DNA from: a virus
Taxonomy: Duplodnaviria > Heunggongvirae > Uroviricota > Caudoviricetes
Direction: 5' to 3' (one strand)
Virus record (IMG/VR): IMGVR_UViG_2731957818_000004
DNA length: 64,000 bases
Shown: positions 1 to 64,000 of the stretch, in pieces
How the letters are laid out: every line of letters begins with the position of its first letter
Numbering within the stretch: position 1 is the first letter of the stretch
Program-made: the position numbers and the translations under genes
The notes under the pieces: model-generated
Seen by the model: only the letters and a program-made list of their open reading frames with translations
What the model was told of the DNA's origin: nothing
The model's database searches: none

Positions 1-15
1 TCTACGATCTTCAAA

Positions 16-654
16 TCAGGCATATTCCACCTTCACGCGTTCTTTGTAGTGCTTGGTGATCTGCATATCCGGGCGCAGCGCGTTCTTCAGGTCTTCGTGG
101 GTCGTCGCCACCATTACCGTCGCGCCAACCTTTCGGGCGGCACGCTGGAGGTTCGACGCCACAACCTGGGCGGTTACGCGGTCGAGAACAGCGCCAAATT
201 CGTCGGCTGCCCAGACTTTGGCGCCTGACTCGATCAGCTTGGCGATCTTGAGACGGTATTTCTGACCGTCAGACATCTCGGATGGCTTACGCACAAAGAG
301 ATAGGCGTCATTCAATCCCGCCATAGACAGCAGCCCCAGCGCTTCGCTGGTGGTTTTGCCCAGCTGGTCAATGACGTTAACCTCATTGTCGAAGGTAAAG
401 TCATCGATGGAGGCTACAGAAAGCCCTTCATCCTTCATCTGGCGTTGCAGCTCGCGCAGCACAACGGATTTACCGGAACCGGATTGGCCGGTGATGTACA
501 CCACATCGCCCTGCTTCACTTCCAGCTCCAGATTGTCGTAAAGCGTCCACTCTTTTTCGTCCAGGCCAAGACCGAACGATTCGGCAATCTCCAGCGTGCG
601 CGTGGTTTTGTTCACGCGGGTCTGAAACGATACGTTGATGGTGTATTTGCTCAT
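16..654 (-). CDS. Soluble ABC-type ATPase with no transmembrane domain. Last gene of a three-gene operon.
   Basis: Walker A GQSGSGKS, ABC-signature-like MSDGQKYRL, Walker B VWAADEFGAVLD. Its ATG overlaps the upstream stop as ATGA. Confidence 0.6.
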   Translation of the reverse strand: MSKYTINVSFQTRVNKTTRTLEIAESFGLGLDEKEWTLYDNLELEVKQGDVVYITGQSGSGKSVVLRELQRQMKDEGLSVASIDDFTFDNEVNVIDQLGKTTSEALGLLSMAGLNDAYLFVRKPSEMSDGQKYRLKIAKLIESGAKVWAADEFGAVLDRVTAQVVASNLQRAARKVGATVMVATTHEDLKNALRPDMQITKHYKERVKVEYA

Positions 655-1319
655 GCAGCCAGCTCCCCAGAAGAAACTTTCTCCGCATACGCCACGAAAG
701 CGTCTACCCCGCTCTCTCCCGTGATTTCTTCCATGTGGGCAAGCAAATCCCCAACCACAATGGCAGAGCCAGCAGGGAGCGTTTTAAAGCCCAATACGTC
801 GATGACGCGGACTTCTTCAGAGGCTACTTCGCGACTGATCTCGGTGTGCTCTTCTTTCTGGCGTTCCGTCTCTTCGCCCAGATCGAGCACCAGAGAGCCG
901 GTTTCCATCTCTTCGGTCATGCTGCCGACAAGCACGTTCAGCTCGCGCTCTTCAAAACCGAAGACCTCGACGTCGCCCAGCACCAGGGATTCCAGTTCCT
1001 GCTGCAATTTGATGGCGTCGTAGTCAATACTGGCCAGGCGGTTGTCTTCCAGACGCTTTGCCTTCACTTCTTCTTCGCTCAGATCGTCGCGAACGATGAC
1101 CGGCACACGCTCCAGACCAGCCAGAAGTGCAGCCTCACGACGACCGTGGCCAGTAATGATGACGTCATGCTTGTCGACCGTGATCGGCTGGTCAAAACCG
1201 CGCTTTTTGATGGCGGCCGCCAGGTCGCGGATCTGCTGTTCGTCATGTTTTTTGGCGTTCATCTCATACGGGATGAGTTCTGCCGGGTTTCGATAGACGA
1301 TTTCAAAGTTTTTGGTCAT
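651..1319 (-). CDS. ParB/Srx-like nuclease-domain protein with an acidic C-terminal half.
   Basis: N-terminal ParB N-domain-like pattern (PAELIPY..NAKKH....IRDLAAAIKKRGFDQPITVD..VIITGHGRREAA). Start moved to the ATG at 1317-1319, which has an AAGGAG RBS and a TAATG overlap with the upstream stop. Confidence 0.55.
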   Translation of the reverse strand: MTKNFEIVYRNPAELIPYEMNAKKHDEQQIRDLAAAIKKRGFDQPITVDKHDVIITGHGRREAALLAGLERVPVIVRDDLSEEEVKAKRLEDNRLASIDYDAIKLQQELESLVLGDVEVFGFEERELNVLVGSMTEEMETGSLVLDLGEETERQKEEHTEISREVASEEVRVIDVLGFKTLPAGSAIVVGDLLAHMEEITGESGVDAFVAYAEKVSSGELAA

Positions 1320-2017
1320 TACATACGCTCCTTGTAGTAGTCGACCAGCCACACCAGGGCTTCCCCGGCGTTCTCCATTTCGTTACCGGTATTGATTCCC
1401 TGCTCTTTGATGATGGTTTTGATGGTGTCGGCGACGCGATCTGACGCATCAAACGTCACTTTGAAGCGCATCGTCTGGTGTTCAGCGCCGACTCGCTCGG
1501 TTTTCTCGCGTTTGTCCTCATCGACCGGCTCGTCATCGCCACGGGAGAGCGCTTCCAGCGCTTCAAGATCGATAACGGACGCTTTGGCGAGTGTTGCCGC
1601 CATTTCGTCGTCATACGGGGCGATATCGGACAACCGGTAGTCGATTTCAGACTGGATTTCTTCGATTAAGCGCTGCAAAGCGACCTGATCGTCTTCGCCG
1701 TAGCGCTCGTTATCGACCAGGGACATCTGTTTGGCCACCAGGTCGTTAATTTTGCCCACGGAGATGACGGGAACCGTTGAAATGCCCTGCTCCATCGCGG
1801 CACGCCAGCGGTGTTCGCCACCGAGGATCTCAAAAACGCCCCCGTCCAGCTCCCGCGCCAGAATTGGCTTAAAAAAGCCCAATTTTTCGATAGAGCCTTT
1901 CAGTTTTTCGAAGTTTTGCGCCCCAACGGAGTTGGTATTCCAGGGATTCGGACGCAGGTTCGCGACTTCCACCTGCAGAATCGTAATTTTCACATCCATA
2001 ATTCTGATACAATCCAT
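1319..2017 (-). CDS. ParB/Srx-like nuclease-domain protein with an acidic C-terminal region.
   Basis: Motif LRPNPWNTN...ILGGEHRWRAAMEQGISTVPVI, typical of a ParB N-terminal domain. First gene of the operon. Confidence 0.55.
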   Translation of the reverse strand: MDCIRIMDVKITILQVEVANLRPNPWNTNSVGAQNFEKLKGSIEKLGFFKPILARELDGGVFEILGGEHRWRAAMEQGISTVPVISVGKINDLVAKQMSLVDNERYGEDDQVALQRLIEEIQSEIDYRLSDIAPYDDEMAATLAKASVIDLEALEALSRGDDEPVDEDKREKTERVGAEHQTMRFKVTFDASDRVADTIKTIIKEQGINTGNEMENAGEALVWLVDYYKERM

Positions 2018-2018
2018 T

Positions 2019-2037
2019 GTATAAGTACTTACTCACT
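2019..2037. promoter_or_regulatory. Class B palindrome half-site (TATAAGTACTTAC) in the divergent promoter region between the ParB operon and the helicase. A TATAAT box lies adjacent.
   Basis: Seen directly. Confidence 0.45.
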
Positions 2038-2081
2038 ATAATAGCCAATTACCATACAAAAGGCACGAAGGAAAGAGGTTT

Positions 2082-3641
2082 ATGACAGTTCGGATTGTAT
2101 CGAATGCAGTCAATGCGCTGATTTCTGGCGCTGATGACAACGTGAAACGGCTCGTTCAGGAGATGTTGAGCTATGAAGTGGAGGCTGGTGACTGGAAAGG
2201 AACCAGCACGATGTTCAACTGGAGTAAAAACGCGTTCCCGGCTGGGTTTGCGAAGCCAGTAGCGGCCAACCTTCTGAAAGCTGGCATCAAATGCGTGCAT
2301 GTGCGCAAGGAAAAAGCCCCCGCGCTGGGTAATCCGAACCCGGTAGTTAACCCATTCCCGTATAACCCGGACTATGCGTATCAGGATCAGACTGTGGAAA
2401 CACTGGTGCGCGAAGGGATGATGATTGCCCAGATTGCGACGGGTGGCGGTAAATCGAACGTAGCGTGTAAGGCAGCTGCTCGCATTGGTCGTATGACGCT
2501 GTTTTTAACCACGCGCTCGGTTCTGATGTTCCAGATGGCAGAGAACTTCCAGAAATCCATCGACTACCGCGCGGAGAATGGCGAGCCGTGGTTGAAAGGT
2601 CAGAAAGTTGGGGTGATTGGATCTGGTGAGTTCCAGGTCTCGCGCCATATCAACGTTGCCACGGTGCAGACCCTGGCCAGTTTTCTCGAAGAGCCACCGC
2701 GCGACGCATCGCCGGAGAAAAAACAGTACCACCTGAAGCGCCGGGAACTGGTTAAGCGCTTTCTGTCCAGCGTTTCTCTGCTGATTCTGGAAGAGGCACA
2801 CGAATCATCTGGTTCAAACTTCTACGATATCGCCAGGTTGTGCATCAATGCCGATTACCGTCTGGCGCTGACAGCTACGCCGTTCATGAAGGACTCGACC
2901 GAGGCAAATATGCGTCTCATGGCCGTTGCCGGCCGCATTGAGATAAAGGTAACGGAGAAATATTTGATCGATCGAGGTATTTTAGCGAAACCATACTTTC
3001 TATATCATAAAATCGCGTACACTCCAGACGAGGTGCGGATTAGGGCCGAACTTGCTTCGAAACACCTGAACTTTCGGGTTGGAATGAGTACGGCTTACCA
3101 GAAAGCCTATCAATTAGGCATCGTTTACAATCTGGGCCGCAACGAGGCTATTGTGCGCGAAGCGTTAATGTACAAAAGTCACGGTCTGAACTGTATGACG
3201 CTGGTTCGTTTGAAGCGTCATGGTCAGATTTTGATGGAAATGATGAAGGAAAGCGGCCTGAAGGTCGATTTCATCTACGGAGAATCAAACCAGACTACCC
3301 GACAAGCAAAGCTCAACAGTCTGGCGGCAGGCAAGATAGATGTTCTGATTGGTTCAACCATTCTGGATGTTGGTGTCGACGTTCCAAGCGTAGGGGCGGT
3401 GATTCTGGGTGGTGGCGGCAAAGCCGAAGTTGAGATGCGCCAACGTGTTGGTCGCGGTCTTCGAGCCAAAAAGAATCAGGCTAACGTGTGCTTTATTACC
3501 GACTTTATCGACGTGAGCAACAAATATCTCATGTCGCATTCATATGAGCGGAAGCACATTATCGATACGACGCCTGGGTTTGCCGAGGGCGTATTGCCGG
3601 TGGGTAGCACATTCGATTTCACTGTTTTGAATAGAGAGTAA
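2082..3641 (+). CDS. SF2 DNA helicase (DEAD/DEAH-like; ResIII plus helicase C-terminal domain; UvsW/RecG-like candidate).
   Basis: Motif I QIATGGGKSN, motif II LILEEAHE, motif III LTATPF, motif VI QRVGRGLR. Divergent from the ParB operon. Confidence 0.7.
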   Translation: MTVRIVSNAVNALISGADDNVKRLVQEMLSYEVEAGDWKGTSTMFNWSKNAFPAGFAKPVAANLLKAGIKCVHVRKEKAPALGNPNPVVNPFPYNPDYAYQDQTVETLVREGMMIAQIATGGGKSNVACKAAARIGRMTLFLTTRSVLMFQMAENFQKSIDYRAENGEPWLKGQKVGVIGSGEFQVSRHINVATVQTLASFLEEPPRDASPEKKQYHLKRRELVKRFLSSVSLLILEEAHESSGSNFYDIARLCINADYRLALTATPFMKDSTEANMRLMAVAGRIEIKVTEKYLIDRGILAKPYFLYHKIAYTPDEVRIRAELASKHLNFRVGMSTAYQKAYQLGIVYNLGRNEAIVREALMYKSHGLNCMTLVRLKRHGQILMEMMKESGLKVDFIYGESNQTTRQAKLNSLAAGKIDVLIGSTILDVGVDVPSVGAVILGGGGKAEVEMRQRVGRGLRAKKNQANVCFITDFIDVSNKYLMSHSYERKHIIDTTPGFAEGVLPVGSTFDFTVLNRE

Positions 3642-3643
3642 GC

Positions 3644-3922
3644 ATGAGCGAGAAACGCGCTATACACTGCCAGGTTCAGTTAACCGAAAAAGCAAACGAC
3701 AAGCTGGAAACCTTTCAGAATCGACTGCGTGAACGCAATATTAAGCTGTCAAAGGCAGACATCATCAATCTGGTGCTGTCCAACATGACGATGGCTGATT
3801 TTGATAAGGCAGCTACGTCATTAGAGGCTTCTGCAAAGGCCCGTGAAAAGGTCATGAAGATTTACGAATCCTCTGGCATGACCAAAGAAGATCTGGCCGA
3901 TATTCTCAAACGTCTCGATTAA
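3644..3922 (+). CDS. Small hypothetical protein, possibly a ribbon-helix-helix DNA binder.
   Basis: 92-aa ORF starting 3 nt after the helicase stop. N-terminal beta-strand-then-helix pattern (RAIHCQVQLTEKANDKL). Confidence 0.4.
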   Translation: MSEKRAIHCQVQLTEKANDKLETFQNRLRERNIKLSKADIINLVLSNMTMADFDKAATSLEASAKAREKVMKIYESSGMTKEDLADILKRLD

Positions 3923-3981
3923 GCATTAAGGGCGTCGCAAGACGCCTTGTTCGTTGAAGTGATAAGGATTTAGTTCAAGCC

Positions 3982-4284
3982 ATGAAACACGTTCTACTTC
4001 CACTGATTACCATCCCCGTTTTACTCCTGAGTGCATGTTCATACCGCCCTGTGTCTGTAGCCGATGCAAAACCGGCGCCGCAGGCCAGAGTTTTCAAATA
4101 CCAGACGTCTGCACCAACCACGCTGGTGGTTATGAGGGACAAAGGTATGATAGGTGCGGGCTGTGACGCACTGAACCCTGCTCGTCAGGAACGCGAGACC
4201 ATCACCAAAGCTGGCGAGACGAAAGTCTTCCGGGTGTTCACCAGCAACGCAGGTGACATCGATATCCTACCAACGACACTGTGA
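3982..4284 (+). CDS. Small lipoprotein.
   Basis: Signal peptide plus lipobox LLLSAC. Confidence 0.55.
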   Translation: MKHVLLPLITIPVLLLSACSYRPVSVADAKPAPQARVFKYQTSAPTTLVVMRDKGMIGAGCDALNPARQERETITKAGETKVFRVFTSNAGDIDILPTTL

Positions 4285-4816
4285 CGATATGACGAATATT
4301 ACTGACATCACCTACGGGATTCCTGCAGAAGTCTGGCCGCGCGATTACACCAACGTGGAGAAGGCGCTGATGTTCTGGCGTAAGTCTCTCATTCCTGTAA
4401 GGGTCACGATGGAAGATGGTCAGGTGTTCTGCATGTACGTTCAGGGTCTCATGTCGTCGCGCAACAAAGTCGATCTTTGCCCTGCCCCGTTCGACAAAGA
4501 AAATCGTATAAGGCTCCCACTTGAGCGAATCAGTACGATTGAATCAGGTGTGACAGAAGGCATTGCGCACGATTTCACGGGTCGGACAACGGTACACCCA
4601 GACTATGTGGACAATCGGCCATCTCGCCGTGATTTCTTCAAAATTTGTCGCCAGGCTCATGAGATGCAGAAGTCTATAAGGGTCTACATGGCGGATGGCC
4701 GTGAACTTGAAGGTGTGTCTTCAGGCGTTGACGCTTGTCAGGTCACACTCAGCGTTGGCGATGGTCGGAAGATGGTCGTCATGTTCGATTGGGTTGAACG
4801 AATTTTACCGTTTTAA
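4253..4816 (+). CDS. Hypothetical protein. The start is uncertain; an alternative ATG lies at 4289.
   Basis: ORF adjacent to the lipoprotein gene. No recognisable motifs. Confidence 0.4.
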   Translation: MTSISYQRHCDDMTNITDITYGIPAEVWPRDYTNVEKALMFWRKSLIPVRVTMEDGQVFCMYVQGLMSSRNKVDLCPAPFDKENRIRLPLERISTIESGVTEGIAHDFTGRTTVHPDYVDNRPSRRDFFKICRQAHEMQKSIRVYMADGRELEGVSSGVDACQVTLSVGDGRKMVVMFDWVERILPF

Positions 4817-4819
4817 GTT

Positions 4820-5128
4820 ATGAAAGCGATTTTACTATCCTCAATTCTTCTCGCATCGTCCACGGCAGCCTCAGCTATGGACTATAAACCAGTTATTCAG
4901 TCACTCATGAACGACGTCTGTTCGTCATCGGACAATGTGTCGATTTGCATGTACCAGTTCGCAGCCGCTGTCAAAGCGGGAAAGACAATTGGAGAGAGTG
5001 CCCAAAACTGTAAGGGGCGTTCGGCTGACCAAAGGGAGATGTTGGAGTGTGATGCCAGCGAGTCATCGGCACACTTCGTCGATGCACTCTTTGACACTAA
5101 CCGAAAAATTGTCGAGTCTGCTCAATAA
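4820..5128 (+). CDS. Small secreted/periplasmic protein.
   Basis: N-terminal signal peptide MKAILLSSILLASSTAASA. Cys-containing mature part. Confidence 0.5.
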   Translation: MKAILLSSILLASSTAASAMDYKPVIQSLMNDVCSSSDNVSICMYQFAAAVKAGKTIGESAQNCKGRSADQREMLECDASESSAHFVDALFDTNRKIVESAQ

Positions 5129-5450
5129 ATCTATAAGGGTAATAACCGGCTAAGTCCGGTTATTATTTTACGTGTCACTTCCCGTTATATTTATTTCACC
5201 CACCACGATTCCAGTTTAAATATATAAGGGTGATTGACCGAATAGGGAATTTATTTAGGCAACACCTTCGAGAAAACGCGATTTATTTCTAAGACTTTGA
5301 TTTTTATTGAAGAAAATTTTTTTTCGTTCCCGTGTAAAAAACTCTTGATTTTAATTTCTGTATATCGATAATTAGTCACATCGAAAGCGAACACGCTAAC
5401 GATAAACAAATAACAAATTAAGTTATCAATATTACATAAGGATTAATATC

Positions 5451-6101
5451 ATGTCTAACGTTGCTATCTCTAAAAAATCCATCATCGACGCTGCTGTAGT
5501 TATCGCTAACGAATTACAAGTAGCTGCCAACAATGCTACTCAGACTTATAACAATCATTATCAGAATGGTACGCACACAAAAGCAGATAAAGCCAACATG
5601 CTTGCAGCGACTACTAAACTGGCTTATTTCACCAACAACGTTTTAAACGCTGTTAATGATGATAAACTGGTTGGCGTGTTTTACTACGCGATTAAAGCAA
5701 GTAAACAAGCGCCAGAAGTGTTTTTCCGCGAAGCTATGACAAATAGCTATTCTCTCGAAAAATTGGTTTATCTGGTTAAATCTATCAAGTCTGGTAAATG
5801 CGTTTATTCCGTCGCTGATATGTCCGGATCTCGCGTATTCGCATTAATCGAAATGATTAATGATGAATTAGAAACATTCACAAATGGCGCTGTATTCGAT
5901 TTAATGAATGAAGCTAAAAAAGCATGTGAGATTAAATTAGACGCTGGCTATACGCAAGCAAACCAGTTAATTAATCTTTGTGAACGTCTCGGACTGGTCG
6001 AGAAGATCAAAGGAATGGGCGCAGCGAAAAACGGATCGCAACAATATCGCTTTATTAAGAATGATTTTTATAACTATCTGTCTGATGCTTTCAAAGCGTA
6101 A
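5451..6101 (+). CDS. Hypothetical protein encoded in a low-GC island.
   Basis: 216-aa N/K-rich ORF with an AT-rich upstream region and an AGGA-type RBS. Followed by a rho-independent terminator. Confidence 0.5.
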   Translation: MSNVAISKKSIIDAAVVIANELQVAANNATQTYNNHYQNGTHTKADKANMLAATTKLAYFTNNVLNAVNDDKLVGVFYYAIKASKQAPEVFFREAMTNSYSLEKLVYLVKSIKSGKCVYSVADMSGSRVFALIEMINDELETFTNGAVFDLMNEAKKACEIKLDAGYTQANQLINLCERLGLVEKIKGMGAAKNGSQQYRFIKNDFYNYLSDAFKA

Positions 6102-6111
6102 TTAGATGGAT

Positions 6112-6138
6112 ATAGCGCCCACTATGGGCGCTATTTTT
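6112..6138 (+). terminator. Intrinsic terminator, copy 1 (AGCGCCCACTATGGGCGCT plus T-run).
   Basis: GC hairpin followed by TATTTTT. Confidence 0.6.
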
Positions 6139-6151
6139 AAGGATAAAAATC

Positions 6152-6355
6152 ATGATTAGTTATGACCAGATCCGCGCGGAATATCGCGCAAAATATCGCG
6201 CTTATAAACTTGAATTAATCGACGACTTAAAAGCGCAACGTGACAAATTAAATTTTACGTTTTCTGATTTGCTTAACAGTAAAAGAGACTGTAAGCGCAA
6301 GCGTGAATATTTGCGCTTGTCTGAAATGATCGGAAAACTGCAAAACAGCATTTAA
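6152..6355 (+). CDS. Small basic helical protein.
   Basis: 67-aa ORF followed by a second copy of the same terminator. Confidence 0.4.
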   Translation: MISYDQIRAEYRAKYRAYKLELIDDLKAQRDKLNFTFSDLLNSKRDCKRKREYLRLSEMIGKLQNSI

Positions 6356-6360
6356 GCAAT

Positions 6361-6385
6361 AGCGCCCACTATGGGCGCTTTTTTC
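6361..6385 (+). terminator. Intrinsic terminator, copy 2: an identical hairpin.
   Basis: AGCGCCCACTATGGGCGCT followed by TTTTTTC. Confidence 0.65.
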
Positions 6386-6404
6386 GTTTCAAGATCCGCA
6401 CATC

Positions 6405-6433
6405 ATAACGCGCCATTGTTGGCGCGTTTTTTG
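6405..6433 (+). terminator. Intrinsic terminator.
   Basis: AACGCGCCATTGTTGGCGCGTT followed by TTTTTG. Confidence 0.5.
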
Positions 6434-6839
6434 TCTGAAGTCAGCCAAAACAGACCCAAAATAAGCGCCATAAATGCGCCAATTTAACGCGTTTTTATGT
6501 GTGGTGGTACATACCCATTACCCACAATAAAATCACGTTATAGCGCGTTTTACAGCGTTTTAGCGCGTGGATTATTTTGTCGTGTCGTGGGCGTGATCGT
6601 CTGGCGATAGCTGGCGACGTGATCCGCGCTATCCTTCGGGACGTGTCGGCAATGTTGGCGCTATCCGTGGGCGCTCGCGTATCATTGGCACGTTAGCGCG
6701 ACGTGTACGCGCTTGCAGTGGTTTACCCACGGATTCACATAATCACATAGCGAAAGCTATCTGGATGGCTCAGGGGCTGAAACCCACCAGCGCTACCCCA
6801 GCGCCCCTGCGATATTTTCTGGCAGGATTCTGGGCTTCT

Positions 6840-6960
6840 CCCGCTCTGTTTTCTACATAAAGGCAAACCCAGCCGTTTCCCGAAAATTCCCTGGCCGTTT
6901 CCCTTCGGTTCCCCGAACAGCCCTCTGGCCGTTTCTGAAATTCCCTGCGGCAGCTGGTGG
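6840..6960. repeat. Tandem degenerate repeats of about 25 bp (GGCCGTTTCCCGAAAATTCCCT-like).
   Basis: cagccgtttcccgaaaattccctggccgtttcccttcggttccccgaacagccctctggccgtttctgaaattccctgcgg. Confidence 0.5.
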
Positions 6961-6962
6961 AC

Positions 6963-6993
6963 GAAAAGAAAGGGGCGTTTCCAGCCCCTCCCC
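6963..6993 (-). terminator. Intrinsic terminator after 6996..7478.
   Basis: AGGGGC-TGGAAAC-GCCCCT plus a T-run on the minus strand. Confidence 0.5.
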
Positions 6994-6995
6994 TC

Positions 6996-7478
6996 TTACT
7001 TGCCATTCAGGATGTGAATGCGGTTCTTTCCGTACACCTCTTTCACGTATTCCCCGCACGAGACACTCCACGAGTCGATTCCTGCTTCGTAGGTGACGTT
7101 TTTGCACTTGATGGCATTGTTGGCGATACGCATCCCCTCCCCCACTGCTTCCTGTTCGCTGAAGTCGAACCCGGATTCTGTTTTAACCCATAGCGCGATC
7201 TGCGTGGCGAACTCGATGAGTTTTGACTGGCAGAAGCGACCGCTGCGTACCGGGAAGATGAATACGCCAAATCCCGAAGTGGAGACATACGCTTTTTCAA
7301 ATACGCGTTTATGGCGACGGTTGCAGATAATGTCATTGGTGATCTGCTGTTTCTCTTTCCCGGACAGCTCGATGGTTACATTGTCACGCCAGGCGCCCAG
7401 CACGCTTTTCTCGTCATCAGAGAACGTCACAGAAATATGGCCATGCGCAGGGGTGTTAACAGTAGCGATAAAGTTCAT
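6996..7478 (-). CDS. Hypothetical early protein.
   Basis: 160-aa ORF with the class A promoter/5'UTR motif and an AAAGGA RBS upstream. A terminator hairpin lies downstream at 6963-6993. Confidence 0.6.
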   Translation of the reverse strand: MNFIATVNTPAHGHISVTFSDDEKSVLGAWRDNVTIELSGKEKQQITNDIICNRRHKRVFEKAYVSTSGFGVFIFPVRSGRFCQSKLIEFATQIALWVKTESGFDFSEQEAVGEGMRIANNAIKCKNVTYEAGIDSWSVSCGEYVKEVYGKNRIHILNGK

Positions 7479-7492
7479 GGTGATAATCCTTT

Positions 7493-7505
7493 AAACAACT
7501 TGTTT
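7493..7505. promoter_or_regulatory. Class A palindrome (AAACAA-N-TTGTTT core of GAAAACAA-N-TTGTTTTC) in the 5' leader of gene 6996..7478.
   Basis: Between the -10 GATAAT and the RBS. Confidence 0.6.
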
Positions 7506-7682
7506 TCTTGTTGGTTTAATTATCGCTACGCGCATAAGGCGTCCAAGCGTTCTGTTCCGGCAGCTGGTGGCCGGCAGGGAGTCGGAGGGTTGTTCGGTAG
7601 CCTGGCGACAAGAGGTGGGTGTTTTTAGCCTGCGGGAACAGGATGGTCATTTAAGGCCACCAGCATGAGTGGCCTCGTCCTC

Positions 7683-7964
7683 TTAGTGGAGCAAACCGAC
7701 GTCGATGGTATCGCCGGAGCCATCCACGCGGATCATCAGCATGGCGAAGGCATTTAATGGGTAGCCTGCGTGCCAGTCCGGGAAGCGGTCATCGCGCATG
7801 AAGTCGGCAATGTCATAAACGCTGTCTTCAAAGCGGAAGAAGCGGGCATCACATTGTTCGTCCTGTTCAACGTGATCCATTTCCTGCTGCTCTTCCGGCG
7901 ACAGGTCGAGCCAGGATTCCAGCCATACGTTTTCAGCTTTAGGGGAGATAGTGAAATCGGTCAT
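7683..7964 (-). CDS. Small acidic early protein. Start moved to MTDF.
   Basis: GGAGG RBS 8 nt before the ATG at 7964. The ORF-track start lies inside the conserved UTR motif. Confidence 0.55.
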   Translation of the reverse strand: MTDFTISPKAENVWLESWLDLSPEEQQEMDHVEQDEQCDARFFRFEDSVYDIADFMRDDRFPDWHAGYPLNAFAMLMIRVDGSGDTIDVGLLH

Positions 7965-7983
7965 GTGCATATCCTCCATGCGT

Positions 7984-7998
7984 AAACATCTTGTTTTC
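7984..7998. promoter_or_regulatory. Class A palindrome, leader of 7683..7964. The extended -10 TGCGATAAT overlaps a TTATCCACA DnaA-box-like 9-mer.
   Basis: Seen directly. Confidence 0.55.
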
Positions 7999-8090
7999 TT
8001 GTTGGTGTAATTATCGCAATGTGGATAAGGCAAAAAACATTTTGTTATCGGGAATAAGAAAATGGCGCGGGGTACGCGCCATTGGAGGGA

Positions 8091-8486
8091 TTAAGCGAAT
8101 ACGCTTTCCGGGATGTAGGTTTCAACCGGTTCGTTGGACACGATGCGCAGACCGTATTGTCCAAGCCAGGTGTTGCTCGGGTTCAAGTGGGAGGTGTACA
8201 GCTCGTCTGCTTTCGCCATCATCTTCTCAAACATCTCTTTGTTTACGCCGCGGAAATACGTTTCCAGTTTCAGCAGCATTGGTTCGGATGCGTTGCTGAT
8301 GCTCTGGAAGCCTACGGTGTACACCCCATCCTCTTCTGTCCCGGTGCGAATCAGGTTGGTGGTGAGCACTTCAGTCCCGTTCGTGCTGTCACGCAGAATA
8401 GCGGTCAGTTTTGCAACTTTTCCGCCTGAGGTTGTTTCTGACGCATAGTACAAATCAAGAACCAGGTTTTCACGAATTACAGTCAT
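8091..8486 (-). CDS. Hypothetical early protein. Start moved to MTVIREN.
   Basis: GGGAGA RBS before the ATG at 8486. The track GTG start lies in the UTR. Confidence 0.55.
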   Translation of the reverse strand: MTVIRENLVLDLYYASETTSGGKVAKLTAILRDSTNGTEVLTTNLIRTGTEEDGVYTVGFQSISNASEPMLLKLETYFRGVNKEMFEKMMAKADELYTSHLNPSNTWLGQYGLRIVSNEPVETYIPESVFA

Positions 8487-8560
8487 TTTTGGTCTCCCTG
8501 TTGTTGACCTGATTATATTATTGTCATAGGTAAGCACTTACAATACAGGTAAGCAAAAAA

Positions 8561-8581
8561 GCCCCGAAGGATGGACGGGGC
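8561..8581 (-). terminator. Intrinsic terminator after 8615..8926.
   Basis: GCCCCGTCCATCCTTCGGGGC plus TTTTTT on the minus strand. Confidence 0.6.
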
Positions 8582-8614
8582 TGTCGTGGGGACGACTAAT
8601 CGCTTTTGCACATG

Positions 8615-8926
8615 TCAGGCTGTCGCCAGGAGAGAGGCACGCTGGATTTCTTGCTGGGCTACTTTGTTCGCTTCCAGTAGCGCCTGTTCCAGCTCTCCTT
8701 CCGGCCAGATGATCTGTTTTGCCATCCACCCTCTTCCACTCTGGCGACGCACACTCATTACGTAACGCGTGCGGGAACCATTGTCGAACGAGACCAGCGT
8801 CTCTTTGAACAGGCGAATGGCAGTGCCGTTGGCGATGATATCGAGCAGGGTCAGCTGGCTCATTACGGTTGGTTTTTCTTTACGTGGCTGGCCCGCGCTC
8901 AGTTTGGTGATCATCGCGTTTTTCAT
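8615..8926 (-). CDS. Hypothetical early protein.
   Basis: Class A motif plus GGAG RBS upstream. A terminator lies downstream at 8561-8581. Confidence 0.55.
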   Translation of the reverse strand: MKNAMITKLSAGQPRKEKPTVMSQLTLLDIIANGTAIRLFKETLVSFDNGSRTRYVMSVRRQSGRGWMAKQIIWPEGELEQALLEANKVAQQEIQRASLLATA

Positions 8927-8938
8927 AATTCACTCCGT

Positions 8939-8954
8939 AAACAACTTGTTTTCT
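8939..8954. promoter_or_regulatory. Class A palindrome, leader of 8615..8926, with extended -10 TGGTATTAT.
   Basis: Seen directly. Confidence 0.6.
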
Positions 8955-9065
8955 TGTTGGTGTAAATAATACCAGCGAGAAAACGGCTACAAAGCATAGC
9001 GTTACGGTGCTGCGCTGCCCGGAGGTTGCAAACAGCAAAAAGCCACCGTGCTGGTGGCCTCACGC

Positions 9066-9284
9066 TTAATCTTCGTCGTCCGGGAACTCGATGTGTACCG
9101 CGTCCACCAGCTCCCGCTTTTCATCTTCACTCAGCAGGTGCCAGATCTCCTTCCCTTTGGGTGATTCCCCTTCAGCCGGGACGAACGACCACAACTTGCG
9201 GTACAACTCCGGCCCCACAGCATCCAGGCACTCAGCCAGGGAATCCACGCTCCACACCTCAACCATCACAGGCATCTTAATCAT
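9066..9284 (-). CDS. Small acidic protein. Start moved to MIKMPVM.
   Basis: GAGGGTGAAG RBS before an ATG 10 nt after the upstream stop. The longer track ORF overlaps the neighbouring gene in another frame. Confidence 0.45.
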   Translation of the reverse strand: MIKMPVMVEVWSVDSLAECLDAVGPELYRKLWSFVPAEGESPKGKEIWHLLSEDEKRELVDAVHIEFPDDED

Positions 9285-9294
9285 CTCTTCACCC

Positions 9295-9510
9295 TCACTT
9301 CGTTTCTGACGTTGTGCAGTTCCACGCGACGGACATTGGGTTGTCCTCGATATGGAAATCAAACGTCCCTTCTCTGTATCCTTCAGAGATGAGCGTCGCC
9401 ACGCGACCAGCAACATCCTGAGAGCGGATAACGTCATCGAGGGAGATCTCACACTCGGAGGACGCTTCCTCGCCACAGAGGGTGATGCTGATATTCAGAT
9501 GCTTGTACAT
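9295..9510 (-). CDS. Small acidic early protein.
   Basis: AGGAGG RBS and a class A motif upstream. Confidence 0.55.
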   Translation of the reverse strand: MYKHLNISITLCGEEASSECEISLDDVIRSQDVAGRVATLISEGYREGTFDFHIEDNPMSVAWNCTTSETK

Positions 9511-9527
9511 GTGTTCCTCCTTTGTCT

Positions 9528-9542
9528 AAACACGTTGTTTTC
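9528..9542. promoter_or_regulatory. Class A palindrome, leader of 9295..9510, with extended -10 TGCGATAAT.
   Basis: Seen directly. Confidence 0.6.
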
Positions 9543-9779
9543 TTATTGGTGTTATTATCGCAATAAGACATAGGCGAAAAAGGATTTTATGTCGGGAAAG
9601 CCAGGCTGGGCAGTGAGCATCCGGGAACGACACGAGAGCCAGTATTTACGATATTCTGCTCTACGCGCGCCGCAGGGCTGGTGGGCAGAATTTTCTTCTT
9701 CCCGAAAACCTACTGAAATTGCTTGAGACCCGAGGATGGTCTGGCAGAATGGAGTTCAGCAGCTGCACAAGAGGGAACG

Positions 9780-10010
9780 ACACTCCCCCGCGATTTTCAG
9801 GCGAGCGAAGAGTAAGGCGCACTCCCGAGGATTTCCCGCACCGCTCCCGCAGCCGTCCCTCGCTCTGTACCGGGATGTACCCGTTTCCCGACCGGCAGCC
9901 AGCCTTTTCCCGGTTCGTATAACGGCACTCCCACCGTTTCCCTGAAAACCTCCAGCCTTTTCCCTGCGGCGACGCTCCCGTTCCTAAAAAGGGACATGGC
10001 CTTTTCCCTG
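9780..10010. repeat. Pyrimidine-rich repeat block with CCTTTTCCC / CCGTTTCCC motifs.
   Basis: cagccttttcccgg, cagccttttccctg, tggccttttccctg, cccgtttcccg, caccgtttccctg. Confidence 0.5.
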
Positions 10011-10229
10011 GATGGCCCGAAGGCTGACCGAAGGGGGGTGGTAGGGACGTTACGGGGGATGAGAACTATGGCTTGAATTTCTACGGAGAAAGTAGCGATA
10101 CCCCTCTTCCCCTTCCCACTTATACCTCCAGTTAAATCTCTACGGATTTTCTCTCCTATGAACGTGCAAACCTTCCCCCTGATAACGCTCTATACGGCTA
10201 GTATTCCTTTGGGTGAAATGGGTGGTTTG

Positions 10230-10740
10230 TTCTCTCTACCGGCATATGTGGTTTCGTTCTTCTTGAGGTGGTTCTTCTCTGTGTTTTCGTCTGGGTTGTT
10301 CTCGTCGTTTTGGTGAGTGTTCATCTCCGTGTATGGAGTAATGGCAGGTGCGCTTTTCTCTTCGTTTACGTGAAATGATGGAAGTGTGGGTAATGGCAGT
10401 AGGGCGCTTTAGTTGTTCTCCGCATATGAAGTAAAGGCGTTCCCTGCTATTCAGGAATTTGCGCTCTCTTCCGGGGTAATGGTGGGTAAACGAGATTGTG
10501 ACGGTTCCTGTTCTGGTCTGGGTTTGTCCGGGGTTTCGTTCTGACTGTTCTTCTCCGTATATTGGGTAATGGCGTGTCTGGGTTCGCGTGCGCGAGCTGC
10601 GTTCTCGGTTGCCTGGGAATATTAGGTGGGTGGTCTGTAGCCTGGGGCAATGAGGTGGGTCTTTTCGGTAGCCTGACAGGAAGAGGTGGGTGTTTCCGGG
10701 ATTGTGGGTAATGGCGTCTCTGGGTTTCCTGTGGGTGTGG
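10230..10740. repeat. Direct-repeat array with two unit types: TCTCCGYRTATGRRGTAAWGGC (4 copies) and GGGTAATGGCG (5 copies). The plus strand is G/T-rich and A-poor.
   Basis: Repeat units seen at 10232, 10324, 10408 and 10551; GGTAATGG copies at 10340, 10388, 10473, 10565 and 10703. Confidence 0.6.
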
Positions 10741-10741
10741 T

Positions 10742-10778
10742 TAACTTGTTTTCTTATGCCTGAAAACAACTTGTTTAG
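10742..10778. promoter_or_regulatory. Two adjacent class A palindrome copies with no obvious downstream gene.
   Basis: ttaacttgttttc ... gaaaacaacttgttta. Confidence 0.4.
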
Positions 10779-11152
10779 ACATCCAATATAACGCAACGGG
10801 AGCGCTTCTGAGCGCTTCTGTTTTTGGGTGGTATCACGAGTCGTTTTTGACGTTTTGGTCGCAGGGAGACGTTTTCTGGTGCGTAGGATTTTGGGTATAA
10901 GAGATGGCGTGCGAAAACGTCAACTTTTTAGACCAAATCAGGGGAAAGCGTTGACTTTACGTTGATGTGTTATTTTTTTGTTTTCTTATGGGTGTAATTA
11001 GTTTAAATGCCTTGTCACGCCTAGGCTGGGGTAGGTTGGAAAGGTGGGGAAAGTGGCGATCAACGGACTCTTATAGAAATCTACATTGTTGATGTAGTAA
11101 TTGCTCTGAATATCAATATAGTTGTCATACCCCCTCAACAACTGGAGTTGTT

Positions 11153-11458
11153 ATGAGTACGAGCGTTTGGACGTGGAAAGGGAAGTACTTCGGCTACATC
11201 AGCAATAACAATCTATATACCTATAGAGGAAAGCATGTTGGCAAATTTTCCGGTGATAACGTCTTTGACAGATACGGAAAATATATTGGCGAGATAATGA
11301 GTAATAACAGACTAATCACCAGTCGCCACAAAAGAAATCTCAGAGGTTCGAGTTTTACACCTTCCAACGGAGGCTCACGGGGTAGATATGCAAATTATAG
11401 CGGTTACGCGATGTACGCAGGCTATGAGGACTTCCCCCTGCCAGAAGAGTTCGAATGA
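11153..11458 (+). CDS. Repeat-containing small protein with three GK.xG.I..NN.L motifs of about 16 aa.
   Basis: GGAG RBS. The internal triple repeat is visible in the translation. Confidence 0.45.
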   Translation: MSTSVWTWKGKYFGYISNNNLYTYRGKHVGKFSGDNVFDRYGKYIGEIMSNNRLITSRHKRNLRGSSFTPSNGGSRGRYANYSGYAMYAGYEDFPLPEEFE

Positions 11459-11495
11459 CTAAAGATCGTGCGTCCACAATTTGGACGCACGATAA

Positions 11496-11816
11496 TTACC
11501 AATCCCATGCAGGCAGCCCATCCACCAGCTCGGCGTCGCAATCAAAGTGAACTGCGTCAAAGCCGGCATCCAGTACCTTCTGAATGTTCTCGATGGTTTG
11601 CCATGTGACGCCGTAATCACGTAGCTCTTCTTTCCAGTCGTTGCCACGCATACCTGCGCGGACAATCCATCCGTACTCCGTGCCGTGTACCCAATTCAGT
11701 CCACGATCTGTTAGTGGGTCGAAACAGATATTAGGCAGACACTCAGAGTCATGCTGTGTAACGTGGGCGGTGCTGATCACCGCCGTCTTATACGATTCGG
11801 TGATTTTCAGCATCAT
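11496..11816 (-). CDS. Hypothetical protein.
   Basis: ATGA overlap with the upstream gene. Confidence 0.45.
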   Translation of the reverse strand: MMLKITESYKTAVISTAHVTQHDSECLPNICFDPLTDRGLNWVHGTEYGWIVRAGMRGNDWKEELRDYGVTWQTIENIQKVLDAGFDAVHFDCDAELVDGLPAWDW

Positions 11817-12046
11817 GCCTTCTCCTTTGGAAACAGAATGTCGGCCGTGTCAGAAATGACATCCCAATTCACGCCGACGCTGGCGTCATGGCACTCTTTG
11901 ATTTTTCGCAAAACCTGAACGCACTGTTCGTCAGTCAGGTCTGGTCGCACTTCACCTACATCTTCCTTGTGCCACATCACCATCAGCAGCGGCTCGTCTT
12001 CTGGGTAGTTCTCCAGCTTTTCGATGATATCTTTTGCGGTTCCGAA
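11813..12046 (-). CDS. Small acidic protein. Start moved to MFGTAKD.
   Basis: AAGGAG RBS 7 nt before the ATG at 12046. The track start is a TTG inside the conserved UTR. Confidence 0.5.
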   Translation of the reverse strand, partial: FGTAKDIIEKLENYPEDEPLLMVMWHKEDVGEVRPDLTDEQCVQVLRKIKECHDASVGVNWDVISDTADILFPKEKA

Positions 12047-12061
12047 CATGATTAGCTCCTT

Positions 12062-12122
12062 AAACAACTTGTTTTCTTGTTGGTGTTATTATCTCAAATA
12101 ACAAAAGGCAGAAAACAAGATG
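12062..12122. promoter_or_regulatory. Class A palindrome pair flanking the -10 of gene 11813..12046, one at about -40 and one at about +10.
   Basis: taaacaacttgttttc at 12062 and gaaaacaagatgttta at 12102. Confidence 0.55.
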
Positions 12123-12134
12123 TTTAAGGGATGA

Positions 12135-12401
12135 TTAGGTGAGTTTGAAGTCGTCTATGTCATCAACAAACTCCATATACCTGGCTTCGACACTAGACAG
12201 ACTGATCAGATACGCAAGCCCGTAACTAAGTGAAGTGGGTTGCTCCAGCACAAATTCGAACCCATCATCATGCGTTTTGCCAAGCCAGAATCCCCCACCG
12301 TATTCTTTTTCACGTTGGAAGAAAACGAACTGTCCTGGTATCAGGTGTTTGAGTGCTTCGCCTCTATAGACGATCTCATATTTGGAATTCTTGCTACCCA
12401 T
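12135..12401 (-). CDS. Hypothetical protein.
   Basis: GAGGGTG RBS. Confidence 0.45.
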   Translation of the reverse strand: MGSKNSKYEIVYRGEALKHLIPGQFVFFQREKEYGGGFWLGKTHDDGFEFVLEQPTSLSYGLAYLISLSSVEARYMEFVDDIDDFKLT

Positions 12402-12486
12402 TGTTCACCCTCAACACTGTATGTATAAACAGTAGTTTTTTTTACGGTACTGGTCAACTTTACTGGTTAATTGAATAACAAGGTGG

Positions 12487-12503
12487 TGAAAACAATTTGT
12501 TTC
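12487..12503. promoter_or_regulatory. Class A palindrome in a plus-strand promoter, for gene 12588..12791.
   Basis: gtgaaaacaatttgtttcgg. Confidence 0.5.
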
Positions 12504-12587
12504 GGAACTTGAGATTTTGCAAACCGCACATACATGAAAAGCGGCAATTTTTGAAACCTGATTTGACCCAAGTGAAAGGAGGAAACG

Positions 12588-12791
12588 ATGAAGACCTATG
12601 ATCGCAACCGTAACGCTATCACTACCGGCAGCCGAGTGATGGTGGCAACGAATGGTGCAACGGGAGTCATCAAGGAAATCTGCGGAGAAGGCAAATCAGA
12701 AGAACAATTACGCCGTTCTGACTGCGTGTCTATCGAAGGTGTGGAGGGTCTGTTCTGCCCAATGGATTTAGTTCGCCTGGGGTTCCATTAA
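12588..12791 (+). CDS. Small protein.
   Basis: AAGGAGG RBS. A class A palindrome sits in its promoter at 12487-12503. Confidence 0.5.
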   Translation: MKTYDRNRNAITTGSRVMVATNGATGVIKEICGEGKSEEQLRRSDCVSIEGVEGLFCPMDLVRLGFH

Positions 12792-12804
12792 TTTCACCAC
12801 CTAT

Positions 12805-12840
12805 AAAACAAATTGTTTAAGGCCACAAATAGTGGCCTTA
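12805..12840. terminator. Class A palindrome fused to a GGCCAC...GTGGCC terminator hairpin, between convergent genes.
   Basis: aaaacaaattgtttaaggccacaaatagtggcctta. Confidence 0.6.
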
Positions 12841-12846
12841 TCTGGC

Positions 12847-13551
12847 TTACGGAACAGCGGTAATCAGATCGCAAATGCCTGTTTTAGTTAAATCACTATT
12901 CAGCTTCTGAAAATTGGCATTCAGCATCGCGGTGTGTATTCGAGTCTCAAGCTCAAAGAAAAGGTCGATCTTGCCCTCTTTTGCTGCGTACTTCTTCCAG
13001 ACATTAACTTGGTCATCGGCAATGCGACTGGCGCAGGTGAATAAGAACGAACTCCCTCTGGGAAGGGATGTCGTGCTGTAGTATTCACCGTCAACTTCAA
13101 TATACTTAGCTCGGAATGACTCCAGAGTTAGCTCATCACCGCTCTTAGCCTGCTTTGCGTCTGCCTTGCTTGTCTTTTCCTGAACTTCAGGCTGCTTCTG
13201 CACCGGCTTCGGTGTCTCATTGACCACCGCTGTGCTGGCCGAACCATCCAACCCCTTGAGTCCATTAATTTGGATAAGATAAGCCAGCTCAAGAGCCTTA
13301 TCATCAGTGAGTCTTCCACGCATATTTATCCACTGACGTTGAACCGTCTTTAGGGTGTCTGCATTTTCTGGGTTAGCCTTGAGCGCGCTGGAATAGGTTG
13401 CGCTAAGTTGTTCGTCTAATTTTGACAGGCGTTCGTTGTCACAGATTTTGTGTTCGATTTCTGTCGAAGCCTTTTGGCAGTCAAAGCTGGCTGCAAAAGC
13501 AGCCGGCGATGCTACCAACAATGATGCCAGTAGGATATTTTTCATATTCAC
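12847..13551 (-). CDS. Secreted DUF1311 / LprI-like (lysozyme-inhibitor-fold) protein.
   Basis: Signal peptide. The CD..K..T..E..IC......L...Y...QWINMRG pattern is typical of DUF1311. Confidence 0.5.
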   Translation of the reverse strand: MNMKNILLASLLVASPAAFAASFDCQKASTEIEHKICDNERLSKLDEQLSATYSSALKANPENADTLKTVQRQWINMRGRLTDDKALELAYLIQINGLKGLDGSASTAVVNETPKPVQKQPEVQEKTSKADAKQAKSGDELTLESFRAKYIEVDGEYYSTTSLPRGSSFLFTCASRIADDQVNVWKKYAAKEGKIDLFFELETRIHTAMLNANFQKLNSDLTKTGICDLITAVP

Positions 13552-13583
13552 TCCATAAATATAAAAGCGCCTGACTATAACAC

Positions 13584-14135
13584 TTAACCGACTGCTTCTC
13601 TCGCTTGATCGTCAAGCGCTTTCAGCCCATCACGTACCGCGTTCACGATACGTTCCAGGTATTGGTATCTGGGGTTTGGCACCGTTGGCCAACCGGCATA
13701 CCACGGATCGTCACCAAACAGACTCAGCAGTTCGTTGCCGACACCGAAACAGCAGCAACTTTCTTTTACGTCATCAGCGTTTTCTGCCTCGTCCCACATA
13801 TTGCGGGCCTGTTCTGCGTCGATTTCTTTCTCCCTGCGCAACTTTATGATTTGGGACTTTACGAAAAGCAGGTTTGCGTCGTTGTCATCGTCGACCGTAC
13901 TCAGCAATTGAGGGTCGAGGCAACCAATCAAATAATCGTTGCTCACTCTCTTAATAAACGTCTGCACGTCATCACCGCCCATCGCGAACCAGGCAGCAGT
14001 CCATGCTTTCCCATAGCAGGTGATGGTGACTCTTCCCTTGCCCGGCTCGTAGTTTTCAATCATTACGCGTACCGGGTCGAGACGCTCCAGATCCGTCAGC
14101 ACAAAGGAAAGAACATCTATTTTTTCGACCTTCAT
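13584..14135 (-). CDS. Hypothetical protein translationally coupled to the alarmone hydrolase. Start moved to MKVEK.
   Basis: ATGA overlap with the stop of 14132..14773. Confidence 0.45.
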   Translation of the reverse strand: MKVEKIDVLSFVLTDLERLDPVRVMIENYEPGKGRVTITCYGKAWTAAWFAMGGDDVQTFIKRVSNDYLIGCLDPQLLSTVDDDNDANLLFVKSQIIKLRREKEIDAEQARNMWDEAENADDVKESCCCFGVGNELLSLFGDDPWYAGWPTVPNPRYQYLERIVNAVRDGLKALDDQAREAVG

Positions 14136-14773
14136 GCAGCCTCCCACGCGCCCCAGATCAGCGCTTTGTGTTTTTCATAACGTTTGGTGTGTACCGGTTG
14201 CAGACTGGCAATGCCTTTCGTCACCATCGCCCGGGCGTTTATCAGCAACGAATGCTCTATGCCTTTTTTCTCCAGGTACTCGACAACACCGGCATCGGCA
14301 CCAATCTCCTTGCCGTCAAAGAGTACGGCCAGCATCAGCTCTTTCTCTGCGAGGTAGATGGCTGAGAACTCAGGGTCGCGACTCACGATAGAAGAGGTAT
14401 TGTCCAGCAGGTCAGCCAGCTTGATCATGCGCGTCTGCATGTCGAGGCTTTGCTCCAGCTCCCGGACGTTGATGATGAAGCGCTGTATTCGATTGCCGTC
14501 TTCTGGTCTGGCAATGTTGGTCAGAGCCAGAACCATTTCGGCTACGTGCTCACCGAAGTGCCCACGAACCATCTCTATGGTGACATGGGTGTCTTCGACC
14601 ACATCATGCAGCAGCGCCGCGATCTGCATCTCCACGGTTCCACCATGCCAGGCAACAATCTCGCGGACTGCAACCGGGTGGTTGATGTAGTCTTCACCGG
14701 TATATTTTCTTTTCTGGCCAACGCCGCCATGAGCGCCAGCGGCAAACATATGGGCTTTGGAAATACGGGACAT
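14132..14773 (-). CDS. RelA/SpoT-family HD-domain (p)ppGpp / alarmone hydrolase (small alarmone hydrolase-like).
   Basis: Motifs HxxGQxRKYTGEDYINHPVAV, AALLHDVVEDT, FG..VAEMV, IKLADLLDN match the SpoT/Mesh1 HD domain. Start moved to MSRISK with a GGAG RBS; the track ORF extends through a terminator hairpin. Confidence 0.7.
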   Translation of the reverse strand: MSRISKAHMFAAGAHGGVGQKRKYTGEDYINHPVAVREIVAWHGGTVEMQIAALLHDVVEDTHVTIEMVRGHFGEHVAEMVLALTNIARPEDGNRIQRFIINVRELEQSLDMQTRMIKLADLLDNTSSIVSRDPEFSAIYLAEKELMLAVLFDGKEIGADAGVVEYLEKKGIEHSLLINARAMVTKGIASLQPVHTKRYEKHKALIWGAWEAA

Positions 14774-14826
14774 TCTTAACTCCGTTGTTTTCTGGATGTG
14801 GTTATTTTCACAGATAAGAAAAGGTA

Positions 14827-14861
14827 GAAAACAAATTGTTAAAGGCCACAATAGTGGCCTT
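14827..14861. terminator. Class A palindrome plus the same GGCCAC...GTGGCC hairpin, between 14865..15236 and the alarmone hydrolase gene.
   Basis: gaaaacaaattgttaaaggccacaatagtggcctt. Confidence 0.6.
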
Positions 14862-14864
14862 CAT

Positions 14865-15236
14865 TTACTCAGCGATAAGCGATCCAATCATCGCCTGTAG
14901 CTCTCGTTCTTTTTCTTTGGCTACGCGGAGTAATTCGGCATTTACATGACGTTGCAGCTTATCCATTACACGGAACGACGGACGGCGCATGACGCTCTCG
15001 TCGATGGCTTTGGTATTCAAGCTAATAAGATGCCCGAAGTGGTTGAAGCCAGCCCCGACGAACACTTCATATAGCTGGGCGTCGCGCTCAAACAGAGCTA
15101 TCCCATTTCGCACCTCAAGCAGCGTTCCTTCCTCAATAAGCGTATCCAGCGCCTTATCCCAGACCGGACAAAAGCGATAATTGAAACCTTCCAGTAATGC
15201 TGTAAAAAACAGCGAAACGGCATTACCCAACTTCAT
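14865..15236 (-). CDS. Hypothetical protein.
   Basis: ORF in an operon. The terminator hairpin at 14842-14861 follows it. Confidence 0.45.
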   Translation of the reverse strand: MKLGNAVSLFFTALLEGFNYRFCPVWDKALDTLIEEGTLLEVRNGIALFERDAQLYEVFVGAGFNHFGHLISLNTKAIDESVMRRPSFRVMDKLQRHVNAELLRVAKEKERELQAMIGSLIAE

Positions 15237-15238
15237 AG

Positions 15239-15529
15239 TTACTCTTCCTTACTCCTTGCTCTGTTAGCCTGCACTTCCTTAGCCAGCTCATAGGTAATTT
15301 TGCACGGCACAATCATCGCCCAGCCTTTTTCGTGGCTGTTAATCACCTGCTGAACATGGCCGTCTGTAATGGGCAGATCCGGCAACTGTTTAAAAACTTC
15401 CATCTGCTCATGGATATGCAGAAACCACCTTGCCAGCTCCATCTGCTCACCGCGGGTGAGGGGATTATCCAGCGGGGACTTAACAAAAGCGGAGACGCGC
15501 TCGACAGGCAGATCATTCATGCCGCGCAC
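15239..15529 (-). CDS. Hypothetical protein.
   Basis: Compactly packed ORF. Confidence 0.4.
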   Translation of the reverse strand: MRGMNDLPVERVSAFVKSPLDNPLTRGEQMELARWFLHIHEQMEVFKQLPDLPITDGHVQQVINSHEKGWAMIVPCKITYELAKEVQANRARSKEE

Positions 15530-16206
15530 CTCTCTGCTTTATCCTGCAATTCGCGGACATACTCGACCAAAGAGCCGCCTGGTGGGATCTGGCATTCCTC
15601 AACTAACTGGAAGTAGATGTCTGCGGCCGCGCGTGTGTTCGAGCCTTTGTTTAGCTGCTCTTCGCGCAGCGCATCACGTTCGTTGATCAAACGAACACAC
15701 TCGCCGTTACGCTGATCAACAACGGCCTCAAGTTCAGCGATACGTTCGCCTGGCGTCTTGCCTTCTTTGCGCTGGATGGTGACGGTAAACTCGCCCATTT
15801 CAGGAACGTTGTACCACAGCTCCAGGTAGTTTCTGGCGCCGCTGCGGACGAACTCACCTGCGAACATGGTGGCGAACATCGCAGAGGCCATTTCTCCTTT
15901 GAAAAGCGACTCCAGATCTAACGGAGTGCCGGCAGACAGAGCCTCTTTTGCTGTGTCCATTGCGTCCATGAACCGGTCGAACTCATTGGCGCGTTTCTCA
16001 AGGTCTCTCCACTGCTGGCTCCAACGGCGTGCCAGATGTTCGATAAAAACCTGCGCCGATTCATCAAAGTTACCTTCGAACGTCACAAGCTCCTTGTCGA
16101 TTTTGATGGTTCCGGCAGGCGTTCCTTCGTTCCCCTGTAGCACTAAACTAAATGGCAGCTTCGCCTGATTAACGCTGGCGAATGTAATTCTCGAGTTTTC
16201 GCTCAT
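15517..16206 (-). CDS. Hypothetical protein.
   Basis: A class B palindrome lies just upstream at 16247-16266. Confidence 0.5.
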   Translation of the reverse strand: MSENSRITFASVNQAKLPFSLVLQGNEGTPAGTIKIDKELVTFEGNFDESAQVFIEHLARRWSQQWRDLEKRANEFDRFMDAMDTAKEALSAGTPLDLESLFKGEMASAMFATMFAGEFVRSGARNYLELWYNVPEMGEFTVTIQRKEGKTPGERIAELEAVVDQRNGECVRLINERDALREEQLNKGSNTRAAADIYFQLVEECQIPPGGSLVEYVRELQDKAERCAA

Positions 16207-16246
16207 GTGTTCACCTCTGATAAAGTGGCTCTATTCTTACATAAAT

Positions 16247-16266
16247 TAGGTAAGTATTTACCTATC
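16247..16266. promoter_or_regulatory. Class B palindrome TAGGTAAGTATTTACCTATC.
   Basis: Perfect 7-bp arms. Upstream of 15517..16206. Confidence 0.55.
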
Positions 16267-17950
16267 ATTTTACGCGTTTGAAAACGTATACGCTTACAGT
16301 GATTCCGGTGTCTTCAAACTCGTCAGTAAACGACTTCCCTTTGGCATAAACGTAATTATCCAGCGTCATCCAGTTCAGAACTGGCGCATCACCCGGCAGT
16401 ACTGCCACCAGTCGCCCGCCGACTTTCAGATGCTCCAGCGCGGCCAGCGTATGCTCTCTGTGACGGCCAAGAGAGTAGGGCGGGTTCATGACGATTTTGT
16501 CGAACTGATAGCCTGCGTTGTCCTCAGACCACTTCATGAAGTCGCAGCAGACCGTATTTGTGTACCCCTTACCAAGCAGGATATCAGCGAAGAGAGGTGC
16601 GACTTCTATGCAGGTAACGTCTTCCGGATTAGCGTCGATGCAGGCCAGCAGATCTCCACGCCCGGCTTCAGGCTCCAGCAGCTTCTCACCTGGCTTCAGC
16701 TCAATGGCTCTGGCAACGTACTCCGCTATCAAACGTGGGGTAGGGTAGAACTGGTGTGATTTTGTATCCGGTATTAAGCCGGTGGCCACAATCGTATTGA
16801 GCGTATGGCCGATCTCATACGGGAACTGCCAGTGCTTTTTCTCCTGTACGCCGCCAATGAAGTTCAGTGTGCGCTCAAGCTCTTCCACCTGCGACTTCTG
16901 GAGGTTGGAATCAGAAAAGTACCAGACGCCTTTGTCTTTGCTGAATCGCCCGTCGCGCAGCGCGGTACGAACCGGCTCGGAGATCGTCTTCTGGATTAAC
17001 CCGAACTCTTTTGGTGCCCGTGTTTTGGGTGCAGTACGGCATGGCGCCGGGATTGCTGCAGGCATACTGTAAGCCAGCACCTCATTCAGCTTCCAGGCCA
17101 CGTCAGGATGTATTTCAAAGTGAACGTTGCCGTTCTTGAACATCTTCACGCGCATCAGGTTTCCGTCGACATTCATCCAGTCACCGGTCTGGCAGTCGTT
17201 TGCCCGGTACGCAGCTGATAGCATCTCAGTTGTGCGGTTGATGGTGATGAACTCTTTGTGTGCGAAGAAATGAAGCATGACGCGCAGGTCGTCGATGTAG
17301 TCCTCTTTCCGGTAGTTCACGCTGACGCTGTCCCGCCAGAACTCGGAAATGCAGTTGGCGATGATCAGACGCTCGCTAAAGCCGTTCGTCTTATTGGTCT
17401 TGTGGGCAGGACTCAGCGCTTTAAACAAGCCATACACGCGCTCAGAGAGATATTTGTGCCTGTCATTCAACAGATTGAGCATCGTGGGGATGACCGTTTC
17501 TGCTTTGAACTCCGGCACACCAACGAACTCCTTAACCTTCATCTGGTAGCCGGTTCTGTCAGTCCTGATGGTCTCCTGCTTGCCCTCGATAAACTGCTCA
17601 CGCCACTCGTCGCGGCGGGAAGCTGGCATGATCAGCAGAACGTTTGTCATATCCGTGACCTTCTTCCAGTACTCGGCCCAGATATTCTGTTTCACCCATT
17701 CAAGGTCGACCTTGTCCAGCCAGGCTCTGTTAAAGCGTGTGCGCTCGTCATCCGGCCGGTGGTTGAGTCGCAGCAGGCGGTTAATCATGTTGTGGCGTTC
17801 GTCGCCATAAACGAAGTCGTGAACCTGATGCATGAATGCGATCTCTTTCTCGCACTCGGCCACAATTTCGTGGATGACGTTCATTTCCTGCCGGTAGTCG
17901 ATATCAGTGTTTGGGGTGATAGCGTCAATGATGGAAAGGGCTGTATTCAT
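16265..17950 (-). CDS. DNA methyltransferase (N6-adenine or N4-cytosine) with a large N-terminal domain of unknown function.
   Basis: Motif I LLEPEAGRGDL and motif IV IVMNPPYS near the C-terminus. Start moved to MNTALS; the track TTG start lies in the UTR. Confidence 0.6.
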   Translation of the reverse strand: MNTALSIIDAITPNTDIDYRQEMNVIHEIVAECEKEIAFMHQVHDFVYGDERHNMINRLLRLNHRPDDERTRFNRAWLDKVDLEWVKQNIWAEYWKKVTDMTNVLLIMPASRRDEWREQFIEGKQETIRTDRTGYQMKVKEFVGVPEFKAETVIPTMLNLLNDRHKYLSERVYGLFKALSPAHKTNKTNGFSERLIIANCISEFWRDSVSVNYRKEDYIDDLRVMLHFFAHKEFITINRTTEMLSAAYRANDCQTGDWMNVDGNLMRVKMFKNGNVHFEIHPDVAWKLNEVLAYSMPAAIPAPCRTAPKTRAPKEFGLIQKTISEPVRTALRDGRFSKDKGVWYFSDSNLQKSQVEELERTLNFIGGVQEKKHWQFPYEIGHTLNTIVATGLIPDTKSHQFYPTPRLIAEYVARAIELKPGEKLLEPEAGRGDLLACIDANPEDVTCIEVAPLFADILLGKGYTNTVCCDFMKWSEDNAGYQFDKIVMNPPYSLGRHREHTLAALEHLKVGGRLVAVLPGDAPVLNWMTLDNYVYAKGKSFTDEFEDTGITVSVYVFKRVK

Positions 17951-17962
17951 GATTGCACCATT

Positions 17963-17977
17963 AAACAAATTGTTTTC
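17963..17977. promoter_or_regulatory. Class A palindrome, leader of the large methyltransferase gene.
   Basis: aaacaaattgttttc. Confidence 0.55.
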
Positions 17978-18091
17978 TTGTTGGTGTTATTTTCCCAAAG
18001 TTGAAAAGGCGTAAAAGCAGCATTCACAGGCGTTTCAGCTGATTTAAGGCGTAAAAAAGGGGGCTTTCGCCCCCTGTCGGCAGGTGAGATA

Positions 18092-18664
18092 TTAGTGGTG
18101 TACGTGCTGCGTTTTGTGCGGCTGTTTGTTCAGGTCGTGGCGATGGGTCAGCTCGCGCATCATGTCTTCAAGACGGCTCTTGGTGTCGTCAAGCTGGTCG
18201 GCCATTGCCCCCAGCAGATGGCGAACGGCTATCGGATCGTCGCTGTTCAGCTCAGGCATTTTGAACCCAGCCTGGGAAGACATCAGTTTGAAGGCGGCCA
18301 GCAACATCGCCAGAGAAGACTTCAGCCCGGCGATTTCACGATCTTTGCTGGCGTTGGTTTCATCTGCCTTGACTGAATCCGGTGAGCACTTCGGCTTGCT
18401 TACCATTTCCAGAGTTGCCTGAAGTTTGTCGGCGCGTTCTTTCTCTTCCAGATACGCTTCGCCGAAATGACGCGCCAGCATCACAATTTCAATCGGATCA
18501 TCAATCATGCTTGAGAACTTGAGAACGCTGAAAAGGCGGTCGATAGGGGAGGCGTCGTCTTCGTGACCAACCACAAGACCCATGATCTCAACCAGTTCGG
18601 CCGCACCAACTTTTTTAATCACGTTTTCAACTTTGGCATTAGTTTTTTTGCATTTTTCGCACAT
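18092..18664 (-). CDS. Hypothetical protein with a Cys-rich N-terminus (MCEKCKK). Start moved.
   Basis: AAGGA RBS before the ATG at 18664. Class A palindrome at 18685-18700. Confidence 0.45.
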   Translation of the reverse strand: MCEKCKKTNAKVENVIKKVGAAELVEIMGLVVGHEDDASPIDRLFSVLKFSSMIDDPIEIVMLARHFGEAYLEEKERADKLQATLEMVSKPKCSPDSVKADETNASKDREIAGLKSSLAMLLAAFKLMSSQAGFKMPELNSDDPIAVRHLLGAMADQLDDTKSRLEDMMRELTHRHDLNKQPHKTQHVHH

Positions 18665-18684
18665 GTGTTTTTTCCTTATGTTTT

Positions 18685-18700
18685 TAAACAAGTTGTTTTC
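18685..18700. promoter_or_regulatory. Class A palindrome, leader of 18092..18664.
   Basis: aaacaagttgttttc. Confidence 0.55.
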
Positions 18701-18772
18701 TCGATGGCGTTATTGTGGCGTGACTGAAAAGGTGGGCAAACGCTACGTAAAGGCGGACGCCAACACTGACGG

Positions 18773-19615
18773 TTAATGAAGACATTTGGATTCCTTCATT
18801 TCACGTTCGACATGCTCACGACACGGCTCATACTCAATGGCGCTGGCGATAATTTTCCCGGCAGCAATTAGCTTCACGGCAGCAAAGCAAAGTCCTTTAA
18901 AGGTGAACTTGGCCTGGTTGCGTCCGTTTCCGATGACAACGTTTTTGCCATATCCGCGGTCAATGAAGATCTTGAGGAACTGGCGGTTAACAGTGGTGTA
19001 TTTGCGCTTAACGTACACATCACCCAGCGAGTCCATCAGCGCACCCAGAACAGCCCCGGACGTTCCGAGAATGCGACCAGCTTCATTCAGCCCATAAAGC
19101 TCATCAGCAGTGCCGCAAATGGTGTCCATGAGAATGGCTTTTGGCCTTGCCACCGACAGCTTGCGCTCAAGATCAGCACGCTGTTCTTCAAGATCGGCTG
19201 CCAGTCGAAGTGCTTCTGAAAAGGTTTCCGGGATGCTGGGGTAGGCACCGTAAAGCGCCCCGCTTGAAACACTCATTTCCAGCTCATGCCAGCGCTCAAT
19301 GACAGCAGCGCGGTACTTCAACGAGTAGCCGGTAATGAGAACATCGGTATGCTTTCGGTCGAGCATGTACTCGCCTTCCATTCCCCGGTAATCGATGTTG
19401 ACAACAATGCCTTCAACAATTGTAAGTAACTGATTTTTCTCATAACGCAATTTTGCGTTATGGTAATCGTCGGCATACAGCTCATTCAGCACGCTACGGA
19501 TGTCGCGAAGAATGTCACTGTGTCGTTTACCGGTCAGCTTTGAGATTTCTTTTGAGGACATCAATGGTCTGTCCGGGAGCACACCGGGAATCGATAAAGT
19601 AGTCATCTCAAACAT
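18773..19615 (-). CDS. rha: Rha-family phage regulatory protein with a KilA-C/ANT C-terminal domain (antirepressor-like).
   Basis: N-terminal SKEISKLTGKRHSDILRDIRSV matches Rha, and the C-terminal region resembles a KilAC domain. GGAG RBS. Confidence 0.6.
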   Translation of the reverse strand: MFEMTTLSIPGVLPDRPLMSSKEISKLTGKRHSDILRDIRSVLNELYADDYHNAKLRYEKNQLLTIVEGIVVNIDYRGMEGEYMLDRKHTDVLITGYSLKYRAAVIERWHELEMSVSSGALYGAYPSIPETFSEALRLAADLEEQRADLERKLSVARPKAILMDTICGTADELYGLNEAGRILGTSGAVLGALMDSLGDVYVKRKYTTVNRQFLKIFIDRGYGKNVVIGNGRNQAKFTFKGLCFAAVKLIAAGKIIASAIEYEPCREHVEREMKESKCLH

Positions 19616-19633
19616 ACATTCTCCATTCAGTGT

Positions 19634-19698
19634 AAAAAGGGCCGTCAGTGGCCCTTGTTGTTAACTCTCATTGGTTAATTGGCTAAACAATTTGTTTT
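19634..19698 (-). promoter_or_regulatory. rha leader: class A palindrome (19685-19698) followed by a terminator-like hairpin GGGCC-ACTGAC-GGCCC plus T-run (19634-19656), then the RBS.
   Basis: Seen directly. Candidate attenuator. Confidence 0.5.
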
Positions 19699-19723
19699 AA
19701 CAGTGCCGAAAATGGATTCGGCA

Positions 19724-19912
19724 TCAAAAGAACCCGAGAATGCTGCCCACCGGAACAACGAAAATTCCCACGACACGCGCAAGTGTCATTCCGGCATCAA
19801 ACTGAAGATCGCCACCGTTCACGAGTTTCACCAGATTCATGATCCAGCCACCAAGCAGAAAAATGGCGAGGCCAACAATCATCGCGGTGACTTTCTGGAA
19901 GCTCCATTTCAT
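19724..19912 (-). CDS. Small membrane protein.
   Basis: Two hydrophobic segments in 62 aa. Confidence 0.35.
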   Translation of the reverse strand: MKWSFQKVTAMIVGLAIFLLGGWIMNLVKLVNGGDLQFDAGMTLARVVGIFVVPVGSILGFF

Positions 19913-19921
19913 GCAATAGCC

Positions 19922-20416
19922 TCAGTCACAGTAGAAGGAAGATCCGGAGTTGCAGGTCGAGCTGGAATCGTGTCCAGCAGCATCCCATCCAGAGAGACAG
20001 GAGGTCGTTCTGGCAGGGGCGTCGTCTGCAAGGTTGTGGTGGAAGTAGTTGTGTCCGGTATCAACAGACTCTGACCGGCTGGCACGGCTACCGCTGCCAG
20101 GGTTGCTAAAATTACTCCGTAGGCCATTGGCTTGAGTCGATTTCGTTGAAAATTTTCCATGAGAACTGTCCTTGTGTGCCTGGGATTCACGCAACACACG
20201 AGAGGCGACGGAATCACGCACCTTCTCCATGCCTACTGTCGCGCCCAGATTTGCTATGGCGGTAGCTTGCGCATCAATGCGCTTCTCCAGCTCAAACACT
20301 CGTTCTTCCAGTTCCGCAAGGCGTGCAGAAACACGGCCGCTAAACAGCTCGGCCAGAACCAGGCGAATTGAACGGGGACGTTTATTGAAAGAAGTGAAAG
20401 GCGTTTGACGTGCCAT
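19922..20416 (-). CDS. Hypothetical protein.
   Basis: Class B palindrome upstream at 20545-20566. Confidence 0.45.
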   Translation of the reverse strand: MARQTPFTSFNKRPRSIRLVLAELFSGRVSARLAELEERVFELEKRIDAQATAIANLGATVGMEKVRDSVASRVLRESQAHKDSSHGKFSTKSTQANGLRSNFSNPGSGSRASRSESVDTGHNYFHHNLADDAPARTTSCLSGWDAAGHDSSSTCNSGSSFYCD

Positions 20417-20544
20417 TTGGATTCCACTCAGTGTCAGAAAGAGTTGCGGCTGGACAAGCCAGCCGCCTTTTGGCGTTCCATCCTGGAACAGTACCTAACC
20501 GGTACTTCGTCATCCTGACGAACGGTAAGATACCTGATTTAAAA

Positions 20545-20566
20545 TGATAGGTAAATACTTACTTAT
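20545..20566. promoter_or_regulatory. Class B palindrome GATAGGTAAATACTTACTTATC.
   Basis: Upstream of 19922..20416. Confidence 0.55.
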
Positions 20567-21167
20567 CGTTTTGTGACAAAAATCCAATGTCACGCTTGTG
20601 AGGCATATCAGCTGCGGAGTAGGCGGCGATCTTCGCCAGGCGGTCACACATTTCGTTCTCGCGATGACCGGCATGACCTTTAACCCACTTCCAGCGGACA
20701 TTGTGACGGCTGGCGGCCGCATCGAGACGTTTCCAGAGATCGACGTTTTTGACTGGCTTCTTCTCAGACGTGATCCATCCGTTACGCTTCCAGCCTTTCA
20801 TCCAGAGCGTCATGCCGTTTTTAAGATACTGGCTGTCGGAATGCAGGATCACGTTGCAGGGGTACTTCAGACGCTCCAGCGCAATCAGGGCGCCCATCAT
20901 CTCCATCCGATTGTTGGTCGTGCTGTGGAAACCCTCAGAAAGCTCGCGCTCTTCGCCTCGATACTGGAGAACGATGCCGTAACCGCCCGGTCCGCCCGGA
21001 TTTTTGAGGCAAGAGCCATCACTGAATACTTTTACGGTTTTGAGCTGGGGATTGAACTCGACTACGGGGGTTTTGAAGTTGGTACGGGATTGCTGGTGGG
21101 TTTGGTATCTGGCTTTGGACTTCGTGCGGCAGCCAGTATGTTGCCGGGCTGGGGTCTTGGTCGTCAT
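20559..21167 (-). CDS. rnhA: Ribonuclease HI.
   Basis: [17 protein letters not shown]...TNNRMEMM...LHSDSQY...[16 protein letters not shown] pattern of RNase H1. Confidence 0.85.
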
Positions 21168-21745
21168 TTTGGCTCCAGAATCGCGCGCCGCGACGATTTT
21201 TTTCCCTCGCGCGTGTGCGCACGCGTGCGTGTAAATATTAAAAATTTTTTAGAAAATAAAACTTACTTCCCAGAACAGGTTTTAATAAAACCTGAACTGA
21301 ACGAACGAAGTGAGTGAAGTTCACCTCGAACGAAGTGAGAGGTTGTCTTTTCAGGTAATACTTTCCCAGGGAGGTGAGTACAAAATTTCCTCACCAACCT
21401 GGTCGTTACATAACCTGAAAAGTTATGACCTAAGTCTACTGCCAGCTTAGGCTTGGGAAGTTATGGATGACAGCACCCCAGAACCGAGATCTTCCCACAC
21501 TTTATGAAGGGGAGTACTGGATTCAACCTCTCGAAACACTCCAGACTCGACAATCATAAAGTGACCCTTCTCTCTGCTCACTTTGGTTCCCCCTTCCCCA
21601 ACCCCTAAACGGTGCCGGTTCTACGCTGGTAGTGAGCTTTTTTAAACCTGACGCCAGTGACGCTATCCCCCACCCATCAGGTCGAGCTGCCGGAATCAAT
21701 CCGGAAAGCGGGTATATTTTATCACTGGCGATCTGCGTTTTAAAT

Positions 21746-21759
21746 GGTAAGTACTTACC
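21746..21759. promoter_or_regulatory. Class B core GGTAAGTACTTACC, a perfect 14-bp palindrome, at the head of a 580-bp non-coding leader before rnhA.
   Basis: Seen directly. Confidence 0.5.
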
Positions 21760-21761
21760 GA

Positions 21762-21992
21762 TTATTTCGATTGATTATTTTCTCGCCCATGAAGCTGGAC
21801 GTTCAGGGCAAACACCTCATTGATGAGTTCCCCTAACAGCTGCTCCACCAGCTCTTTGTGCTCGCCTGAATGAAGACATTTGAGCGACCATTCGTAGAGA
21901 CTGAAAGCCTTATCGCGATCTTTCATCATGTCGCGCACTTTGGCCAGAAAATCGCTCTCAACGAGCGCTACGACGTTCGTCGGGTATACCAT
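21762..21992 (-). CDS. Small hypothetical protein.
   Basis: 76-aa ORF. Confidence 0.35.
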   Translation of the reverse strand: MVYPTNVVALVESDFLAKVRDMMKDRDKAFSLYEWSLKCLHSGEHKELVEQLLGELINEVFALNVQLHGRENNQSK

Positions 21993-22110
21993 GATAGTTT
22001 TCCTTACTGTGGTTCATAAAATCGATTCTAGAGCGTCTGAAGAGGGGTTCCAGTGGGTTCTGGAGGTGTAAAACGGTCAGGGAGTTGTTTGGACATCACG
22101 TCTTAAAAAG

Positions 22111-22167
22111 CCTGCGTCTGTATATATTAATAATTAGTACTTAGTTATTTATATATACAGACGCAGG
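22111..22167 (-). terminator. Very long hairpin with a 17-bp perfect stem (CCTGCGTCTGTATATAT ... ATATATACAGACGCAGG), a 23-nt loop and a T-run on the minus strand. It is the terminator after the dam-like gene.
   Basis: Seen directly. Confidence 0.6.
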
Positions 22168-22194
22168 TTCTCAAACTAACTCCCAGACTGGTGT

Positions 22195-22788
22195 TTACGC
22201 TGCCTTTTTACGTGGTCTCTTCTTCCTGACAACATTGGCAGGATCATAACCACCCAGCTTTTTCATCACCGCCAGCGGTATCTTGTTGATGGTGTGCCCA
22301 GATTCCTGACAGTAGCCACGGAAGATAAGCAACATGCTGCCACCAGGGTTGATGTTCACCTCCACCAGCCCAAGTTCAACATCTGGCTCAACGAACGCCA
22401 CGCGGCCGCCAGACAAGATGACGGTTTCGTTGGCGCATTCAGCCGCACGCTCGTACCACTGCGTATCGAGGGATTGTGGTATCAGCATGACCGTCGTCAC
22501 TCCACGCGCCTGCTCGCGGATGGCTGCGTCTATCCAGGGGGTGATTTTGGAGTAGGGCGGGTTAAGGAACGCCACAGTGCCAGGTTCTCCCCAGCTGCAC
22601 TTGAGCGCATCACGCTCAACACCGATAAAGTTCGGCAGGAGGGCATTATCTTTGTTGCAGGCGACGTCCACATCGAACTTTGCGCCTATGTAACGTTGGA
22701 TGGCGACAAACAACCACTGCGGTGTGCGCCAAAGGTCGCGAAGAGAGGCATCACGCTCTCGCTTTTTGATTTTTTCGGCTGCGATCAT
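22195..22788 (-). CDS. dam: Phage-type N6-adenine DNA methyltransferase (Dam-like).
   Basis: NPPYS motif plus the surrounding pattern of the phage N6A-methylase family. Confidence 0.7.
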   Translation of the reverse strand: MIAAEKIKKRERDASLRDLWRTPQWLFVAIQRYIGAKFDVDVACNKDNALLPNFIGVERDALKCSWGEPGTVAFLNPPYSKITPWIDAAIREQARGVTTVMLIPQSLDTQWYERAAECANETVILSGGRVAFVEPDVELGLVEVNINPGGSMLLIFRGYCQESGHTINKIPLAVMKKLGGYDPANVVRKKRPRKKAA

Positions 22789-22799
22789 TACTTTGCTCT

Positions 22800-22820
22800 G
22801 ATAGGTAATTACTTACCTAT
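22800..22820. promoter_or_regulatory. Class B palindrome GATAGGTAATTACTTACCTAT.
   Basis: Immediately upstream of the dam-like gene. Confidence 0.55.
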
Positions 22821-22973
22821 TTTTTCATTTAATCCAACGGATAGCAAACAAAGAAGAACGCGCCAGATTCGCAAACGGGAAGCTCTCTGGCGCGTTTTAT
22901 CGATGCTGGGTATGCAATTAGCTTACCCAGCGTCCTAAAGCTGTCAGGGGGCTTTAGATCGGGTAGGGGAACA

Positions 22974-23816
22974 TCATCCAATGGAATACTCCGCTATGAA
23001 TTTTTTGACGATCGGCGACTCTTTATTAAGGGTTAGATTTCCACCTTCCCTGGTGGCAATGCCAGTAGCTGGAAACACAGCCATCATCTGGCCAGCCTGA
23101 GTCGAAGCGGTGTTGAGCGGATATGGTTTCTCCGGGTTGCTCATTAGCGCCAGTTTAATGCTATTGCTGGTCGCCGTGTTCGCGTCAAGGATATGGCGCA
23201 TTGCGATTACCGTGTAGACGCTGATTTCCGGCCCACCACTAAACCAGTTCAAAAGGTTTAAGATCTTGTCTTTCGCTTTGACTGGCGCCCCTTCGAATGC
23301 GGCAGTAAAGCTCTCACTTTCCAGACCGGCTGTCGCATAGAACGATTCGTCCTTACCTTCCAGCGTGAAGCGAGGTTTGGCCGGGGTACGCTCTGATTTT
23401 GCCTTCTGGCGTTTTGGCTGCTCTTCTTCAGGTTTAGGCTCTGACGCCACTGAAGGTAAAGGGGTTGGATCTGTACCGGTAGTCTCAGTACTTCGAGCGT
23501 CAAATTCAGGCGCTGTCTCGTTCACTATCTCCGCAACAAGGTCACGCTCTGGTTCCTCGACCTTCACCGATTCGTGCTCAATCTCAAGCTCTTCCAGAAC
23601 GCTACTCAGATCGCCGGTAGAGCTGGCATTCATGACTTCATCCGCCACCGCCTCGACTGGTTTTGCGATTGCATCATCCAGACCAGAGAGAAGATCGTCG
23701 ATCTCGTCGACACCGCTCATTTTCGCAGCTTTCTGCACTGGTTCGTCGAGAGATTGCAACATTGCAGTCAGTTCGTCCAGGTCATCGTTTTTAACAGTGT
23801 TTGTAACTGCGCTCAT
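22974..23816 (-). CDS. Hypothetical acidic protein. Start moved to MSAVTN.
   Basis: AAGGAG RBS 7 nt upstream of the ATG at 23816. Confidence 0.45.
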   Translation of the reverse strand: MSAVTNTVKNDDLDELTAMLQSLDEPVQKAAKMSGVDEIDDLLSGLDDAIAKPVEAVADEVMNASSTGDLSSVLEELEIEHESVKVEEPERDLVAEIVNETAPEFDARSTETTGTDPTPLPSVASEPKPEEEQPKRQKAKSERTPAKPRFTLEGKDESFYATAGLESESFTAAFEGAPVKAKDKILNLLNWFSGGPEISVYTVIAMRHILDANTATSNSIKLALMSNPEKPYPLNTASTQAGQMMAVFPATGIATREGGNLTLNKESPIVKKFIAEYSIG

Positions 23817-23944
23817 TTTTAACTCCTTATGTTTTCGTTGGTGCGTTTCCGCGTTTTGGTTGAGCGTATTCTGGCAAAACCTATCAGGCGGAAAAGTCAT
23901 AATTACAGGCAGTTAGAAGAACTGAAGGCAAAGAAAAAGCGCCA

Positions 23945-24502
23945 TCAGGCGCTTTCGAATGGGAGTTTGAAGAAGCCGTATTTCTCTCGGGCTTTGAAGA
24001 AACACTGCATCATCAGGTCAGTATCGTAGAGAGCGCTGTGGGCCTTCTCACGGTCGTAAGTGAACCCAAGTGAGAACGCCAGCTCTTCCAGGCGTGGGCG
24101 CTTCCCATCCTCGGTAGCCCACAAGCCATCCAGCATGGAGTCAACCAGAGGGATATCTGGCAATTTCACCCCATAGCTACCGAACTCGTGGCGAATGAAC
24201 GGAAGGTCAAAAGCCTCTCCGTTATGGGCGACTAACGCGCTACATGCGCCCATGTACGCAGCAATCTTGCCTGCGTGGTCAGCCAGTAGCGGTTCCGTCG
24301 CCAGATCTTCCAGTGAAATGCCATGCACTGCCTGCGCCTTCGGATCGATACTGCGACGCGGGTTGAAGCGCATCTCAAGGCTGTCGATGTGCTTCTGGGT
24401 TTCCAGTTCATAACGGGTTATCGCGATTTCGATAATTTTGTGGCCGGATGTGAAGTCCAGCCCTGTGGACTCAATATCGACGCCACCGACAATCGTGGTC
24501 AT
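23945..24502 (-). CDS. DnaQ-like 3'-5' exonuclease (DEDDh).
   Basis: ExoI DIESTGL, ExoII HNGEAFDLPF, ExoIII HSALYDTD. Confidence 0.75.
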   Translation of the reverse strand: MTTIVGGVDIESTGLDFTSGHKIIEIAITRYELETQKHIDSLEMRFNPRRSIDPKAQAVHGISLEDLATEPLLADHAGKIAAYMGACSALVAHNGEAFDLPFIRHEFGSYGVKLPDIPLVDSMLDGLWATEDGKRPRLEELAFSLGFTYDREKAHSALYDTDLMMQCFFKAREKYGFFKLPFESA

Positions 24503-24511
24503 TGGTACTCC

Positions 24512-24931
24512 TTACAGCTTCTTCGCGCCTTTCAGCAGTGCGCCACGCACAAACTGAGCAGCCTTTTTCAGTGCGTCCTCGCCACTTTCGCAGACGACCG
24601 GCTCGCGCCATTCGCCCGTTGATGTGTTGAGGATCTGGATTTGATTGGTCTCCAGGCAAACGGATACGAACAGAACCGTACCGCCTGAGAGTTTGAGGTG
24701 CATAGGAAACAGAGGGCGCTTGGTGCCGCTATTGAACTGCGACATCGCCACATTGATGGCTTCGCCAACCTCTTCCCCAACAAGCCCTTGAACGGACTCA
24801 AACACTGCGCGGATAGCCAGACGTGCTTCACGTTCACTCATCAAAGAGCGGGATTGTTCGTCAGCAATGCGGATCAGTGCTTCAATCGCTTTACGATCTA
24901 ATTCATCCGAGAGGGGAAGTTCGTCTATCAT
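24512..24931 (-). CDS. Hypothetical protein.
   Basis: ORF packed within the operon. Confidence 0.4.
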   Translation of the reverse strand: MIDELPLSDELDRKAIEALIRIADEQSRSLMSEREARLAIRAVFESVQGLVGEEVGEAINVAMSQFNSGTKRPLFPMHLKLSGGTVLFVSVCLETNQIQILNTSTGEWREPVVCESGEDALKKAAQFVRGALLKGAKKL

Positions 24932-24994
24932 TCTGTTTTTCCTCGATTCATTTCGCGTGTCTTATTGTCACACTGCCCAACAGGGGAGCAACAT

Positions 24995-25639
24995 TCAGTG
25001 GAAGGTCACTCGTCCTGTTATACGGCGCTCGATGTTTTCAGCGGCTCTGTCCAGCACTCGCAATACCGATCTGGCTCGCGCTTCAACCGTGCGGCACTTT
25101 TCAGAAATAACGAACACCTGCAGATCGCCGGTTTGGGGAAGCGTGTTGATTTTCGTCAGCTCACCGCACATAAGTGCATCGATGCGAGCAACATAGAGAC
25201 GGTCAAGCGATCCTCGCTGGGGACGCGCGAGATCTTTGCTGGAAAGCTCAACGCCCGGGCGAAGACCCGCGATAGCATTGAAGTTGGAAATGGCCGCTTT
25301 GTGGCAAAACTGCTCAATGTCGAGAGCCAGCTCGATGCAGCGGTCTTCGTTGGTCTGGCCGACCAGGTCAAGCGTATAAGCCATGACATCGGCTGGCGTG
25401 CGGTCGATAACAAAACCTTCAACGCCGCGGGTGATCATCTCGATGTGTCTGGCAATCTCCATCTGAACCTGAAGACGTTCGTAAAGGGGCAAACGCTCGC
25501 CAACCTTCACCCCCAGACTGCTCATCAGCTTGCCAACGCCGGCATCCACATACGGAATGCCATAATGCGCATCGATGTACCTTGCCAGGGTTGTTTTTCC
25601 ACTGCCCTGTGCGCCAGTGATTCCAATCCGGTAATCCAT
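24995..25639 (-). CDS. P-loop nucleotide kinase-like protein (dNMP/adenylate kinase-like candidate).
   Basis: Walker A GITGAQGSGKTT at the N-terminus. Lies in a nucleotide-metabolism operon. Confidence 0.45.
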   Translation of the reverse strand: MDYRIGITGAQGSGKTTLARYIDAHYGIPYVDAGVGKLMSSLGVKVGERLPLYERLQVQMEIARHIEMITRGVEGFVIDRTPADVMAYTLDLVGQTNEDRCIELALDIEQFCHKAAISNFNAIAGLRPGVELSSKDLARPQRGSLDRLYVARIDALMCGELTKINTLPQTGDLQVFVISEKCRTVEARARSVLRVLDRAAENIERRITGRVTFH

Positions 25640-26115
25640 TACGACCTTCTGTATACGATCTGCAAAAAGCCAGGCTCATCCTCATTTGCACGTTGGGTAT
25701 AAGCCGTTTCTACTGGTACGAACCCTAAAGAACGCATCATTGGCGCCGGGAAGAACGCATCCGCGCCCGGCACATCCACGCCAATATGCGACAGCCAGAT
25801 CTCTTCTACGTGTGGCATAAAGAGCGAGTAAATCTGCCCGCCACCAATCACCCAGACCGGATCTGGCAGTCTCAAAACGTCATCGATGCCAGCGGGGTAG
25901 AACCCATTGGGGATATACCCACAAGAGCGCGTCAAAACGAGGTTATGGCGCTCTGGCAGCGGGCGCTTGAGACTTTCCATCGTCTTGCGTCCCATCACGA
26001 CAGTGGCGTTTTTGGTGAGTTGTTTGAACAGTTTCAGATCGGTCGGGCAACGCCAGGGAAGTTCGTTGCCAATGCCGATTTCATAGTTGCGGCCGACAGC
26101 TGCAATCATCTTCAT
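25639..26115 (-). CDS. folA: Dihydrofolate reductase.
   Basis: IAAVGRNYEIG..LPW....DLKLFK..T....VVMGRKT.ESL..PLP.R.N.VL matches DHFR. Confidence 0.8.
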   Translation of the reverse strand: MKMIAAVGRNYEIGIGNELPWRCPTDLKLFKQLTKNATVVMGRKTMESLKRPLPERHNLVLTRSCGYIPNGFYPAGIDDVLRLPDPVWVIGGGQIYSLFMPHVEEIWLSHIGVDVPGADAFFPAPMMRSLGFVPVETAYTQRANEDEPGFLQIVYRRS

Positions 26116-26525
26116 TGGCTTACCTCATAGATGGTTGGTCGCTGGTGAGAATCTGCCAGCGCAGAACGCAGACGCGGATCATGAACCAGTGCGGCGATAA
26201 GTAAGTCGCCTTTGTGCTCTGCCAGCGTGCGCTTGATATGGGTTTCAAAACTGACACCGCGCGGAACAAGGTGGAGCCAGTCATAATCAATGCCGAAGTC
26301 CTTCAGCCAGCGTTTGGTTGGGCCTTCGAGCGCTTCCGGACGACTACTGATAAGCACCACTTCAGCACCGGAGCGAGCAAAACCACGCAACATGCGGCTG
26401 GTGGGAAAGATGAGTTCATCACCAGCAATGAGAGCGCCTGCATCCGCATCAGGCACTGCTTTGCGATGGCTGGCTCTCGCCAGCACACCTTCAATTTCAC
26501 ACAACACATACATCCCTCTGGCCAT
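26112..26525 (-). CDS. Hypothetical protein with a HAD-like motif arrangement. Start moved to MARGMYVL.
   Basis: The ATG at 26525 lies 1 nt after the thyA stop. The hhhCEIEGVL / SGAEVVLISSRP / K / GDLLIAALVHD order resembles a HAD fold, but the DxD nucleophile is replaced by ExE. Confidence 0.3.
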   Translation of the reverse strand: MARGMYVLCEIEGVLARASHRKAVPDADAGALIAGDELIFPTSRMLRGFARSGAEVVLISSRPEALEGPTKRWLKDFGIDYDWLHLVPRGVSFETHIKRTLAEHKGDLLIAALVHDPRLRSALADSHQRPTIYEVSQ

Positions 26526-26526
26526 A

Positions 26527-27642
26527 TCACACCGCCACTGGAACCTTGATCCACGGAAGAGGGCTGTAGCCGCACACCTGCACACCTTCCCATTTGAAGT
26601 CGTCCAGTTCGGCCCATTCAGGCGGAAAAATGACAACCGGGTCGGACTCTTTGGGCGGCTCGCGCTTCATCAGCTCCTCAACGCCTTCCATGTGGTTGTC
26701 GTAGAGATGAACGTCAAAGCCAAAATGCACGAATGCGCCAGCCATGTGGCCGGTGATCTTCGCGAGGAAGTGGGTGAGAATGCCGTAACCGGCGATGTTG
26801 AACGGCATACCAACAAAGGTATCGACGCTGCGCTGCACCAGACATGAGTTCAGAATGCGTTTCGGGATGCCCAGCTCGTCCAGCATGTTCTCAGTAATGC
26901 CGCCATCTCTTTCCAGAAGACACAGCATCTGGGTGTAAATGGATTCGTGGCCGTGGCGGTTGTGCTGGATGCCAATGTCGGTGGCCATCGTCAGTCGAGT
27001 CTCAAAGTCCAGCTCGCGACTCCACAGTGAAAACACGAAATGGCATGGCGGCAGCTTCATATCTTCCAGTTCGCCAACATTCCAGGCATTCAGCAGGATG
27101 CGACGATCTGTCGGGTTGGTGCGAAGCGTGTGAACGATACGCTGTAGCTGGTCGATTTCACGGGACAACACAACGCGATCTTCACTTACGCCCAGATACC
27201 CCTCAACCTTGTAACCGCGCTCACGGAACGTGTCGATTTTGCTCAAATACTCGCTATGGCTCACGATGCGGGTATCTTCCCACCGACGCCATTGTTTGCC
27301 ATAGACCGGGCCTAAATCGCCATTTTCATCAGCCCAGGCATCCCAGATTTTGACGCCATTGTCTTTCAGGAACTGGATGTTGCCCGTTCCTTTGAGATAC
27401 CACTCCAGCTCAACCAGTAACGGCTTCAGGTTGACGGCTTTTCCGGAGATAAGTGGAACAGAGCCGCCCGTCAGCATGTAGTAGGAAGGGACATATGAAA
27501 CGCTTTTTGTGCCGGTTCCGGTGCGATCACCCGCGTGAACGCCAGTGTTGAGCACCGTTTCAACCACTTTGGCATACGAACCACTGGCAAACTGACCGTT
27601 CGTAAAGTCTCGATTCAGTAGGATAGACAAAATCAACCTCAC
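26527..27642 (-). CDS. thyA: Thymidylate synthase. The N-terminal start is uncertain; a GTG or TTG start is possible.
   Basis: GDRTGTGT...LKPLLVELEWYLKGTGNIQFL..NGVKIWDAWADENGDLGPVYGKQWR, close to E. coli ThyA. Confidence 0.85.
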   Translation of the reverse strand: MRLILSILLNRDFTNGQFASGSYAKVVETVLNTGVHAGDRTGTGTKSVSYVPSYYMLTGGSVPLISGKAVNLKPLLVELEWYLKGTGNIQFLKDNGVKIWDAWADENGDLGPVYGKQWRRWEDTRIVSHSEYLSKIDTFRERGYKVEGYLGVSEDRVVLSREIDQLQRIVHTLRTNPTDRRILLNAWNVGELEDMKLPPCHFVFSLWSRELDFETRLTMATDIGIQHNRHGHESIYTQMLCLLERDGGITENMLDELGIPKRILNSCLVQRSVDTFVGMPFNIAGYGILTHFLAKITGHMAGAFVHFGFDVHLYDNHMEGVEELMKREPPKESDPVVIFPPEWAELDDFKWEGVQVCGYSPLPWIKVPVAV

Positions 27643-27646
27643 ACAA

Positions 27647-27665
27647 GATAAGTAAGTACATACAT
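27647..27665. promoter_or_regulatory. Class B-like motif GATAAGTAAGTACATACAT.
   Basis: Immediately upstream of thyA. Confidence 0.45.
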
Positions 27666-27800
27666 ATTATTTTATACAAGTTTATCTGTCAGAAGTGTGT
27701 AAGGCTAGGAGGGGAGTAAAAAAAATGGTGGCTCTTAGGCCACCATTGCAATGAGCAATTAATAACTTGGACAATAAAACACGCCCAGGCAATATATAAT

Positions 27801-27820
27801 GATAAGTAGATACTTACAAT
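27801..27820. promoter_or_regulatory. Class B-like motif GATAAGTAGATACTTACAAT.
   Basis: Between the MazG-like gene and the thyA terminator/promoter. Confidence 0.45.
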
Positions 27821-28755
27821 TATTTTTTTACCATCTCGTAAAGAGATGAGGCTTTCGCCTTCTCAACAAAGCGAGTCAGATCCACATCGCTGTAGGTTGG
27901 GAATTTGAGGATCTTGCCATCAGAAACTCTGAAGCCAATCATCATGTCAGTCCCTTCAGCGTGGCGGAAGCCCAGATCTTCCTTGTCGTATTTGCAATTC
28001 TCTACCGCCACACGACGCTCTTCGGCGTCAGCCGGCCACAGCTTGGTCATGTTGGAACGATGGATTTCTGCCACCAGCTCAACAATATCGATACCGAGAA
28101 AATCAGCCAGGCGGTAGGTCATCATGCAGGCAACGTAGATTTTGTTCATCACGCGGCGCAGCTCCTGCACCAATTCGGAATCGTTAATCGGCTTCGCTTC
28201 GAGTTTGTCAGCCAGTGCATTCAGCATTAATGCAGCTTCTTTTGCTTCTTCAAACGGGATGGCCATGTCGTCAAAGACCGTGTTGCCTGGAACCATGATG
28301 GTGTGGATGAAGCGATCAACACTCTGCTCTTGGGTGTAGTAGCTCATGCCTGTAGAGATACCGCCTTTGATGGCCACCATTGTGCCGACGCCCACGTAAA
28401 GGAAGTCAGCCATCGCATCCAGCAGCGCCGTCATGTCCCCGTTTTTAGCTGCCGGGATGCCCTCGGTAACAGCTTCTTCGTGGATCAGCTTGGCACGCAG
28501 ACGCAGTAGTGCCGGATCTGGAATGGCACGGCGTGGGTGCTGAAACAGTGTGTGGAACTGGTCAACCATCAGGTAGATGCTTTCCGTTGCCTTGCCAAAA
28601 CCGGGATTCAACTCGTAAGGCTCTGGCTTAAATCCCACGAGTTTGTCTGCGGCAAGTTTCAGATGATCGGTCAGTTTCGTAAATTTCATGTCTTCTTTCT
28701 TTCCTTTGGACTTCATTTGATACGTCAATTGTGACCCAGCAGCGCCAGGCCACAA
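27820..28755 (-). CDS. MazG-like all-alpha NTP pyrophosphohydrolase (tandem-domain candidate).
   Basis: LRAKLIHEEAVE...ALLDAMADFLYV (EExxE...DxxxD/E pattern) and a C-terminal LGIDIVELVAEIHRSNMTK resembling the MazG C-terminus. Confidence 0.4.
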   Translation of the reverse strand: MWPGAAGSQLTYQMKSKGKKEDMKFTKLTDHLKLAADKLVGFKPEPYELNPGFGKATESIYLMVDQFHTLFQHPRRAIPDPALLRLRAKLIHEEAVTEGIPAAKNGDMTALLDAMADFLYVGVGTMVAIKGGISTGMSYYTQEQSVDRFIHTIMVPGNTVFDDMAIPFEEAKEAALMLNALADKLEAKPINDSELVQELRRVMNKIYVACMMTYRLADFLGIDIVELVAEIHRSNMTKLWPADAEERRVAVENCKYDKEDLGFRHAEGTDMMIGFRVSDGKILKFPTYSDVDLTRFVEKAKASSLYEMVKK

Positions 28756-28771
28756 AGTGGTTAAACTCGGC

Positions 28772-29914
28772 TTAAAGGTCTGCGAACTGGCTCAGGCCGG
28801 AGCGATCGACAGCGGAGTCAATCTGGCCAACGAGGTAGTTGCTTTGTTCAGCTTCCTGCGGAGCGATCTGCAGGGTGTCTGACAGCAGCCATTTGTTCAT
28901 CCATACCAGTGGATCGTCTTTGATTTCCGGGAACAGCGGTCGCAGCCCAAGACGACGCATTGCCAGGTTGGTGCGGTATTTCACATAGCTTTTGAGGATG
29001 TCGGCATTCAAGCCAATCATTGAGCCGTCTTTAAACAGATAGTCAGCCCAGCGCATTTCCTGCCCGGCCACGTCCATCATGGTCTGATAGATGAAGCTCT
29101 CTTCTTCTGCGGCAATCATCTTCCACATCAGACCTTCACGACCGGTACGCATAAAACGGATCATGCGTTCAGTACCTTCGCAATGCAGAGCCTCGTCGCG
29201 CGCGATGAAGCGCATGATCTTCGTGTTGCCCTCCAGCAGCTTCCGCTCACCAAAGGCGAACGTACACGCAAAGCTCACGTAGAAGCGAATCGCCTCCAGT
29301 GCATTCACCGACACCAGTGTTCGGAACAGCTGGCGCTGGAGAGGGTAGGGCTTGCCATCAAACTCGCTGACATACAGCCGTTCAAATTCGTCTTCACCAA
29401 GATGCTGGCGAGCGCAGGTCATTTCGTACAGCCTGTCATATTCGCTTGAGATGCTTACAGCCCGGCTGATGATCTCTTCGTCCGTGACGATGCCGTCGAA
29501 AACGATGCTCGGGTCATCCACCATACCGCGGATAATGTGGGTATAGCTGCGGCTGTGAATCGTCTCAGAGAACGACCAGGTCTCAACCCATGTCTCCAGC
29601 TCAGGAATGGAGATCAGCGGCAGTAGTGTTGCGTTTGGACTGCGACCCTGAACGGAATCCAACAACGTCTGGTAACGCAGGTTGCTCAGGAAAATATGGC
29701 GTTCGTGCTCTTGCAGCTTGGTATTGAAGTCGATGCGGTCAGTGGTAATGTCGACTTCTTCAGGGCGCCAGAAGAACGAAAGTTGTTTCTCAATCAGCTT
29801 TTCGAAGTCACGGTACTTTTGCTGATCGTAGCGTGCTACGTTGACAGACTGGCCGAGGAACATAGGTTCCTTCGTTGCGTCGTTAGCGCCCAAACGGAAA
29901 GTAGAATAAGTCAT
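28772..29914 (-). CDS. nrdB: Ribonucleotide reductase class Ia beta subunit.
   Basis: [40 protein letters not shown]...IGLN.D....YV.Y.......LGL...F. Nearly collinear with E. coli NrdB, including the C-terminal SQFADL. Confidence 0.9.
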
Positions 29915-29946
29915 GTGTTTCCCTCTGAATGTTATCGAGTGGCTTT

Positions 29947-29959
29947 AAACAAATTGTTA
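29947..29959. promoter_or_regulatory. Class A palindrome in the nrdB leader.
   Basis: aaacaaattgtta, preceded on the minus strand by ACCAATAAGATAAC. Confidence 0.5.
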
Positions 29960-30021
29960 TCTTATTGGTTTAAACAAGGTGCTCAACTCAATGAAAAGGT
30001 GGGGATCTCTCCCCACGCTCA

Positions 30022-32337
30022 TCAGATTTTGCACGCGCCATCGCACTCATCTTCTGGCTCAACAACCTCCGCAGCGGAAGGTTTTGACACCTGATCGTCG
30101 TCATCACGCTTACCAGCGCCATCACGCGTGTTGTGGTAATAAAGCGTCTTCACACCTTGCTGATACGCAAACAGCAGGTCTTCCAGCAGCTTCATCATTG
30201 GAACCTTATCGCCAGGGAAGCGAGTCGGGTCGTAGTTGGTGTTCGCAGAGATGGCCTGATCGAAGAACTTCTGAATAATGGCCACCTTAGTCAGATAGCC
30301 GCGGTTATCCGGCATATCCCACAGGTACTCGTACTGGTCTTTCAGTTGCGCGAAGTCCGGAACGACCATCTTCACGATGCCGTCTTTTGAAGACTTCACG
30401 GACACCGGGCCGCGGGGCGGCTCAATACCATTGGTGGAGTTGGTGATCTGGCTGGACGTCTCACACGGCATTTGCGCTGTAAGAGTGGAGTTACGCAGAC
30501 CATGCTCACGGATACGGCCACGCAGCTCTTCCCACGGCATTTTCAGCTCGAAAGAGGTCTCCGGGTTGGTATCCAGCGTTTTGCGATAGTGGTCGACTGG
30601 CAGCTGGCCCTGTGCATATTTGGTGTGGGAGAACCAGTCACATGCACCTTTCGCTTCGGCCAGTCGGCAGCTCGCATCGAGCAGGTAGTACTGAATGGCT
30701 TCGAAGGTCTCATGCACCAGCTGGTTGCCCGCAGCGTCAGAGTAGTTAAAGCCGTTCTTCGCCAGATAGTAGGCAAAGTTGGTTACGCCAATGCCCAGGC
30801 TACGACGTGCTTTAGCCGGGATTTCTGCAGCAGCCATCGGGTAGTCCTGATAGTCGAGCAGAGAGTCCAGTGCCGCCACAGCGTAGAACGCCACGTCTTT
30901 CAGTGAGTCCAACGTGCGGATCGCGCCCAGGTTAAACGCAGACAGAGTGCAAAGCGCGATTTCCCCGTTCGAATCGTCAGTGAACGCCAGTGGCTTGGTC
31001 GGTAGCGTGATCTCCATGCAGAGATTGGACTGGTGTACCGGTGCAATTTCCGGAACGAATGCGCCGTGATCGTTCATGTGGTCGACGTTGGCAATGTAAA
31101 CACGACCAGTAGAGGCACGCTCCTGCATCAGCGTAGAGAACAGGTCGACGGCCGGGATAGATTTCTTACGGATGCTCTCGTCGGCTTCGTACTTCAGGTA
31201 CAGCTCTTCGAACTTGTCCTGATCAACAAAGAACGCGTCGTACAGGCCCGGCACATCGTGTGGGCTGAACAGCGTAATGTTTTCGTTGCGCACCAGGCGG
31301 CGATACATCAGACGGTTAATCATCACGCCATAGTCGAGATGACGAACGCGGTTCTCTTCAATGCCACGGTTGTTTTTCAGCACCAGCAGGCTTTCTACTT
31401 CCAAGTGCCAGATCGGATAGAACGCTGTAGCAGCGCCGCCGCGAACACCGCCCTGAGAGCAGGATTTCACCGCCGTCTGGAAGTGTTTCAGGAATGGAAT
31501 AACGCCAGTGTGGGTGGCCTCGCCATTGCGGATCTCACTTCCCAGCGCACGCAGACGCCCAAAGCCAATACCAATGCCCGCGCGACGTGACACGTAGTCG
31601 ATGATTGCGGAAGACGCAGCGCTAATCCCTTTCAGACTATCAGCAGCTTCAATCAGCACGCAGCTGGAGAACTGGCGAGTAGGGGTGCGCACGCCGGCCA
31701 TAATTGGCGTTGGCAGAGACAGCTTGAATGTACTGGTCACATCGTAGAAGCCTTTAACCATCTCCAGACGCGTCTTACCGGCGCAGCCATCTTCCCAATT
31801 CTGGAACAGGCACATGCCTACCAGCATGTAGAGTTGCTGTGGCCCTTCGTAGATAGCGCCAGTTACACGGTTTTGAACGAGATACTTGCTCGCCAGCTGC
31901 ACGGTTGCGGCATAGCCGAAGTATTCGTCGCGCTTAGGCTTGATGTACACGCCCAGCTCGGCAATTTCTTCCTGAGAGTAGTATTTGAGAAGGTCTTCAT
32001 CGTAAACGCCACGGCTGACGTTGCTGACGATGTGATTGTAGAAATTCGGGTAGTCATACTGCCCGAAGGCGTCCTTGCGGATCTTGAACAGGCTCAGTCG
32101 CGCGGCAACCTGCGAGTAGTTCGGGGTTTCCGGAGAGATCAGATCGGCAGCGGACTTCACCAGCGCTTCATGCAGCTGGCAGGTGGTCATTCCGTCGAAA
32201 ATGCTGGCAGCGGCGCCCATAGCGACAGCAGACGCGCTAACGTTGCGAATGTTTTCGACTCCCCACATCACAACGCGGTTGTATTTTTCCTCTGACAACG
32301 GCTCTGTGGAACCGTTACGTTTTACGATGCTTATCAT
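30022..32337 (-). CDS. nrdA: Ribonucleotide reductase class Ia alpha subunit.
   Basis: 771 aa, ATP-cone at the N-terminus, active-site NLCMEI, C-terminal CDGACKI. Confidence 0.9.
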   Translation of the reverse strand: MISIVKRNGSTEPLSEEKYNRVVMWGVENIRNVSASAVAMGAAASIFDGMTTCQLHEALVKSAADLISPETPNYSQVAARLSLFKIRKDAFGQYDYPNFYNHIVSNVSRGVYDEDLLKYYSQEEIAELGVYIKPKRDEYFGYAATVQLASKYLVQNRVTGAIYEGPQQLYMLVGMCLFQNWEDGCAGKTRLEMVKGFYDVTSTFKLSLPTPIMAGVRTPTRQFSSCVLIEAADSLKGISAASSAIIDYVSRRAGIGIGFGRLRALGSEIRNGEATHTGVIPFLKHFQTAVKSCSQGGVRGGAATAFYPIWHLEVESLLVLKNNRGIEENRVRHLDYGVMINRLMYRRLVRNENITLFSPHDVPGLYDAFFVDQDKFEELYLKYEADESIRKKSIPAVDLFSTLMQERASTGRVYIANVDHMNDHGAFVPEIAPVHQSNLCMEITLPTKPLAFTDDSNGEIALCTLSAFNLGAIRTLDSLKDVAFYAVAALDSLLDYQDYPMAAAEIPAKARRSLGIGVTNFAYYLAKNGFNYSDAAGNQLVHETFEAIQYYLLDASCRLAEAKGACDWFSHTKYAQGQLPVDHYRKTLDTNPETSFELKMPWEELRGRIREHGLRNSTLTAQMPCETSSQITNSTNGIEPPRGPVSVKSSKDGIVKMVVPDFAQLKDQYEYLWDMPDNRGYLTKVAIIQKFFDQAISANTNYDPTRFPGDKVPMMKLLEDLLFAYQQGVKTLYYHNTRDGAGKRDDDDQVSKPSAAEVVEPEDECDGACKI

Positions 32338-32349
32338 GTATCACCCAAT

Positions 32350-32404
32350 AAAAAAGGCCACTAAATATAGTGGCCTCATGTTAATAGATAAGCACTTACC
32401 TATC
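32350..32404 (-). promoter_or_regulatory. nrdA leader: class B palindrome GATAGGTAAGTGCTTATC (32387-32404) followed by a terminator-like hairpin GGCCACTATATTTAGTGGCC plus T-run (32350-32377), only 12 nt before the nrdA ATG.
   Basis: Seen directly. A possible TTGATA-17-TAACAT promoter overlaps the palindrome. Confidence 0.5.
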
Positions 32405-32414
32405 AATTACCGAC

Positions 32415-32984
32415 TTATAAAATTCCTGCAAGAACATCGCGAACCTGACGGAATTGATCAGTTTGCATACCGGTGTAAATCGACGCAACAGCGTCCGCAA
32501 GGTGCTCGTTTTTATTCACCAGCACTTCCTTGCCAGATTGCTTCCGGCGCAACCACGGGGCGTTTGGTTGCTTCTGCGTAGCCCACTGAATGATCTCTTC
32601 CTTCGACGTGGTCAGCTTATTCCCAACATAGTGCTTAATCTCGTTTGGCGTGACCTGTATAAGTGGCTTATCCACGCACGCCAGTACGCCAATGCAAATG
32701 CCATATGAGGTCTGAGAGCGACTCGATTGGCTACCAACCGGCAATTCACAAAACACCATATGAGCCTGCTCGATTATGGGCTTGGCGGTACGCCAGATTT
32801 CATTAGCGCGGCGCAGATCGTCGCTGTTTACGCGAACCGTCTTCTTGTTGCCGCCAGCTTTGGTTTCCACCAATGTCAGGCCATGAATGTCCAGCTTATC
32901 CGTTTCCAGATCCAGCGTGCCAATCGCCAGGCCAAAGTTGCTCATTGAAGGGTCGACGCCGACCACACGAATGGTTTTACTCAT
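32415..32984 (-). CDS. RuvC-like Holliday-junction resolvase. Start moved to MSKTIRVVG.
   Basis: IRVVGVDPSMSNFGLAIG (RuvC motif I) and EHLADAVASIY. AAGGGGA RBS. Confidence 0.6.
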   Translation of the reverse strand: MSKTIRVVGVDPSMSNFGLAIGTLDLETDKLDIHGLTLVETKAGGNKKTVRVNSDDLRRANEIWRTAKPIIEQAHMVFCELPVGSQSSRSQTSYGICIGVLACVDKPLIQVTPNEIKHYVGNKLTTSKEEIIQWATQKQPNAPWLRRKQSGKEVLVNKNEHLADAVASIYTGMQTDQFRQVRDVLAGIL

Positions 32985-32995
32985 TTTTGGTCCCC

Positions 32996-33742
32996 TTACC
33001 ACGTAGCCCAGGTTGGGCATTCCATTAGTTTCTGTTCAAGTGTCTTTTCCGGCTCGCGAGTTGGCGGCTTCGGAATGTCGCTAACAACGTGAATGCTATC
33101 GTTGGTTAGAACGCCTGCAGCAATGTCCGTATCGATCATGCTCTGGCCGATGAAATGCCGCATGATGTCGATCAGATGGTGTGCAGCCGTTTCATTCGCG
33201 CTGAATACATGGGGGAGAAGAACTTCAATAATCGCTACTTCACATCCCTCCTCGTAAAAGCAGAGTTTCGCCCGCTTTGAAATTGGCGCGTGCAGGTCAT
33301 AGTCAACAGAGAAGCTGGCGAAGGCAGCACCCGGCATTGCAACGTGATCCGCGCGTGCGTTAGCGTGTCGAATCAGATTAGTGAATGCGGTGCTGATGTG
33401 CGTCTCCATCGCATTGAAGAGCGCATTTTCTTGGATGTTCAGCGTTCCGGTTTCAGGAATCACAACGAACCCCGGCCCAGAATGTGGGAGATATCCACCT
33501 TCCGTAAATGGATTAATAAGGATCGGCGCAGTGCTTCCTGACGGCAGCATAGACAAACTCGGCATCAACGGAGTCGATGACAACAGACTGGTTAATACCG
33601 AGAACTGGTCGTCATTGATGTTTTCGTTTTTCCACAAAAGTGCAGGCGCAGCTGCTTTTGCCGTATGGTGGTTTATCAGCTTTATAGACTGCATCACGGC
33701 AAACATCTGCAAAAACTGCGTTCGGCTCAAGTTAAACGACAT
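32996..33742 (-). CDS. Hypothetical protein.
   Basis: 248-aa ORF between the SbcC-like and RuvC-like genes. Confidence 0.45.
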   Translation of the reverse strand: MSFNLSRTQFLQMFAVMQSIKLINHHTAKAAAPALLWKNENINDDQFSVLTSLLSSTPLMPSLSMLPSGSTAPILINPFTEGGYLPHSGPGFVVIPETGTLNIQENALFNAMETHISTAFTNLIRHANARADHVAMPGAAFASFSVDYDLHAPISKRAKLCFYEEGCEVAIIEVLLPHVFSANETAAHHLIDIMRHFIGQSMIDTDIAAGVLTNDSIHVVSDIPKPPTREPEKTLEQKLMECPTWATW

Positions 33743-35648
33743 AGCTGCGACCCTCTTTGACTTCGACTGTGATGGTTTCCCGGAACCACGATTTCATCTC
33801 TTTGTGGGAGATGATCATCACTGTGCCGCGTTCACGCGCTTTGGCTTCCAGAATCCCCATGAGACGCTCCAGACCGGCAGTGTCGAGCGCGTCGTCAATT
33901 TCATCGCCGATAAACAGCTCGATATTCTTACTGGCGCGACTGGCAACCAGATCCTGCAAGGCAAGAGAGCACGCAATGCGTACCTTACGCTTCTCGCCAC
34001 CAGACAACGTCTGGAAGGATTTGCTGGAGCCTGTTTTGGTTACGCTGATATTGAATTTGTCGCGATACTCGCCTTTCTTCGTTGTCTCCATTGTCGACCA
34101 TTCGGCAACGATATTGCCGTCCGACAGCGTGTTGAGATACTCCGCAGTCCTGATGTTCAGGAAAGGCGTAACAGACGTCAGGATGTGTGAACGCACGCCT
34201 GCTGGGGAGTAAACCTGGCGAGCTTTCTCCAGCAACAGAGCCTGTTCCTGAATGCTTTTTAACTCTTTTTTAAGTACTGCATGATTAGATTTATTGGCAG
34301 CCAGGTTGTCTTCATGGCGCTTAATGACAGCCAGAAATGGGTTTACCTCTGCCATGATGCGATTCACGTCAGTACGCGCCCGCGCCACCATCGCTTCGAC
34401 GGCCACAACTTCACGTTCTCGATGACGCAGCGCACTTAGCTCATTGGTCAGGCGTTCGATTCTGGCGATGATTTCTGAGACGTCGGGTGTGGCTGCGACC
34501 AGTGCAGACTCGATGCCGAGCGCTTTCTCAAGACGAGCTTTGTGTTGAGCCACTGCCGCTGCTGATGCCTGCGCCTGGCCGATCTCATTACGCGCTTGTT
34601 CAATGAAACTCTCCTTCACGGTGGACAAATCTTCTTCGCAGTAGGGCTTTCCGCACGTAACACAAGGTGCTCCGACCTTTGTGTTGACCTCTTCTGCTTT
34701 GGTTTTAAACGAGCGAGCACGGTTCATCGACTCGTTCTGTGCCGCTTCTGAAGTGCGGATGCTTGAGCGGATCTCCGTAATCGCACCGCGCACCTTCAGC
34801 AGTTTGGCGTCATGCTCTTCTTTGGAGGCCAGCTTGCTGCGTTCGCCAGCAATCGCGTTTTCCGTATCCCGGATCTGTTCCGGCAGCGAGCGAATTTCCA
34901 TCACGACTTCAGACAGCGTTACCTCCGCGCCAGCCAAATCGACGCGGGCCTTGTCCAGACGTTCGCCGCGATCGCGTTCCCAACTATCAGAGGACGCTTT
35001 GGCCGCCTCAATCTCTGACTGCGCGGTCTCGATAAGCGTGAGACAGGCTTCCATTTTGGATTTGGTAACATCCATGCGTGCGGCAGCTGCATTAGCACGC
35101 TCGCGAGCAATGGCATAGGCTCGCGTTAACCGGTCGACGCCAGCGGCTTCTTCAACGATGGTTTTGAGGTTCTTGTCGGACATACCCGGCAGATCTGGCA
35201 TTGCTTCCTGACTGGCGTAGATGGACGCCATGAACACCTCTTTCGATGCACCAATCAGGCGTTCAACGAACTCCTGCGTCAGTGTGTCTTTGCCTTTGGT
35301 CATATCACCGTCTTCGCCACGGACGATCAGCCGGTTCTTGAACTCTTTGTGTTTGCGGTGGCGAATGATGGCGTAACGCTTTCCTTCATCCTCAACAGTC
35401 ACCATCACGCGACAGTTTTTCTCGTGGCCTGTAGAGAGCACGTCGTCACCTTTAACGCCATGCGCAGTTTCACCATACAGACACCACATCAGGCTGTTCA
35501 TCAAAGTCGATTTGCCAGCGCCATTGCTGGCAGCGGAAGAGTCGCCACTGTTAACACCCTGAATGAGCACCAGACCGCGTTGGTCTAACTCAACTTCGGC
35601 GCTGGCTAACGCCATGAAGTTCTCAACCTGGAGCTTCAGAAATTTCAT
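33732..35648 (-). CDS. sbcC: SbcC/Rad50-like ATPase.
   Basis: N-terminal Walker A GVNSGDSSAASNGAGKST, long coiled-coil middle region, C-terminal signature LSGGEKRKV and Walker B LFIGDEIDDALD. Confidence 0.8.
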   Translation of the reverse strand: MKFLKLQVENFMALASAEVELDQRGLVLIQGVNSGDSSAASNGAGKSTLMNSLMWCLYGETAHGVKGDDVLSTGHEKNCRVMVTVEDEGKRYAIIRHRKHKEFKNRLIVRGEDGDMTKGKDTLTQEFVERLIGASKEVFMASIYASQEAMPDLPGMSDKNLKTIVEEAAGVDRLTRAYAIARERANAAAARMDVTKSKMEACLTLIETAQSEIEAAKASSDSWERDRGERLDKARVDLAGAEVTLSEVVMEIRSLPEQIRDTENAIAGERSKLASKEEHDAKLLKVRGAITEIRSSIRTSEAAQNESMNRARSFKTKAEEVNTKVGAPCVTCGKPYCEEDLSTVKESFIEQARNEIGQAQASAAAVAQHKARLEKALGIESALVAATPDVSEIIARIERLTNELSALRHREREVVAVEAMVARARTDVNRIMAEVNPFLAVIKRHEDNLAANKSNHAVLKKELKSIQEQALLLEKARQVYSPAGVRSHILTSVTPFLNIRTAEYLNTLSDGNIVAEWSTMETTKKGEYRDKFNISVTKTGSSKSFQTLSGGEKRKVRIACSLALQDLVASRASKNIELFIGDEIDDALDTAGLERLMGILEAKARERGTVMIISHKEMKSWFRETITVEVKEGRSYVV

Positions 35649-35877
35649 ACAATGCCTCTAACTTTTTGATTCAAATGCTGGCCTTTTCGCAGTTGAAACT
35701 CCGTGTGGGCTGGGAAAGATCGGCGTTTCAGTACGCCTTGTTTGCTCAGTCTTCCCAGATAAAACGCCACAGGGTTTCCGTTGGGTGGGTAGGGCTTGTG
35801 GAACATCACCGTCTGGCCTCGTTCAAGTCTTTTCATCGTGGAGATGAAGTCCCGAAAGCTCCCAGAATGGCTCGTAC

Positions 35878-36963
35878 TCACATTGCCTCCGCACTCTCCG
35901 CTTCGGTCAGGATCTCCTGACACAGCATGTCCAGCTTGCTCAGGTCGAAGCCGCCGTCAGTGTCGTGAACGATCTTGCAGTACGCCGCGACGGACTCGCC
36001 CAGGCTGTCTATTTTGCTGGTCTCCGCAGTACTGGCAGTGCCTTCCATCATCGATGCCTTGCGGATGAAGTTGCAGACGACACCCTTCGCGCCCATTGTT
36101 TTCAGGACGTTCTGGATTTTGATGCCCTCTTCATCGCTCTCCACAACGGCACGGAAGCGCACGTAGTTACCGCGAATTTGGTCGTCTTCCACATCGTCCT
36201 CAAGGTTGACGAACTTGGGTGCGGAGGTTTCGTGGTGGGTGAATGTGCCGTCAGGGTTGACGATCATGAAGCCAGCCAGCGAGCCAACATCGCCCCAATT
36301 CTGGTGCGTCAGCGCCCCGATGCTAACCACTCCAGGCAGCACTTCTTTGTGGTTGTGGTAGTGTCCGGACAGCAACAAACGGAAGCCGATATCTTTCAGT
36401 TCCTGTGCGTCGATGCCGACATCTGGCATGGTGGGGATCGCTTTGTTGATCGAGGTATGCACAACGACATCGTGATTGTCGCCATCCAGCCCGGAACGCA
36501 GTGTTTTGAGGTCGCTAATAAGCTCTGCGTGGTTGTTACGCCAGCTAATCAGGTGGACGGTTACGTCGCCCATTTTGATGGAGTGAGGACGTTTGCCGCA
36601 GACAATTTCCACACCGATTGAGCGCAGAGAGGCCGCTGCATTGGCGCTGTATACGGAATCGTTGGTTTCGAGGTCGTGGTTGCCGGCCAGCATAACCACT
36701 TCGAGACCCAACTCTTTGATGATCCACTCGTAAGTTTCAGTCACGAAATGCAGGACGGAAGGTGATATAGCACCACGAACATGGAAAGTATCACCAGCCA
36801 CCAGCATGTACTTACAGCCCGCAGCTTTCATGGCTTTGGCTGCTTCTTTAGTGGCGTCCAGTTGGATCTCCAGTCGAGAGTTCAGCCCGTCAGCGTTTGT
36901 TGTCGCAAAAGCATCCCAACGATGATAATGGGGATCTGATATCACCCCGTATGGCAATGTCAT
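35878..36963 (-). CDS. sbcD: SbcD/Mre11-like calcineurin-type phosphoesterase nuclease.
   Basis: DPHYH, GDTFH, GNHD phosphoesterase motifs. Confidence 0.8.
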   Translation of the reverse strand: MTLPYGVISDPHYHRWDAFATTNADGLNSRLEIQLDATKEAAKAMKAAGCKYMLVAGDTFHVRGAISPSVLHFVTETYEWIIKELGLEVVMLAGNHDLETNDSVYSANAAASLRSIGVEIVCGKRPHSIKMGDVTVHLISWRNNHAELISDLKTLRSGLDGDNHDVVVHTSINKAIPTMPDVGIDAQELKDIGFRLLLSGHYHNHKEVLPGVVSIGALTHQNWGDVGSLAGFMIVNPDGTFTHHETSAPKFVNLEDDVEDDQIRGNYVRFRAVVESDEEGIKIQNVLKTMGAKGVVCNFIRKASMMEGTASTAETSKIDSLGESVAAYCKIVHDTDGGFDLSKLDMLCQEILTEAESAEAM

Positions 36964-37076
36964 GTGTCTTTTCCTTTGTGGTTATTTTGATACAGATGTT
37001 AAGCGTGTTTGAGAGGCGAGCAACCCAGACAACACGGCACAGAAGAAAAACTACAGGCACACGATTATGACAAAAT

Positions 37077-37098
37077 ATATAAGTAAGTGAATACCTAT
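37077..37098. promoter_or_regulatory. Class B-like motif upstream of sbcD.
   Basis: tataagtaagtgaatacctatt. Confidence 0.45.
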
Positions 37099-37191
37099 TT
37101 TATGAAGCGGCATAGATTTCTAAATGTTACAAGCCACTCTATAATCGCAGTCACTCATTGATGACAACTAAACGAAAAAGGAGAACGGACG

Positions 37192-37695
37192 GTGAAACGC
37201 GTAATTATAGGGACGATGGCCATTGCTCTGATCGGATGCGTGCCAAAGCCGCCTCAAGATGAAAAGTCAGCTGGCGGGTACGTTGATATTTATTCCACTT
37301 CAAGCGTAGCTATTGCCCAAGACAGAGCCGACAAATTGTGTGGAAGCCATGCCTATTATGTCTCCAACGACAATGATTTAACTAAAGTCATGGGTAAATA
37401 CGCGCCTTCATTCCCAAAAATCCGTTTCAACTGTGATCTTGAAATGGCCGCTTATCTCGGTAGCAAAGAGGCAAAGGAGATCAAGATGAAGCGCATAGAG
37501 GAAGCCTACAAGGAGATGTACAAGACCCAATATGAGCTGAAAGAAGTGCGCCGTAAGAACGCTGATCCGAAGAAGCTGGAGTCCTACACAGAACGCGATC
37601 CTGACGGCACTATTCGCAGCTACAGCTTTTTTAATGGCAAATCTTGTGAAGCCATCACCTATCCCGATGGAACTGGCAAAACCACCTGCGATTAA
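37192..37695 (+). CDS. Lipoprotein.
   Basis: Signal peptide plus lipobox LIGC. GGAG RBS. Confidence 0.5.
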   Translation: MKRVIIGTMAIALIGCVPKPPQDEKSAGGYVDIYSTSSVAIAQDRADKLCGSHAYYVSNDNDLTKVMGKYAPSFPKIRFNCDLEMAAYLGSKEAKEIKMKRIEEAYKEMYKTQYELKEVRRKNADPKKLESYTERDPDGTIRSYSFFNGKSCEAITYPDGTGKTTCD

Positions 37696-37802
37696 AGTTT
37701 CAGGGCAACCCGTATGGGTTGCTCCCATTTCAAATTCCCGTAGCGCTAAACGCTTCTGTGAGACGCGATGTTTTCTCGCCATCCAAAGACATAGCTTTGT
37801 AA

Positions 37803-38447
37803 TTAAATCGTCTCTGAGGGCTTCTGACGCGCTATGTTGATGTCGATCACCCCTGCTTTTGGACGTGGGTCAACGAGATGTAGCTCTTCCTCGCTGTGAT
37901 ATTCGGTGTCGAACTCCCGGTCGAGGTGCTTGACGTAAATAGCCGTCAGCAGGCTGTCGTCTTTGAGAAAGTGTCCGTAAGATTTGCGGATAACTTCGCT
38001 CACCTTCTCGATCTTCTCTCCGCCCATACACAGATGGTTGAACCGGCTGTGTTTACGCAGCATCTCATCCACCGGCCCGGAATAGACCTTGTCCACTTTG
38101 CCAAACCGGATGATCTTTCCAGTATCAGCCTCAACCAGACAAACAAGCTTTCCAGGTTCGACGCGGTCTCGCCATGTCACGCCAGAGCGCAGCGTGTTGA
38201 AGTAGGGCGCGTCTAATCCGATGATCGGTTTGCGAAATGCCAGCAGAGGCACGTATCTGATGCAGCTATTCAGGTGAAAGTGGGCGCCTGCCTCATGTAG
38301 TTTTATGCGCGCTTCGTTAATCGGACATTTGGAAGCAATGCCACACAGTTCACAGAGGAGCTTCTGCTTGTTCAGGTTGGTGTTTGACTCAATGGTGTAG
38401 GAGCCATCCTCAAGACGGCGTACCCAGCGTGTGCGTTTTAGATCCAT
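37803..38447 (-). CDS. Hypothetical Cys-containing protein.
   Basis: 214-aa ORF divergent from repA. Confidence 0.4.
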   Translation of the reverse strand: MDLKRTRWVRRLEDGSYTIESNTNLNKQKLLCELCGIASKCPINEARIKLHEAGAHFHLNSCIRYVPLLAFRKPIIGLDAPYFNTLRSGVTWRDRVEPGKLVCLVEADTGKIIRFGKVDKVYSGPVDEMLRKHSRFNHLCMGGEKIEKVSEVIRKSYGHFLKDDSLLTAIYVKHLDREFDTEYHSEEELHLVDPRPKAGVIDINIARQKPSETI

Positions 38448-38534
38448 GTTCTTAATTCACGTTATTGTTGCTCGCCGCAAACATAGCGCATGAGGTGCGG
38501 CAATGTTCGCAAACGCCTGTTTTAGTTATTCACA

Positions 38535-38543
38535 TTATCCACA
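38535..38543. promoter_or_regulatory. Consensus DnaA box TTATCCACA in an oriR-like region.
   Basis: Exact 9-mer, about 100 bp upstream of the iteron array. Confidence 0.5.
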
Positions 38544-38547
38544 GGGT

Positions 38548-38612
38548 AGATCCTATTAATTAGATCCCGTATAGATCCCTATATAGATCAAAAGAGATCC
38601 CCGATCCTCGCA
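38548..38612. repeat. Cluster of five GATC-containing short repeats (AGATCC) in an AT-rich stretch, analogous to the Dam-methylation cluster of P1 oriR.
   Basis: gtagatcc...tagatccc...tagatccc...tagatca...gagatcccc, seen directly. Confidence 0.5.
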
Positions 38613-38647
38613 GGCCGCGCCACGTCTGGCCTCACGGGGTATTCGCG

Positions 38648-38748
38648 TATGCTGTCAGCGGTAAAAGATATGCTGTCAGCGGTGAGCGATATGCTGCCAT
38701 CTGTTTTTGGTATGCTGCTAACGGCAAATAACGTATGCTGTCAGCGGT
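38648..38748 (+). repeat. Five direct 15-bp iterons (TATGCTGYCAGCGGT) at 21-bp spacing upstream of repA, incC-like.
   Basis: Copies at 38648, 38669, 38690, 38711 and 38734. Confidence 0.85.
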
Positions 38749-38769
38749 TGGAAGCGGAAAGGTGTCAAC

Positions 38770-39870
38770 ATGCCCACTCGAAAGAAAAAAGAAACCAAAA
38801 ACAATGTGTTAGACGACAGTATAGATAATTTTGAAGAAGAATCCCTCGAACTATACACAGGCGATCTTGTTCCAAACAGCAACAATACTGTTCAGCCTAT
38901 AGCGTTGATGAGGCTTGGTTTGTTCGTGCCCACGCTAAAGGGAACAAAGAACAGCAAGCGGAACAGACCTAATGAGATCGACGCCTCAAAAGAACTGGTT
39001 CAGCTGGAGGTTGCTCGTTCAGAAGGGTATTCCGACATCAAGATAACAGGTCCACGCCTGGATATGGATCACGATTTTAAAACGTGGGTCGGCGTCGTGC
39101 GCTCTCTGGCCGAGTACGGGGAGCCGAGTGGCCGCGTCGAGTTGAGCATTACCAAGTTCGCCAAATTCTGCGGCTATCCGTCGTCGCAGATCCGCAAGAC
39201 GCTGCGTGACAGGCTCACCAACAGCCTCCTGAAGATCATGCGCACCACGCTCTCTTTCCAGCGCACGTATGAAGAAAAGAACGTCGACGGCTCGAACAAA
39301 ATCTCGCTCCTGATGGTTCACCTGGTGAACAGCGTCGATTACAACGAGCAAAAAGACTCCATCATCTTTCACGCAGAGCCGAAGCTGGCCGAACTCTATC
39401 GCTTCGACCACAAAGTGCTGCTCCAGCTAAAAGTCATTAACAAGCTGCCGCGCAAAGAGACCGCCCAGGCGCTGTATACGTTCATCGAAAGTCTTCCAGC
39501 CAAACCGGCACCAGTATCGCTGGCAAGGCTTCGAGCCAGACTCAATTTGAGTAGTCGTAACGTCAGCTCGCAGAACCAGACCATCCGCAACGGCTTAAAA
39601 ACGCTGGAGGAATTGGGCTATCTCGAATACAGCGAGATTAAGCGTGGCCGCTCGATTTACATTCAGATCCACAGCCGCAATCCCAAGCTCAAAGCCTCTT
39701 CGGTCAAAGAGGAAATGCCCGCGCTTCCGGATAAGCCGGTCGAGAACACGTCTTCTGGTGTCGATGCAAAACAAAACCTCGTGAACAAAATCACCGAGTT
39801 ATCGCAGAACCTGACGCCCGAAAACATCAAGCTGATCGAGATTCTCTCCAACAGCCTGAAACTCCTTTGA
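38770..39870 (+). CDS. repA: Iteron-binding plasmid replication initiator RepA (P1/pMT1 family).
   Basis: Flanked on both sides by iteron arrays. NSNNTVQPIALMRLG and YTFIESLP..PAP.SLARLRARLNL match the P1 RepA family as I recall it. GGAAAGG RBS. Confidence 0.8.
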   Translation: MPTRKKKETKNNVLDDSIDNFEEESLELYTGDLVPNSNNTVQPIALMRLGLFVPTLKGTKNSKRNRPNEIDASKELVQLEVARSEGYSDIKITGPRLDMDHDFKTWVGVVRSLAEYGEPSGRVELSITKFAKFCGYPSSQIRKTLRDRLTNSLLKIMRTTLSFQRTYEEKNVDGSNKISLLMVHLVNSVDYNEQKDSIIFHAEPKLAELYRFDHKVLLQLKVINKLPRKETAQALYTFIESLPAKPAPVSLARLRARLNLSSRNVSSQNQTIRNGLKTLEELGYLEYSEIKRGRSIYIQIHSRNPKLKASSVKEEMPALPDKPVENTSSGVDAKQNLVNKITELSQNLTPENIKLIEILSNSLKLL

Positions 39871-40347
39871 TATGCTGTCAGCGGTAAAACGTATGCTACC
39901 AGCGGCACAAGATATGCTGTCAGCGGTATTTTTCACATAAAGTATGCTGTCAGCGGCAAAAAGATATGCTGTGAGCGGTAATTTTTAGAAAATGTATGAT
40001 ATCAGCGGGCGATTTTGCTCATTAGCCCGCCGTTATCTGGTCTGCGCGCCTCTTCGATCCCATTTCCCGCGACAACTTCCCCAGTGGTCACTAACCCCGC
40101 AAGCCGCATGAAATAAGGGTTTGCACTCACTAACTTGATTGTTTTTCTCGTCCTGACAGAGCGCCCACAGAGGCGAAAAACGCCGATATGCTGCCAGCGG
40201 TATGAGGTGATGTTTGGATATGCTGTGAGCGGTAAACCTTGTCTTGTGGTCATAACGTATGCTGTCAGCGGTAAATTGAGCGACTAAAAGATATGCTGTC
40301 AGCGGTAAAAAAGAGGAGAATTTAGACAAACGTATGCTGTCAGCGGT
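39871..40347 (+). repeat. incA-like downstream iteron array: 11 copies of the 15-bp iteron in two clusters (6 + 5) separated by about 175 bp.
   Basis: Copies at 39871, 39892, 39913, 39943, 39965, 39995, 40188, 40220, 40257, 40293 and 40333. Confidence 0.85.
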
Positions 40348-40420
40348 AGGCACTATGATGTTGCTTCTACGGGCAAGATAACCACTATGGGAAGTGGTTC
40401 TTCCCATAGTGGATAATGGA

Positions 40421-40636
40421 TCAGATGATTTTCTTCAGCAGCCCCCAGAGTGTCCCGGCCTTCGTCGTGAGCTTACCTGTTTCCGGATCGTACATGCGCC
40501 ATTCGCGACGCTGGTGGACAATGACACCGTCCTCACGCTCCAGACGCTCCAGCACGCCGGGTTGCTTAAACCCTTTGGCACGCCAGTAGCCACTTGTTTT
40601 TTCGATTTCCAGACCTGCCAGTGTAACCGCCATCAA
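40421..40636 (-). CDS. Small hypothetical protein.
   Basis: 71-aa ORF with an ATGA-type overlap with the next gene. Confidence 0.35.
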   Translation of the reverse strand: MMAVTLAGLEIEKTSGYWRAKGFKQPGVLERLEREDGVIVHQRREWRMYDPETGKLTTKAGTLWGLLKKII

Positions 40637-40968
40637 CCAACCTCCTTGCAGTCATCGAAAAGGTAGCTGGCGTTCTTCGCGTGAACGCCGTAGACATCAC
40701 CTGATTTGTTGTAAACGAACTTATCTTCACCCACGCCAGACGGTTTGCCGTTACGTTTGGTGAGATAGGGGGAAGACAGGACGCGATCATCGCGCACAAC
40801 ATAAAACTGTTCGCCGCTGTCCACAACCATCGCGCCGTAGCTGGCTTTGACGACATTGCGGATCTCGTCGTTTTTCACTTCGGCCACTGACATCTCACAC
40901 TCATAGACGTGCGTGTCCGAGTATACAGGGAGGGAGAGCAGTGCCAGAGCCAGGACTATTTTCTTCAT
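40633..40968 (-). CDS. Small secreted protein.
   Basis: Signal peptide MKKIVLALALLSLPVYS. Confidence 0.45.
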   Translation of the reverse strand: MKKIVLALALLSLPVYSDTHVYECEMSVAEVKNDEIRNVVKASYGAMVVDSGEQFYVVRDDRVLSSPYLTKRNGKPSGVGEDKFVYNKSGDVYGVHAKNASYLFDDCKEVG

Positions 40969-40980
40969 GCCACGACTCCT

Positions 40981-41145
40981 TAGATAACGCCAAATGCTGA
41001 GTCGAATACCAGCACTACGGCCAGCGCATTAACCATCGCGCCATTAACAGGCGTCAGCGCTTTACGGATTGCTCCGGTGAAGATGCAATCGAGCACAAAA
41101 GCTATCGAGATAATAAGTAATAAAGTGTCAAATACAGTTTTCATG
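40981..41145 (-). CDS. Small (54-aa) hydrophobic membrane protein, absent from the ORF track because it is shorter than 60 aa.
   Basis: ATG at 41145 through stop at 40981; reads MKTVFDTLLLIISIAFVLDCIFTGAIRKALTPVNGAMVNALAVVLVFDSAFGVI. A class B palindrome lies immediately upstream. Confidence 0.4.
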
Positions 41146-41165
41146 ATAGGTAGATACTAACTTAT
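41145..41165. promoter_or_regulatory. Class B-like motif GATAGGTAGATACTAACTTAT.
   Basis: Upstream of the 54-aa membrane ORF. Confidence 0.45.
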
Positions 41166-41184
41166 ATATTTTTTGCTGTAAATA

Positions 41185-41460
41185 TCACTCAAAAGTGCTG
41201 ATACCTAAGATACGCTCAAGATGAGCCGCGTCTTCATCGCTTACCGGCATCGTGTCGTCGACGTACCAGCAACTACCGTTGTGCCAACAAACACCGTCAT
41301 CATCGACATACACAGAATCTGCATCCATGCCAGTGTACTCAACGAGATTGCGCTCAATTGCCGCTTGAATTTCTTCATCGTTCAGCCCATCACACTTGAC
41401 CATGAACAACGGGTAAACGTCATAGTCGGTGCTGGCTGAAATGCGAACCAAAATCTTCAT
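41185..41460 (-). CDS. Hypothetical acidic protein.
   Basis: AAGGAG RBS. Class B-like motif at 41476-41491. Confidence 0.45.
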   Translation of the reverse strand: MKILVRISASTDYDVYPLFMVKCDGLNDEEIQAAIERNLVEYTGMDADSVYVDDDGVCWHNGSCWYVDDTMPVSDEDAAHLERILGISTFE

Positions 41461-41527
41461 GTGTTTCTCCTTGTTGGTAAGTACTTATTTATATTAATGT
41501 GCGCCATGCGGCGCACAATCATTGTGT

Positions 41528-41938
41528 TCAGGCTGGAGGAAAGAACTTCTCCAGCGTGCGGTCGACAGCCTTATCAATGTGCATCAGATGCCAGACGACC
41601 ATATCTTTGTTTCCCAGACCGCGGGTGTAGATCACGTCGAACTTACGCCAGGCGGCGTGAAACCAGTGCGGTGTATCATCAACCGGCAGGTTCTCTCCAG
41701 CTTCCTTGAAGTACTTGAGCAACATGGCCTGTTCAGCGGTTGGCGTCGGGCCAATCTCTTCCGCGTACATTCTGATGAAACGCTGCCAGTCGGCTTCATC
41801 TTCTGAAGGTTCCGGTGCGTTCATCTCTGCAATCGCCTCACGCAGCTGCGTCGCCCATTCTGGCTCCGGGAAGCCCTGGGCAATTTCGGTATCCACTACA
41901 TCCAGCGCAGCGTTGGCCGCGTCATACAGTTTCTTCAC
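41528..41938 (-). CDS. Hypothetical protein.
   Basis: 136-aa ORF. Confidence 0.45.
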   Translation of the reverse strand: MKKLYDAANAALDVVDTEIAQGFPEPEWATQLREAIAEMNAPEPSEDEADWQRFIRMYAEEIGPTPTAEQAMLLKYFKEAGENLPVDDTPHWFHAAWRKFDVIYTRGLGNKDMVVWHLMHIDKAVDRTLEKFFPPA

Positions 41939-42293
41939 GCTTTTTCTCCTGCATTAAAAGGAACACGGTCATTGCCGCTCTGAAAGGGTTAGGGTTCTGG
42001 ATCAGATGTTGTGGCGTTGAGCTATCCACTTTTCTGTGGGCCGCTCTCCACTCGCCAGGCTGTCTGGCAGGGATTACGCCGATTCTGTATCGGTAAATAA
42101 TGTCCCACGCATCTTCCGGATCGTTACACCAGTCGAAGGTTCCGGCTCCGTTCGGGCCGATGGCGACCACTGCGGTGTAATCGCCTTCCTGTGAGCCTTT
42201 CCAGCCATATTGTGAGATAAGCGGTCGATGGCCGGTGGCTTCCGCGACCAGGCAGTTAATCTCAAAGTCCGTCATCTCGCTGTAATTTTTCAT
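41922..42293 (-). CDS. Hypothetical protein. Start moved to MKNYSE.
   Basis: AAGGAG RBS 8 nt before the ATG at 42293. Confidence 0.45.
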   Translation of the reverse strand: MKNYSEMTDFEINCLVAEATGHRPLISQYGWKGSQEGDYTAVVAIGPNGAGTFDWCNDPEDAWDIIYRYRIGVIPARQPGEWRAAHRKVDSSTPQHLIQNPNPFRAAMTVFLLMQEKKREETV

Positions 42294-42377
42294 TCCCGAT
42301 CTCCTTCTCATCCGTTGCCGAACAACTATGTGGCGTTGTCACTTTGTACTTCTACGGATGGTAATTCCGTATTAGTA

Positions 42378-42391
42378 ACCAATTTGTTTTC
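42378..42391. promoter_or_regulatory. Class A-like motif upstream of 41922..42293.
   Basis: aaccaatttgttttcttgttggtgataat. Confidence 0.45.
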
Positions 42392-42455
42392 TTGTTGGTG
42401 ATAATGCGGAAATAAAAAAGGCGTCCAAGTGGACGCCGTATCTTTGAAAAGGCTG

Positions 42456-43286
42456 TTACTTCAACGCGATAAACGGAGTATTCGCCCCTTCAGTCATGTA
42501 CTGAGGCAACTGGCCATTCCATTTGTTGATGGCTTCCAGCTCCATGACGTTCGGGTTCTGACGTAATGCTTCACCGCGCAACTTGATGGCATCAGCTTCT
42601 GCTTGAGCACGCTTGCGGATAGCGTCGGCTTCACCTTCGGCTTGTTCACGCAGCATGTTCGCTTCTGCCTTGCGCTGCTCAACTTCCTGCTGGCGCTGGA
42701 GCGTTTTCTGGTTCGCGGTCACTTTGGCATTGATAGATTCGATGACAGTGTCCGGGTAGTCTGGTTTGCCCACCCATGACAGGCTAATAACCTCAATACC
42801 TACCGGTGACATTTCTGCCTGAATGTCTTTCAGCGCATTGTCGAGCAGAGACGCCTTGCCACCGTCGATGAACGTGTCGGTAGTCATGCGGCTGGCCAGA
42901 CGGTTCAGTGAATCCGCAATCTTCTGGCGCAGATCAGTGTCGGTAATGTCATCAACACCTTTGCGATAGGTCTGGAATACGGTAGTTACTTTGTCGCGAT
43001 TAACCAGATATGCCACACCAATTTTGTGGCCGATGGCTGTACCGTCGCTCATCTGGAATGTGAACGGCTCATCGTAGGTTTTCATCTGTTTGAAAGTGGG
43101 GAAGGTGTACAGCTCGGTATTCAGACCAGTCCACTGACGGCCAACGCCGACAACTTCACCGATACCTTTGTCTTCACCCAATTTGTTTACCTTAATGCCA
43201 ACGTATCCCGGTTCCACGCGATCGCAGCCGGTCAGACCCATTGTGCAAATAGCAGCCAAAGCCACCGCCAGTAAACCTTTCTTCAT
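42456..43286 (-). CDS. SPFH/band-7 (HflK/C, YqiK-like) domain lipoprotein.
   Basis: Lipobox LTGC. SPFH core and a C-terminal coiled coil with an ELEAINKWNGQLP-type ending. Confidence 0.55.
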   Translation of the reverse strand: MKKGLLAVALAAICTMGLTGCDRVEPGYVGIKVNKLGEDKGIGEVVGVGRQWTGLNTELYTFPTFKQMKTYDEPFTFQMSDGTAIGHKIGVAYLVNRDKVTTVFQTYRKGVDDITDTDLRQKIADSLNRLASRMTTDTFIDGGKASLLDNALKDIQAEMSPVGIEVISLSWVGKPDYPDTVIESINAKVTANQKTLQRQQEVEQRKAEANMLREQAEGEADAIRKRAQAEADAIKLRGEALRQNPNVMELEAINKWNGQLPQYMTEGANTPFIALK

Positions 43287-43289
43287 TAC

Positions 43290-43490
43290 TTACTTCTCCT
43301 TAGTTTTATTGAGTGAGTTGATATACCTGCGGCCAGCTTTTAACAAGGCAACCGGGAAGATTAAAGCGATGGCAAGTCCGATAAAGAAGGCCAGATCGCT
43401 TTTAGCTGATATAAGCGATGGAACCAGTAAACCGTAAATAAAGCAGACTGATACCACTGCTGAAACAGCCATGAGATAACCCTTGATCAT
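43290..43490 (-). CDS. Small two-TM membrane protein.
   Basis: 66-aa hydrophobic ORF that ends 4 nt before the SPFH gene start. Confidence 0.4.
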   Translation of the reverse strand: MIKGYLMAVSAVVSVCFIYGLLVPSLISAKSDLAFFIGLAIALIFPVALLKAGRRYINSLNKTKEK

Positions 43491-43521
43491 GTGTTTCCCT
43501 TTGTCGTTTTGGTGTAGAAAT

Positions 43522-43540
43522 GATAAGTAAGTACTTATAT
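43522..43540. promoter_or_regulatory. Class B palindrome GATAAGTAAGTACTTATAT.
   Basis: Upstream of 43290..43490. Confidence 0.5.
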
Positions 43541-43581
43541 ATTTTCAAGTATAAAAAAGGCGTCCAACGGACGCCTTGTGA

Positions 43582-44658
43582 TTACGCTTCTTCTGTCTCT
43601 GCTGGGGACGACTCTTTCGCTCGCCGTTCGTCTATCGCCTGGAGTGCTGCGATGATTTCCGGGAGTGGCTTCTCGCGGTACATCTCGACGATCTGCGATT
43701 TGGTGTATTTCTTATCGCCAATTTCCACACGCCCGCTGGCGTTCTTGGGCAGGTATCCTTCCTCCAGCATGTACTCAACCAGCGATTCGATGACGTCCAG
43801 CCCGCGAGTCGGGTCGAAGTAGAATTTCCATGAGCATTTGCCAAACGGAGGCGCGACTTTGTTTTTAATGCACTCGGCGCCAACGTCCTGTCCGATCTTC
43901 TCTTTGCCATCCTTCATAACGGATGCGCCCAGACGGATGCGCACCGACGCGTAGAACTTCGGAGAGTCGCCACCTGGAGACGTCGTCGGATCGCCAAACA
44001 TCACGCCAATTTTGGTACGCACCTGGTTCAAGAAGATGATGCACGCGTTGTACTTACGCGCCCAAAGCGCCAGAGTAGGGAAGTTCGCACTCGTCGCGCG
44101 CGCCAGCGCCGTGTTGTCGTTCATGTTCAGCTGATCTTTGTCCTTCGCAGTGCCTTCTGCCATCTTGTCGAACTTCTCAGCCTTCGAGTTCGGAACCATC
44201 GACGCCAGAGAGTCGGCAACGATGCAGATAGGGGCTGTTTCCGGGATAAGCTCTTCGTCGCGCACCAGCTTGAGGATTGTGCCGATCAGCTCGACGGAAT
44301 CTTCGAAGGTATCCGGCTGTTTGTAGACCCACTGACCGTCGTCTTCGTCGGCGTTCAGTCCGTTCGCCACCGCCAGACCAACGTCGAAACTGTTTTCGTG
44401 GTCAAGGAATACGGCCAGACCATCCTGTTTCTGTGCTGACACCATTGCAGCCGTGGCTAAGAACGTTTTTCCTGCACTCGGAGGCCCAAATACCTCAACG
44501 ATGCGCCCACATGGGAAGCCGCCGTCGTAACGTCCGGAAATGGCTTTGTTCAGTGGAGGGAAACCGGAGTCAATCCAGTGGGAGACCTTCTGGATCTCGT
44601 CATTGCTGCCGATTTTATTTTTCAGCGCCAGTGCCAGTGCGGATTTGCCTTTTGCCAT
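43582..44658 (-). CDS. RecA/UvsX-like recombinase.
   Basis: GRIVEVFGPPSAGKTFLATAAM RecA-type Walker A region. 358 aa. Confidence 0.65.
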   Translation of the reverse strand: MAKGKSALALALKNKIGSNDEIQKVSHWIDSGFPPLNKAISGRYDGGFPCGRIVEVFGPPSAGKTFLATAAMVSAQKQDGLAVFLDHENSFDVGLAVANGLNADEDDGQWVYKQPDTFEDSVELIGTILKLVRDEELIPETAPICIVADSLASMVPNSKAEKFDKMAEGTAKDKDQLNMNDNTALARATSANFPTLALWARKYNACIIFLNQVRTKIGVMFGDPTTSPGGDSPKFYASVRIRLGASVMKDGKEKIGQDVGAECIKNKVAPPFGKCSWKFYFDPTRGLDVIESLVEYMLEEGYLPKNASGRVEIGDKKYTKSQIVEMYREKPLPEIIAALQAIDERRAKESSPAETEEA

Positions 44659-44660
44659 GA

Positions 44661-44927
44661 TTAGGCTCCTTTTGATTCGTTGATTCGCTTCGAAGCAGCG
44701 GCTTCGTCAAACTTGATTGCGTCGTGGTTCAGGTGTTTGGCGACGCGAGCGATGATCTTCACGACCTGCTCGCTGACCAGCGCGAACTCACGCTCAGTAG
44801 CAGAAATGCCAGCAGCGCCCAGAATGTTCGGCAGCGCCACCACAGCGTGCTCGCCGTGGCAGAAGACAATCTCTTTAGCCAGCATGGTTGGCGTAGTTGC
44901 CCCGCCATTAATGATGGATTTCAGCAT
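44661..44927 (-). CDS. Hypothetical protein.
   Basis: 88-aa ORF. Confidence 0.35.
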   Translation of the reverse strand: MLKSIINGGATTPTMLAKEIVFCHGEHAVVALPNILGAAGISATEREFALVSEQVVKIIARVAKHLNHDAIKFDEAAASKRINESKGA

Positions 44928-45871
44928 CAGCAGTACCTCTCAAATGGCAGAACAAACACTTCCAGATCTTCCAGAAACGACCGGAAGTTCAGCTCGTAAC
45001 ACATCTGTTCGAAGGCATTCATGTCGCGTGCGCCTTTAATCGACTCGATTTCGCTGGGTGGGAATTTTGTGTCGATAAGGTTCATCAGCATCATGTTGCG
45101 CTTAAAGGCTTCGAGCATCCGGCAGCCCGTCTTCTCGTTGAAGGCATTCTTTGCCAGCTTGTTGAATGCCGTCTTATAGCGACCTTTGTTGATGACAATG
45201 GAGCCGTCGTTAATGCCGCGTACCATTGCGGCCACGCTTCCCCATTCATGAAGCAGCTCTTTCGCGCCACCATCACCAATGCCACCGACGCCTTTGATGT
45301 TGTCCGAGTTATCGCCCTGCAATGCTTTCGCTTCCAGAAACGCTCGTGGCGTTGGCAGACCGGTCAGCTCTGCGAACTGTTCGAAGTTCACCTGCTTGTG
45401 CTTGGCATCTTCACGCAGGCTTACCCAGCTCACATTCTCGCGAACCAGCTGGAGCCAGTCGCCATCGCCAGTCAGCAGGTAGATGTGATCGACGGTCGGC
45501 TGCGGAGCCAGGCGAGAGACCAGCATTCCAGCCAGGTCGTCCGCTTCTGCGTCCTTTGCAATGAGTTGGTTAACGCCCAGCGCGGTCATCATTTTCAAGA
45601 TGTACGGCTTCTGGATGGCAAAGCCTTCTTTCATCTTCTTCATATCCGGGTCGTCATCGCGATTCGCTTTGTACTCCGGGTAGAAGTCGCGACGTTTGTC
45701 GCTGAATCCATCCCACAAGATCATTGGGCGGGCATGGAGAATTGAGGCGTAACGACGAACGTTCTTCACGAAGCCAAAAGCCGCCTGAACTTCCATCTCG
45801 CCGTTGTGTAATTTGTCGGATTGCTGGTGGTAATAGCCCAGGCTGTTACCGTCCACAAAGAGATAATTCAC
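44927..45871 (-). CDS. 5'-3' exonuclease / flap endonuclease (FEN family, T4 RNase H / Pol I N-domain-like). Start moved to the GTG at 45871.
   Basis: LFVDGNSLGYY, EADDLAG, LTGDGDW, GVGGIG helix-hairpin-helix. GGAAGGAG RBS 7 nt before the GTG. The track N-terminus runs through a terminator hairpin. Confidence 0.7.
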   Translation of the reverse strand: MNYLFVDGNSLGYYHQQSDKLHNGEMEVQAAFGFVKNVRRYASILHARPMILWDGFSDKRRDFYPEYKANRDDDPDMKKMKEGFAIQKPYILKMMTALGVNQLIAKDAEADDLAGMLVSRLAPQPTVDHIYLLTGDGDWLQLVRENVSWVSLREDAKHKQVNFEQFAELTGLPTPRAFLEAKALQGDNSDNIKGVGGIGDGGAKELLHEWGSVAAMVRGINDGSIVINKGRYKTAFNKLAKNAFNEKTGCRMLEAFKRNMMLMNLIDTKFPPSEIESIKGARDMNAFEQMCYELNFRSFLEDLEVFVLPFERYC

Positions 45872-45887
45872 CGGTACACTCCTTCCA

Positions 45888-45917
45888 AAAAGTAAGGCGT
45901 CCGTAGACGCCTTACTG
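45888..45917 (-). terminator. Intrinsic terminator after the gp32-like gene.
   Basis: AAGGCGTC-CGTA-GACGCCTT followed by a T-run on the minus strand. Confidence 0.55.
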
Positions 45918-45931
45918 GTCACGTTATGGGA

Positions 45932-46960
45932 TTACAGAGCGTCCAGTTCAGCCAGCAGGTCGTCGAGACCTTCGTCAGCTGGTGCAGATGCAGCGGCAGC
46001 AGATGCTGAAGCACTTGCAGATGCGGCGGCTTCCGGAGCTTTAACTTCTTCCGGTTTAGTTTCTGGCTTGAACTCAGCTTCAGCGGCACGCAGGATCTCT
46101 TCATCAACCAGGCTGGTGGACTCTGGAGCCGGAGTGTGTGCTGTAGCGACAGCAGCTGCACCTTCCGTATGACCAGTGATAGAGCCAAAGCCTGGCAGTT
46201 CAGCAGCAGCTGATTTTGCAGCGGAAGAAATGGCCGGAGAGGACATTGTTGCTGCCGGAGCCGCGATACCAATCAGACGACCCATAGTGCGAGCCGTAGA
46301 CAGCAGACGGGTTTCGTCAGCCTGGTTCGCGTATGCGATCAGATCGTGTTGGGTAGTCCAGAGCTTCTCAGGAACGTCGCCTTTGTAGACTTTACGTTTC
46401 GGGGATACGTCGTACTTGGTGTCACGACCGGAACCGGTACGCTTAATCAGGAACGCATAGCCTTCTTCTTTGCTCAGTGGGTTGCCGATATCATCCGCAA
46501 TATCTTCGGACATCACTTTGCAGATATCGTCGAAGACCGTAGACGGCAGCTCAATCAGCTGGCATTTCTCTGCGTCCGCAAAGTCTTCGCGCGCAGACAG
46601 AACACCGTTGACCAGATAACGCGGTGTAGCACGCATACTGTTAATGCGCTCTTCCATCGCTTTGTTGCCCTTAAAGCGAGCACGACCTTCCATAACCATC
46701 TCACACAGCTGGCAAGCGTGGCCGTGGGTGTGCTGTTCGCAGATGTAGGCGGTGGTTACATCTTTGCCTTCCTCATTCTGATGCTTAACGTAGTGCATAC
46801 CGAAAGTCTGGAAGAACACGCCATTCGGGTCGTCCTTGTTCGGAAAAATGCGCAGATAGTTATTGCCGTCTTTCAGACGGGTCAAATCAACGTTATTGCC
46901 ACGTTTAGAAGCAATATCGCCACGGGTCTTGTTAAGCAGATCAAGTAATGACTTAGACAT
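45932..46960 (-). CDS. T4 gp32-like single-stranded DNA-binding protein with a Zn-binding module and an acidic C-terminus.
   Basis: YLRIFPNKDDPNG..F...G.HY....YICEQHTHGHACQLCE resembles the gp32 Zn site. C-terminal ADEGLDDLLAELDAL. Confidence 0.6.
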   Translation of the reverse strand: MSKSLLDLLNKTRGDIASKRGNNVDLTRLKDGNNYLRIFPNKDDPNGVFFQTFGMHYVKHQNEEGKDVTTAYICEQHTHGHACQLCEMVMEGRARFKGNKAMEERINSMRATPRYLVNGVLSAREDFADAEKCQLIELPSTVFDDICKVMSEDIADDIGNPLSKEEGYAFLIKRTGSGRDTKYDVSPKRKVYKGDVPEKLWTTQHDLIAYANQADETRLLSTARTMGRLIGIAAPAATMSSPAISSAAKSAAAELPGFGSITGHTEGAAAVATAHTPAPESTSLVDEEILRAAEAEFKPETKPEEVKAPEAAASASASASAAAASAPADEGLDDLLAELDAL

Positions 46961-47049
46961 GTATTTCTCCTTGTTGTGATTGTGGCCATTGGCGCTATGC
47001 GCGTTGGGCGTTCGTTTATTCGTGGCTCTTTCGAGCGAGAAGAATAATA

Positions 47050-47070
47050 GATCAGTACTTACTTACGATC
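47050..47070. promoter_or_regulatory. Class B-like GATCAGTACTTACTTACGATC.
   Basis: Upstream of the gp32-like gene. Confidence 0.45.
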
Positions 47071-47079
47071 TAGTATAAA

Positions 47080-47511
47080 TTAACGGGGAGAGTGGAAACG
47101 TTCGGCGCCCAAACGTTCAATCTCCACGATAGCCATTTTGGACGCCTGGACAATCATGTCGCGGCGGTGAGAGAAGGCGGCTACAGCGTGCTTGTACAGA
47201 TCCGCAATGTGCCGGGCATCGTCGAGTTTCTGGCGCTTTGCGAGGTATTGCGGGTTGGTTCTTACCTTCGCCTCCAGTACGGATTCATTGAACTTAATGC
47301 CGTTCATACTCAGGTTCTTACGCTCATTGTCGTAGATTTTCGCCTCAATCGCATCGAGGGAGAGTTTTGCATCTGCGACCTCGCGTTCTGCCCGCGCCAG
47401 CTTAGAGCCGTATTCCATCAACAGGCGCGGTTGCTGACGCCAGACGTCCTCAAGATTGTCGCGGTCGAACTCCAGATCGGACATGATTTTTTCGTAGATA
47501 TCTGCACTCAT
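47080..47511 (-). CDS. Hypothetical helical protein; a possible UvsY-like recombination mediator is speculative.
   Basis: 143 aa next to the gp32-like and RecA-like genes. Coiled-coil character only. Confidence 0.3.
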   Translation of the reverse strand: MSADIYEKIMSDLEFDRDNLEDVWRQQPRLLMEYGSKLARAEREVADAKLSLDAIEAKIYDNERKNLSMNGIKFNESVLEAKVRTNPQYLAKRQKLDDARHIADLYKHAVAAFSHRRDMIVQASKMAIVEIERLGAERFHSPR

Positions 47512-47731
47512 TTTGATAGGTTCCAGCTTATTTCTTTATATCAATTTTATCATGAAAGAAATGAAGGATGGAGCTTATAGAAGGAAGAAGTTAGGGGGCA
47601 GGGTAGGTAAGTTGATGAAAACAGGGAGTGTTCTGATAATCTATAGCCGTTTTCTGCGGCCGTAGACGTCAGAAAATAGACAGTGTTGACACGCGCTCAC
47701 ACTATACCTATCATAATGACATCGGAGGAAA

Positions 47732-47983
47732 ATGAAATCACATCCGAATAAGCATATTCAAGAGGCCATTGAATACGCGTTGAGTAAAGGCTGGGTTTGG
47801 GTTCCAGCAGGTAAGTCAGCACATTGCTTCTGCAAGCTGCGCTGCGGCGATAAATCAGGTGAACATACAAGTCACCACAGAAGTGTATGGTCGACTCCAG
47901 ATGTACCGGAGCACCATGCCACGCAAATCAGGCAAGCGGTCGACCAGTGTGGCCGTATCAAAAGCCAGATGAGCAAAAAATAG
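47732..47983 (+). CDS. HicA-like mRNA interferase toxin candidate.
   Basis: LSKGWVWVPAGKSAH...HRSV resembles the HicA GW...GSHH core. Upstream of a HicB-like ORF. Confidence 0.35.
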   Translation: MKSHPNKHIQEAIEYALSKGWVWVPAGKSAHCFCKLRCGDKSGEHTSHHRSVWSTPDVPEHHATQIRQAVDQCGRIKSQMSKK

Positions 47984-48055
47984 TAGTTAGTGGCGGTTTT
48001 GGCCGCCATTTGTTCCAAAGGTACATTAATACTTCACTTTAGATAAAGAGGTTTT

Positions 48056-48619
48056 ATGGCGCTTTATAACTTCACTCTGACTCTCTCAGGCGTAACCTAT
48101 GAGACCGAAGGATTGGAAGATGCGCTGTACGAAAGCGGCTGTGGCGATGCGATTGTTTGCGCATATGGAAACTCCGTCTATGTTGAGTTCGACCGCGAAG
48201 CCGAATCGCTGGATGCAGCCATTGCATCAGCGGTCGACAATATCGAATCTGCCGGTATCGGCGCGATTGTAGAATCAGTCGACTCGGCCTTAGTTGGCCT
48301 GAGCGATGTAGCTGAAATGACGGGCATGTCTCGACAAGCAATTACCATGCTTAAAGATGGGCTTCGTGGTGGTGGCGACTTCCCTTGCCCTATCCAGAGA
48401 ATCCAGGGACAGTCCCCGCTGTGGGATTGGGCTGATGTGGCGAACTGGCTTGAAGCCAATGGACGCCTTAAAGAAAACGCAGAGCTGGCACACAATGCTC
48501 GCGTATTAAGTAAGTGGAATTTGGCCCTTCGCAATAGCGTCTCAAAAGACTTTGTTGAGATTGAACATATCGCTTCTTCACTTATCGAACGTCGACGTCA
48601 TCACGCCGAATGCGCATGA
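48056..48619 (+). CDS. HicB-like antitoxin candidate: N-terminal HicB-fold-like region plus a C-terminal HTH.
   Basis: LVGLSDVAEMTGMSRQAITMLKDG HTH segment and toxin-then-antitoxin order as in hicAB. Confidence 0.3.
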   Translation: MALYNFTLTLSGVTYETEGLEDALYESGCGDAIVCAYGNSVYVEFDREAESLDAAIASAVDNIESAGIGAIVESVDSALVGLSDVAEMTGMSRQAITMLKDGLRGGGDFPCPIQRIQGQSPLWDWADVANWLEANGRLKENAELAHNARVLSKWNLALRNSVSKDFVEIEHIASSLIERRRHHAECA

Positions 48620-48648
48620 AAAAACCCGCCGATTGGCGGGTTTTTGCT

Positions 48649-49092
48649 TTATGCGACTTTCTTACCAAAAATGTTGGATAGTGTGACTCTGGTCTGGCGT
48701 TTCAACCTGTACTGTCTCACATCACCAATCTTGTTCACTTCCATAAACTCTTTGGCCACCTTCAGCACCAGCCGATTGCGGAACACTTTGAACGCCTCCA
48801 GCTGTTCCTCTGGGTTATCCGATTCGTAAATCTCCAGCAGATACTGGCACGCCTTCGGATCTTGCGTTTTAAGCGCCAGCGCTCTGGCACATTTACGCAG
48901 ACGACTGACTTTATCGGCACCATCCAGCCCGGCGAACGCCAGCGCCAGATCTAACGTGACCGGGCAGTCGATGATTTCCCAGAACTGCGACCGCATGGTG
49001 GCCGCAACAGCTTTATCCTGAAAATCCGCTGGGATAGCCGCCAGCGCTTGTGCAATCTTCTGTGCCTCGTTCATGGTGTTCTCTTTATTCAT
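48649..49092 (-). CDS. Hypothetical protein.
   Basis: 147-aa ORF with an ATGA overlap with the dnaE C-part. Confidence 0.45.
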   Translation of the reverse strand: MNKENTMNEAQKIAQALAAIPADFQDKAVAATMRSQFWEIIDCPVTLDLALAFAGLDGADKVSRLRKCARALALKTQDPKACQYLLEIYESDNPEEQLEAFKVFRNRLVLKVAKEFMEVNKIGDVRQYRLKRQTRVTLSNIFGKKVA

Positions 49093-50258
49093 TTGCTAAT
49101 AGTCTCCGCTACCTCTGCCAGAATTGCTTCCAGCTTTTCGCCTTCTTCTGGGCGAAAGTACAAAATGTTTGGGTTAAATCCGTAGAAAACGGTCACATCC
49201 AGCTCCGGCAGATACTCTTTGCGTCCAACCAGGTCGGATGGTTTGTTCTTGTTGTTGAAGAGTGACGTCGCCCGACTGCCACACGTCAGCACATAGGTCG
49301 GACGCACCAGATTGATCTCTTCACGCATAAAGTCGGTGAACTGGCCGATCTCGTCTTTGGTGTAGTCCTTCTCTTTGTCCTTCACCTTTTTGCACACGCC
49401 GGTGACGTAGAGATCGCCCATGCGCAGATCGCCTGCAGTAAGCAACTTCGCTTTAAAGTCGTCGTAGCCGTTCTCCATGAAGTAACCGGTACGCCCATCA
49501 TTGCCGTTCGCGTTGTCCAGAATGACCATGATTTTCGGCTTAATGCCAATGCTTGGGCGGATCAGGTCGTCTCCCAGACCCATTTCAGCCGCCATGCGAG
49601 TCATCAGTACATTCACTTCAGCAGAGCGCTTAGGGTTCATCTCGAACGGTCGAGAGGCTTTTACAGCGTCGATCACCAGATTGCCCATCAACTCTGCCTG
49701 GTCGCGCAGTCGTTCCGGATCTGTCGCTGGCAGACTGCCAGGCTCAATCGATGCGAACGCACCTACTTTTTGCAGTGACTCGCGTACCCGGCTGTTACAC
49801 GCACGCTTCTCGACCGCTTCCTCAAATTGCTCAAGTGACTCGAATTTGCCGCCAACTTTCTCACGCGCTCTCATGATGGCCTGGCAACCATTCTCAGAGC
49901 AGCCTTTTACAGCAGAGAATGGCGCATACAGAACCTGGCTGCCGTCTTCCAGCGTGCGGATCTCAATGCGATTAGACGATATGTTCACATCTGGTGGCAG
50001 TACGCGAATGCCATAGGTCAGCGCATCCTTCACAAGCCCCTGATGTTTGTCCTCGCCCAGAATGGTGAGCGCAGCAGCAAAAAACTCAGCCGGGTAGTGC
50101 GTTTTTAGCCACATGGACTGATAGCTGATTAAAGAATAAGCAACAGAGTGCGATTTGTTGAAGGCATACGCGCCGGATTTCTCAAACATATTCCAGATTT
50201 CTTCGGCTCGTTCGTGCGTCAGGCCATTGCTCTCTTCAACAACACCGATAATTTTCAT
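49089..50258 (-). CDS. dnaE: DNA polymerase III alpha (DnaE)-like, C-terminal fragment.
   Basis: AFNKSHSVAYSLISYQSMWLKTHYPAEFFAA, the DnaE fingers motif GFNKSHSAAYAL..YQT.WLKAHYPAEF. The ATG overlaps the HNH ORF stop as ATGA. Confidence 0.8.
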   Translation of the reverse strand: MKIIGVVEESNGLTHERAEEIWNMFEKSGAYAFNKSHSVAYSLISYQSMWLKTHYPAEFFAAALTILGEDKHQGLVKDALTYGIRVLPPDVNISSNRIEIRTLEDGSQVLYAPFSAVKGCSENGCQAIMRAREKVGGKFESLEQFEEAVEKRACNSRVRESLQKVGAFASIEPGSLPATDPERLRDQAELMGNLVIDAVKASRPFEMNPKRSAEVNVLMTRMAAEMGLGDDLIRPSIGIKPKIMVILDNANGNDGRTGYFMENGYDDFKAKLLTAGDLRMGDLYVTGVCKKVKDKEKDYTKDEIGQFTDFMREEINLVRPTYVLTCGSRATSLFNNKNKPSDLVGRKEYLPELDVTVFYGFNPNILYFRPEEGEKLEAILAEVAETISK

Positions 50259-50989
50259 GCAGTCACCTCATCAATCTTCATGAACTTATACCCATTGGAC
50301 ACCAGCCAGTCCCGTTGGCGCACCCAGCTCCATACCTCTTCATGCATTTCGCTATGCAGACGAATGTGAGCGTCTTCTGGAAGTGCCACCAGATTCCCAG
50401 GGACGTTATCTAGCGTGTCGCGGTTAATGTGGTGGACATGTTCATCGTCACGTAGCTCCCGACCGAGATGTTCTTTCGCTATCAACCGATGAACGTATTC
50501 GTATTGCGAAACGCCATTGTTACCAACCAGCTGCATCATGTAGCCGTTGGTTTTTATGATGACGCCACCTTTGTAGTTGTTCGCTTCTTCTCCGGTCTTT
50601 CCGCGTTTGGCAGCAGCCAGCTTTTCCTTCGTCTCCAGGCGGATTGTTCTGCCGGTCAGCTTTTTCGAAACGGTGGCCACTCGCTCATCGGTATCGGCAC
50701 GCAGCCCTGCATTCCACGAGGTTTTCCCATACATAGGGTTGCCAGCGCCAGTCCGGGCTTCGGAGAGTCGCTTTATGCGTTCGTCATTATTTTTGTTTTT
50801 GCCACGATTCCAGGCTGGGGTAGCGGAGATCCGCGCGTTTCCGCGCCTGATCCCCCATTTGGCTAATAAGCGATCAATGTTTGCCTTGCTGCAACCAGCT
50901 TCGGCGGCAATGTCTTCTTTTCTCATCAGGTCAACCATGTAACGCTGACGTAACCATTCTTCTGTGATTTTGTACTTCGTACCCGGCAT
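50255..50989 (-). CDS. HNH homing endonuclease inserted within dnaE.
   Basis: C-terminal EHVHHINRD...N HNH motif and N-terminal NUMOD-like helix-turn-helix repeats. Its own class A promoter lies at 51004-51040. Confidence 0.7.
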   Translation of the reverse strand: MPGTKYKITEEWLRQRYMVDLMRKEDIAAEAGCSKANIDRLLAKWGIRRGNARISATPAWNRGKNKNNDERIKRLSEARTGAGNPMYGKTSWNAGLRADTDERVATVSKKLTGRTIRLETKEKLAAAKRGKTGEEANNYKGGVIIKTNGYMMQLVGNNGVSQYEYVHRLIAKEHLGRELRDDEHVHHINRDTLDNVPGNLVALPEDAHIRLHSEMHEEVWSWVRQRDWLVSNGYKFMKIDEVTA

Positions 50990-51003
50990 TTCTAAGACTC
51001 ACT

Positions 51004-51040
51004 AAACAAATTGTTTTCTTATCCTATAAATTAATTATCA
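51004..51040 (-). promoter_or_regulatory. Class A promoter for the HNH endonuclease. Its -10 GATAAT overlaps the stop codon of the dnaE N-fragment.
   Basis: gataattaatttataggataagaaaacaatttgttt on the minus strand. Confidence 0.55.
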
Positions 51041-53401
51041 AATATCGAAGCTCGTTATGTCGGCATTTATTGCCATTGCTTCGGCATAAGTGCGACGCTC
51101 ACCATCAGCGCAAAGCAAACGTGCCGTTTTATGAATTTTCCGCGTAGAACCATCATCAAGTGACACTGTCACCCAGCCTTTCTCCGCTCGCTTAATGAAG
51201 TCGCCACCAATGGATTTCATTTTTTCCATATCTTTTTTCCCGATCGCTTTCCTGACCGAGTCTGCTTCCGCCATTGAGAACCCCGCCAGGATTCGCGTAG
51301 CAGCCATGATTTGCTCCTGATAAATCAGTACGCCGTTTGTATCGCGAGATATATCGTCTAGCATTGGGTGCAAGGAATGTGGTGGCATGAAGCCTTTGGC
51401 CACAGAAACGTAGTCATCCAACATGCCTGACTGGATGGGGCCGGGGCGGAAGAGCGCGGTGGTCGCGACAACCGTTTTAAAGCTCATTGGCTCGATACCG
51501 CTACCCAGATCTCTAAGCAGCTTGCGCATTGGGCCAGATTCCAGCTGGAAGACGCCCTGTGTGTAGCCAGCTGCGAAACCATCCAGAACTTTGCGGTCGT
51601 CGAGTGGAATGGCGTCGAGGTTGATATCGTTGCCAGTGCTCTCTTTGATGTAACGCTTTGCGCTATCCAGCAGATCGAGCGTGGCCAGACCGAGAACGTC
51701 CAGCTTAATCAGCCCCATCGCCTCGCAGTAACGTTTATCGAACGCAATACAGCGAGCATTGCCACGCAGCTCGACGGGCGTGCGCTCTACCAGTGGAACG
51801 CCAGCGACGATCATCCCCGCAGCGTGGCGACCAAAACCACGCATCAGGCTTTGCAGCTTACACGCCGCTTTGAACGCTTCCGGGTATTTCGTGGCGTATT
51901 TGTCCAGGCTGGCCAGTTGCTCGCGCAGCTCTTCCAGCGACAGGCTATCGTCCTCCAGATTCTTGAACTCTTTGGATACCGCCATATCCGCAGCGTCGAC
52001 ACCGTAAATACGCGCAGTGTCACGCAGCGCCGAAGCAGCGCCCAGATAGGTGAAGTTCGGAATACCGGCAACGTAATCTTCGCCATAGCGTTCATTCAGA
52101 TACTCGATCACCTCATGACGACGTGCCTGGCTGAAGTCCAGATCCGCATCCGGCAAGTCGAGACGTTCAGGGTTAATGAAACGCTCAAACAGAAGACCGT
52201 GACGGATAGGATCAACGTTGGTTATGCCTATGCACCACGCCACCAGAGACCCGGCAGAGGAACCACGACCTGGCCCGACAGGAATGCCAGTTTCACGGCT
52301 GTGATTCATCAGGTCGCGCACCATCAGGAAGTAGCCACAGAAGCCCAAGCGGGTCAGCGTGTCCATTTCGTACTTCAGGCGATCAACATACACACGGTGC
52401 TCAGAAGCCGGTGGTGTGTAGCCAAATTCTTTGGTAGTAAGACGCTTGCGTAGCCCCGCGACAGCCAGCTTCATCAGCGTTGCAGGCTCGTCGTCTGCCA
52501 TCTTGGGCAGTGCTGGTGGCAATTCATGCCAGCGCCATGTGCAGGCTTCAATAATGGTGTCCTGCGTTGTTGAGGCCATTGCAGCTGTTACCGGCACATC
52601 CATTCGAACGGAGAAGGCTTTCAGCGCTTCAAGGAGATGGCGGCGACCATTAACGGCGTTATCTCGCTGGTGGGGAATACGCAGACGATGCGGCTGGTCG
52701 ATTTTGATGTTGTTCGTAACCATGTGCGCAATGTCTTTAATGTCAGCGTCGTCGACCGCTTCGTAATAAGCGGGATAGAACGCCACTGGCTCTATTTTCA
52801 GTGCGCTCGCCACTTTCATCGCCCGGACGTTAATCTGGTCGTAGAATGGGGTAGGGTGCGGATAAACCACGCTGTAGAAGTTATCGCGTCCTCCAGCTGT
52901 CACCAGCGTCCCGATAATCTTTGCGAAGTCCCGGCGCTGGAATACACTGCCAATGTCGGACGTCAGCAGGATGATGTTGCCTTTGGCATATGCGGCCGCC
53001 AGCTGGTCAAGTGCCAGACGCGGGACAAAGTAGAATTGCTCGCGCTTGTTCGCTAAGGTCATCAGTTCGCACACGTCGCGATAACCTTGCTCATTCTTTA
53101 TCAGTGCCGTGAAGCAGTAGCTGCGATCACGCACCAATGATTCCATACATCCCCCTGACTCTTTCGCCAGGCGGGCGCGGTGCTCGTATGTCGGATCGTC
53201 GACCACATTCAGCTTAACACCACAAATAACCGCCATGTCGTCGCCAGCGGCACGCTGCAGGGGGATCACACTGGCAATGTTCATGCTGTCAGCGGAAATG
53301 ACAGCGGTGTAGCCAGCGTCTCTCGCGATTCTCACCGCGTTTTCTGCTTTTAGAGCCGACTCTCCCAGGGAGAAGTCAGTTCTGACCATCAGAGCCTTCA
53401 T
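51038..53401 (-). CDS. dnaE: DNA polymerase III alpha (DnaE)-like, N-terminal fragment (PHP-like, palm, thumb).
   Basis: LLFERFINPERLDLPDADLDFSQARRHEVIEYL matches the DnaE palm catalytic region FERFLNPERVSMPDFDVDF...R..VI.Y. About 44 non-homologous residues precede the stop. Confidence 0.8.
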   Translation of the reverse strand: MKALMVRTDFSLGESALKAENAVRIARDAGYTAVISADSMNIASVIPLQRAAGDDMAVICGVKLNVVDDPTYEHRARLAKESGGCMESLVRDRSYCFTALIKNEQGYRDVCELMTLANKREQFYFVPRLALDQLAAAYAKGNIILLTSDIGSVFQRRDFAKIIGTLVTAGGRDNFYSVVYPHPTPFYDQINVRAMKVASALKIEPVAFYPAYYEAVDDADIKDIAHMVTNNIKIDQPHRLRIPHQRDNAVNGRRHLLEALKAFSVRMDVPVTAAMASTTQDTIIEACTWRWHELPPALPKMADDEPATLMKLAVAGLRKRLTTKEFGYTPPASEHRVYVDRLKYEMDTLTRLGFCGYFLMVRDLMNHSRETGIPVGPGRGSSAGSLVAWCIGITNVDPIRHGLLFERFINPERLDLPDADLDFSQARRHEVIEYLNERYGEDYVAGIPNFTYLGAASALRDTARIYGVDAADMAVSKEFKNLEDDSLSLEELREQLASLDKYATKYPEAFKAACKLQSLMRGFGRHAAGMIVAGVPLVERTPVELRGNARCIAFDKRYCEAMGLIKLDVLGLATLDLLDSAKRYIKESTGNDINLDAIPLDDRKVLDGFAAGYTQGVFQLESGPMRKLLRDLGSGIEPMSFKTVVATTALFRPGPIQSGMLDDYVSVAKGFMPPHSLHPMLDDISRDTNGVLIYQEQIMAATRILAGFSMAEADSVRKAIGKKDMEKMKSIGGDFIKRAEKGWVTVSLDDGSTRKIHKTARLLCADGERRTYAEAMAINADITSFDI

Positions 53402-53579
53402 GTGTTTTTACCTTTCTGGTTTTCTTGATTTTGTCATTGGGGAAGCCAACGAACTTCCCATACATCGAAATCGCAACCTCTTTGGCTGACTGGTGGCACT
53501 CGGGCCTATCCGGACACGCCAGACAAGCCCGGCCAGTTTCAGACGCTGCGATAAGAGAGCCGAAACATCCTTTACGCAC
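53376..53579 (-). CDS. Possible small Zn-ribbon protein with a GTG start.
   Basis: C..........C..C......C pattern. No clear RBS. Overlaps the dnaE start by 26 nt. Confidence 0.25.
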   Translation of the reverse strand: MRKGCFGSLIAASETGRACLACPDRPECHQSAKEVAISMYGKFVGFPNDKIKKTRKVKTHEGSDGQN

Positions 53580-53581
53580 GA

Positions 53582-54817
53582 TTAACCGAAGATCTTCAGA
53601 ACCACTTCACGCGCTGCCTGTGCAGACGTGGATGGAAGTTTATTGATAAACGACTTTTCGATGCCGGCAGAGAAATCACCGCGCATCATTCCGATTTTTG
53701 CGGACAGCAGCAGCTCGCGAGGGCCGATTGGCTGGCTGATCAGATGCTGTTCATAACCTTCACGGACAAGGTTCGCGAATTTCACCATCTTCTCGGCGTA
53801 TTCGCGGATGACGCCAGCCTCAGCCAGCATGTTGACTTCAGCCTTAGTGCTCATGTACTTCACGTTCGATACAATGCCGAAGCGCGAGAAGTTCGCCGCG
53901 TTCTGGATGTTCGTTCCTTGATAGAGACCCGTTTCGTCGCCAGAGCCGTTAGTGTTGCCAGTGCCAATGAAGGCAAAGCGTTTATGCGGAGTGATACGGC
54001 GCCAGTCCGGAGTTGCCTCTTTGATGATCAGCGGTTCTCCTTCAAGAACTGGCTGGTACACACCCAGAATCTGCGGGAACGCGAAGTCATATTCATCAGC
54101 GAGGTACACCCAGCCATTTTTCATCGCCAGCGCCAGCAAACCAGGCTCGAAGTAGGTGGAACCATCGCGAGCGAGTATCTGGCCTGTAACGTGTGCCTCT
54201 TCCATAGACGCCGTATGCTGGGCGCGGATCAGTGGTCGATTCAGCAGGGCGCATAGCTGCGTAGGAAGAGAAGATTTACCGGTTCCTGCATGACCCCAGA
54301 GATAGCCTGGGATTCCGATTTCCAGCATCATGAAGATGTCTTTAATCAGGTCGAAGTCGCCATACACATAGTTCTTCTTCGCTTCCGGTACGAACTCCGG
54401 ATATGGCGTGTTGACGTTGACTGTCACCTGTAGTGGTTTTCCGCGTGGCGTTCCCAGCTCTTTGATCGTTACGCCAAGCAGCTCGTGCGCGGCCACCAGT
54501 TCGGTCTTGTATTCGACCGTTCCTGCGTAGCCCGGATGTGCGCTAATCTCCGCTACTTTTCCTTCGCCTGAATGCTTTTCGGCACGCTTCTCATTGAGTT
54601 TGGCCAGTGCCGTGCGAGAGATCGTTGGTTCATCCGGAAACGCAGTGGTGTACATTTTCACCACCTCGTCCACGTCCAGACCTTTCGCTGACTCAGGAAT
54701 GTTCTCGCAGCGGCCCATAGAGATATGGGATTTCAGGTAATGAAAGGATTTGCCACACCACTTGCAGACGATGGCTTCCGGCAAATGTTCTTCTTGCTGT
54801 AGTGCAGTAGCGGTCAT
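53582..54817 (-). CDS. CobS/MoxR-like AAA+ ATPase.
   Basis: Walker A GHAGTGKSSL and Walker B VYLADEYD. Paired with the VWA protein. Confidence 0.7.
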   Translation of the reverse strand: MTATALQQEEHLPEAIVCKWCGKSFHYLKSHISMGRCENIPESAKGLDVDEVVKMYTTAFPDEPTISRTALAKLNEKRAEKHSGEGKVAEISAHPGYAGTVEYKTELVAAHELLGVTIKELGTPRGKPLQVTVNVNTPYPEFVPEAKKNYVYGDFDLIKDIFMMLEIGIPGYLWGHAGTGKSSLPTQLCALLNRPLIRAQHTASMEEAHVTGQILARDGSTYFEPGLLALAMKNGWVYLADEYDFAFPQILGVYQPVLEGEPLIIKEATPDWRRITPHKRFAFIGTGNTNGSGDETGLYQGTNIQNAANFSRFGIVSNVKYMSTKAEVNMLAEAGVIREYAEKMVKFANLVREGYEQHLISQPIGPRELLLSAKIGMMRGDFSAGIEKSFINKLPSTSAQAAREVVLKIFG

Positions 54818-54876
54818 GTGTTTTCCTTACTGTTTGTCGTTCGTGGGGTATATCTTATATAAATATATTAGGCTGT

Positions 54877-54895
54877 ATAGTAAGTGATTACTTAT
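54877..54895. promoter_or_regulatory. Class B-like ATAGTAAGTGATTACTTAT.
   Basis: Upstream of the CobS-like gene. Confidence 0.45.
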
Positions 54896-54912
54896 TTTTA
54901 CGGGTAAAGCAA

Positions 54913-57291
54913 TTACCCAAGAATGATACGAGATAGCTCTGTGACGACTGACGGCCCTAACTCTTCTACGCTGTTTACCAGTGCGTAATTTTTGTAGTAA
55001 CGCCGTGGTGCGTCGGTCAGAACGCCGATAGCCATCAAATCGATGTCACTCAACGTCTCAATTTCCTTGGTGACGGTTCGCAAATGCTGATGGAACCCAT
55101 CGCCTGCAGCACATGGCGCCCCGTCGCTCATAACCAGCATGATCTTCTTGTCCTCCATTCGCCCTGCAAACAGAGTCGCCAGCTGCGCGACGCTCTCACC
55201 ATCGACGTTATTGAGCAGGGGGAACGTCTCACACACGCAGCCCATGCGGGCGCGGATCTCTGGAGAGTTAGCTTTCTCATTCCAGTTTTTGATAATGGGC
55301 AGCATTAGCGCCTCGAAGCGAGTAAACCCGCGCTTCGACATGGTTTCATAATCTGGACTACCAAACGTGGTAAAGCCGGTGATGATGTTAGGCACATTGA
55401 TACGATCCAGAGCATCCGCAATGGTGTAGGCGCTTGCGAGTGCCAACTGAATCTTCCTGCCGCCCATTGAGCCGGACAAGTCGATCACTTGCTGGACGCA
55501 CGCGTTCACCGCTCTGTGGTCTTCTTTTTTGCGGAACACGCGGTCGTCGTTCATTGCCAGACGATACAGGTTCGCGCCATGTATCCGCCCACGTCTCTGG
55601 CCTGGGATAAACTGAACTCGGTTGCGGCTGGCGATAGCTCGCTCCAGGTCTTTGGCCAGAGTCGAAGAAACGCCTGCTGACAGATGTTTTTCGATTTTCA
55701 GTTCAAAGAGCTTTCTGCCTTCCGGAACCATGCGGTAGCGATCGACCGGTGAGTGCATCGGGATTGCGCCGAACGTCTTTCTGGTGCGCTTTACATGCTC
55801 TTCAGCCTCATCAATCAACCCGATAAAGTCGTATGAACGATCGTATGGGCGATACTCAGAAAGTGAGGTGCTCATAAGCTCTTTGCTGATGGTGGCCGAC
55901 AGTGCGTCTTCGGTCATTTCGCCTGTTCCGTCTTCCATCTCGTCGAGCGCCTTGAGTGCGTCCTCCAGAGTCATTTCATCCGGAGCAGGAACAAAGCCTG
56001 ATTCACTGTCTTCAGGCGCTTCCGCGGCATCCTCATTTTCTTTACCTTCGCCGTCTGTGTGATCGGCGGCGTCATCTTCCTCTTCGCCTTCTCCTTCGGA
56101 CTCCCCATGACCGGCATCGGAGTCTTCGCCGTCATCACTATCACCATCACCATCACCATCGCCAGCGGCGCCAGAGCCATAACCATCGGAGTCATCGGCG
56201 TCATCGCGAATGCCATCACCAGGCGTTGGAGAGCCAGTGTCATCACTACCACCTTCGTCATCAGAATCACCTGATTCCATGCCGGCATCATCGGATTCTG
56301 GGGTGTCTCCTGATTCCTCTTCGCCTGCTTCTGTATATTTACTTTCTGTATCACTAATTTCTTTATCTTCTGTAGGTAAGTCCTTATATACTGATTCAGG
56401 CAAATCAGAATCCCCAGACTCTTCCTCTTCTGAGGCATCATCTTCTTGCTCTTCCTTGTCGTCGTCTTCGCCTTTGGTACGCTTTGGTGCTGATTCACTA
56501 TGAGTCGGTTCATCACCGGCTTCTGGGGTTTCCTCTGACTCGTCCTCACTCTTCGACGGCTTCCTAGCAGACGATTTCAGCTCTGGTAATTTGCCCTCTG
56601 GCTTGTCTTTCATATCCTGCATGATTTGGGCGATAGCAGCTGCGACCTTCACACAGTCTTCTGTGTTCGACATATTGCGAACGGCCACGTCGATACCATG
56701 CTCTTTGAGCAAGGCCACAGGCTTCTCGATGAGGTGCCAGTGTTCTTCCATAAAGTCGATGAAAGGGCTTTGGCCATCCCAGGCGCGAACGACCGGGCAA
56801 AGGAAGAATTTCAGGAACAATTCACGCTGGTTGCCGTGGCAGATTGAAACCGCCTCTGACACTTTGCCCTTGAAGTATTTGTCGATCACCAGGTTCTGTG
56901 TGGCCAGTAAATTGCGACGGGTTCCGTTGAATACCTGTCCCATTCTGCGTTCAATAAAAACGTCTTCCAGCGCGTTCCAAAGCCCGGTAGACGGAGCCTT
57001 TCCTTTCTCGCGCATCTTCATTGCGACTTTCGGATCAGTAAAGAGGATATGGGCTACCTCATGGTCGAGAAAACCACGTACTGCGTTCATGAGGGTTGGT
57101 GACGCGTCGTCCGGTATAGATGGGATGTTTACCAGCACTGGTTCGCCGCGCCGGTTGTAGCGGACATATGCTTCATTGCCTCGCTCTGCAACAGGTATCT
57201 GTTTGCCTGATAGCATCGCTACAACTCGTTTCACGCAGTCGCGGAAGTCCTGTACCTCTTTCAGCACAGCTCTGGTCATGGCTTTGGACAT
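54913..57291 (-). CDS. CobT-like protein with a long D/E-rich linker and a C-terminal von Willebrand A domain. Start moved to MSKAMT.
   Basis: MIDAS motif VIDLSGSMGG. An acidic low-complexity tract of about 250 aa. AAGGAAA RBS before the ATG at 57291. The track N-terminus translates the class A UTR. Confidence 0.65.
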   Translation of the reverse strand: MSKAMTRAVLKEVQDFRDCVKRVVAMLSGKQIPVAERGNEAYVRYNRRGEPVLVNIPSIPDDASPTLMNAVRGFLDHEVAHILFTDPKVAMKMREKGKAPSTGLWNALEDVFIERRMGQVFNGTRRNLLATQNLVIDKYFKGKVSEAVSICHGNQRELFLKFFLCPVVRAWDGQSPFIDFMEEHWHLIEKPVALLKEHGIDVAVRNMSNTEDCVKVAAAIAQIMQDMKDKPEGKLPELKSSARKPSKSEDESEETPEAGDEPTHSESAPKRTKGEDDDKEEQEDDASEEEESGDSDLPESVYKDLPTEDKEISDTESKYTEAGEEESGDTPESDDAGMESGDSDDEGGSDDTGSPTPGDGIRDDADDSDGYGSGAAGDGDGDGDSDDGEDSDAGHGESEGEGEEEDDAADHTDGEGKENEDAAEAPEDSESGFVPAPDEMTLEDALKALDEMEDGTGEMTEDALSATISKELMSTSLSEYRPYDRSYDFIGLIDEAEEHVKRTRKTFGAIPMHSPVDRYRMVPEGRKLFELKIEKHLSAGVSSTLAKDLERAIASRNRVQFIPGQRRGRIHGANLYRLAMNDDRVFRKKEDHRAVNACVQQVIDLSGSMGGRKIQLALASAYTIADALDRINVPNIITGFTTFGSPDYETMSKRGFTRFEALMLPIIKNWNEKANSPEIRARMGCVCETFPLLNNVDGESVAQLATLFAGRMEDKKIMLVMSDGAPCAAGDGFHQHLRTVTKEIETLSDIDLMAIGVLTDAPRRYYKNYALVNSVEELGPSVVTELSRIILG

Positions 57292-57309
57292 GAGAATTTC
57301 CTTGTTATT

Positions 57310-57325
57310 AAAACAATTTGTTTTC
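57310..57325. promoter_or_regulatory. Class A palindrome with perfect 8-bp arms, in the leader of the CobT/VWA gene.
   Basis: aaaacaatttgttttc. Confidence 0.6.
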
Positions 57326-57400
57326 TGATGTGCGTAATTTATCACTGTACGAACAGGCGACTAAGCTGTTCGTACAGGCTTCTATCGGCAGGAATGTGTG

Positions 57401-57613
57401 TTAAATGGTTCTCACGGCAAGGGAGCCGCAACCAGTATTGATGAGTGTGAAATGTTTATTTTTTAGTTCAAAAGTGAAAACCGTCGTATCAACCATCTCC
57501 ACGGGAAGCTCTTCAGATTCTAGTTCTGTCAGAATCGTCGCAACGCCATCCAGCCCAATCGCATATGCGTGTCCAACCTCAAGGGCGGTCAATTTAGAAG
57601 TTATATTTTTCAT
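57401..57613 (-). CDS. Small hypothetical protein.
   Basis: 70-aa ORF. Confidence 0.35.
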   Translation of the reverse strand: MKNITSKLTALEVGHAYAIGLDGVATILTELESEELPVEMVDTTVFTFELKNKHFTLINTGCGSLAVRTI

Positions 57614-57876
57614 TTCATATCATCCAACTGAACACATTTGAAAGTTCGGCAATACTACTACCTATTGTATCAATATGGAATGCACCTATATCAGATATGT
57701 CTTACTTTTCTCCGTAAGCGAATAGTGACAAATCGCCTAAAAACCATAGTATAATGGCGGTATGCCGGGATTTTGTTCCTACCGAAATTAAATAGATAAG
57801 TCTTTACAACCCTGGCCTTTGCTGTAATATCAGTAAGCACTTACCAGAGATAAACAAAACACGCAAGGTTCACTAC

Positions 57877-58263
57877 ATGGCTACCAACGAAACAGAGATC
57901 AAACAAGGTCGCTACGCAGCTTACATTGACTCGTTAATCACAATCTCGCCTAAAAGTCAGGCTACCATTGCCAAAGAGGTTGGGTACAAGAACGCCAACA
58001 ATCTCTCTCTCATCAAAAGCGGCAAAATCCCACTTCCAGTAGATAAGGTTCGAGCATTAGCCGAAGCGCTGGATGCAGATCCGGTTCGACTGATGCTGAT
58101 GGTTCTGGAAGAACGTCATCCTGAGCTGCTTGAGTTTTTTCGCGAAGAGGGCACTGCACCTCTCTCCGCTGATGAAAAACTCGTTCTAGAAGCGTTCCGT
58201 AACCGTTTTGACGGTCAACAAGGTGCGTCAGAAAAGGTGGTTGAGGCCATCAAGTCACTGTGA
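57877..58263 (+). CDS. XRE-family helix-turn-helix transcriptional regulator.
   Basis: QATIAKEVGYKNANNLSLIKSGKIPLPVDKVRALAEAL HTH pattern. Convergent with the recombinase gene. Confidence 0.55.
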   Translation: MATNETEIKQGRYAAYIDSLITISPKSQATIAKEVGYKNANNLSLIKSGKIPLPVDKVRALAEALDADPVRLMLMVLEERHPELLEFFREEGTAPLSADEKLVLEAFRNRFDGQQGASEKVVEAIKSL

Positions 58264-59361
58264 GAAATTTACACGAATAAGCTCGGTGGCTAGACGATCT
58301 CCCTTGAATTTGTGGTCTATCTCGTCTAAGTCTGTTTGATTAACGATGGATGCGATGTACGTTGAGAAGTTATTCAAGGCGTCTCGCATCTCATCCATAT
58401 AATCGTGGCGGTCATAGACGCGATCTATCCCTTCAAGACTGTGGTTCATAATCTTACGAGCCACCTCCTGACTGATCCCCAGAGCCGGAAAGTAACTGCG
58501 CGCGGTTCTTCGCAGATCGCGCGGGGTGAACGGCTCTAACTCCATCATTTCAGGACGCTCCAGAATCCTGCGCAATGACTGCGCTATGGCCACCTTAGAC
58601 ATTGGCACATCCTCGCCGCGCTTCTTGTTCGACGGGACAAGCCATTGGCTCCCCTTTCCGTACTCGAACAGTTTCTCAACACATTGCCGCATTAAGGGGC
58701 TTAACGGGAGACTGTGCTGTCGGCCCGATTTGTTGCGGGCGCCTTGATTCCATACATCACGCTGAAGGTTGAACTCACTCTTCTTCGCGCGGAGCACTTC
58801 ATCAGGGCGTCTGGCAGCTACAAGACAGAGTCTGGCAGCCCATTTCGTCCCTTCGCAAACGTTGAAGTAGTCCCAGACGTTCCAGAACACCCACACTTCG
58901 GCATCTGTCAGCTTCCGTTCCCGCGGCATGGGCTTAGCGCCCCCGGCGACTTTGTTTAGAGAGATGTCATTCAGCGGAGAGGTTTCAATTACACCCTGAA
59001 ATGCACACCAGCCAAGAAACTGCTTCATCAGCGAGAACACACGTCTGCCCTGGACAATCTTGCCTTCCAGGATCAGCGGGTTAACCAGCTGGTTGACCAG
59101 CACCCTATTTATGTCACTTACCTTAACATCAGCAATGTGTGGCATAACATGTATCAAAACACAATGGACGGCTATCTCCGGTCGACGTCTCGTTATCAAT
59201 AAAGATAAGCGAGTGAATAACATGAATGCCGATGAGAACCGCATGTCCCCATCCAGGTTAATGGTCGATACCGCCGACAGGCCAGCTGCCCATTCGAGAT
59301 AAGCAATGGCCTCGCGTGAGGTGTTTTCGGCTGCGCGTGCTTTATCAAAGGTGTTTTTCAT
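58255..59361 (-). CDS. Tyrosine site-specific recombinase (integrase / resolvase family).
   Basis: R (AARRPDE), DLRRTARS, MNHS and catalytic Y in DRVYDRHDY. A LexA-box-like site lies 22-41 nt upstream. Confidence 0.65.
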   Translation of the reverse strand: MKNTFDKARAAENTSREAIAYLEWAAGLSAVSTINLDGDMRFSSAFMLFTRLSLLITRRRPEIAVHCVLIHVMPHIADVKVSDINRVLVNQLVNPLILEGKIVQGRRVFSLMKQFLGWCAFQGVIETSPLNDISLNKVAGGAKPMPRERKLTDAEVWVFWNVWDYFNVCEGTKWAARLCLVAARRPDEVLRAKKSEFNLQRDVWNQGARNKSGRQHSLPLSPLMRQCVEKLFEYGKGSQWLVPSNKKRGEDVPMSKVAIAQSLRRILERPEMMELEPFTPRDLRRTARSYFPALGISQEVARKIMNHSLEGIDRVYDRHDYMDEMRDALNNFSTYIASIVNQTDLDEIDHKFKGDRLATELIRVNFSQ

Positions 59362-59386
59362 CGCTCACTCTCTGAGTGACGCCTTT

Positions 59387-59406
59387 AACTGTATGTTTGT
59401 ACAGTA
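59387..59406. promoter_or_regulatory. Candidate LexA (SOS) box AACTGTATGTTTGTACAGTA in the recombinase promoter.
   Basis: CTGT-N8-ACAG with an AT-rich spacer. Matches 16 of 20 positions of TACTGTATATATATACAGTA. Confidence 0.5.
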
Positions 59407-59455
59407 TATTAGGCACAAATTTTTATAGGATCAACACCAAAATAGCTGTTTTTGA

Positions 59456-59494
59456 CCAATGATTCCATACTTAATAGGTATGGAATCATTGAGA
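59456..59494. terminator. Perfect 14-bp inverted repeat CAATGATTCCATAC-N8-GTATGGAATCATTG.
   Basis: Seen directly. Lies after the 59533 gene and before the recombinase promoter. Confidence 0.4.
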
Positions 59495-59532
59495 GTCGAT
59501 TTTTTTAAATCTGAGAAACAAGCAAGATGATT

Positions 59533-59949
59533 TTAGCGGTTGTGAAAATCTTCAGCACAGGCTGAAAAGTGGGAGATTAACTGTGTGTTGGCGGCGCTCA
59601 TGAGATCGTGTGCTGGGGTAACAACTGCAAGAATGGAGTATCTGTCCGGATTCCACAAATGCTGTGCATAAACTAAATAAGTATTACTCTTCTTCTGCCG
59701 ATCTGGAGTGCGAGGTGGCCAGGGCTGTTCGTCGGGTAGCTTGATGTGGATGCGAGCGAGTTGAGCGTCTACGGCATAAGGTGGAAAAGTGAAGACGGCG
59801 TCACTGCCGAAGGTATCCGTTGTGGCGTTGTGCTCCTTGCAGTAAATAAATTCCTCTATGAGCTGCTGTTCCAATCCAGGGAACTTTTTGAAAGTGGGGT
59901 CTAAAAATGCGGCGCGTGTATCGGGGTTGATCTCGACAATCAGAGCCAT
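59533..59949 (-). CDS. Hypothetical protein; a resemblance to YafO-type toxins is possible but unverified.
   Basis: 138 aa, translationally coupled to the upstream periplasmic protein gene. Confidence 0.35.
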   Translation of the reverse strand: MALIVEINPDTRAAFLDPTFKKFPGLEQQLIEEFIYCKEHNATTDTFGSDAVFTFPPYAVDAQLARIHIKLPDEQPWPPRTPDRQKKSNTYLVYAQHLWNPDRYSILAVVTPAHDLMSAANTQLISHFSACAEDFHNR

Positions 59950-60464
59950 TTGGTCGAAGCCTCTGTGCCACTGGCTGCCAGAACAGCAAGAGCCGCATGG
60001 CTAATTTCTGATTCGCGAAGAGGGCTAACTGTCAGGATCTGATTAACCAGATTATCGAGATTTTTGGCCCCGTGACGCATCTCAGCGACAGCCCTGCATA
60101 GCTTGTATTCAGTGGAGTTTTTGTCGTAAGACCGGATGATCGACATCTCTGGTAATGCCTGGAATAAGAACTCGGCAATTGCCAGGGAGCCAATTACATC
60201 AGCACGTAAGCCTTCTGCGGCAAACTTTGCCTGCTCAAAATCATGTTCTGCCAACGCATCCAGTCTGGCGTAAATTTCACGGCCATCAGCGGTAACTTCC
60301 TGGATTTTACCCACACTTTCGCGCAGTTCTGCGAGGGATGGTGCGCTCGCCCCTGAAGTAATAGCGCTGCGTTCATGGGTGTGATCTTTGGCATAAGAAC
60401 CGTGTGACAGGCTGCTTAGTGCCAGTGCCACAACCATTGCGATTTTGGTGATTGAGTCTTTCAT
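59940..60464 (-). CDS. Periplasmic protein with a cleavable signal peptide.
   Basis: MKDSITKIAMVVALALSSLSHGSYA signal. Its own sigma70-like promoter TTGTCG-17-TACACT lies upstream. Confidence 0.5.
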   Translation of the reverse strand: MKDSITKIAMVVALALSSLSHGSYAKDHTHERSAITSGASAPSLAELRESVGKIQEVTADGREIYARLDALAEHDFEQAKFAAEGLRADVIGSLAIAEFLFQALPEMSIIRSYDKNSTEYKLCRAVAEMRHGAKNLDNLVNQILTVSPLRESEISHAALAVLAASGTEASTKWL

Positions 60465-60560
60465 GATTTATCTGCCTGCTTTTTGCTGGCTCGTAACTAA
60501 GTGTACGCGTTCCCTGAAACTGCGACAAACAGAAACGGCCCCAAAAGGAGCCGTATTGTA

Positions 60561-60809
60561 TTACAGGGTGCTCGCAAAAGCAGCAAATTCCGTATAACCC
60601 CCGATAGGTTCGCCATTTACGAACACCTGCGGTATGGTCTCCACCGGCTTGCCAACCAGGTCGCTCAACTTCTCTTTGTCGATCCCGGCAGACACAATAT
60701 CGATGTATTCATAATCGCCAAAGCCGTGGCCGTGCAGCTGCTTCGCCAGCTCGACCGCACGTTTGCAGTATGAGCAATTATCCCGTCCGTAGATAACGAC
60801 CTTCATCAC
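60561..60809 (-). CDS. Glutaredoxin / NrdH-like redoxin, the probable RNR electron donor.
   Basis: VVIYGRDNCSYCKRAVELAK CxxC glutaredoxin fold. 82 aa. Confidence 0.7.
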   Translation of the reverse strand: MMKVVIYGRDNCSYCKRAVELAKQLHGHGFGDYEYIDIVSAGIDKEKLSDLVGKPVETIPQVFVNGEPIGGYTEFAAFASTL

Positions 60810-61171
60810 TTCACCTCGTGCAGCTGCTGCTTGAGAAGATAGCCTTCCAGGGGCCAGATTTTGGCAATCGCGTTCTGGCGTGCAATTTTACGTCCGATCT
60901 CCGGATCAAAGTTCTCCGGGCTGGCGCACGCAGACTCGCCGGTTACGGTGTAGCCGTTCTCCAGCACAAGAACGCAGAATGTCAGCAGTTCGAGTGATTG
61001 CGGGGCCGGTTCAGGCTCTTCCTGCTTCAGCCACAACGGTGAGCTGCGATATCCGTCCGCGCCGGTAAAGTAAAATTCGCCTGAGATAACAGCTTCAATG
61101 CGTTCCGGGGTAACACGCGCGGCCGTTTTGCCTTTGGCCACAATCTCTTTTTCGATATCCATATCGGTCAT
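60806..61171 (-). CDS. Hypothetical protein.
   Basis: ATGA overlap with the glutaredoxin gene. Confidence 0.45.
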   Translation of the reverse strand: MTDMDIEKEIVAKGKTAARVTPERIEAVISGEFYFTGADGYRSSPLWLKQEEPEPAPQSLELLTFCVLVLENGYTVTGESACASPENFDPEIGRKIARQNAIAKIWPLEGYLLKQQLHEVK

Positions 61172-61186
61172 TTTGGTTTCCTTACG

Positions 61187-61390
61187 TTAAAAACGAGCGA
61201 TTCGGGCACGAAGAATTAGCTCATAGGCTTTCATCGCGTCCAGCTGCTTAATGAGCATGTTGCGGTCGACTTGAGGGAGACGACTAAAAATCTCGGTGGC
61301 TGTGAAGCACTCCAGCTTGAAAATACGGCGCGACAGATCTTCCTGTTCCTCTATCACACGCTGCTGGTGAGGCAGATATTCTTTGGTCAC
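61187..61390 (-). CDS. Small hypothetical protein, GTG start inferred.
   Basis: GGAGATAAGC followed by a GTG 11 nt after the phoH stop. The track ATG start would overlap phoH by 80 nt. Confidence 0.3.
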   Translation of the reverse strand: MTKEYLPHQQRVIEEQEDLSRRIFKLECFTATEIFSRLPQVDRNMLIKQLDAMKAYELILRARIARF

Positions 61391-61400
61391 GCTTATCTCC

Positions 61401-62174
61401 TTATTGGTAGGCTTCAAGCGCAATTTTGCATAACTCAGACCGTACACAGTCCTCGCTCTCGAACTCGATCCGTCCAACATATTCAGACGGCTTAAAGCGC
61501 TCCATAGCGTCTTCCAGCCCGGATTTGACGCTGCCAGGAAGATCGCATTGGGTGATGTCCCCGTTAACGATAACCGTGACGTTTTCTCCCATACGGGTCA
61601 GGAACATTTTCATTTGTGACGCTGTCACGTTTTGAGCTTCATCCAGAATTACCACAGCGTTTTCGAAAGTGCGCCCACGCATGTAAGCGAAGGGGGCAAT
61701 CTCCACTTTGGCCACCTCTGGCTTTAAGCAGTATTCGAGAAACGAGCCACCCAGACGCTTCTGTAGCACGTCATAGACGGGCCGGAAGAACGGAGCGAAC
61801 TTCTCGCTCATGTCGCCCGGAAGGAAGCCCAGATCTTCGTCTGCTTGCAATACCGGACGAGTCACGATGATCTTGTCCACTTCCTTATTAAGTAGACGCT
61901 GCGCTGCAACGGCCGCGGCCAGGTACGTTTTACCGCAGCCAGCTTCGCCAGTGGCGAACGTTAGCGTTTTGGTATCGAGGGAGATGAGATAGTGGGCCTG
62001 GGCCTCGTTTCGCGCTTCGAGAGGAGAGTTGTCGCGCTTCGGTTTCGGAGGCAGAGCAGGGGCGGCAGCCAGCTCGTCAACGATGATTGTGTCAATTTCG
62101 TAGCCGTGGATGCGTGGCTTTGACTTCAGTGCCTGACGAGCTGCGCGACGCGCCTGTTTACGTTTGTTTCCCAT
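61401..62174 (-). CDS. phoH: PhoH-like ATPase. Start moved to MGNKRKQ.
   Basis: GEAGCGKTYLAAAVAAQ Walker A and PhoH family architecture. AAAGGA RBS. The track N-terminus translates the class B palindrome. Confidence 0.75.
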   Translation of the reverse strand: MGNKRKQARRAARQALKSKPRIHGYEIDTIIVDELAAAPALPPKPKRDNSPLEARNEAQAHYLISLDTKTLTFATGEAGCGKTYLAAAVAAQRLLNKEVDKIIVTRPVLQADEDLGFLPGDMSEKFAPFFRPVYDVLQKRLGGSFLEYCLKPEVAKVEIAPFAYMRGRTFENAVVILDEAQNVTASQMKMFLTRMGENVTVIVNGDITQCDLPGSVKSGLEDAMERFKPSEYVGRIEFESEDCVRSELCKIALEAYQ

Positions 62175-62221
62175 ATTGAGTCCTTTCAAGTGAGTCACCG
62201 AAAGAACTATACCGACAAATA

Positions 62222-62242
62222 ATAGGTAAGTCATTACTTATC
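62222..62242. promoter_or_regulatory. Class B palindrome ATAGGTAAGTCATTACTTATC.
   Basis: Upstream of phoH. Confidence 0.5.
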
Positions 62243-62412
62243 AATTGCATTTTTATGAGACATTCAAGACTCATTGTTTCAGTCTTTGGAAGACTGTTGC
62301 TGCGCGGTTATCGAAACTTGGTTAATGCTAATGTACGCGTACATTAGCATTAACCCTCTCATTCCGGCAACAAATAGCATTACAGCAGTGGGAAGCGACG
62401 AGAACCATCAAC

Positions 62413-62437
62413 AAAAAAGGGGCCGAAGCCCCTTTGG
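62413..62437. terminator. Bidirectional intrinsic terminator GGGGC-CGAA-GCCCC flanked by A- and T-runs.
   Basis: Seen directly. Lies downstream of the tRNA on the minus strand. Confidence 0.6.
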
Positions 62438-62591
62438 ATTTTGCGCTGAAAAAAGTGTAACTACGATGCTAAGAAGCACTATGGTTAAGAACGTCTGCCG
62501 TGTCTATCACAGCGTTGAACGGTCTGGCGACATTTGCGGAGTCTTTCCGTTCGGACGGTGGTGGCGAACTCCAAACCGTTCAGCGCTGTGT

Positions 62592-62666
62592 TGGCGATGG
62601 TGGGTGGACTCGAACCACCGACCAGTTGATTAACAGTCAACCGCTCTACCACTGAGCTACACCATC
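62592..62666 (-). tRNA. tRNA-Asn (anticodon GUU) with an encoded CCA.
   Basis: Manual cloverleaf: acceptor GATGGTG/CACCATC (7 perfect bp), D-arm GCTC-AGTGGTA-GAGC, anticodon stem GTTGA/TCAAC with loop CTGTTAA, T-arm GGTGG-TTCGAGT-CCACC, discriminator G, CCA. Confidence 0.8.
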
Positions 62667-63397
62667 ATTATTCGCGGCGGTACTTGTTCATGGACAACCA
62701 GGCAACCAAGAACTTTCCCGCAACTTGCACTTTACGTTAGTGCCAGACGAGGCTTGTGGCTTGCTCACATAGAGCGAAGATCTGGAATCCTTCTCGGCGG
62801 TTGATGGCCGCCAGATTCTTCGATCTTATTGGATGTATGGAATCATCCATGTTGTGAAACCAGGGGCTACATAGGCAACAATGATTTCACCAGAGGGTTA
62901 AAGAATCCTGCTTTCACAACGTTGAGGCCACTGACCCATTTATGTTCGACCCAACATATTGATCAGTCACTACAGCTCTGTGGAATCACCTGTATGATTA
63001 AAAGAAAAACAGTGACCTCAACGTTGTGCGCTGGCTAACCAAGCCAGCCGGGTTACGTCGCCGCTTTTAACCCAAGATTAAACGACATAAGTAATGGAAA
63101 TGACGTAACAGGATGGACGGTCAGCTGGCTGAAACCGGGATGATGGAATGGAATGAGGAAAACCAACCGCCCATCCTGTTACTTCATCGAATAGGGCATG
63201 GGTGGTGCAACATGCCCTATCCTGCGTTCTGCAATCACACTCGCTCAGTGTGTCCCATTTCGGTGACGAGGCTGGAAACTGACCTCGCTGGTGTTTGGCT
63301 TCTTAGGCTACTGCCAGGTACGTATCTTCGTTTGCAGTTATATTTAACGTTCAAACAGTCGCGTCTCAACGAAAACAAATGAACCTTATACATAATA

Positions 63398-63418
63398 GAT
63401 AAGTAAGTAAATACTTAT
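63398..63418. promoter_or_regulatory. Class B-like GATAAGTAAGTAAATACTTAT.
   Basis: Seen directly. Confidence 0.4.
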
Positions 63419-63720
63419 TTTTCTGTTACTCGTTCAGTTGCTATCTTTTTGATCAAACTCACCTTCTGTTCCGGCGTTCTCGTGATGATGGCCGTAAAAC
63501 GCTTCGCTTGGATAGTGATAGTTTCGTTCTCCTTCAGTTCGCCGTAGTGAGTCTCCAGCAGAGAACCCAGGCGCCACAGACCGTCGTCTATGCGTTTATG
63601 GCTGGCAAATCTGATCAGCAGTAGCTTTACGATTAACTGACCAATGTAAAAGGCATATCCGACGCCGGCCGCCACGAGGTAGGTTGCCAGCCACCAGTCG
63701 AAAGAGGTCAAATTGCTCAT
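63415..63720 (-). CDS. Membrane-anchored protein.
   Basis: N-terminal TM segment WWLATYLVAAGVGYAFYIGQLIVKLLLI. Confidence 0.4.
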   Translation of the reverse strand: MSNLTSFDWWLATYLVAAGVGYAFYIGQLIVKLLLIRFASHKRIDDGLWRLGSLLETHYGELKENETITIQAKRFTAIITRTPEQKVSLIKKIATERVTEK

Positions 63721-64000
63721 TTCTGCACTCCCGTCTCGTGAACAACCCGATACAGACGCTTACCGATGCGAAGCGTTTTGGTTTTCAGTTCCTGCCTGAC
63801 CAGATCGGGGTCGTCTCAGAAAACGGAATCTATGGTCACTCCCGTTTTTGCAACACCGATTTTGACGACAAGTTGGCTTGCTTGAATCTATCCGGCGTCT
63901 GAATGGGATTTTATTCCCGCGCCTTGATGAGTTCCGCGCCTGATGAACCTCCAGAAAATATACGGCTTCAATGAGCCTTTCCGTTTTACAGGTTCCTCAA

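What the first reader, a model, noticed from the sequence alone, without database searches (positions are those of the whole stretch)
9580..11150. A 1.5-kb non-coding region with iteron-like direct repeats and a sharp strand-composition switch
There is no credible ORF here; the only long ORF, 10236..10796, is Arg-rich low-complexity. The first half (about 9740-10200) is strongly pyrimidine-rich on the plus strand, with repeated CCTTTTCCC/CCGTTTCCC units that echo the 6840-6960 repeats. From about 10230 the plus strand flips to G/T-rich and A-poor, and carries 4 copies of a 25-bp unit plus 5 copies of GGGTAATGGCG at 50-140-bp spacing. Two class A palindromes and an unpaired -10-like element lie at the distal end (10742-10990). 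The arrangement (direct repeats, composition flip, promoter-like elements) fits a lytic replication origin, a packaging (pac) initiation region, or a long structured non-coding RNA.
Basis: seen in the sequence. Interest (0 to 1): 0.65.

Follow-up and report, generated by a model that had tools for sequence, protein, structure and literature searches.

The report
Conserved non-coding repeat region of phage-plasmids
This 1.5-kb stretch encodes no protein or folded RNA, yet SSU5-like phage-plasmids of gut bacteria keep it under selection as ordered repeats with a lopsided base composition; it most likely controls or starts phage-mode DNA replication, but this is untested.

Summary
The window is an SSU5-like phage-plasmid. 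Region 9600-11081 has no gene, no conserved ORF and no codon periodicity. Even so, 841 plasmids and 12 phages carry it. It diverges about half as fast as synonymous sites of neighbouring genes.

Its repeats exceed composition-matched shuffles. They are six CCAGCCKTTTCCC units on a 22/31-bp lattice, five GGGTAATGGC units, and three 31-nt tandem units whose copy number varies between relatives. One strand of 10230-10740 is about 70% G+T in every lineage. A distant lineage that barely aligns keeps the same order of parts.

It is not the plasmid origin: repA sits at 38.8 kb with different iterons. It is not near the terminase. It shows no conserved RNA fold, and the equivalent region is close to silent in a published lysogen transcriptome.

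The best reading (confidence about 0.3) is a cis-acting DNA control region. The likeliest role is a lytic origin fired by non-coding transcription under probable repressor control, which runs into a central tract that favours RNA:DNA hybrids. Live rivals are a transcription insulator with Rho loading sites on both sides, and a non-replicative protein-binding hub. Function is inferred, not shown.

The parts
9522..9598 (-). Promoter and probable-operator cassette (extended -10 TGcGATAAT, then a variant of the AAACAAnTTGTTT palindrome, AAACACGTTGTTT here) of the small gene 9295-9510. It marks the left edge of the region.
   Evidence: One of 4-5 copies of a 36-72-nt cassette upstream of minus-strand small genes (families D1/D2). 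Palindrome hits. Conserved 0.88-0.90.
9677..9684 (+). Chi site GCTGGTGG inside a conserved block
   Evidence: A Chi site sits at the equivalent place in the distant lineage L070 (14893-14900).
9723..9750 (+). Predicted sigma-70 promoter pointing into the region (TTGAGA, 16 nt, TGgCAGAAT)
   Evidence: Flagged by the consensus scan. The hexamers are conserved while the spacer varies in the Klebsiella, E. coli and Cronobacter lineages. It is absent from SSU5 itself, where homology starts at 9844, and is not evident in L070, so it is not a core part.
9877..10008 (+). Iteron-like array M1: CCAGCCKTTTCCC at 9877, 9899, 9930, 9952 and 9996, with a degenerate copy at 9974. Spacings are 22, 31, 22, 22 and 22 bp.
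   Evidence: It is paralogous to a roughly 100-bp module at 6869-6950. Cyrano has the same 22-bp spacing (95334, 95356, 95378). L070 has the motif but at 26 and 17 bp.
10033..10058 (+). G-cluster on the plus strand (GGGGGGTGGTAGGGACGTTACGGGGG)
   Evidence: For plus-strand RNA, the 40-nt window 10032-10071 has the largest RNA:DNA over DNA:DNA stability gain in the whole 64 kb. The equivalent tract ranks first in L070.
10093..10132 (-). Purine-rich tract on the minus strand, core 10101-10117 (plus strand CCCCTCTTCCCCTTCCC). This is the point where the composition flips.
   Evidence: Ranks second in the 64 kb for hybrid stability of minus-strand RNA. Conserved. In L070 it expands to about 200 nt of about 90% pyrimidine on the plus strand.
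10230..10740 (+). G+T-rich, A-poor core. It carries the 25-32-bp units (10228, 10314, 10407, 10542), GGGTAATGGC (M2: 10336, 10388, 10474, 10564, 10706) and TCTGGGTT (10290, 10517, 10577, 10719).
   Evidence: The composition is kept in all lineages, and G<->T is the commonest substitution type. No conserved RNA fold.
10599..10696 (+). Three tandem 31-nt units (M3): GGTAGCCTG-N7-GAGGTGGGT
   Evidence: 4 matches against 0.04 expected in the window. This is the most conserved block, at 0.92. L012 has one extra unit. Further copies lie at 7588-7625 here and as 2-4 tandem units in Cyrano and L070.
10743..10776 (.). Probable operator cluster: half-site AACTTGTTTTC plus the perfect palindrome AAACAACTTGTTT
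   Evidence: The same palindrome occurs about 20 times in the window against 3.8 expected. Repressor binding is inferred, not shown.
10895..10923 (-). Conserved promoter-like element pointing left into the non-coding core: TTGACG (10923-10918), 17 nt, TTATAC (10900-10895)
   Evidence: Read from the sequence. TTGAC(G/T)-N17-TTATA(C/T) is kept with an unrelated spacer sequence in the Klebsiella, E. coli and L070 lineages. It is not flagged by the consensus scan, because the -10 lacks the final T.
10958..11008 (.). Conserved T-rich, easily melted tract that overlaps a decayed copy of the promoter cassette
   Evidence: The 50-bp duplex stability is -57.1 kcal/mol against a window mean of -71.6 with sd 4.8. 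Conservation 0.84. Family D2 copy at 10965-11000.
11055..11081 (.). Right boundary element GGCGATCAACGGACTCTTATAGAAA, holding the region's only GATC. In most relatives it continues with TCAATTTGTGACCGCCAATGTCAAC, forming an imperfect inverted repeat.
   Evidence: The junction is identical and is followed by more than 10 unrelated cargo contexts. L070 has a perfect 9-bp inverted repeat CAGATCAAC/GTTGATCTG around CTCTTATAGA.

Best explanation
Region 9600-11081 is a cis-acting DNA control region peculiar to SSU5-like phage-plasmids. It is neither a gene nor a folded RNA.

It consists of oriented repeat families that look like protein-binding sites: M1 iterons, and M2 and M3 arrays. These flank a central pair of G-clusters, one on each strand. 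Promoter-like elements next to a probable operator palindrome point into the region.

The most likely role is the origin, or origin-control locus, for phage-mode (lytic) replication. The proposed sequence of events is:
1. When the prophage is derepressed, transcription starts at the conserved leftward promoter (10895-10923).
2. It crosses about 600 nt whose RNA is A/C-rich and cannot fold.
3. It reaches the purine-rich tract at 10132-10093 and leaves a stable RNA:DNA hybrid.
4. The element's own RNase HI and SF2 helicase could process this hybrid into a primer, or remove it.
5. The repeats bind a phage protein that organises or limits firing. One candidate is the conserved winged-helix protein encoded at 5451-6101.

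Shown here: the region is non-coding, under purifying selection, has repeats beyond chance, keeps its composition and its order of parts across lineages, has conserved promoter-like hexamers, and holds the peaks of hybrid stability.

Inferred: transcription, repressor control, hybrid formation, priming, the identity of the binding protein, and replication itself.
For: - Non-coding.
- Under constraint: divergence is 0.29 (Klebsiella lineage) and 0.32-0.35 (E. coli lineage), against 4-fold-site divergence of 0.24-0.66, mostly 0.45-0.64, in adjacent genes.
- Widespread: 841 plasmids and 12 phages carry it, all SSU5-like.
- Architecture outlasts sequence: L070, whose neighbouring protein is only 55% identical, keeps a 1.64-kb gap with the same order of parts and stronger skew.
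- Iteron-like M1 sits on a 22/31-bp lattice and is duplicated 3 kb away. M3 copy number changes by whole units.
- Copies of M1 and M3 outside the region lie just downstream of terminator-like hairpins (only the g160 hairpin has a good U-tract). This favours DNA-level action.
- The leftward promoter-like element has conserved hexamers and a variable 17-nt spacer in four lineages. The recurrent palindrome lies 120 bp downstream.
- The strongest hybrid-favouring tracts of the 64 kb sit at the centre, and the same is true in L070.
- The plasmid replicon is elsewhere and uses unrelated iterons.
- Relatives annotate an rnhA gene whose position maps to window 20559-21167. An SF2 helicase that matches T4 UvsW among others lies at 2082-3641.
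- This is the largest non-coding stretch seen in the 98 kb of Cyrano annotation examined.
- There is precedent for non-coding, transcribed origins in extrachromosomal prophages (PMC7157519).
Against: - There is no direct evidence of replication start, transcription or protein binding.
- Classical origin marks are absent: no DnaA box, no IHF consensus, 1 GATC in 1570 bp, and no adjacent Rep-type gene.
- In Cyrano the helicase and primase genes lie about 60 kb away.
- The -10 of the conserved leftward promoter is weak (TTATAC).
- The rightward promoter is missing from SSU5, a working phage, and from L070.
- M1 phasing is not kept in L070.
- An origin does not by itself explain why about 600 bp must stay 70% G+T.
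- The hybrid-stability scan uses Sugimoto 1995 parameters recalled from memory.
- Repeats shared with region A and with a cassette intergenic spacer fit a regulatory or architectural role equally well.
Confidence: 0.3

Rival explanations
1. Transcription insulator. The region would act as a two-sided Rho-dependent termination zone separating the variable cargo hot spot, which is expressed in lysogens, from the early lytic small-gene cassette on the same strand. RNA entering from either side is untranslated, unstructured and C-rich/G-poor. Rho would therefore load and stop it before the centre.
For: - Four of the six longest C>G stretches on the minus strand of the 64 kb lie in 10256-11127. The plus strand has one at 9808-10021.
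- Consensus folding energy of minus-strand RNA is about 0.
- In Cyrano lysogens the cargo gene CYRAN_102 reads 57 units and the next ORF, inside the region, reads 5, which is the floor.
- Position is fixed: in the 30-odd relatives examined, the region sits immediately after the cargo junction.
- This is the only model here that directly explains the composition flip.
Against: - Known rut sites are about 80-100 nt, not 900.
- The model does not explain the conserved repeat motifs, their copies downstream of terminators elsewhere, the paralogous module in region A, or the promoters that fire into the region.
- The drop in Cyrano already occurs at the right edge of the region.
Confidence: 0.2
2. 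A protein-binding DNA hub with a non-replicative role. Possibilities include a centromere-like or nucleoprotein anchoring site, a titration sink for an early regulator, or a DNA-entry pause region like the T5 injection stop signal.
For: - Three oriented repeat families have conserved cores and variable spacers and copy number.
- Modules are shared with region A, 3 kb away, and with a cassette spacer.
- Region A lies between convergent units, a usual place for such sites.
- A strongly conserved protein with a C-terminal winged-helix-like domain is encoded next to region A.
- T5 offers a formal parallel: conserved untranslated repeat regions share modules about 3 kb apart and flank poorly conserved early ORFs (10.1101/866236).
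Against: - A ParA-type partition gene lies elsewhere in Cyrano, and its centromere would be expected next to it.
- There are no DnaA boxes of the kind proposed for T5.
- If packaging is headful, which is unknown here, genome ends would be permuted and a fixed injection stop would make little sense.
- The model does not explain the composition.
Confidence: 0.2
3. A functional unstructured RNA. The A/C-rich then purine-rich minus-strand transcript would act as a protein sponge or decoy, for example for the element's FljA-like RNA-binding protein, for Hfq or for Rho.
For: - A conserved leftward promoter-like element has no ORF downstream.
- The RNA cannot fold.
- The motifs all share one orientation.
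- A full-length Flag1_repress (FljA-like) protein is encoded 5 kb away. FljA is known, from memory of the literature, to act on fliC mRNA. The gene is kept even in Klebsiella lineages.
Against: - Copies of M1 and M3 elsewhere lie beyond intrinsic terminators, where they would not be transcribed.
- Signal in lysogens is at or near the floor.
- GGA enrichment is not consistent across lineages: P 0.006, 0.024 and 0.36, with ANGGA not enriched. This rejects a CsrA sponge.
Confidence: 0.1
4. Packaging (pac) initiation site recognised by the small terminase.
For: Direct repeats and a boundary inverted repeat containing GATC.
Against: - The terminase genes are about 11-13 kb away in the syntenic relatives Cyrano and L070, and pac sites normally lie in or beside terS.
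- There is one GATC rather than an array.
- Ends of fetched loci are scattered across the region and do not cluster, and they may be storage boundaries rather than real contig ends.
Confidence: 0.03
5. A long structured non-coding RNA.
For: The plus-strand RNA folds more stably than the minus strand (-360 against -286 kcal/mol over 1074 nt), as expected for G/U-rich sequence.
Against: - Across the core 10150-10660, consensus folds are no better than column-shuffled alignments on either strand. The modest scores right of 10660 (z down to about -3) have tiny energies and come from the operator palindrome.
- No Rfam match even at E<=1.
- The central hairpin has z -1.4.
- Indels of 12-31 nt occur between lineages.
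Confidence: 0.03
6. Decaying remnants of former small-gene cassettes, drifting neutrally.
For: A decayed copy of the promoter cassette lies at 10965-11000, and the operator palindrome is not followed by a gene.
Against: - Divergence is about half that of synonymous sites next door.
- Motif cores, order of parts and composition are kept in a lineage that barely aligns.
Confidence: 0.03

Closest known systems
Transcription-primed (R-loop) origins: T4 oriF/oriG, the ColE1 RNA II origin, and the RNA-based prophage origins of cluster A mycobacteriophages (PMC7157519)
   Same: - A non-coding region entered by a promoter.
- A tract where RNA:DNA is favoured over DNA:DNA.
- The element carries RNase HI and an SF2 helicase related to UvsW.
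- No initiator gene lies next to it.
   Different: - There is no sequence similarity.
- It is about 1.5 kb rather than 0.1-0.6 kb.
- It carries three repeat families and an extreme G+T strand bias that those origins lack.
- No antisense control RNA is evident.
- Nothing has been shown experimentally.
Iteron origins with transcriptional activation (lambda ori, P1 oriL under the C1-controlled promoter P53), and P4 ori plus crr
   Same: - Direct repeats at about two helical turns.
- A second cluster of the same repeats a few kb away, as in P4 ori and crr.
- A probable operator (a palindrome that recurs near promoters across the element) beside a promoter that reads into non-coding DNA.
   Different: - No Rep, O or alpha-type initiator gene contains or adjoins the repeats.
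- The only Rep gene (38770-39870) has unrelated iterons.
- No DnaA or IHF sites.
[quoted passage not shown]
   Same: - A conserved untranslated region of more than 1 kb, crowded with direct repeats and palindromes.
- It shares modules with a second non-coding region about 3 kb away.
- It flanks small, poorly conserved early ORFs.
- Its function is likewise unproven.
   Different: - The phage family is unrelated.
- T5's hallmark paired DnaA boxes are absent here.
- The shared modules here are mainly direct, not inverted.
- No terminal repeat is known for SSU5-like phages.
Rho-dependent terminators (rut sites)
   Same: Untranslated, unstructured, C-rich/G-poor RNA on the inbound side in both directions.
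   Different: It is ten times longer than known rut regions and full of conserved sequence motifs.

Membership tests
Iteron-type replication origin | Tandem direct repeats of 17-22 bp periodicity in one orientation | tested here: met
   M1 lies at 9877, 9899, 9930, 9952, 9974 and 9996 (22/31 bp). Cyrano has 22, 22 and 53 bp. In L070 the spacing is 26 and 17 bp.
Iteron-type replication origin | Cognate Rep-type initiator gene adjacent to or containing the iterons | tested here: not met
   Neighbouring proteins have no Rep, Pfam or PDB match. The element's repA (38770-39870) is flanked by its own, different iterons ATATGCTGTCAGCGGTAA.
Iteron-type replication origin | Host factor sites and unwinding element: DnaA boxes, IHF, a GATC cluster, an AT-rich DUE | tested here: not met
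   No TTWTNCACA and no WATCAANNNNTTR in 9580-11150. One GATC. The only feature present is a conserved low-stability T-rich tract at 10958-11008.
Iteron-type replication origin | Supports autonomous or trans-complemented replication | not testable with these tools
   Needs cloning and a replication assay.
Transcription-primed (R-loop) origin | Promoter reading into non-coding DNA | tested here: inconclusive
   The conserved TTGAC(G/T)-N17-TTATA(C/T) has a weak -10. The rightward TTGAGA-16-TGgCAGAAT is absent from SSU5 and L070. No transcript data exist for lytic growth, and lysogen signal is near the floor.
Transcription-primed (R-loop) origin | Tract where the RNA:DNA hybrid is more stable than the duplex | tested here: met
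   10032-10071 (plus-strand RNA, rank 1 of 64 kb) and 10093-10132 (minus-strand RNA, rank 2). The equivalent tracts rank 1-2 in L070. The parameters were recalled from memory.
Transcription-primed (R-loop) origin | Hybrid and replication start demonstrated at the site | not testable with these tools
   Needs DRIP-seq and marker-frequency or 5'-end mapping of nascent DNA.
Phage pac site | Lies in or beside the small terminase gene, and the packaging series starts there | tested here: not met
   terS and terL lie about 11.5 kb from the region in L070 and about 12.6 kb in Cyrano. Termini cannot be tested with these tools.
Structured non-coding RNA (any Rfam family or a new one) | Conserved secondary structure or a match to a curated model | tested here: not met
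   Alifold z-scores are about 0 and consensus MFE about 0 in the core. No Rfam hit at gathering score or at E<=1.
Rho-dependent terminator | At least 80 nt of untranslated, unstructured, C>G RNA upstream of the stop point | tested here: met
   Minus strand 10256-11127 and plus strand 9808-10021 have C/G of at least 1.5. The RNA is unstructured and no ORF is present.
Rho-dependent terminator | Rho-dependent 3' ends | not testable with these tools
   Needs Term-seq with and without bicyclomycin.
RNA anti-CRISPR / solitary CRISPR repeat | Close match to a host CRISPR repeat, including its hairpin | tested here: not met
   The best resemblance is the unit at 10318-10345 against the type I-F repeat (recalled from memory). 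It reaches only about 62% with gaps, and the 4-bp hairpin is present in one copy only (reading).
CsrA sponge RNA | Dense, conserved GGA/ANGGA motifs | tested here: not met
   GGA is enriched in the window lineage (19 against 11, P 0.006) but not in the Klebsiella lineage (11 against 9.6). ANGGA is not enriched.

The most novel reading that the evidence does not exclude
The region would be a new kind of phage origin. Two inward-facing, repressor-controlled non-coding transcripts are kept unfolded by an enforced A/C-rich (or C-rich) composition. Each ends in a G-cluster on its own strand, about 40 bp from the other. This would give a pair of opposed RNA:DNA hybrids that prime bidirectional lytic replication, with the repeat arrays binding a phage winged-helix protein that gates firing. 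A second, equally unexcluded novel reading is that the 900-nt unstructured C-rich transcript acts as a decoy or loading sink for Rho.
Probability: 0.12. Interest if true: 0.75.

Novelty: new variant of a known kind. Interest (0 to 1): 0.5.

Why it matters
SSU5-like phage-plasmids are common in clinical Klebsiella, E. coli, Enterobacter, Salmonella and Citrobacter, and they carry resistance genes (PMC9600943). How they switch from plasmid-mode to phage-mode replication is not known, and no lytic origin has been described in the papers searched here.

This region is the largest non-coding stretch seen in the parts of the genome examined. It is conserved under selection and sits exactly at the edge of the cargo hot spot. 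If it is the lytic origin or its control locus, it gives a handle on induction, copy-number bursts and transfer of cargo genes. If it is an insulator, it explains how cargo can be expressed in lysogens without leaking into lytic genes.

Either way, the enforced 70% G+T strand bias over hundreds of bases, kept across lineages that barely align, is an unusual constraint that needs explaining.

Tried and rejected
- Coding. Rejected: no codon periodicity, no ORF conserved between lineages, and indels that break frames.
- Known RNA family or conserved fold. Rejected.
- Plasmid origin. Rejected: repA and its iterons lie at 38.6-40.3 kb, and their motifs are unrelated.
- Pac site. Disfavoured because of its distance from the terminase.
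- DnaA, IHF, GATC or G-quadruplex signatures. None found.
- P1 parS boxes. Only chance-level hits.
- CsrA sponge. Rejected.
- CRISPR-repeat mimic. The resemblance is too weak, and it rests on memory only.
- Minigene (AUG-NNN-UAA) reading of the 25-bp units. Rejected, because the AUG is not conserved.
- TATAAGA as a recurrent phage promoter. Only 5 sites in the window, with no shared context.
- Central G/C-cluster hairpin. Not significant.
- GC-skew as an origin marker. Uninformative: the cumulative skew follows gene orientation and the region's own G-richness.
- Contig ends as physical termini. Ends of fetched loci are scattered and probably reflect storage boundaries.
- A large cointegrate plasmid carrying part of the region. 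It is flanked by IS5 and is uninformative.
- Neighbouring small proteins. No Pfam, PDB or PADLOC function.
- Literature. No paper on this region was found. One 2026 preprint on SSU5-like copy number could not be opened.
Full report
WHAT THE WINDOW IS. The window is part of an SSU5-like phage-plasmid. The finding region matches an Enterobacter plasmid at 96.6% identity and Salmonella phage SSU5 at 93% over 73% of its length. At lower stringency it is found in 841 plasmids, 474 of them covering at least 80% of it, and in 12 phage records. All are SSU5-like elements of Klebsiella, Escherichia, Enterobacter, Salmonella, Citrobacter and Cronobacter. The flanking genes run on the window's minus strand. 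To the left lies a cassette of six small genes of unknown function, each with its own promoter cassette. To the right lies a variable cargo hot spot.

- No gene is annotated here by PGAP in the closest relatives.
- Substitutions show no third-position excess. The largest phase fraction is 0.34-0.46, against 0.46-0.57 in the gene 8615-8926.
- Stop-free segments differ in frame and length between lineages.
- The G+T-rich core (10230-10740: A 12.7, C 17.6, G 33.9, T 35.8 %) is the compositional extreme of the 64 kb, more than 5 sd from the mean.
- I add three tandem 31-nt units at 10599-10696 and a paralogous 100-bp iteron module in a second non-coding region, region A at 6360-6995.

THE REGION IS UNDER SELECTION AS NON-CODING DNA. 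Four to six lineages are available. The window differs from the Klebsiella lineage at 29% of aligned sites and from the E. coli lineages at 32-35%. Four-fold degenerate sites of the neighbouring genes differ at 24-66%, mostly 45-64%. Conservation is spread over the whole 1.5 kb, with peaks on the repeat cores and on 10905-10990.

The base composition of the core is the same in every lineage, and G<->T is the commonest substitution type there. A distant lineage, L070, was found through a neighbouring protein that is only 55% identical. It has a 1.64-kb gap at the same place with the same order of parts:
- promoter cassette and Chi;
- GCCGTTTC iterons;
- a plus-strand G-cluster;
- a conserved AATTTMTACGGARAG block;
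- a polypyrimidine tract, here 200 nt long;
- G+T-rich arrays with GGGTAATGGC and GGTAGCC..GGTGGGT units;
- a GGGTATAAGA block;
- an inverted-repeat boundary.
Its skew is even stronger, with AT skew down to -0.8.

WHAT IT IS NOT.
- It is not the plasmid origin. repA lies at 38770-39870, flanked by nine copies of an unrelated iteron.
- It is not near the terminase, which lies 11-13 kb away in the syntenic relatives Cyrano and L070, beyond the left end of this window.
- It is not a known or a conserved structured RNA. Rfam is empty even at E<=1. In sliding windows across 10150-10660 the alignment consensus energy is about 0 on the minus strand and no better than column-shuffled controls on the plus strand.
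- It has no DnaA boxes, IHF consensus or G-quadruplex motifs, and only one GATC where about seven are expected.
- In the published LF82 transcriptomes, the two ORFs that the Cyrano annotators placed over the equivalent region read 5 (the floor) and 14 units, while the cargo gene just upstream reads 57. There is therefore no abundant RNA in lysogens (PMC9928086).

ANATOMY. From left to right:
- the promoter and probable-operator cassette of the gene 9295-9510;
- a conserved Chi site;
- a predicted rightward promoter at 9723-9750, which is lineage-limited;
- a variable segment;
- the M1 iterons at 9877-10008;
- a plus-strand G-cluster at 10033-10058;
- a conserved 40-bp spacer;
- a purine tract on the minus strand at 10101-10117, which is where the composition flips;
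- the G+T-rich core, with the 25-32-bp units, the M2 motifs and TCTGGGTT;
- the M3 tandem units;
- the operator-like palindrome at 10764-10776, with a flanking half-site;
- a very conserved block at 10893-10965. It holds a leftward promoter-like element (TTGACG, 17 nt, TTATAC) whose hexamers are kept while the spacer sequence differs in four lineages;
- a conserved, easily melted T-rich tract at 10958-11008;
- a boundary element, after which more than ten unrelated cargo contexts begin at the same nucleotide.

DNA OR RNA? Two things favour action at the DNA level. First, the copies of M1 and M3 outside the region sit just downstream of terminator-like hairpins of minus-strand genes: M1 at 6869-6936 after the g160 hairpin, and M3 at 7588-7625 after the g94 hairpin. 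Minus-strand RNA would seldom reach them there, although only the g160 hairpin is followed by a good U-tract. Second, M3 changes copy number by whole units between relatives (3 here, 4 in L012; 2-4 tandem copies in the cassette spacer of Cyrano and L070), as binding-site arrays do.

THE COMPOSITION FLIP. RNA entering from the right on the minus strand would be C-rich and G-poor almost continuously from 11127 to 10256. RNA entering from the left on the plus strand would be so from 9808 to 10021. At the centre, each inbound RNA meets a G-cluster on its own strand. In a scan of RNA:DNA against DNA:DNA stability, these two tracts rank first (plus-strand RNA, 10032-10071) and second (minus-strand RNA, 10093-10132) in the 64 kb. 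Their equivalents rank first and second on both strands in L070 (the Sugimoto parameters were recalled from memory). Two models fit this layout. In one, two inward transcripts each end in a stable hybrid, giving a transcription-primed origin. In the other, Rho loads on both sides and stops transcription before the centre, giving an insulator.

BEST EXPLANATION AND ITS LIMITS. I rate a cis-acting DNA control region, most likely the lytic origin or its control locus, at about 0.3. The reasons are:
- iteron-like repeats;
- a probable operator palindrome beside promoters that read into non-coding DNA, as at lambda ori and P1 oriL (established knowledge);
- the hybrid-favouring centre;
- an rnhA gene annotated in relatives and mapping into the window, plus an SF2 helicase that matches T4 UvsW among other helicases;
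- no Rep-type initiator found beside the region and no other large non-coding region in the parts of the genome examined;
- precedent for non-coding transcribed origins in extrachromosomal prophages (PMC7157519).

Against it stand the missing classical origin marks, the weak -10, the absence of the rightward promoter from SSU5 itself, and the fact that an origin does not explain why the composition must be kept.

The insulator model (0.2) explains the composition and the position, but not the motifs. A non-replicative binding hub (0.2) explains the motifs and region A, but not the composition. T5's injection stop region is a striking formal parallel whose own function is unproven (10.1101/866236). 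An unstructured RNA decoy (0.1) stays open. The pac site, structured RNA and neutral decay readings are each at about 0.03.

VERDICT. This is a real, conserved, uncharacterised cis element.

Noticed in passing
window, whole; cluster at 6784-11529: Chi (GCTGGTGG) occurs 21 times in 64 kb against 2.05 expected. Eight copies lie within 4.7 kb around the finding, in both orientations. Those at 7657 and 9050 lie inside terminator-like hairpin stems.
   Followed up: partly
window, about 20 sites, e.g. 7493, 8939, 10764, 12062, 12490, 12806, 17963, 18686, 19685, 51004, 57311: The 13-bp palindrome AAACAAnTTGTTT occurs 20 times at up to 2 mismatches, against 3.8 expected. In the small-gene cassette near the finding it lies just downstream of an extended -10 box (TGcGATAAT) within a 36-72-nt promoter cassette. 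This looks like the operator set of one element-wide regulator. The distant lineage L070 keeps it.
   Followed up: partly
window 6360-6995 (region A): A second conserved non-coding region (66-98% identity in relatives) lies between convergent transcription units. It holds CGTTTTAGCG x3, several TAGCGC/GCGCTA motifs, an M1 iteron module paralogous to 9877-9975, and an inverted copy of ATTGTGGGTAATGG (6515-6528).
   Followed up: partly
window 4253-4816 (+): A full-length FljA-like protein (Pfam Flag1_repress, E 5e-96). In Salmonella, FljA represses phase-1 flagellin post-transcriptionally. Here the gene is conserved in phage-plasmids of non-motile Klebsiella, so it may have a different target.
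   Followed up: no
window 5451-6101 (+): A 216-aa protein found only in SSU5-like elements. AlphaFold2 (pLDDT 84) predicts an N-terminal helical hairpin plus a C-terminal winged-helix-like domain. It is the most conserved gene in the neighbourhood and a candidate binder of the repeat arrays.
   Followed up: partly
window 11055-11081 and relatives (e.g. L001 7199, L006 2935): A sharp, identical junction: GGCGATCAACGG.YTCTTATAGAAA..GTGACCGCCAATGTCAAC, followed by more than 10 unrelated cargo contexts. L070 has a perfect 9-bp inverted repeat at the same place. It may be a recombination or insertion hot-spot signal.
   Followed up: partly
window 11153-11458 (+): A 4-fold beta-flower protein gene (Pfam Bflower, E 9e-9) sits on the opposite strand right at the cargo junction. 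It is present in only some relatives, and an ATTGCTCT motif lies upstream of it.
   Followed up: no
window 38635-40349: The plasmid replicon: repA (38770-39870, +) flanked on both sides by at least nine copies of ATATGCTGTCAGCGGTAA. This is the classical origin plus control-locus layout.
   Followed up: yes
window 11496-12067 and 6996-9510: The small genes around the region include DUF5983 and (by PGAP annotation of relatives) DUF1380 proteins, and DUF4942 lies further on. The rest have PHROG families of unknown function and no PADLOC hit. Together they look like an early, possibly anti-defence, gene set.
   Followed up: partly
window 9580-11150: GATC is nearly absent (1 site against about 7 expected from 283 in the window), although relatives of the element annotate an adenine methyltransferase.
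   Followed up: no

Follow-up and report, generated by a model that had tools for sequence, protein, structure and literature searches.

A phage-plasmid copy of the small alarmone hydrolase gene paSpo and its genomic context

The window analysed here, a stretch of 64,000 nucleotides, carries a copy of the gene paSpo. We are confident that the best explanation of this copy is an HD-domain hydrolase from the RelA/SpoT family that is Mn-dependent and stands alone, encoded by a phage-plasmid, probably under its own promoter, and next to neighbours that are independent of it. The core finding, a phage small alarmone hydrolase (SAH) that counters alarmone-synthetase toxins, is already known from the published, near-identical PaSpo, and the window contributes context rather than discovery. 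The whole window is an SSU5-like phage-plasmid, with DNA identity of 95% to Salmonella phage SSU5 and of 99.4% to Enterobacter plasmids; its closest plasmids belong to the Enterobacter hormaechei/cloacae complex and to Citrobacter (99.4%). Every gene within 12847-16206 lies on the minus strand (Table 1).

Table 1. Features of the paSpo locus and their positions in the window
Feature	Position	Strand	Remarks
Second hairpin copy plus AAACAATTTGTTTT	12819..12839	.	Lies where the lprI-like and ydfZ genes converge; family D16, sharing 93% identity with the paSpo-upstream copy
LprI/DUF1311-domain protein, 232 aa, putatively exported	12847..13545	-	PF07007, residues 25-80; uncharacterised C-terminal domain
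PF26211 (Phage_phiTE_072) protein, 183 aa	13584..14135	-	ATG overlaps the paSpo TGA as ATGA
paSpo	14132..14773	-	ATG at 14773; 213-aa single-domain RelA/SpoT-family SAH, PaSpo subfamily (by sequence)
Promoter/operator-like block	14777..14847	-	Repeated 'class A' family, repeat family D2; directly before paSpo
Terminator-like hairpin AAGGCCAC-TATT-GTGGCCTT	14840..14863	-	Between the 123-aa gene and paSpo; 10 pairs in scan
123-aa protein	14865..15236	-	Last gene before the hairpin; matches phrog_16975
Eaa-like protein, 93 aa (93/96 aa)	15239..15520	-	ATG and the stop codon of the 229-aa gene overlap; matches phrog_10451
229-aa protein	15517..16206	-	Matches phrog_8364; residues 1-103 match phrog_3451 positions 1-103
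Palindrome GATAGGTAAATACTTACCTA	16244..16269	.	Just upstream of the 229-aa gene; belongs to a second repeated regulatory element with 7 copies, family D4

Domain content and subfamily of the paSpo product

The gene at 14132..14773 had been described as encoding a SpoT/Mesh1-type HD hydrolase, and this description is borne out by the domain content, the catalytic motifs and the closest relative of its product. Residues 8-135 match Pfam HD_4 (PF13328) at 65.8 bits (cut-off 27.2), and the protein also matches HD (PF01966); these two are its sole domain matches. No synthetase domain was found, as the TIGR00691 (spoT_relA) model aligns at its positions 1-123 of 687 only. The motifs AHGGVGQKRKYTGEDYINHP, AALLHDVVEDT and KLADLLDN are all present, the first of them being HxxxGQxRK, one residue longer than the HxxGQxRK given in the preliminary description. 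Residues H32, H55-D56, E59-D60, D121 and N125 align on the HP, HD, ED and AD..N columns of MESH1 (3nr1), Lmo0812 (4yf1) and Mycobacterium Rel (5xnx), and K21-R22-K23, the basic, substrate-binding position, also align with motif columns of these three proteins. The role of each of these catalytic and metal-ligand residues is established for the family. The conserved Mn-binding His and Asp residues, on which the preliminary description had made its assignment depend, are present in the alignments to MESH1 and Rel.

The protein is equal in length to SSU5_099 (YP_006906731) and identical to it at 211 of 213 residues, the substitutions relative to SSU5 PaSpo being E71G and N208G. Judged by its sequence, it is a RelA/SpoT-family small alarmone hydrolase, and its 99% identity to the SSU5 protein places it in the PaSpo subfamily, the subfamily assignment itself being taken from the literature (PMC7229694). 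The likeness to SSU5 extends to the neighbours, the upstream hairpin and the promoter block, while the host background in our case is the Enterobacter hormaechei/cloacae complex and Citrobacter. The neighbours at the SSU5 locus are the PF26211 gene, again with the ATGA overlap, the LprI gene, Eaa and a DUF4942 methyltransferase. Human and Drosophila MESH1 and bacterial SAHs (ATfaRel, Lmo0812 and Aph1-type (p)ppApp hydrolases) have the single HD_4 domain and the H..HD..ED..D..N constellation in common with PaSpo; they differ in sequence, with ~30% identity to PaSpo over residues 6-135, and, unlike them, PaSpo is unpaired with a toxSAS gene. At its C-terminus PaSpo also carries ~60 further residues not found in most phage homologues, most matches covering residues 1-155.

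Published activity and proposed role of PaSpo

Expressed alone from a plasmid, SSU5 PaSpo neutralises five toxSAS, namely CapRel, PhRel, PhRel2, FaRel and FaRel2 (Jimmy 2020; PMC7229694 Table 1), and it is routinely co-expressed for detoxifying FaRel2, PhRel2 and CapRel-SJ46 (PMC11559606; bioRxiv 10.1101/2021.04.30.441581; PMC9712102). The role against alarmone-synthetase toxins that had been put forward for the window gene has been demonstrated experimentally for this 99%-identical protein (PMC7229694 Table 1; PMC11559606). In vitro, the related SAHs MESH1 and ATfaRel remove the 3'-pyrophosphate from tRNA (bioRxiv 10.1101/2021.04.30.441581); for PaSpo's own substrates, our literature search found in-vivo neutralisation and no in-vitro data. 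Against RelA/SpoT-type toxins such as CapRel and FaRel2, phage-encoded SAHs are the natural countermeasure, and SSU5 PaSpo is the standard laboratory tool for this purpose.

From the family and the published orthologue, we infer that PaSpo would strip the 3'-pyrophosphate added by RelA/SpoT-type synthetases from (p)ppGpp and (pp)pApp, and likewise from pyrophosphorylated tRNA 3'-CCA ends. This action would undo the growth arrest imposed by toxic small alarmone synthetases of the CapRel, PhRel and FaRel types, enzymes that bacteria deploy as toxin-antitoxin or abortive-infection defences. A lowering of host (p)ppGpp may be an additional effect. PaSpo resembles the hydrolases of toxSAS-SAH modules such as FaRel-ATfaRel, in which the hydrolase can be an antitoxin by reversing the toxin product (PMC7229694), but paSpo has no synthetase toxin beside it and would be an orphan, phage-borne 'pan-antitoxin'. 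Pfam searches of the nine ORFs in 12135-17968 gave no RelA_SpoT synthetase match, and PADLOC gave no defence-system match among the seven genes in 12847-17968.

Alternatively, PaSpo could be chiefly host-directed, degrading (p)ppGpp so that no stringent response sets in while the phage grows lytically or the plasmid is maintained, and not countering toxins. PaSpo shares homology with MESH1 and with the Rel/SpoT domains that hydrolyse (p)ppGpp, SAH homologues occur in 250 phage records that include many virulent jumbo phages, and in one lambdoid prophage the SAH gene immediately follows a TraR-like gene. TraR-like homologues (F-plasmid TraR, lambda Orf73) are described in PMC9239242 as DksA relatives that reprogram host transcription. 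The phenotype published for PaSpo is, however, toxin neutralisation, and we consider a chiefly host-directed role possible but rather doubtful next to the toxin-countering one. Toxin countering and a lowering of host (p)ppGpp are compatible with each other.

The preliminary description had also counted a MazG-like gene at 27820..28755 as a second alarmone-degrading activity of the element, which our results do not uphold. Its product gave one Pfam match, to PRA-PH (PF01503, 37.5 bits), a family not related to ppGpp, and it matches phrog_671, 'nucleotide pyrophosphohydrolase'. Among solved structures only weak matches were obtained, to the MazG-like NTP pyrophosphohydrolase DR2231. We read the product as an all-alpha NTP pyrophosphatase and, because the gene lies between those for thymidylate synthase and the ribonucleotide reductase small chain (a thyA/nrdB dNTP cluster), its context points to dNTP metabolism.

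Probable promoter and transcription unit of paSpo

The region between the 123-aa gene and paSpo holds a terminator-like hairpin followed by a promoter/operator-like block. A 61-nt fold that includes the hairpin has an RNA free energy of -18.2 kcal/mol (z = -3.5), and in a Klebsiella relative the stem is preserved via two compensatory changes. The block is one of 16 aligned copies and, from 14802, agrees with the 26-nt consensus at 18 positions (one position free). It consists of the palindrome AACAATTTGTT, an extended -10 element TGTGAAAAT (14812..14804), a degenerate conserved leader and then an SD sequence; there is no recognisable -35 element, and a consensus promoter scan missed this promoter. 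The block is near-invariant in the Klebsiella plasmid and SSU5, and the SSU5 hairpin and block upstream of paSpo are identical to those of the window.

With this layout, paSpo seems to be equipped with a repressor-type promoter of its own. Transcription would probably start from the extended -10 promoter, with the palindrome AAACAAnTTGTTT as a putative repressor-binding site, and ~15 further early genes in the element would share this palindromic operator. The overlapping PF26211 gene would probably be co-transcribed with paSpo, perhaps together with the LprI-like gene, and the hairpin would insulate the paSpo promoter from the three upstream genes. Those genes, which had been noted before, were found again as tightly packed ORFs of 229, 93/96 and 123 aa. 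Since the hairpin and the extended -10 promoter/operator block stand directly upstream of paSpo, the three genes are probably a separate unit.

Another arrangement, the one originally proposed, is a single operon running from 16206 to 12847 under a class A promoter and transcribed from a point ahead of the 229-aa gene. The genes share one strand throughout and the intergenic gaps are short; moreover, as the U-tract of the hairpin is interrupted, some read-through from the upstream genes is plausible. We nevertheless think a single operon unlikely, because the hairpin, with its compensatory conservation, and the conserved extended -10/operator block (14863..14840 and 14847..14777) lie just before paSpo, and the 229-aa gene is preceded by a different element, the D4 palindrome (16244-16269). 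The Klebsiella SSU5-like locus also argues against it: the 93/96-aa and 123-aa genes are absent there, yet the hairpin, the block and paSpo are retained.

A sub-threshold RNA-OUT match (E = 0.077) had raised the idea that the repeats of the promoter unit form structured RNAs. We discarded this as a general property, since strong folding (z = -7.4) was confined to the copy at 12055-12135 and was lacking in the paSpo copy and in three further copies.

Neighbouring genes and distribution of paSpo

The coupling of paSpo to the 183-aa gene (ORF 13584..14135) that had been reported is present as a TGA/ATG overlap. By way of its homologues, the 183-aa protein belongs to PF26211, a large phage family: the membership derives from the precomputed PF26211 domain, which is assigned to 120 of 120 homologues among the matches listed (65-98% identity), while a local Pfam scan of the protein itself gave no match. 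Its predicted fold is confident and has no solved relative, and PDB sequence searches with the 183-aa, 229-aa and LprI-like proteins returned no match. The Ead/Ea22-like protein of ev099, and in phage Cyrano the Ea22-like and the Eae-like protein, were rejected as relatives of the 183-aa protein, to which they are not homologous.

Such an overlap could indicate that the paSpo, PF26211 and LprI-like genes form one functional module, with the PF26211 protein regulating the hydrolase, setting its specificity or acting as a second enzyme. In every one of the 16 SSU5-like viral loci carrying paSpo, PF26211 follows it directly and the overlap is kept, and the Klebsiella lineage keeps the overlapping pair (protein identity of 85% and 76%) even though the other neighbours differ. 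Two copies of one hairpin (D16) also bracket the trio. Against this, PF26211 is a very large family found mostly in lambdoid prophages, beside DUF7739, TraR-like or Lar genes and without an SAH; no SAH was present near PF26211 in 63 of 80 viral loci. PF26211 stays after paSpo deletion in four SSU5-like loci (L014, L023, L024 and L053), a more distant PaSpo (55% identity) is located elsewhere without PF26211, and PaSpo alone neutralises every toxin tested (PMC7229694). A common module is improbable on these grounds, and the dedicated partnership of PaSpo with the 183-aa protein that had been suggested is not supported. We propose instead that the neighbours are accessory genes of 'ea/exo-xis' type, which are independent of the hydrolase and do not encode its subunits. 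Two modest leads are PaSpo's natural role in the phage-plasmid life cycle and the PF26211 protein, which is predicted to be co-transcribed with it and has a confident model without a known fold.

The DUF1311 protein reported next to this pair was recovered, with a PF07007 match (29.9 bits, cut-off 22) that covers profile positions 1-70 of 106 and an N-terminus, MKNILLASLLVASPAAFA followed by AS, that resembles a signal peptide. Four Cys residues (23, 35, 172 and 225) are conserved. The AlphaFold model has an overall pLDDT of 49.8, and only the DUF1311 helices (residues 20-100) are confident, with pLDDT of 76-89. Because homologues are found in 77 phage records, including one lambdoid phage at 80% identity, the gene is not the unusual phage cargo it was first taken for. 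The LprI/DUF1311 name does not guarantee lysozyme inhibition.

The hairpin-bracketed trio might also be pictured as a lysogenic-conversion cassette through which a plasmid-prophage shields its host from toxins used in defence or between bacteria. In such a cassette PaSpo would undo what toxic synthetases of the (p)ppApp and tRNA-pyrophosphorylating kinds produce, the exported LprI-domain protein would be orphan-immunity-like and the PF26211 protein a new-fold accessory or anti-defence factor. Orphan immunity proteins have been predicted for lysozyme-like T6SS effectors (PMC9796082). We regard this picture as very improbable and keep to independent neighbours.

Upstream of paSpo, the N-terminal ~100 aa of the 229-aa protein correspond to a module that other elements carry as a fusion with PF26211, and the homologue of the 229-aa protein in phage Cyrano is annotated Ead-Ea22. 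One such fusion is the 274-aa protein P0009 of locus L014. We rejected the idea that this fusion is the ancestral state, with paSpo inserted later, because Klebsiella conserves the C-terminus of PaSpo and the RVGGC linker of the fusion corresponds to the 3' end of paSpo translated in a different frame. The SSU5 counterpart of the 93-aa gene, SSU5_097, is annotated 'putative Eaa protein'. Lambdoid and P22-like prophages hold homologues of the 229-aa, Eaa-like, PF26211 and LprI-like genes in their exo-xis/ea region (Ead/Ea22, Eaa, TraR/Orf73, Lar), whereas in the window a phage-plasmid carries them under its own repeated promoter/operator, with a DUF4942 methyltransferase upstream.

PaSpo-like genes of at least 80% identity occur in ~169 of ~390 related plasmids, mostly non-mobilizable and ~105-135 kb in size among the matches listed, with Salmonella, Enterobacter, Escherichia, Klebsiella and Citrobacter as hosts. 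paSpo is variable cargo with a gain/loss polymorphism, and in one sister plasmid it has been lost through a microhomology deletion.

An alarmone hydrolase in an SSU5-like element

The 213-aa HD protein scores 65.8 bits against Pfam HD_4 (cut-off 27.2), and its match to TIGR00691 (spoT_relA) is limited to the N-terminal hydrolase part. A PDB sequence search recovered Lmo0812, Mycobacterium Rel, human MESH1 and other Rel/SpoT hydrolase domains (E = 1e-13 to 1e-8). H32, H55-D56, E59-D60, D121 and N125 align to the HP, HD, ED and AD..N columns of the Rel/SpoT hydrolases, and the basic residues K21-R22-K23 to the column of their conserved basic motif. Since the motif residues all fall on conserved columns of Lmo0812, Rel and MESH1, the Mn-binding His/Asp residues have not been lost.

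The protein is identical at 211 of 213 residues to SSU5_099, which is PaSpo, the small alarmone hydrolase (SAH) of Salmonella phage SSU5. PaSpo alone neutralises all five toxic small alarmone synthetases tested, CapRel, PhRel2, FaRel2, PhRel and FaRel (Jimmy et al. 2020; PMC7229694, Table 1). It has since been in routine use to detoxify FaRel2, PhRel2 and CapRel-SJ46 in protein production and, by its users' statement, removes the tRNA modification put on by FaRel2 (PMC11559606); MESH1 and ATfaRel, two related SAHs, have been shown directly to remove the tRNA 3'-pyrophosphate in vitro. The preliminary description had called an alarmone hydrolase with a possible anti-toxin role. Given the identity to PaSpo, that central interpretation is right yet already published: the observation holds and its main functional assignment is correct, but as the rediscovery of a characterised protein. 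SAHs are common in phages, with homologues in 250 phage records. The natural role of PaSpo in the phage-plasmid is a remaining lead.

Over positions 12500-16500, SSU5 is 95.4% identical to the window along the full length, and plasmids of the Enterobacter hormaechei/cloacae complex and Citrobacter (~108-117 kb) are 99.4% identical. This near-identity identifies the window, at the sequence level, as an SSU5-like phage-plasmid. At least part of the region is shared by 389 plasmid records, 377 of them predicted to be non-mobilizable. All genes of the finding lie on the minus strand, and the same genes are annotated in the SSU5 RefSeq record as SSU5_095 to SSU5_101, with ydfZ as SSU5_102.

Genes of the paSpo region, in whole-stretch coordinates
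Gene or product	Coordinates	Strand	Position
DUF4942 methyltransferase	16265-17968	-	first in transcription order
229-aa protein	15517-16206	-	second
Eaa-like protein, 93/96 aa	15239-15520	-	third
123-aa protein	14865-15236	-	fourth
HD protein (paSpo)	14132-14773	-	fifth
183-aa protein (PF26211)	13584-14135	-	sixth
LprI-domain protein	12847-13545	-	seventh
ydfZ	12588-12791	+	convergent, beyond LprI-domain gene

In every SSU5-like relative examined, the DUF4942 and class I SAM-methyltransferase protein (561/567 aa; phrog_6263; PADLOC 'mad2'-like methyltransferase match) is kept directly upstream of the variable accessory region. It is probably an anti-restriction self-methylase.

A PaSpo of at least 80% identity occurs in 169 plasmid records, and two more plasmids have a truncated copy. 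The sister E. hormaechei plasmid locus L014 is without window positions 15905..14160, a loss of 1.75 kb that includes paSpo and fuses, in frame, residues 1-99 of the 229-aa protein to the PF26211 protein as a 274-aa product, which is phrog_3451. At the junction (L014:6289-6300; window 15906-15917 and 14148-14159) there is a 9-nt microhomology, GATCTGGRG, within a 12-nt BLAST overlap, and flank identity to the window changes across it from 99.3% to 91.7%. In the fusion, the paSpo 3' end supplies the linker RVGGC in another reading frame, and Klebsiella conserves the PaSpo C-terminus KALIWGAWE[A/S]A, which indicates that the fusion is a secondary deletion. paSpo is thus variable cargo.

Transcriptional arrangement around paSpo

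The preliminary description placed paSpo and the three genes before it in one operon. The genes for the 229-aa, Eaa-like and 123-aa proteins are indeed closely packed (an ATGA overlap, then a 5-nt gap), and the ATGA overlap of paSpo with the 183-aa gene is real, as read in the sequence. However, a 10-bp hairpin, AAGGCCAC-TATT-GTGGCCTT (14863..14840), called terminator-like in our scan, lies immediately past the 123-aa stop; the 61-nt stretch containing it folds at -18.2 kcal/mol (z = -3.5). Past the hairpin lies a 71-nt copy of a unit repeated ~15 times before minus-strand genes of the window (families D1/D2). Aligned copies give the order terminator tail, TGnGAtAAT (extended -10), a 26-nt block ACACCAACAAGAAAACAAnTTGTTTA with the palindrome AAACAAnTTGTTT inside it, SD and ATG. 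The paSpo copy agrees with the block at 18 positions and retains TGTGAAAAT (14812..14804) and an upstream palindrome, AACAATTTGTT. In a diverged Klebsiella SSU5-like plasmid, where PaSpo is 85% identical and the Eaa-like and 123-aa genes are absent, the promoter block is near-invariant and the hairpin is retained by two compensatory pair changes (GGCCAC/GTGGCC to GGCTAT/ATAGCC). The 229-aa gene instead follows another repeated palindrome, GATAGGTAAnTACTTACCTATC (7 copies, family D4), and the hairpin together with AAACAATTTGTTTT occurs again past the LprI gene (12839..12802, 93% identical).

Together, these sequence features make a split arrangement most likely: the 229-aa, Eaa-like and 123-aa genes; a hairpin; a putative promoter-operator with paSpo, the PF26211 gene and possibly lprI; and a second hairpin. 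Some read-through past the first hairpin is possible because its U-tract is interrupted. A dedicated, operator-controlled promoter of paSpo is probable and is a second remaining lead.

Copies of the promoter unit lie at 7491, 7982, 8937, 9526, 10737, 10969, 12060, 14777, 17961, 18684, 19683, 29945, 41153, 42375, 51002 and 57309 (span 7491-57339). The 26-nt block is highly conserved, with its palindromic core abutting the SD sequence, and the set looks like a regulon of ~15 early promoters under one putative DNA-binding protein. The GATAGGTAAnTACTTACCTATC palindrome (16244, 20545, 22799, 27646, 37077, 43521 and 63397) precedes other gene groups, among them the 229-aa gene, and at 27646 lies between the MazG-like and thymidylate synthase genes; its copies probably form a second class of operator or promoter. 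In the promoter-unit copy at 12055-12135 (-), both flanking palindromes are intact and the RNA forms a long hairpin (-29.8 kcal/mol, z = -7.4) with a sub-threshold Rfam RNA-OUT match (E = 0.077). Such a fold was absent from four other copies.

The PF26211 and LprI-like proteins

Homologues of the 183-aa protein at 65-98% identity bear Pfam PF26211 ('Phage_phiTE_072'), and an exhaustive search gave 1127 representatives of the family at 50% identity. Prophages of Klebsiella and E. coli carry the gene in the early-left (exo-xis/'ea') region, with RecT, YqaJ and MT-A70 among its neighbours, then TraR-like or DUF7739 genes and, in E. coli, a Lar gene upstream; no SAH was found near it there. Of 80 IMG/VR loci, 16 are SSU5-like and have paSpo directly upstream, and three are SSU5-like but lack paSpo; the other 61 lack both the SSU5-type methyltransferase and PaSpo, one of them having a distant SAH (37% identity) ~0.5 kb downstream. 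In another Klebsiella phage-plasmid a more distant PaSpo (55% identity) lies upstream of the methyltransferase and has no PF26211 gene with it, and PaSpo is active on its own in E. coli (PMC7229694). Genomic context thus argues against the proposed dedicated partnership. The predicted fold of the PF26211 protein matches no solved structure, which makes the protein a lead in its own right.

In a lambdoid prophage locus (L090:5001-7124) a TraR/DksA-like gene comes after the PF26211 gene and overlaps, at its stop, the start of the gene for a distant SAH (184 aa, with 37% identity to PaSpo). After these, and upstream of xis and int, lies a small ORF for an all-alpha pyrophosphatase-like protein. 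The TraR-like factor beside a likely ppGpp hydrolase may represent a coordinated takeover of stringent control.

The LprI-like protein barely passes the PF07007 threshold, covering only profile positions 1-70 of 106. Its N-terminus, MKNILLASLLVASPAAFA/AS, as read from the sequence, resembles a Sec signal with an AxA cleavage site and not a lipobox, and four Cys are conserved. Model confidence is limited to the DUF1311 helices, the C-terminal half being poorly modelled. For LprI-domain proteins that carry signal peptides, a role as orphan immunity proteins against lysozyme-like T6SS effectors has been predicted (PMC9796082). Homologues of the LprI-like protein occur in 77 phage records. Lambdoid phage ev099 has one at 80% identity in its exo-xis region, and the distant ones are mostly in Aeromonas and Klebsiella phages of 160-230 kb; the gene is thus not the unusual phage cargo it was taken for.

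The MazG-like gene and its neighbours

The ORF at 27820..28755 had been put forward as a second alarmone-degrading activity. PRA-PH (PF01503) is its only Pfam match, and it also matches phrog_671 ('nucleotide pyrophosphohydrolase'). Matches to solved structures are weak (E ~1e-3), comprising the MazG-like NTP pyrophosphohydrolase DR2231, a dUTPase-like enzyme, and an unrelated IPT/TIG-domain protein. The ORF is flanked by ribonucleotide reductase small-chain and thymidylate synthase genes. Its product is far more likely to serve the dNTP pool than to degrade alarmones, and the claim of two such activities is therefore unsupported. The nucleotide-metabolism cluster (26527-29914, -) comprises the ribonucleotide reductase small chain, this all-alpha NTP pyrophosphatase (PRA-PH/MazG-like) and an unusually long thymidylate synthase (371 aa), whose Pfam match falls in two separate stretches.

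Follow-up and report, generated by a model that had tools for sequence, protein, structure and literature searches.

How a phage genome that encodes a replication machinery of its own might also be kept as a plasmid is the question raised by the iteron-rich locus that surrounds repA in this DNA. The window, meaning the whole stretch of 64,000 nt that was analysed, carries genes for a RecA-like recombinase, FEN, a gp32-type SSB, RNase H and a DnaE that is interrupted by an HNH endonuclease gene, and every member of the lytic replication toolkit named in the original prediction was thus found. The locus itself is very probably a plasmid-prophage replicon, theta-type and iteron-controlled, of an SSU5-like phage-plasmid, with its place in the family of P1 RepA and RepFIB. 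The evidence for this reading comes from the anatomy of the locus, the homology that RepA and the origin DNA show to P1 and RepFIB, the finding that these parts are intact and conserved, and a cassette-like discordance between the replicon and the backbone around it.

In a search of the window with TATGCTGTCAGCGGT and at most 3 mismatches, 18 matches were obtained against 1.67 expected, a number that none of 100 shuffles reached. Fifteen of the 18 fall in 38648-40347, every one on the plus strand, and a sixteenth iteron, at 38711, carries 4 mismatches to the same core. An isolated site is situated at 53282. The unit is conserved over about 19 nt (RTATGCTGTCAGCGGTAAA), and all 16 copies share the same direct orientation. 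Five of them, the incC-like origin iterons, occupy 38648-38748 with starts at 38648, 38669, 38690, 38711 and 38734; their number agrees with the original prediction, while the uniform spacing of 21 bp proposed for them gives way to 21/21/21/23 bp, the last step being 23. The eleven further iterons expected after repA in a 6 + 5 arrangement were located too, and the features described in the original prediction lie in the stretch given for them and far beyond chance. The proximal, incA-like array of six (39871-40009; starts 39871, 39892, 39913, 39943, 39965 and 39995) begins 1 nt past the repA stop codon and is spaced at 21-30 bp, and the distal array of five (40187-40347; starts 40187, 40219, 40258, 40292 and 40333) is spaced at 32/39/34/41 bp, which corresponds to three to four helical turns. 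Since the downstream repeats have the sequence of the origin iterons, they are predicted to be RepA sites. Between the two arrays lies an iteron-free spacer of 177 bp (40010-40186), of which 36 bp (40076-40111) show 86% identity to DNA downstream of the Klebsiella array; an Rfam scan of the whole window returned one tRNA only, with nothing in the replicon or in this spacer.

To the left of the origin iterons, one consensus DnaA box and five GATC-bearing heptamer-like repeats had been proposed, and both elements are present in greater number than stated. Two 9-bp DnaA boxes stand in tandem at 38526-38543 on the plus strand (TTATTCACA at 38526 and TTATCCACA at 38535), each an exact match to the consensus TTATNCACA, which occurs only 4 times in the whole window with both strands counted; they form the outer edge of the origin and align with the annotated 18-bp DnaA site of P1 oriR. 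Six GATC heptamers (TAGATCC three times, TAGATCA, GAGATCC and CCGATCC) extend over 38547-38609 on the plus strand, with GATC sites at 38549, 38563, 38574, 38586, 38596 and 38603. These six sites within 58 bp are the densest GATC cluster of the window, at least 6 in 60 bp being found in 9 of 5000 random placements. The heptamer block, with a GC content of 42%, matches the Dam-site heptamers of P1 column for column in the alignment and, by analogy, is presumed to be the Dam-methylated, SeqA-sensitive region where the origin opens. The adjoining spacer (38610-38647, plus strand) is GC-rich, at 73%, and begins with 21 nt, GCAGGCCGCGCCACGTCTGGC, that P1 oriR shares without a mismatch. Taken over 112-118 bp, the module of DnaA boxes, GATC block and GC-rich spacer is 81-82% identical to P1 oriR at the DNA level, and the DnaA/GATC module is also found in Klebsiella, E. 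coli, Salmonella, SSU5 and F-type RepFIB origins.

The repA gene (38770-39870, plus strand) is intact and encodes 366 aa, and homology predicts its product to be an iteron-binding initiator of the P1 RepA/RepFIB RepA family. The protein carries the Pfam domain PF01051, Rep3_N (WH1), with an E value of 7.8e-9 and 36.5 bits against a cut-off of 22.4, and matches phrog_775 at 8e-132, while a scan of RepA against NCBIfam matched no family. By tblastn it is 42% identical to P1/P7 RepA over residues 10-308 (E 5e-65; 45% in an alignment) and 45-48% identical to the classical F-type RepFIB RepA (E about 1e-85; 54% in an alignment), matches of the latter kind sitting on thousands of F-type plasmids. 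The RepA proteins of Klebsiella and E. coli phage-plasmids are closer, at 84-90%; the comparison with SSU5 that had been suggested yielded a homologue of about 45-49% identity (45% by tblastn). Sequence searches of the PDB gave no match up to E = 1 for RepA and none up to E = 10 for a profile of five family members, and a single-sequence AlphaFold2 model, with a mean pLDDT of 39.9 and a pTM of 0.25, was too poor for use.

RefSeq-derived gene tables hold no CDS at repA in four close plasmids, and a pseudogene was considered and rejected. The reading frame is of full length, aligns end to end with its relatives and shows no frameshift in the multiple alignment, and GenBank CP078107 annotates repA. 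The comparison with complete genomes, on which the original prediction had made its claim depend, thus favours an intact gene: the frame is 100% identical in NZ_CP091490, and the length of 366 aa is kept across five plasmids of the lineage.

The element to which this replicon belongs can be recognised from its surroundings. Nine flanking proteins are 92-99% identical to those of phage SSU5, the DNA on both sides of the replicon is 95-97.5% identical to SSU5, and the region as a whole is 97-99.9% identical to circular, non-mobilizable plasmids of 100-111 kb from Citrobacter, Enterobacter and Cronobacter. The closest complete record, NZ_CP096906.1, is a circle of 110,958 bp whose genes for tail, capsid and terminase, at 4.5-32 kb, lie beyond the window. 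To judge by these identities, the window belongs to a lineage of pCS1-like circular plasmids of about 110 kb in the three genera, and the SSU5/pHCM2-like phage-plasmid that had been proposed is borne out by the flanking proteins and by circular relatives with virion genes. Both the lineage and the kind of replicon are already known from published work (PMC7969092, PMC9169379), in which SSU5 is described as a phage and pHCM2 and pCS1-type elements as plasmids. Typed phage-plasmids are mostly IncFIB and come mainly from the SSU5 supercommunity (PMC7969092), and the pCS1-like Cronobacter plasmids have been described as SSU5 phage-plasmids with repA genes of an IncFIB subgroup, called 'sub-groups of IncF1B' (PMC9169379). 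MOB-suite, as reported through PLSDB, assigns the lineage to rep_cluster_763 only and not to IncFIB, whereas a Klebsiella relative with 84-87% RepA identity is typed IncFIB.

Of the alternatives, the one that survives best, although it is unlikely, holds that the SSU5-type prophage has decayed and that the element persists only as a plasmid; the dual lifestyle would then fail, although the replicon would still work. The Cronobacter relatives range in size from 51.6 to 110 kb, which indicates deletions, and the definition of phage-plasmids in the study that describes them requires that the molecules 'strictly behave like plasmids' (PMC9169379). Against decay stand the 92-99% identity of the backbone proteins to an infective phage, SSU5, and the seemingly complete complement of virion and packaging genes (tail, capsid and terminase) on the closest complete plasmid. 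Additionally, PHASTER rated the SSU5-like region 'intact' in close relatives (PMC9169379), and the sister element PhiR41_1, whose RepA is 89.8% identical and whose replicon is of the same type, was deposited as a phage with E. coli K-12 MG1655 as its host.

Conservation among relatives bears on whether the replicon is still in use. Across 8 replicons, from 6 genera, neither the number of origin iterons (five) nor their 21/21/21/23 spacing changes, the host-factor module of DnaA boxes, GATC block and GC-rich spacer is strictly conserved in the same 8, and the first downstream iteron stands 1 nt after the repA stop codon in every replicon compared. The downstream arrays behave differently from each other: the proximal one varies from 4 to 7 copies, changing by whole units, among near-identical plasmids, whereas the distal one is constant at 5 copies within the lineage, its spacing equal except for 1-bp shifts in C. 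malonaticus. All five lineage plasmids have the same 192-bp step from one array to the other.

It is very improbable that the replicon is vestigial or auxiliary and that the prophage is kept by a different one, for example by the phage DnaB-like helicase and Pol III alpha acting at another origin. Such a view draws on the plasmid encoding much replication machinery of its own, on the FIB replicon of F, which is nearly silent owing to a weak ribosome-binding site and start codon (PMC11983097), and on the outcome of a consensus scan of 38400-40500, in which no sigma-70-like promoter for repA was found in or near the iterons. The repA gene here, however, is intact, identical in one close plasmid and of equal length in five, and it starts at an ATG behind a good Shine-Dalgarno sequence (AAAGG), both of them conserved with the Klebsiella homologue. 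The strict conservation of origin iterons and host-factor module also speaks against a relic, as do the annotation of the complete relative, which contains no other plasmid-type Rep, and its typing to one rep cluster. The repA promoter of P1, known from experiment (TTGCTA / TAGGAT), is itself far from consensus, and, if the P1 arrangement holds, the origin iterons should contain the repA promoter. As no consensus sigma-70 promoter was found, autoregulation by RepA would be assumed here by analogy.

It is likewise very improbable that the downstream arrays, instead of controlling copy number, have some other role, for example as an additional origin or as the centromere of the distant ParA-type system. 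In favour of such a role are the lack of an adjacent parAB, the unequal spacing of the two arrays (21-30 against 32-41 bp) on either side of a conserved 177-bp spacer, and the duplication of the origin module in SSU5. Against it, the repeats match the origin iterons in sequence, come without a DnaA box, GATC cluster or AT-rich block, are placed at the repA stop codon like P1 incA and vary by whole units, as would fit a dosage-type control element; experiments on FIB also identify the downstream block as the inhibitory and incompatibility element (PMC11983097).

The absence of P1-like parAB downstream was correctly anticipated; only small minus-strand ORFs follow the arrays. No partition genes adjoin the replicon; the closest complete plasmid has a small operon for a ParA-type ATPase at a distance of about 40 kb, outside the window. 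The right edge of the replicon is marked by a terminator-like hairpin with a 13-bp stem (40379-40415), detected as an inverted repeat and in a minus-strand terminator scan, with an RNA fold energy of -23.2 kcal/mol; it is situated 5 nt past the stop codon of a convergent 71-aa gene, and identity at the SSU5 level resumes at 40421. A different hairpin occupies the same place in other lineages. The arms of the hairpin may be relics of displaced SSU5-type iterons, but their matrix scores of 16.6 and 13.6 bits, compared with 22.7-30.9 for real SSU5 iterons, are within the shuffle range (up to 17.1), and, given also the different hairpins elsewhere, this idea is a speculation only.

The contrast between flanking proteins that are 92-99% identical to SSU5 and a RepA that reaches at most 49% invites a further, tentative reading, which is given somewhat less than even weight: the replicon may be a cassette of about 1.8 kb (38618-40420) that determines incompatibility and can be exchanged. 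On a backbone otherwise identical to that of SSU5, recombination appears to have swapped the SSU5-type RepA and iterons for a set of the Klebsiella/E. coli type. The left boundary of the cassette would be the host-factor module that P1, RepFIB, SSU5 and this lineage have in common, and the right boundary would be the terminator hairpin. If the cassette reading is true, two near-identical phage-plasmids could coexist in Enterobacter or Citrobacter. The SSU5-type cassette is frequent in these genera; 220 plasmids carry it at no less than 90% identity, Enterobacter and Citrobacter plasmids among them. Under the same condition, the unit-wise change of the proximal array, between 4 and 7 iterons, could serve to adjust plasmid copy number to different hosts.

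How the replicon would work can be proposed from the P1 and FIB replicons, which are homologous to it and have been dissected by experiment. Monomers of RepA would bind the five phased origin iterons, host DnaA would bind the two outer boxes, and the AT-richer, Dam-methylated GATC block between boxes and iterons would serve as the site of duplex opening. Once hemimethylated, this block would be sequestered by SeqA, limiting re-initiation, and RepA bound to the promoter-proximal iterons would repress its own gene. The eleven downstream iterons are expected to keep copy number low, by titrating RepA and by pairing with the origin iterons through RepA ("handcuffing"), in cis as well as between sister copies, and they would thereby constitute the main determinant of incompatibility. 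For P1, the roles of incC, incA and the Dam sites are those given in the annotation of NC_005856, and the background on Dam, SeqA and chaperone dependence draws in part on the same record. For FIB replicons, the origin includes the upstream iterons, and displacement of a resident FIB plasmid needs no more than the downstream block, which supports handcuffing (PMC11983097).

SSU5-type phage-plasmids, IncFIB-family replicons and the control logic of P1 and RepFIB are already established, and the discovery value of this locus is correspondingly small. The practical gain is an iteron-level map of a sub-lineage replicon whose repA CDS is omitted from RefSeq-derived tables, together with a defined putative determinant of incompatibility, of possible use in typing or in plasmid-curing cassettes. 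A replicon cassette on a conserved phage backbone also bears on how related phage-plasmids, some of them with resistance genes, might avoid incompatibility.

Among known systems are mini-F RepFIA (ori2-repE-incC) and other Rep_3 plasmids such as those of R6K pi and pPS10 RepA, with which the locus would share its control logic, in that initiator monomers work at the origin iterons, the initiator shuts down its own gene and an iteron block downstream handcuffs the origin (PMC11983097), and with which it shares the Rep3_N assignment by Pfam; the structures of RepE, pi and pPS10 RepA have no sequence-level match to the present RepA, even with the family profile. SSU5 and pHCM2-type elements have the same locus, the same flanking genes, the same RepA family and the DnaA/GATC module, yet they differ in the low identity of RepA and in their iterons (CTATCCACTGTAGTGAG), and in SSU5 the origin module is duplicated and the downstream array has copies in both orientations.

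The Klebsiella and E. coli members of the SSU5 supergroup, typed IncFIB (K. pneumoniae OW966982 P2, Klebsiella phage pJN2-26 and Escherichia phage PhiR41_1), share the iteron core TATGCTGTCAGCGGT, the 21/21/21/23 origin iterons, the module of DnaA boxes, GATC block and GC-rich spacer, the offset of 1 nt from the stop codon, the backbone locus and a closely similar RepA, whereas their flanking backbone proteins are only 58-84% identical and downstream they have 9 iterons, grouped as 4+5 or 5+4, in which both the spacers and the distances between copies differ, as does the terminal hairpin.

The P1/P7 R replicon (oriR-incC-repA-incA) is likewise the maintenance replicon of a phage-plasmid, although P1 is a myovirus whose backbone is unrelated to that of the SSU5-type element. 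The likeness to its layout that had been noticed at the outset amounts to homology, in view of RepA and of the origin DNA. The P1 record NC_005856 gives the same order of an 18-bp DnaA site, Dam sites, five incC iterons, repA and incA; incC is spaced at 21/21/21/22 as against 21/21/21/23 here, and incA starts at the repA stop codon and is spaced at 30-41 bp, or three to four helical turns. The iteron, held to be unrelated to the P1 19-mer, does indeed lack significant similarity to it (best cyclic match 11/21, p = 0.25) despite its homologous position and register. P1 RepA has 286 aa and no C-terminal tail, compared with 366 aa here; P1 incA has 9 copies, 3 direct and 6 inverted, compared with 11 direct ones; GATC is missing from one of the six heptamer positions in P1 and from none here; and parA-parB-parS follow immediately downstream in P1 only. 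In iteron, incA orientation and par genes, then, the locus departs from a strict P1 (IncY) maintenance region.

RepFIB, as found on F, P307, pO157 and other IncF plasmids, agrees with the present replicon in having origin iterons upstream of rep and control iterons downstream (PMC11983097), and in a DnaA box and GATC cluster on the left. It is unlike it in being carried on conjugative plasmids and not on a phage genome, in the one consensus DnaA box of the F-type origin examined, where two are present here, and in iteron specificity (best match 12/21, borderline at p about 0.05), so that the two replicons are probably compatible. RepFIB, whose RepA has in common with the present protein a C-terminal tail that is missing in P1, is the nearest named family.

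The iterons of the window form a dense family of direct repeats flanking a single long ORF, as seen by reading 38200-40700 and with a repeat finder. With up to 3 mismatches allowed, the 64-kb window contains 18 sites matching TATGCTGTCAGCGGT, where 1.67 would be expected, and 0 of 100 shuffles reached this number; 15 of these sites fall in 38648-40347, every one on the + strand, and a 16th copy, carrying 4 mismatches, lies at 38711. The conserved unit spans about 19 nt (RTATGCTGTCAGCGGTAAA). Five copies stand upstream, at 38648, 38669, 38690, 38711 and 38734 (+), followed by repA (38770-39870, +), by six proximal copies at 39871-40009 (+; spacing 21/21/30/22/30), the first of them 1 nt past the stop codon, and, after a gap of 177 bp, by five distal copies at 40187-40347 (+; spacing 32/39/34/41). 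The 5 + 6 + 5 arrangement around repA claimed in the original prediction was borne out by pattern search and shuffles with small corrections; the five upstream copies stood, and the uniform 21-bp spacing proposed for them gave way to 21/21/21/23. A lone iteron-like site, CATGCTGTCAGCGGA (2 mismatches), is located at 53282-53296, inside the ORF for the N-terminal part of dnaE; a uniform model predicts about 0.12 sites of this kind, and the match may be due to chance.

To the left of the iterons lie two tandem consensus DnaA boxes (38526-38543) and six GATC heptamers (38549-38603), the densest GATC cluster of the window; random placement gave 6 GATC per 60 bp in just 9 of 5000 trials. Both kinds of element had been foreseen, as one box and five heptamers, and only these counts required revision. 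The curated P1 record, compared in the same orientation, contains an 18-bp DnaA site, five Dam sites and five incC iterons at 21/21/21/22, with the repA promoter inside incC, then repA, and incA iterons beginning at the repA stop codon. P1 oriR and the left module of the window are 81-82% identical across 112-118 bp and share an identical GC-rich 21-nt segment, GCAGGCCGCGCCACGTCTGGC; all six heptamer positions match, GATC being lost at one of them in P1. The same module is present in Klebsiella, E. coli, Salmonella, SSU5 and F-type RepFIB origins. The origin is thus homologous to P1 oriR, beyond a mere likeness of plan. The iteron itself shows no significant similarity to the P1 19-mer (best match 11/21, p = 0.25), which upholds at sequence level the claim that the two are unrelated, and only borderline similarity to the RepFIB iteron (12/21, p about 0.05). 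Since the left module is conserved and the iterons are dissimilar, the part read by host factors has been kept, whereas the part determining specificity has diverged. In phage SSU5, the origin-left module (DnaA box, GATC heptamers and iterons) is tandemly duplicated upstream of repA, at 2816-3035 and 3200-3440, and several GATC sites of the second copy have decayed to GAACC or GACCC.

Constraint on the arrays was assessed in eight replicons of six genera that have this type of iteron. All of them have five origin iterons with unchanged 21/21/21/23 spacing, and the first downstream iteron lies 1 nt past the repA stop codon in all eight. Within the lineage to which the window belongs, the distal array keeps its five copies and the step from one array to the other stays at 192 bp. 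Copies in the proximal array number 4 in Enterobacter, 5 in pCS1, 6 in the window and C. malonaticus, and 7 in pGK1025B_1, a change by whole units among near-identical plasmids (39871-40009 compared with L008, L009, L010 and L011). Such a pattern would be expected of an essential origin array accompanied by a dosage-type control array varying by unequal recombination.

The 366-aa RepA scores above the gathering threshold for Pfam Rep3_N, which represents the WH1 domain in iteron initiators, and matches phrog_775 at 8e-132. In translated searches it is 84-90% identical to initiators encoded by SSU5-like phage-plasmids from Klebsiella and E. coli, annotated as "RepFIB replication protein A" or "RepB family", 45-48% identical to RepFIB RepA on thousands of F-type plasmids, and 42% identical to the P1 and P7 RepA proteins (E 5e-65); identity to SSU5 RepA is 45-49%. 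A five-way alignment covers the first through the last residue, indicating that the gene is intact; a C-terminal tail occurs in the window, RepFIB and SSU5 proteins but is missing from P1 RepA. PLSDB/RefSeq-derived gene tables for four close plasmids, NZ_CP096906, NZ_CP091490, NZ_CP012254 and NZ_CP141994, lack a CDS at the repA position. The 366-aa ORF is nevertheless intact in them, and the same ORF is annotated in GenBank CP078107; the missing CDS is an annotation or table gap. Together with the MOB-suite type of the lineage, rep_cluster_763 rather than IncFIB, this absence may cause surveys to overlook the replicon.

The anatomy, homology and conservation of the replicon are directly observed; its mechanism we infer from what holds for P1 and FIB. 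The upstream iterons of FIB replicons are part of the origin, and the downstream block alone displaces a resident plasmid, supporting Rep-mediated handcuffing between arrays (PMC11983097). The P1 record marks incC and incA, the Dam and DnaA sites, and the promoter within incC. Studies of P1 by Chattoraj, Abeles, Austin and Brendler report that origin function needs Dam-methylated heptamers, which undergo SeqA sequestration, and that the DnaK, DnaJ and GrpE chaperones activate RepA. By homology, a need for Dam methylation, SeqA sequestration and chaperone-activated RepA would be expected here as well. Autorepression is the weakest step of this scheme, because a consensus-based search at the replicon located no promoter.

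Nine comparable flanking proteins are 92-99% identical to those of SSU5, whereas RepA reaches just 49%; against the Klebsiella element OW966982 the relation is reversed, with RepA at 87% and flanks at 58-84%. DNA identity to SSU5 is 95% up to 37723, 82% across 37803-38617 (the upstream gene and host-factor module) and about 67% in patches inside repA, returning to 97.5% from exactly 40421, a sharp right breakpoint just past a 13-bp-stem hairpin (40379-40415) at the edge of the cassette. These discordant identities of RepA and flanks suggest that the replicon (38618-40420) was exchanged or replaced as a module while the phage backbone stayed conserved, in agreement with the greater variability of plasmid-type than phage genes in phage-plasmids (PMC7969092). 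The SSU5-type cassette is common too: it occurs in 220 plasmids at 90% identity or above and, with all matches taken, in 89 Enterobacter and 23 Citrobacter records. The hairpin arms, TAACCACTATGGGAAG and TATCCACTATGGGAAG, resemble SSU5-type iterons, and the minus-strand arm stands where SSU5 has its last iteron; scored as possible relics of such iterons, they reach 16.6 and 13.6 bits by matrix, no more than shuffles do. Other lineages carry a different hairpin at this position.

Circular, non-mobilizable plasmids, mostly 100-111 kb, match the replicon region at 97-99.9% identity; they come from Citrobacter amalonaticus (pCA_RSHH22_1), the Enterobacter cloacae complex, Cronobacter sakazakii (pCS1, pH322_1, pGK1025B_1 and pCsa plasmids) and Cronobacter malonaticus. 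Tail, capsid and terminase genes lie on the closest complete record, NZ_CP096906.1, outside the window. The replication and recombination genes named in the original prediction were all verified within it: a RecA-like recombinase (43582-44658), a 5'-3' exonuclease/FEN (44927-45922), a gp32-type SSB (45932-46960), RNase H (20559-21167), and Pol III alpha split by an HNH endonuclease gene (51038-53401, 50255-50989 and 49089-50258). Across 49089-53401, the N-terminal part (787 aa) holds PHP, polymerase core and fingers, the C-terminal part (389 aa) holds HHH_6, and the intervening gene encodes a 244-aa HNH/NUMOD3 homing-endonuclease-like protein. An ORF at 4253-4816 (+) strongly matches Pfam Flag1_repress (E 4.6e-96), the family of FljA-type repressors acting on phase-1 flagellin, through which the phage-plasmid might affect host flagellar phase or expression. 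A tRNA-Asn(GTT) gene (62592-62666, -) and a tyrosine recombinase (58255-59361, -) with a possible role in resolving plasmid dimers are also present. Relative to the Citrobacter record the window is mosaic (47554-48046 and 50168-51150), with some segments just 93% identical and two short stretches lacking alignment.

P1-like parAB, predicted to be absent, were indeed not found after the downstream arrays. NZ_CP096906.1 encodes, outside the window, a ParA/MipZ-type ATPase of 221 aa together with a partner ORF of 117 aa (837-1861) and a TacA/TacT-type (GNAT) addiction pair (2228-3025), candidate maintenance functions distant from the replicon. In the window, two consecutive ParB N-terminal-domain proteins (651-1352 and 1319-2017, -) adjoin an ABC-type ATPase-like ORF (16-654, -); they may serve either partition or a nuclease/DNA-processing role.

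The overall interpretation first proposed is right; both this kind of finding and the lineage were known before. Typed phage-plasmids are mostly IncFIB, chiefly of the SSU5 supercommunity (PMC7969092), SSU5 (IncFIB) replication genes are included in typing tools (bioRxiv 10.1101/2025.09.12.675607), and pCS1-like Cronobacter plasmids are SSU5 phage-plasmids with repA genes of an IncFIB subgroup (PMC9169379). The iteron anatomy of the lineage is not described in these three sources or in PMC6906374, on P1-like plasmids, so the present map adds detail rather than discovery. The replicon departs from P1 (IncY) in the strict sense, having another iteron specificity, incA-like copies that are not inverted, and no adjacent parABS; wherever testable, it agrees with the P1 RepA/RepFIB family. 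Its closest relatives are the replicons of IncFIB-typed phage-plasmids from Klebsiella and E. coli, with which it has the iteron in common, followed by RepFIB, SSU5/pHCM2 and P1/P7.
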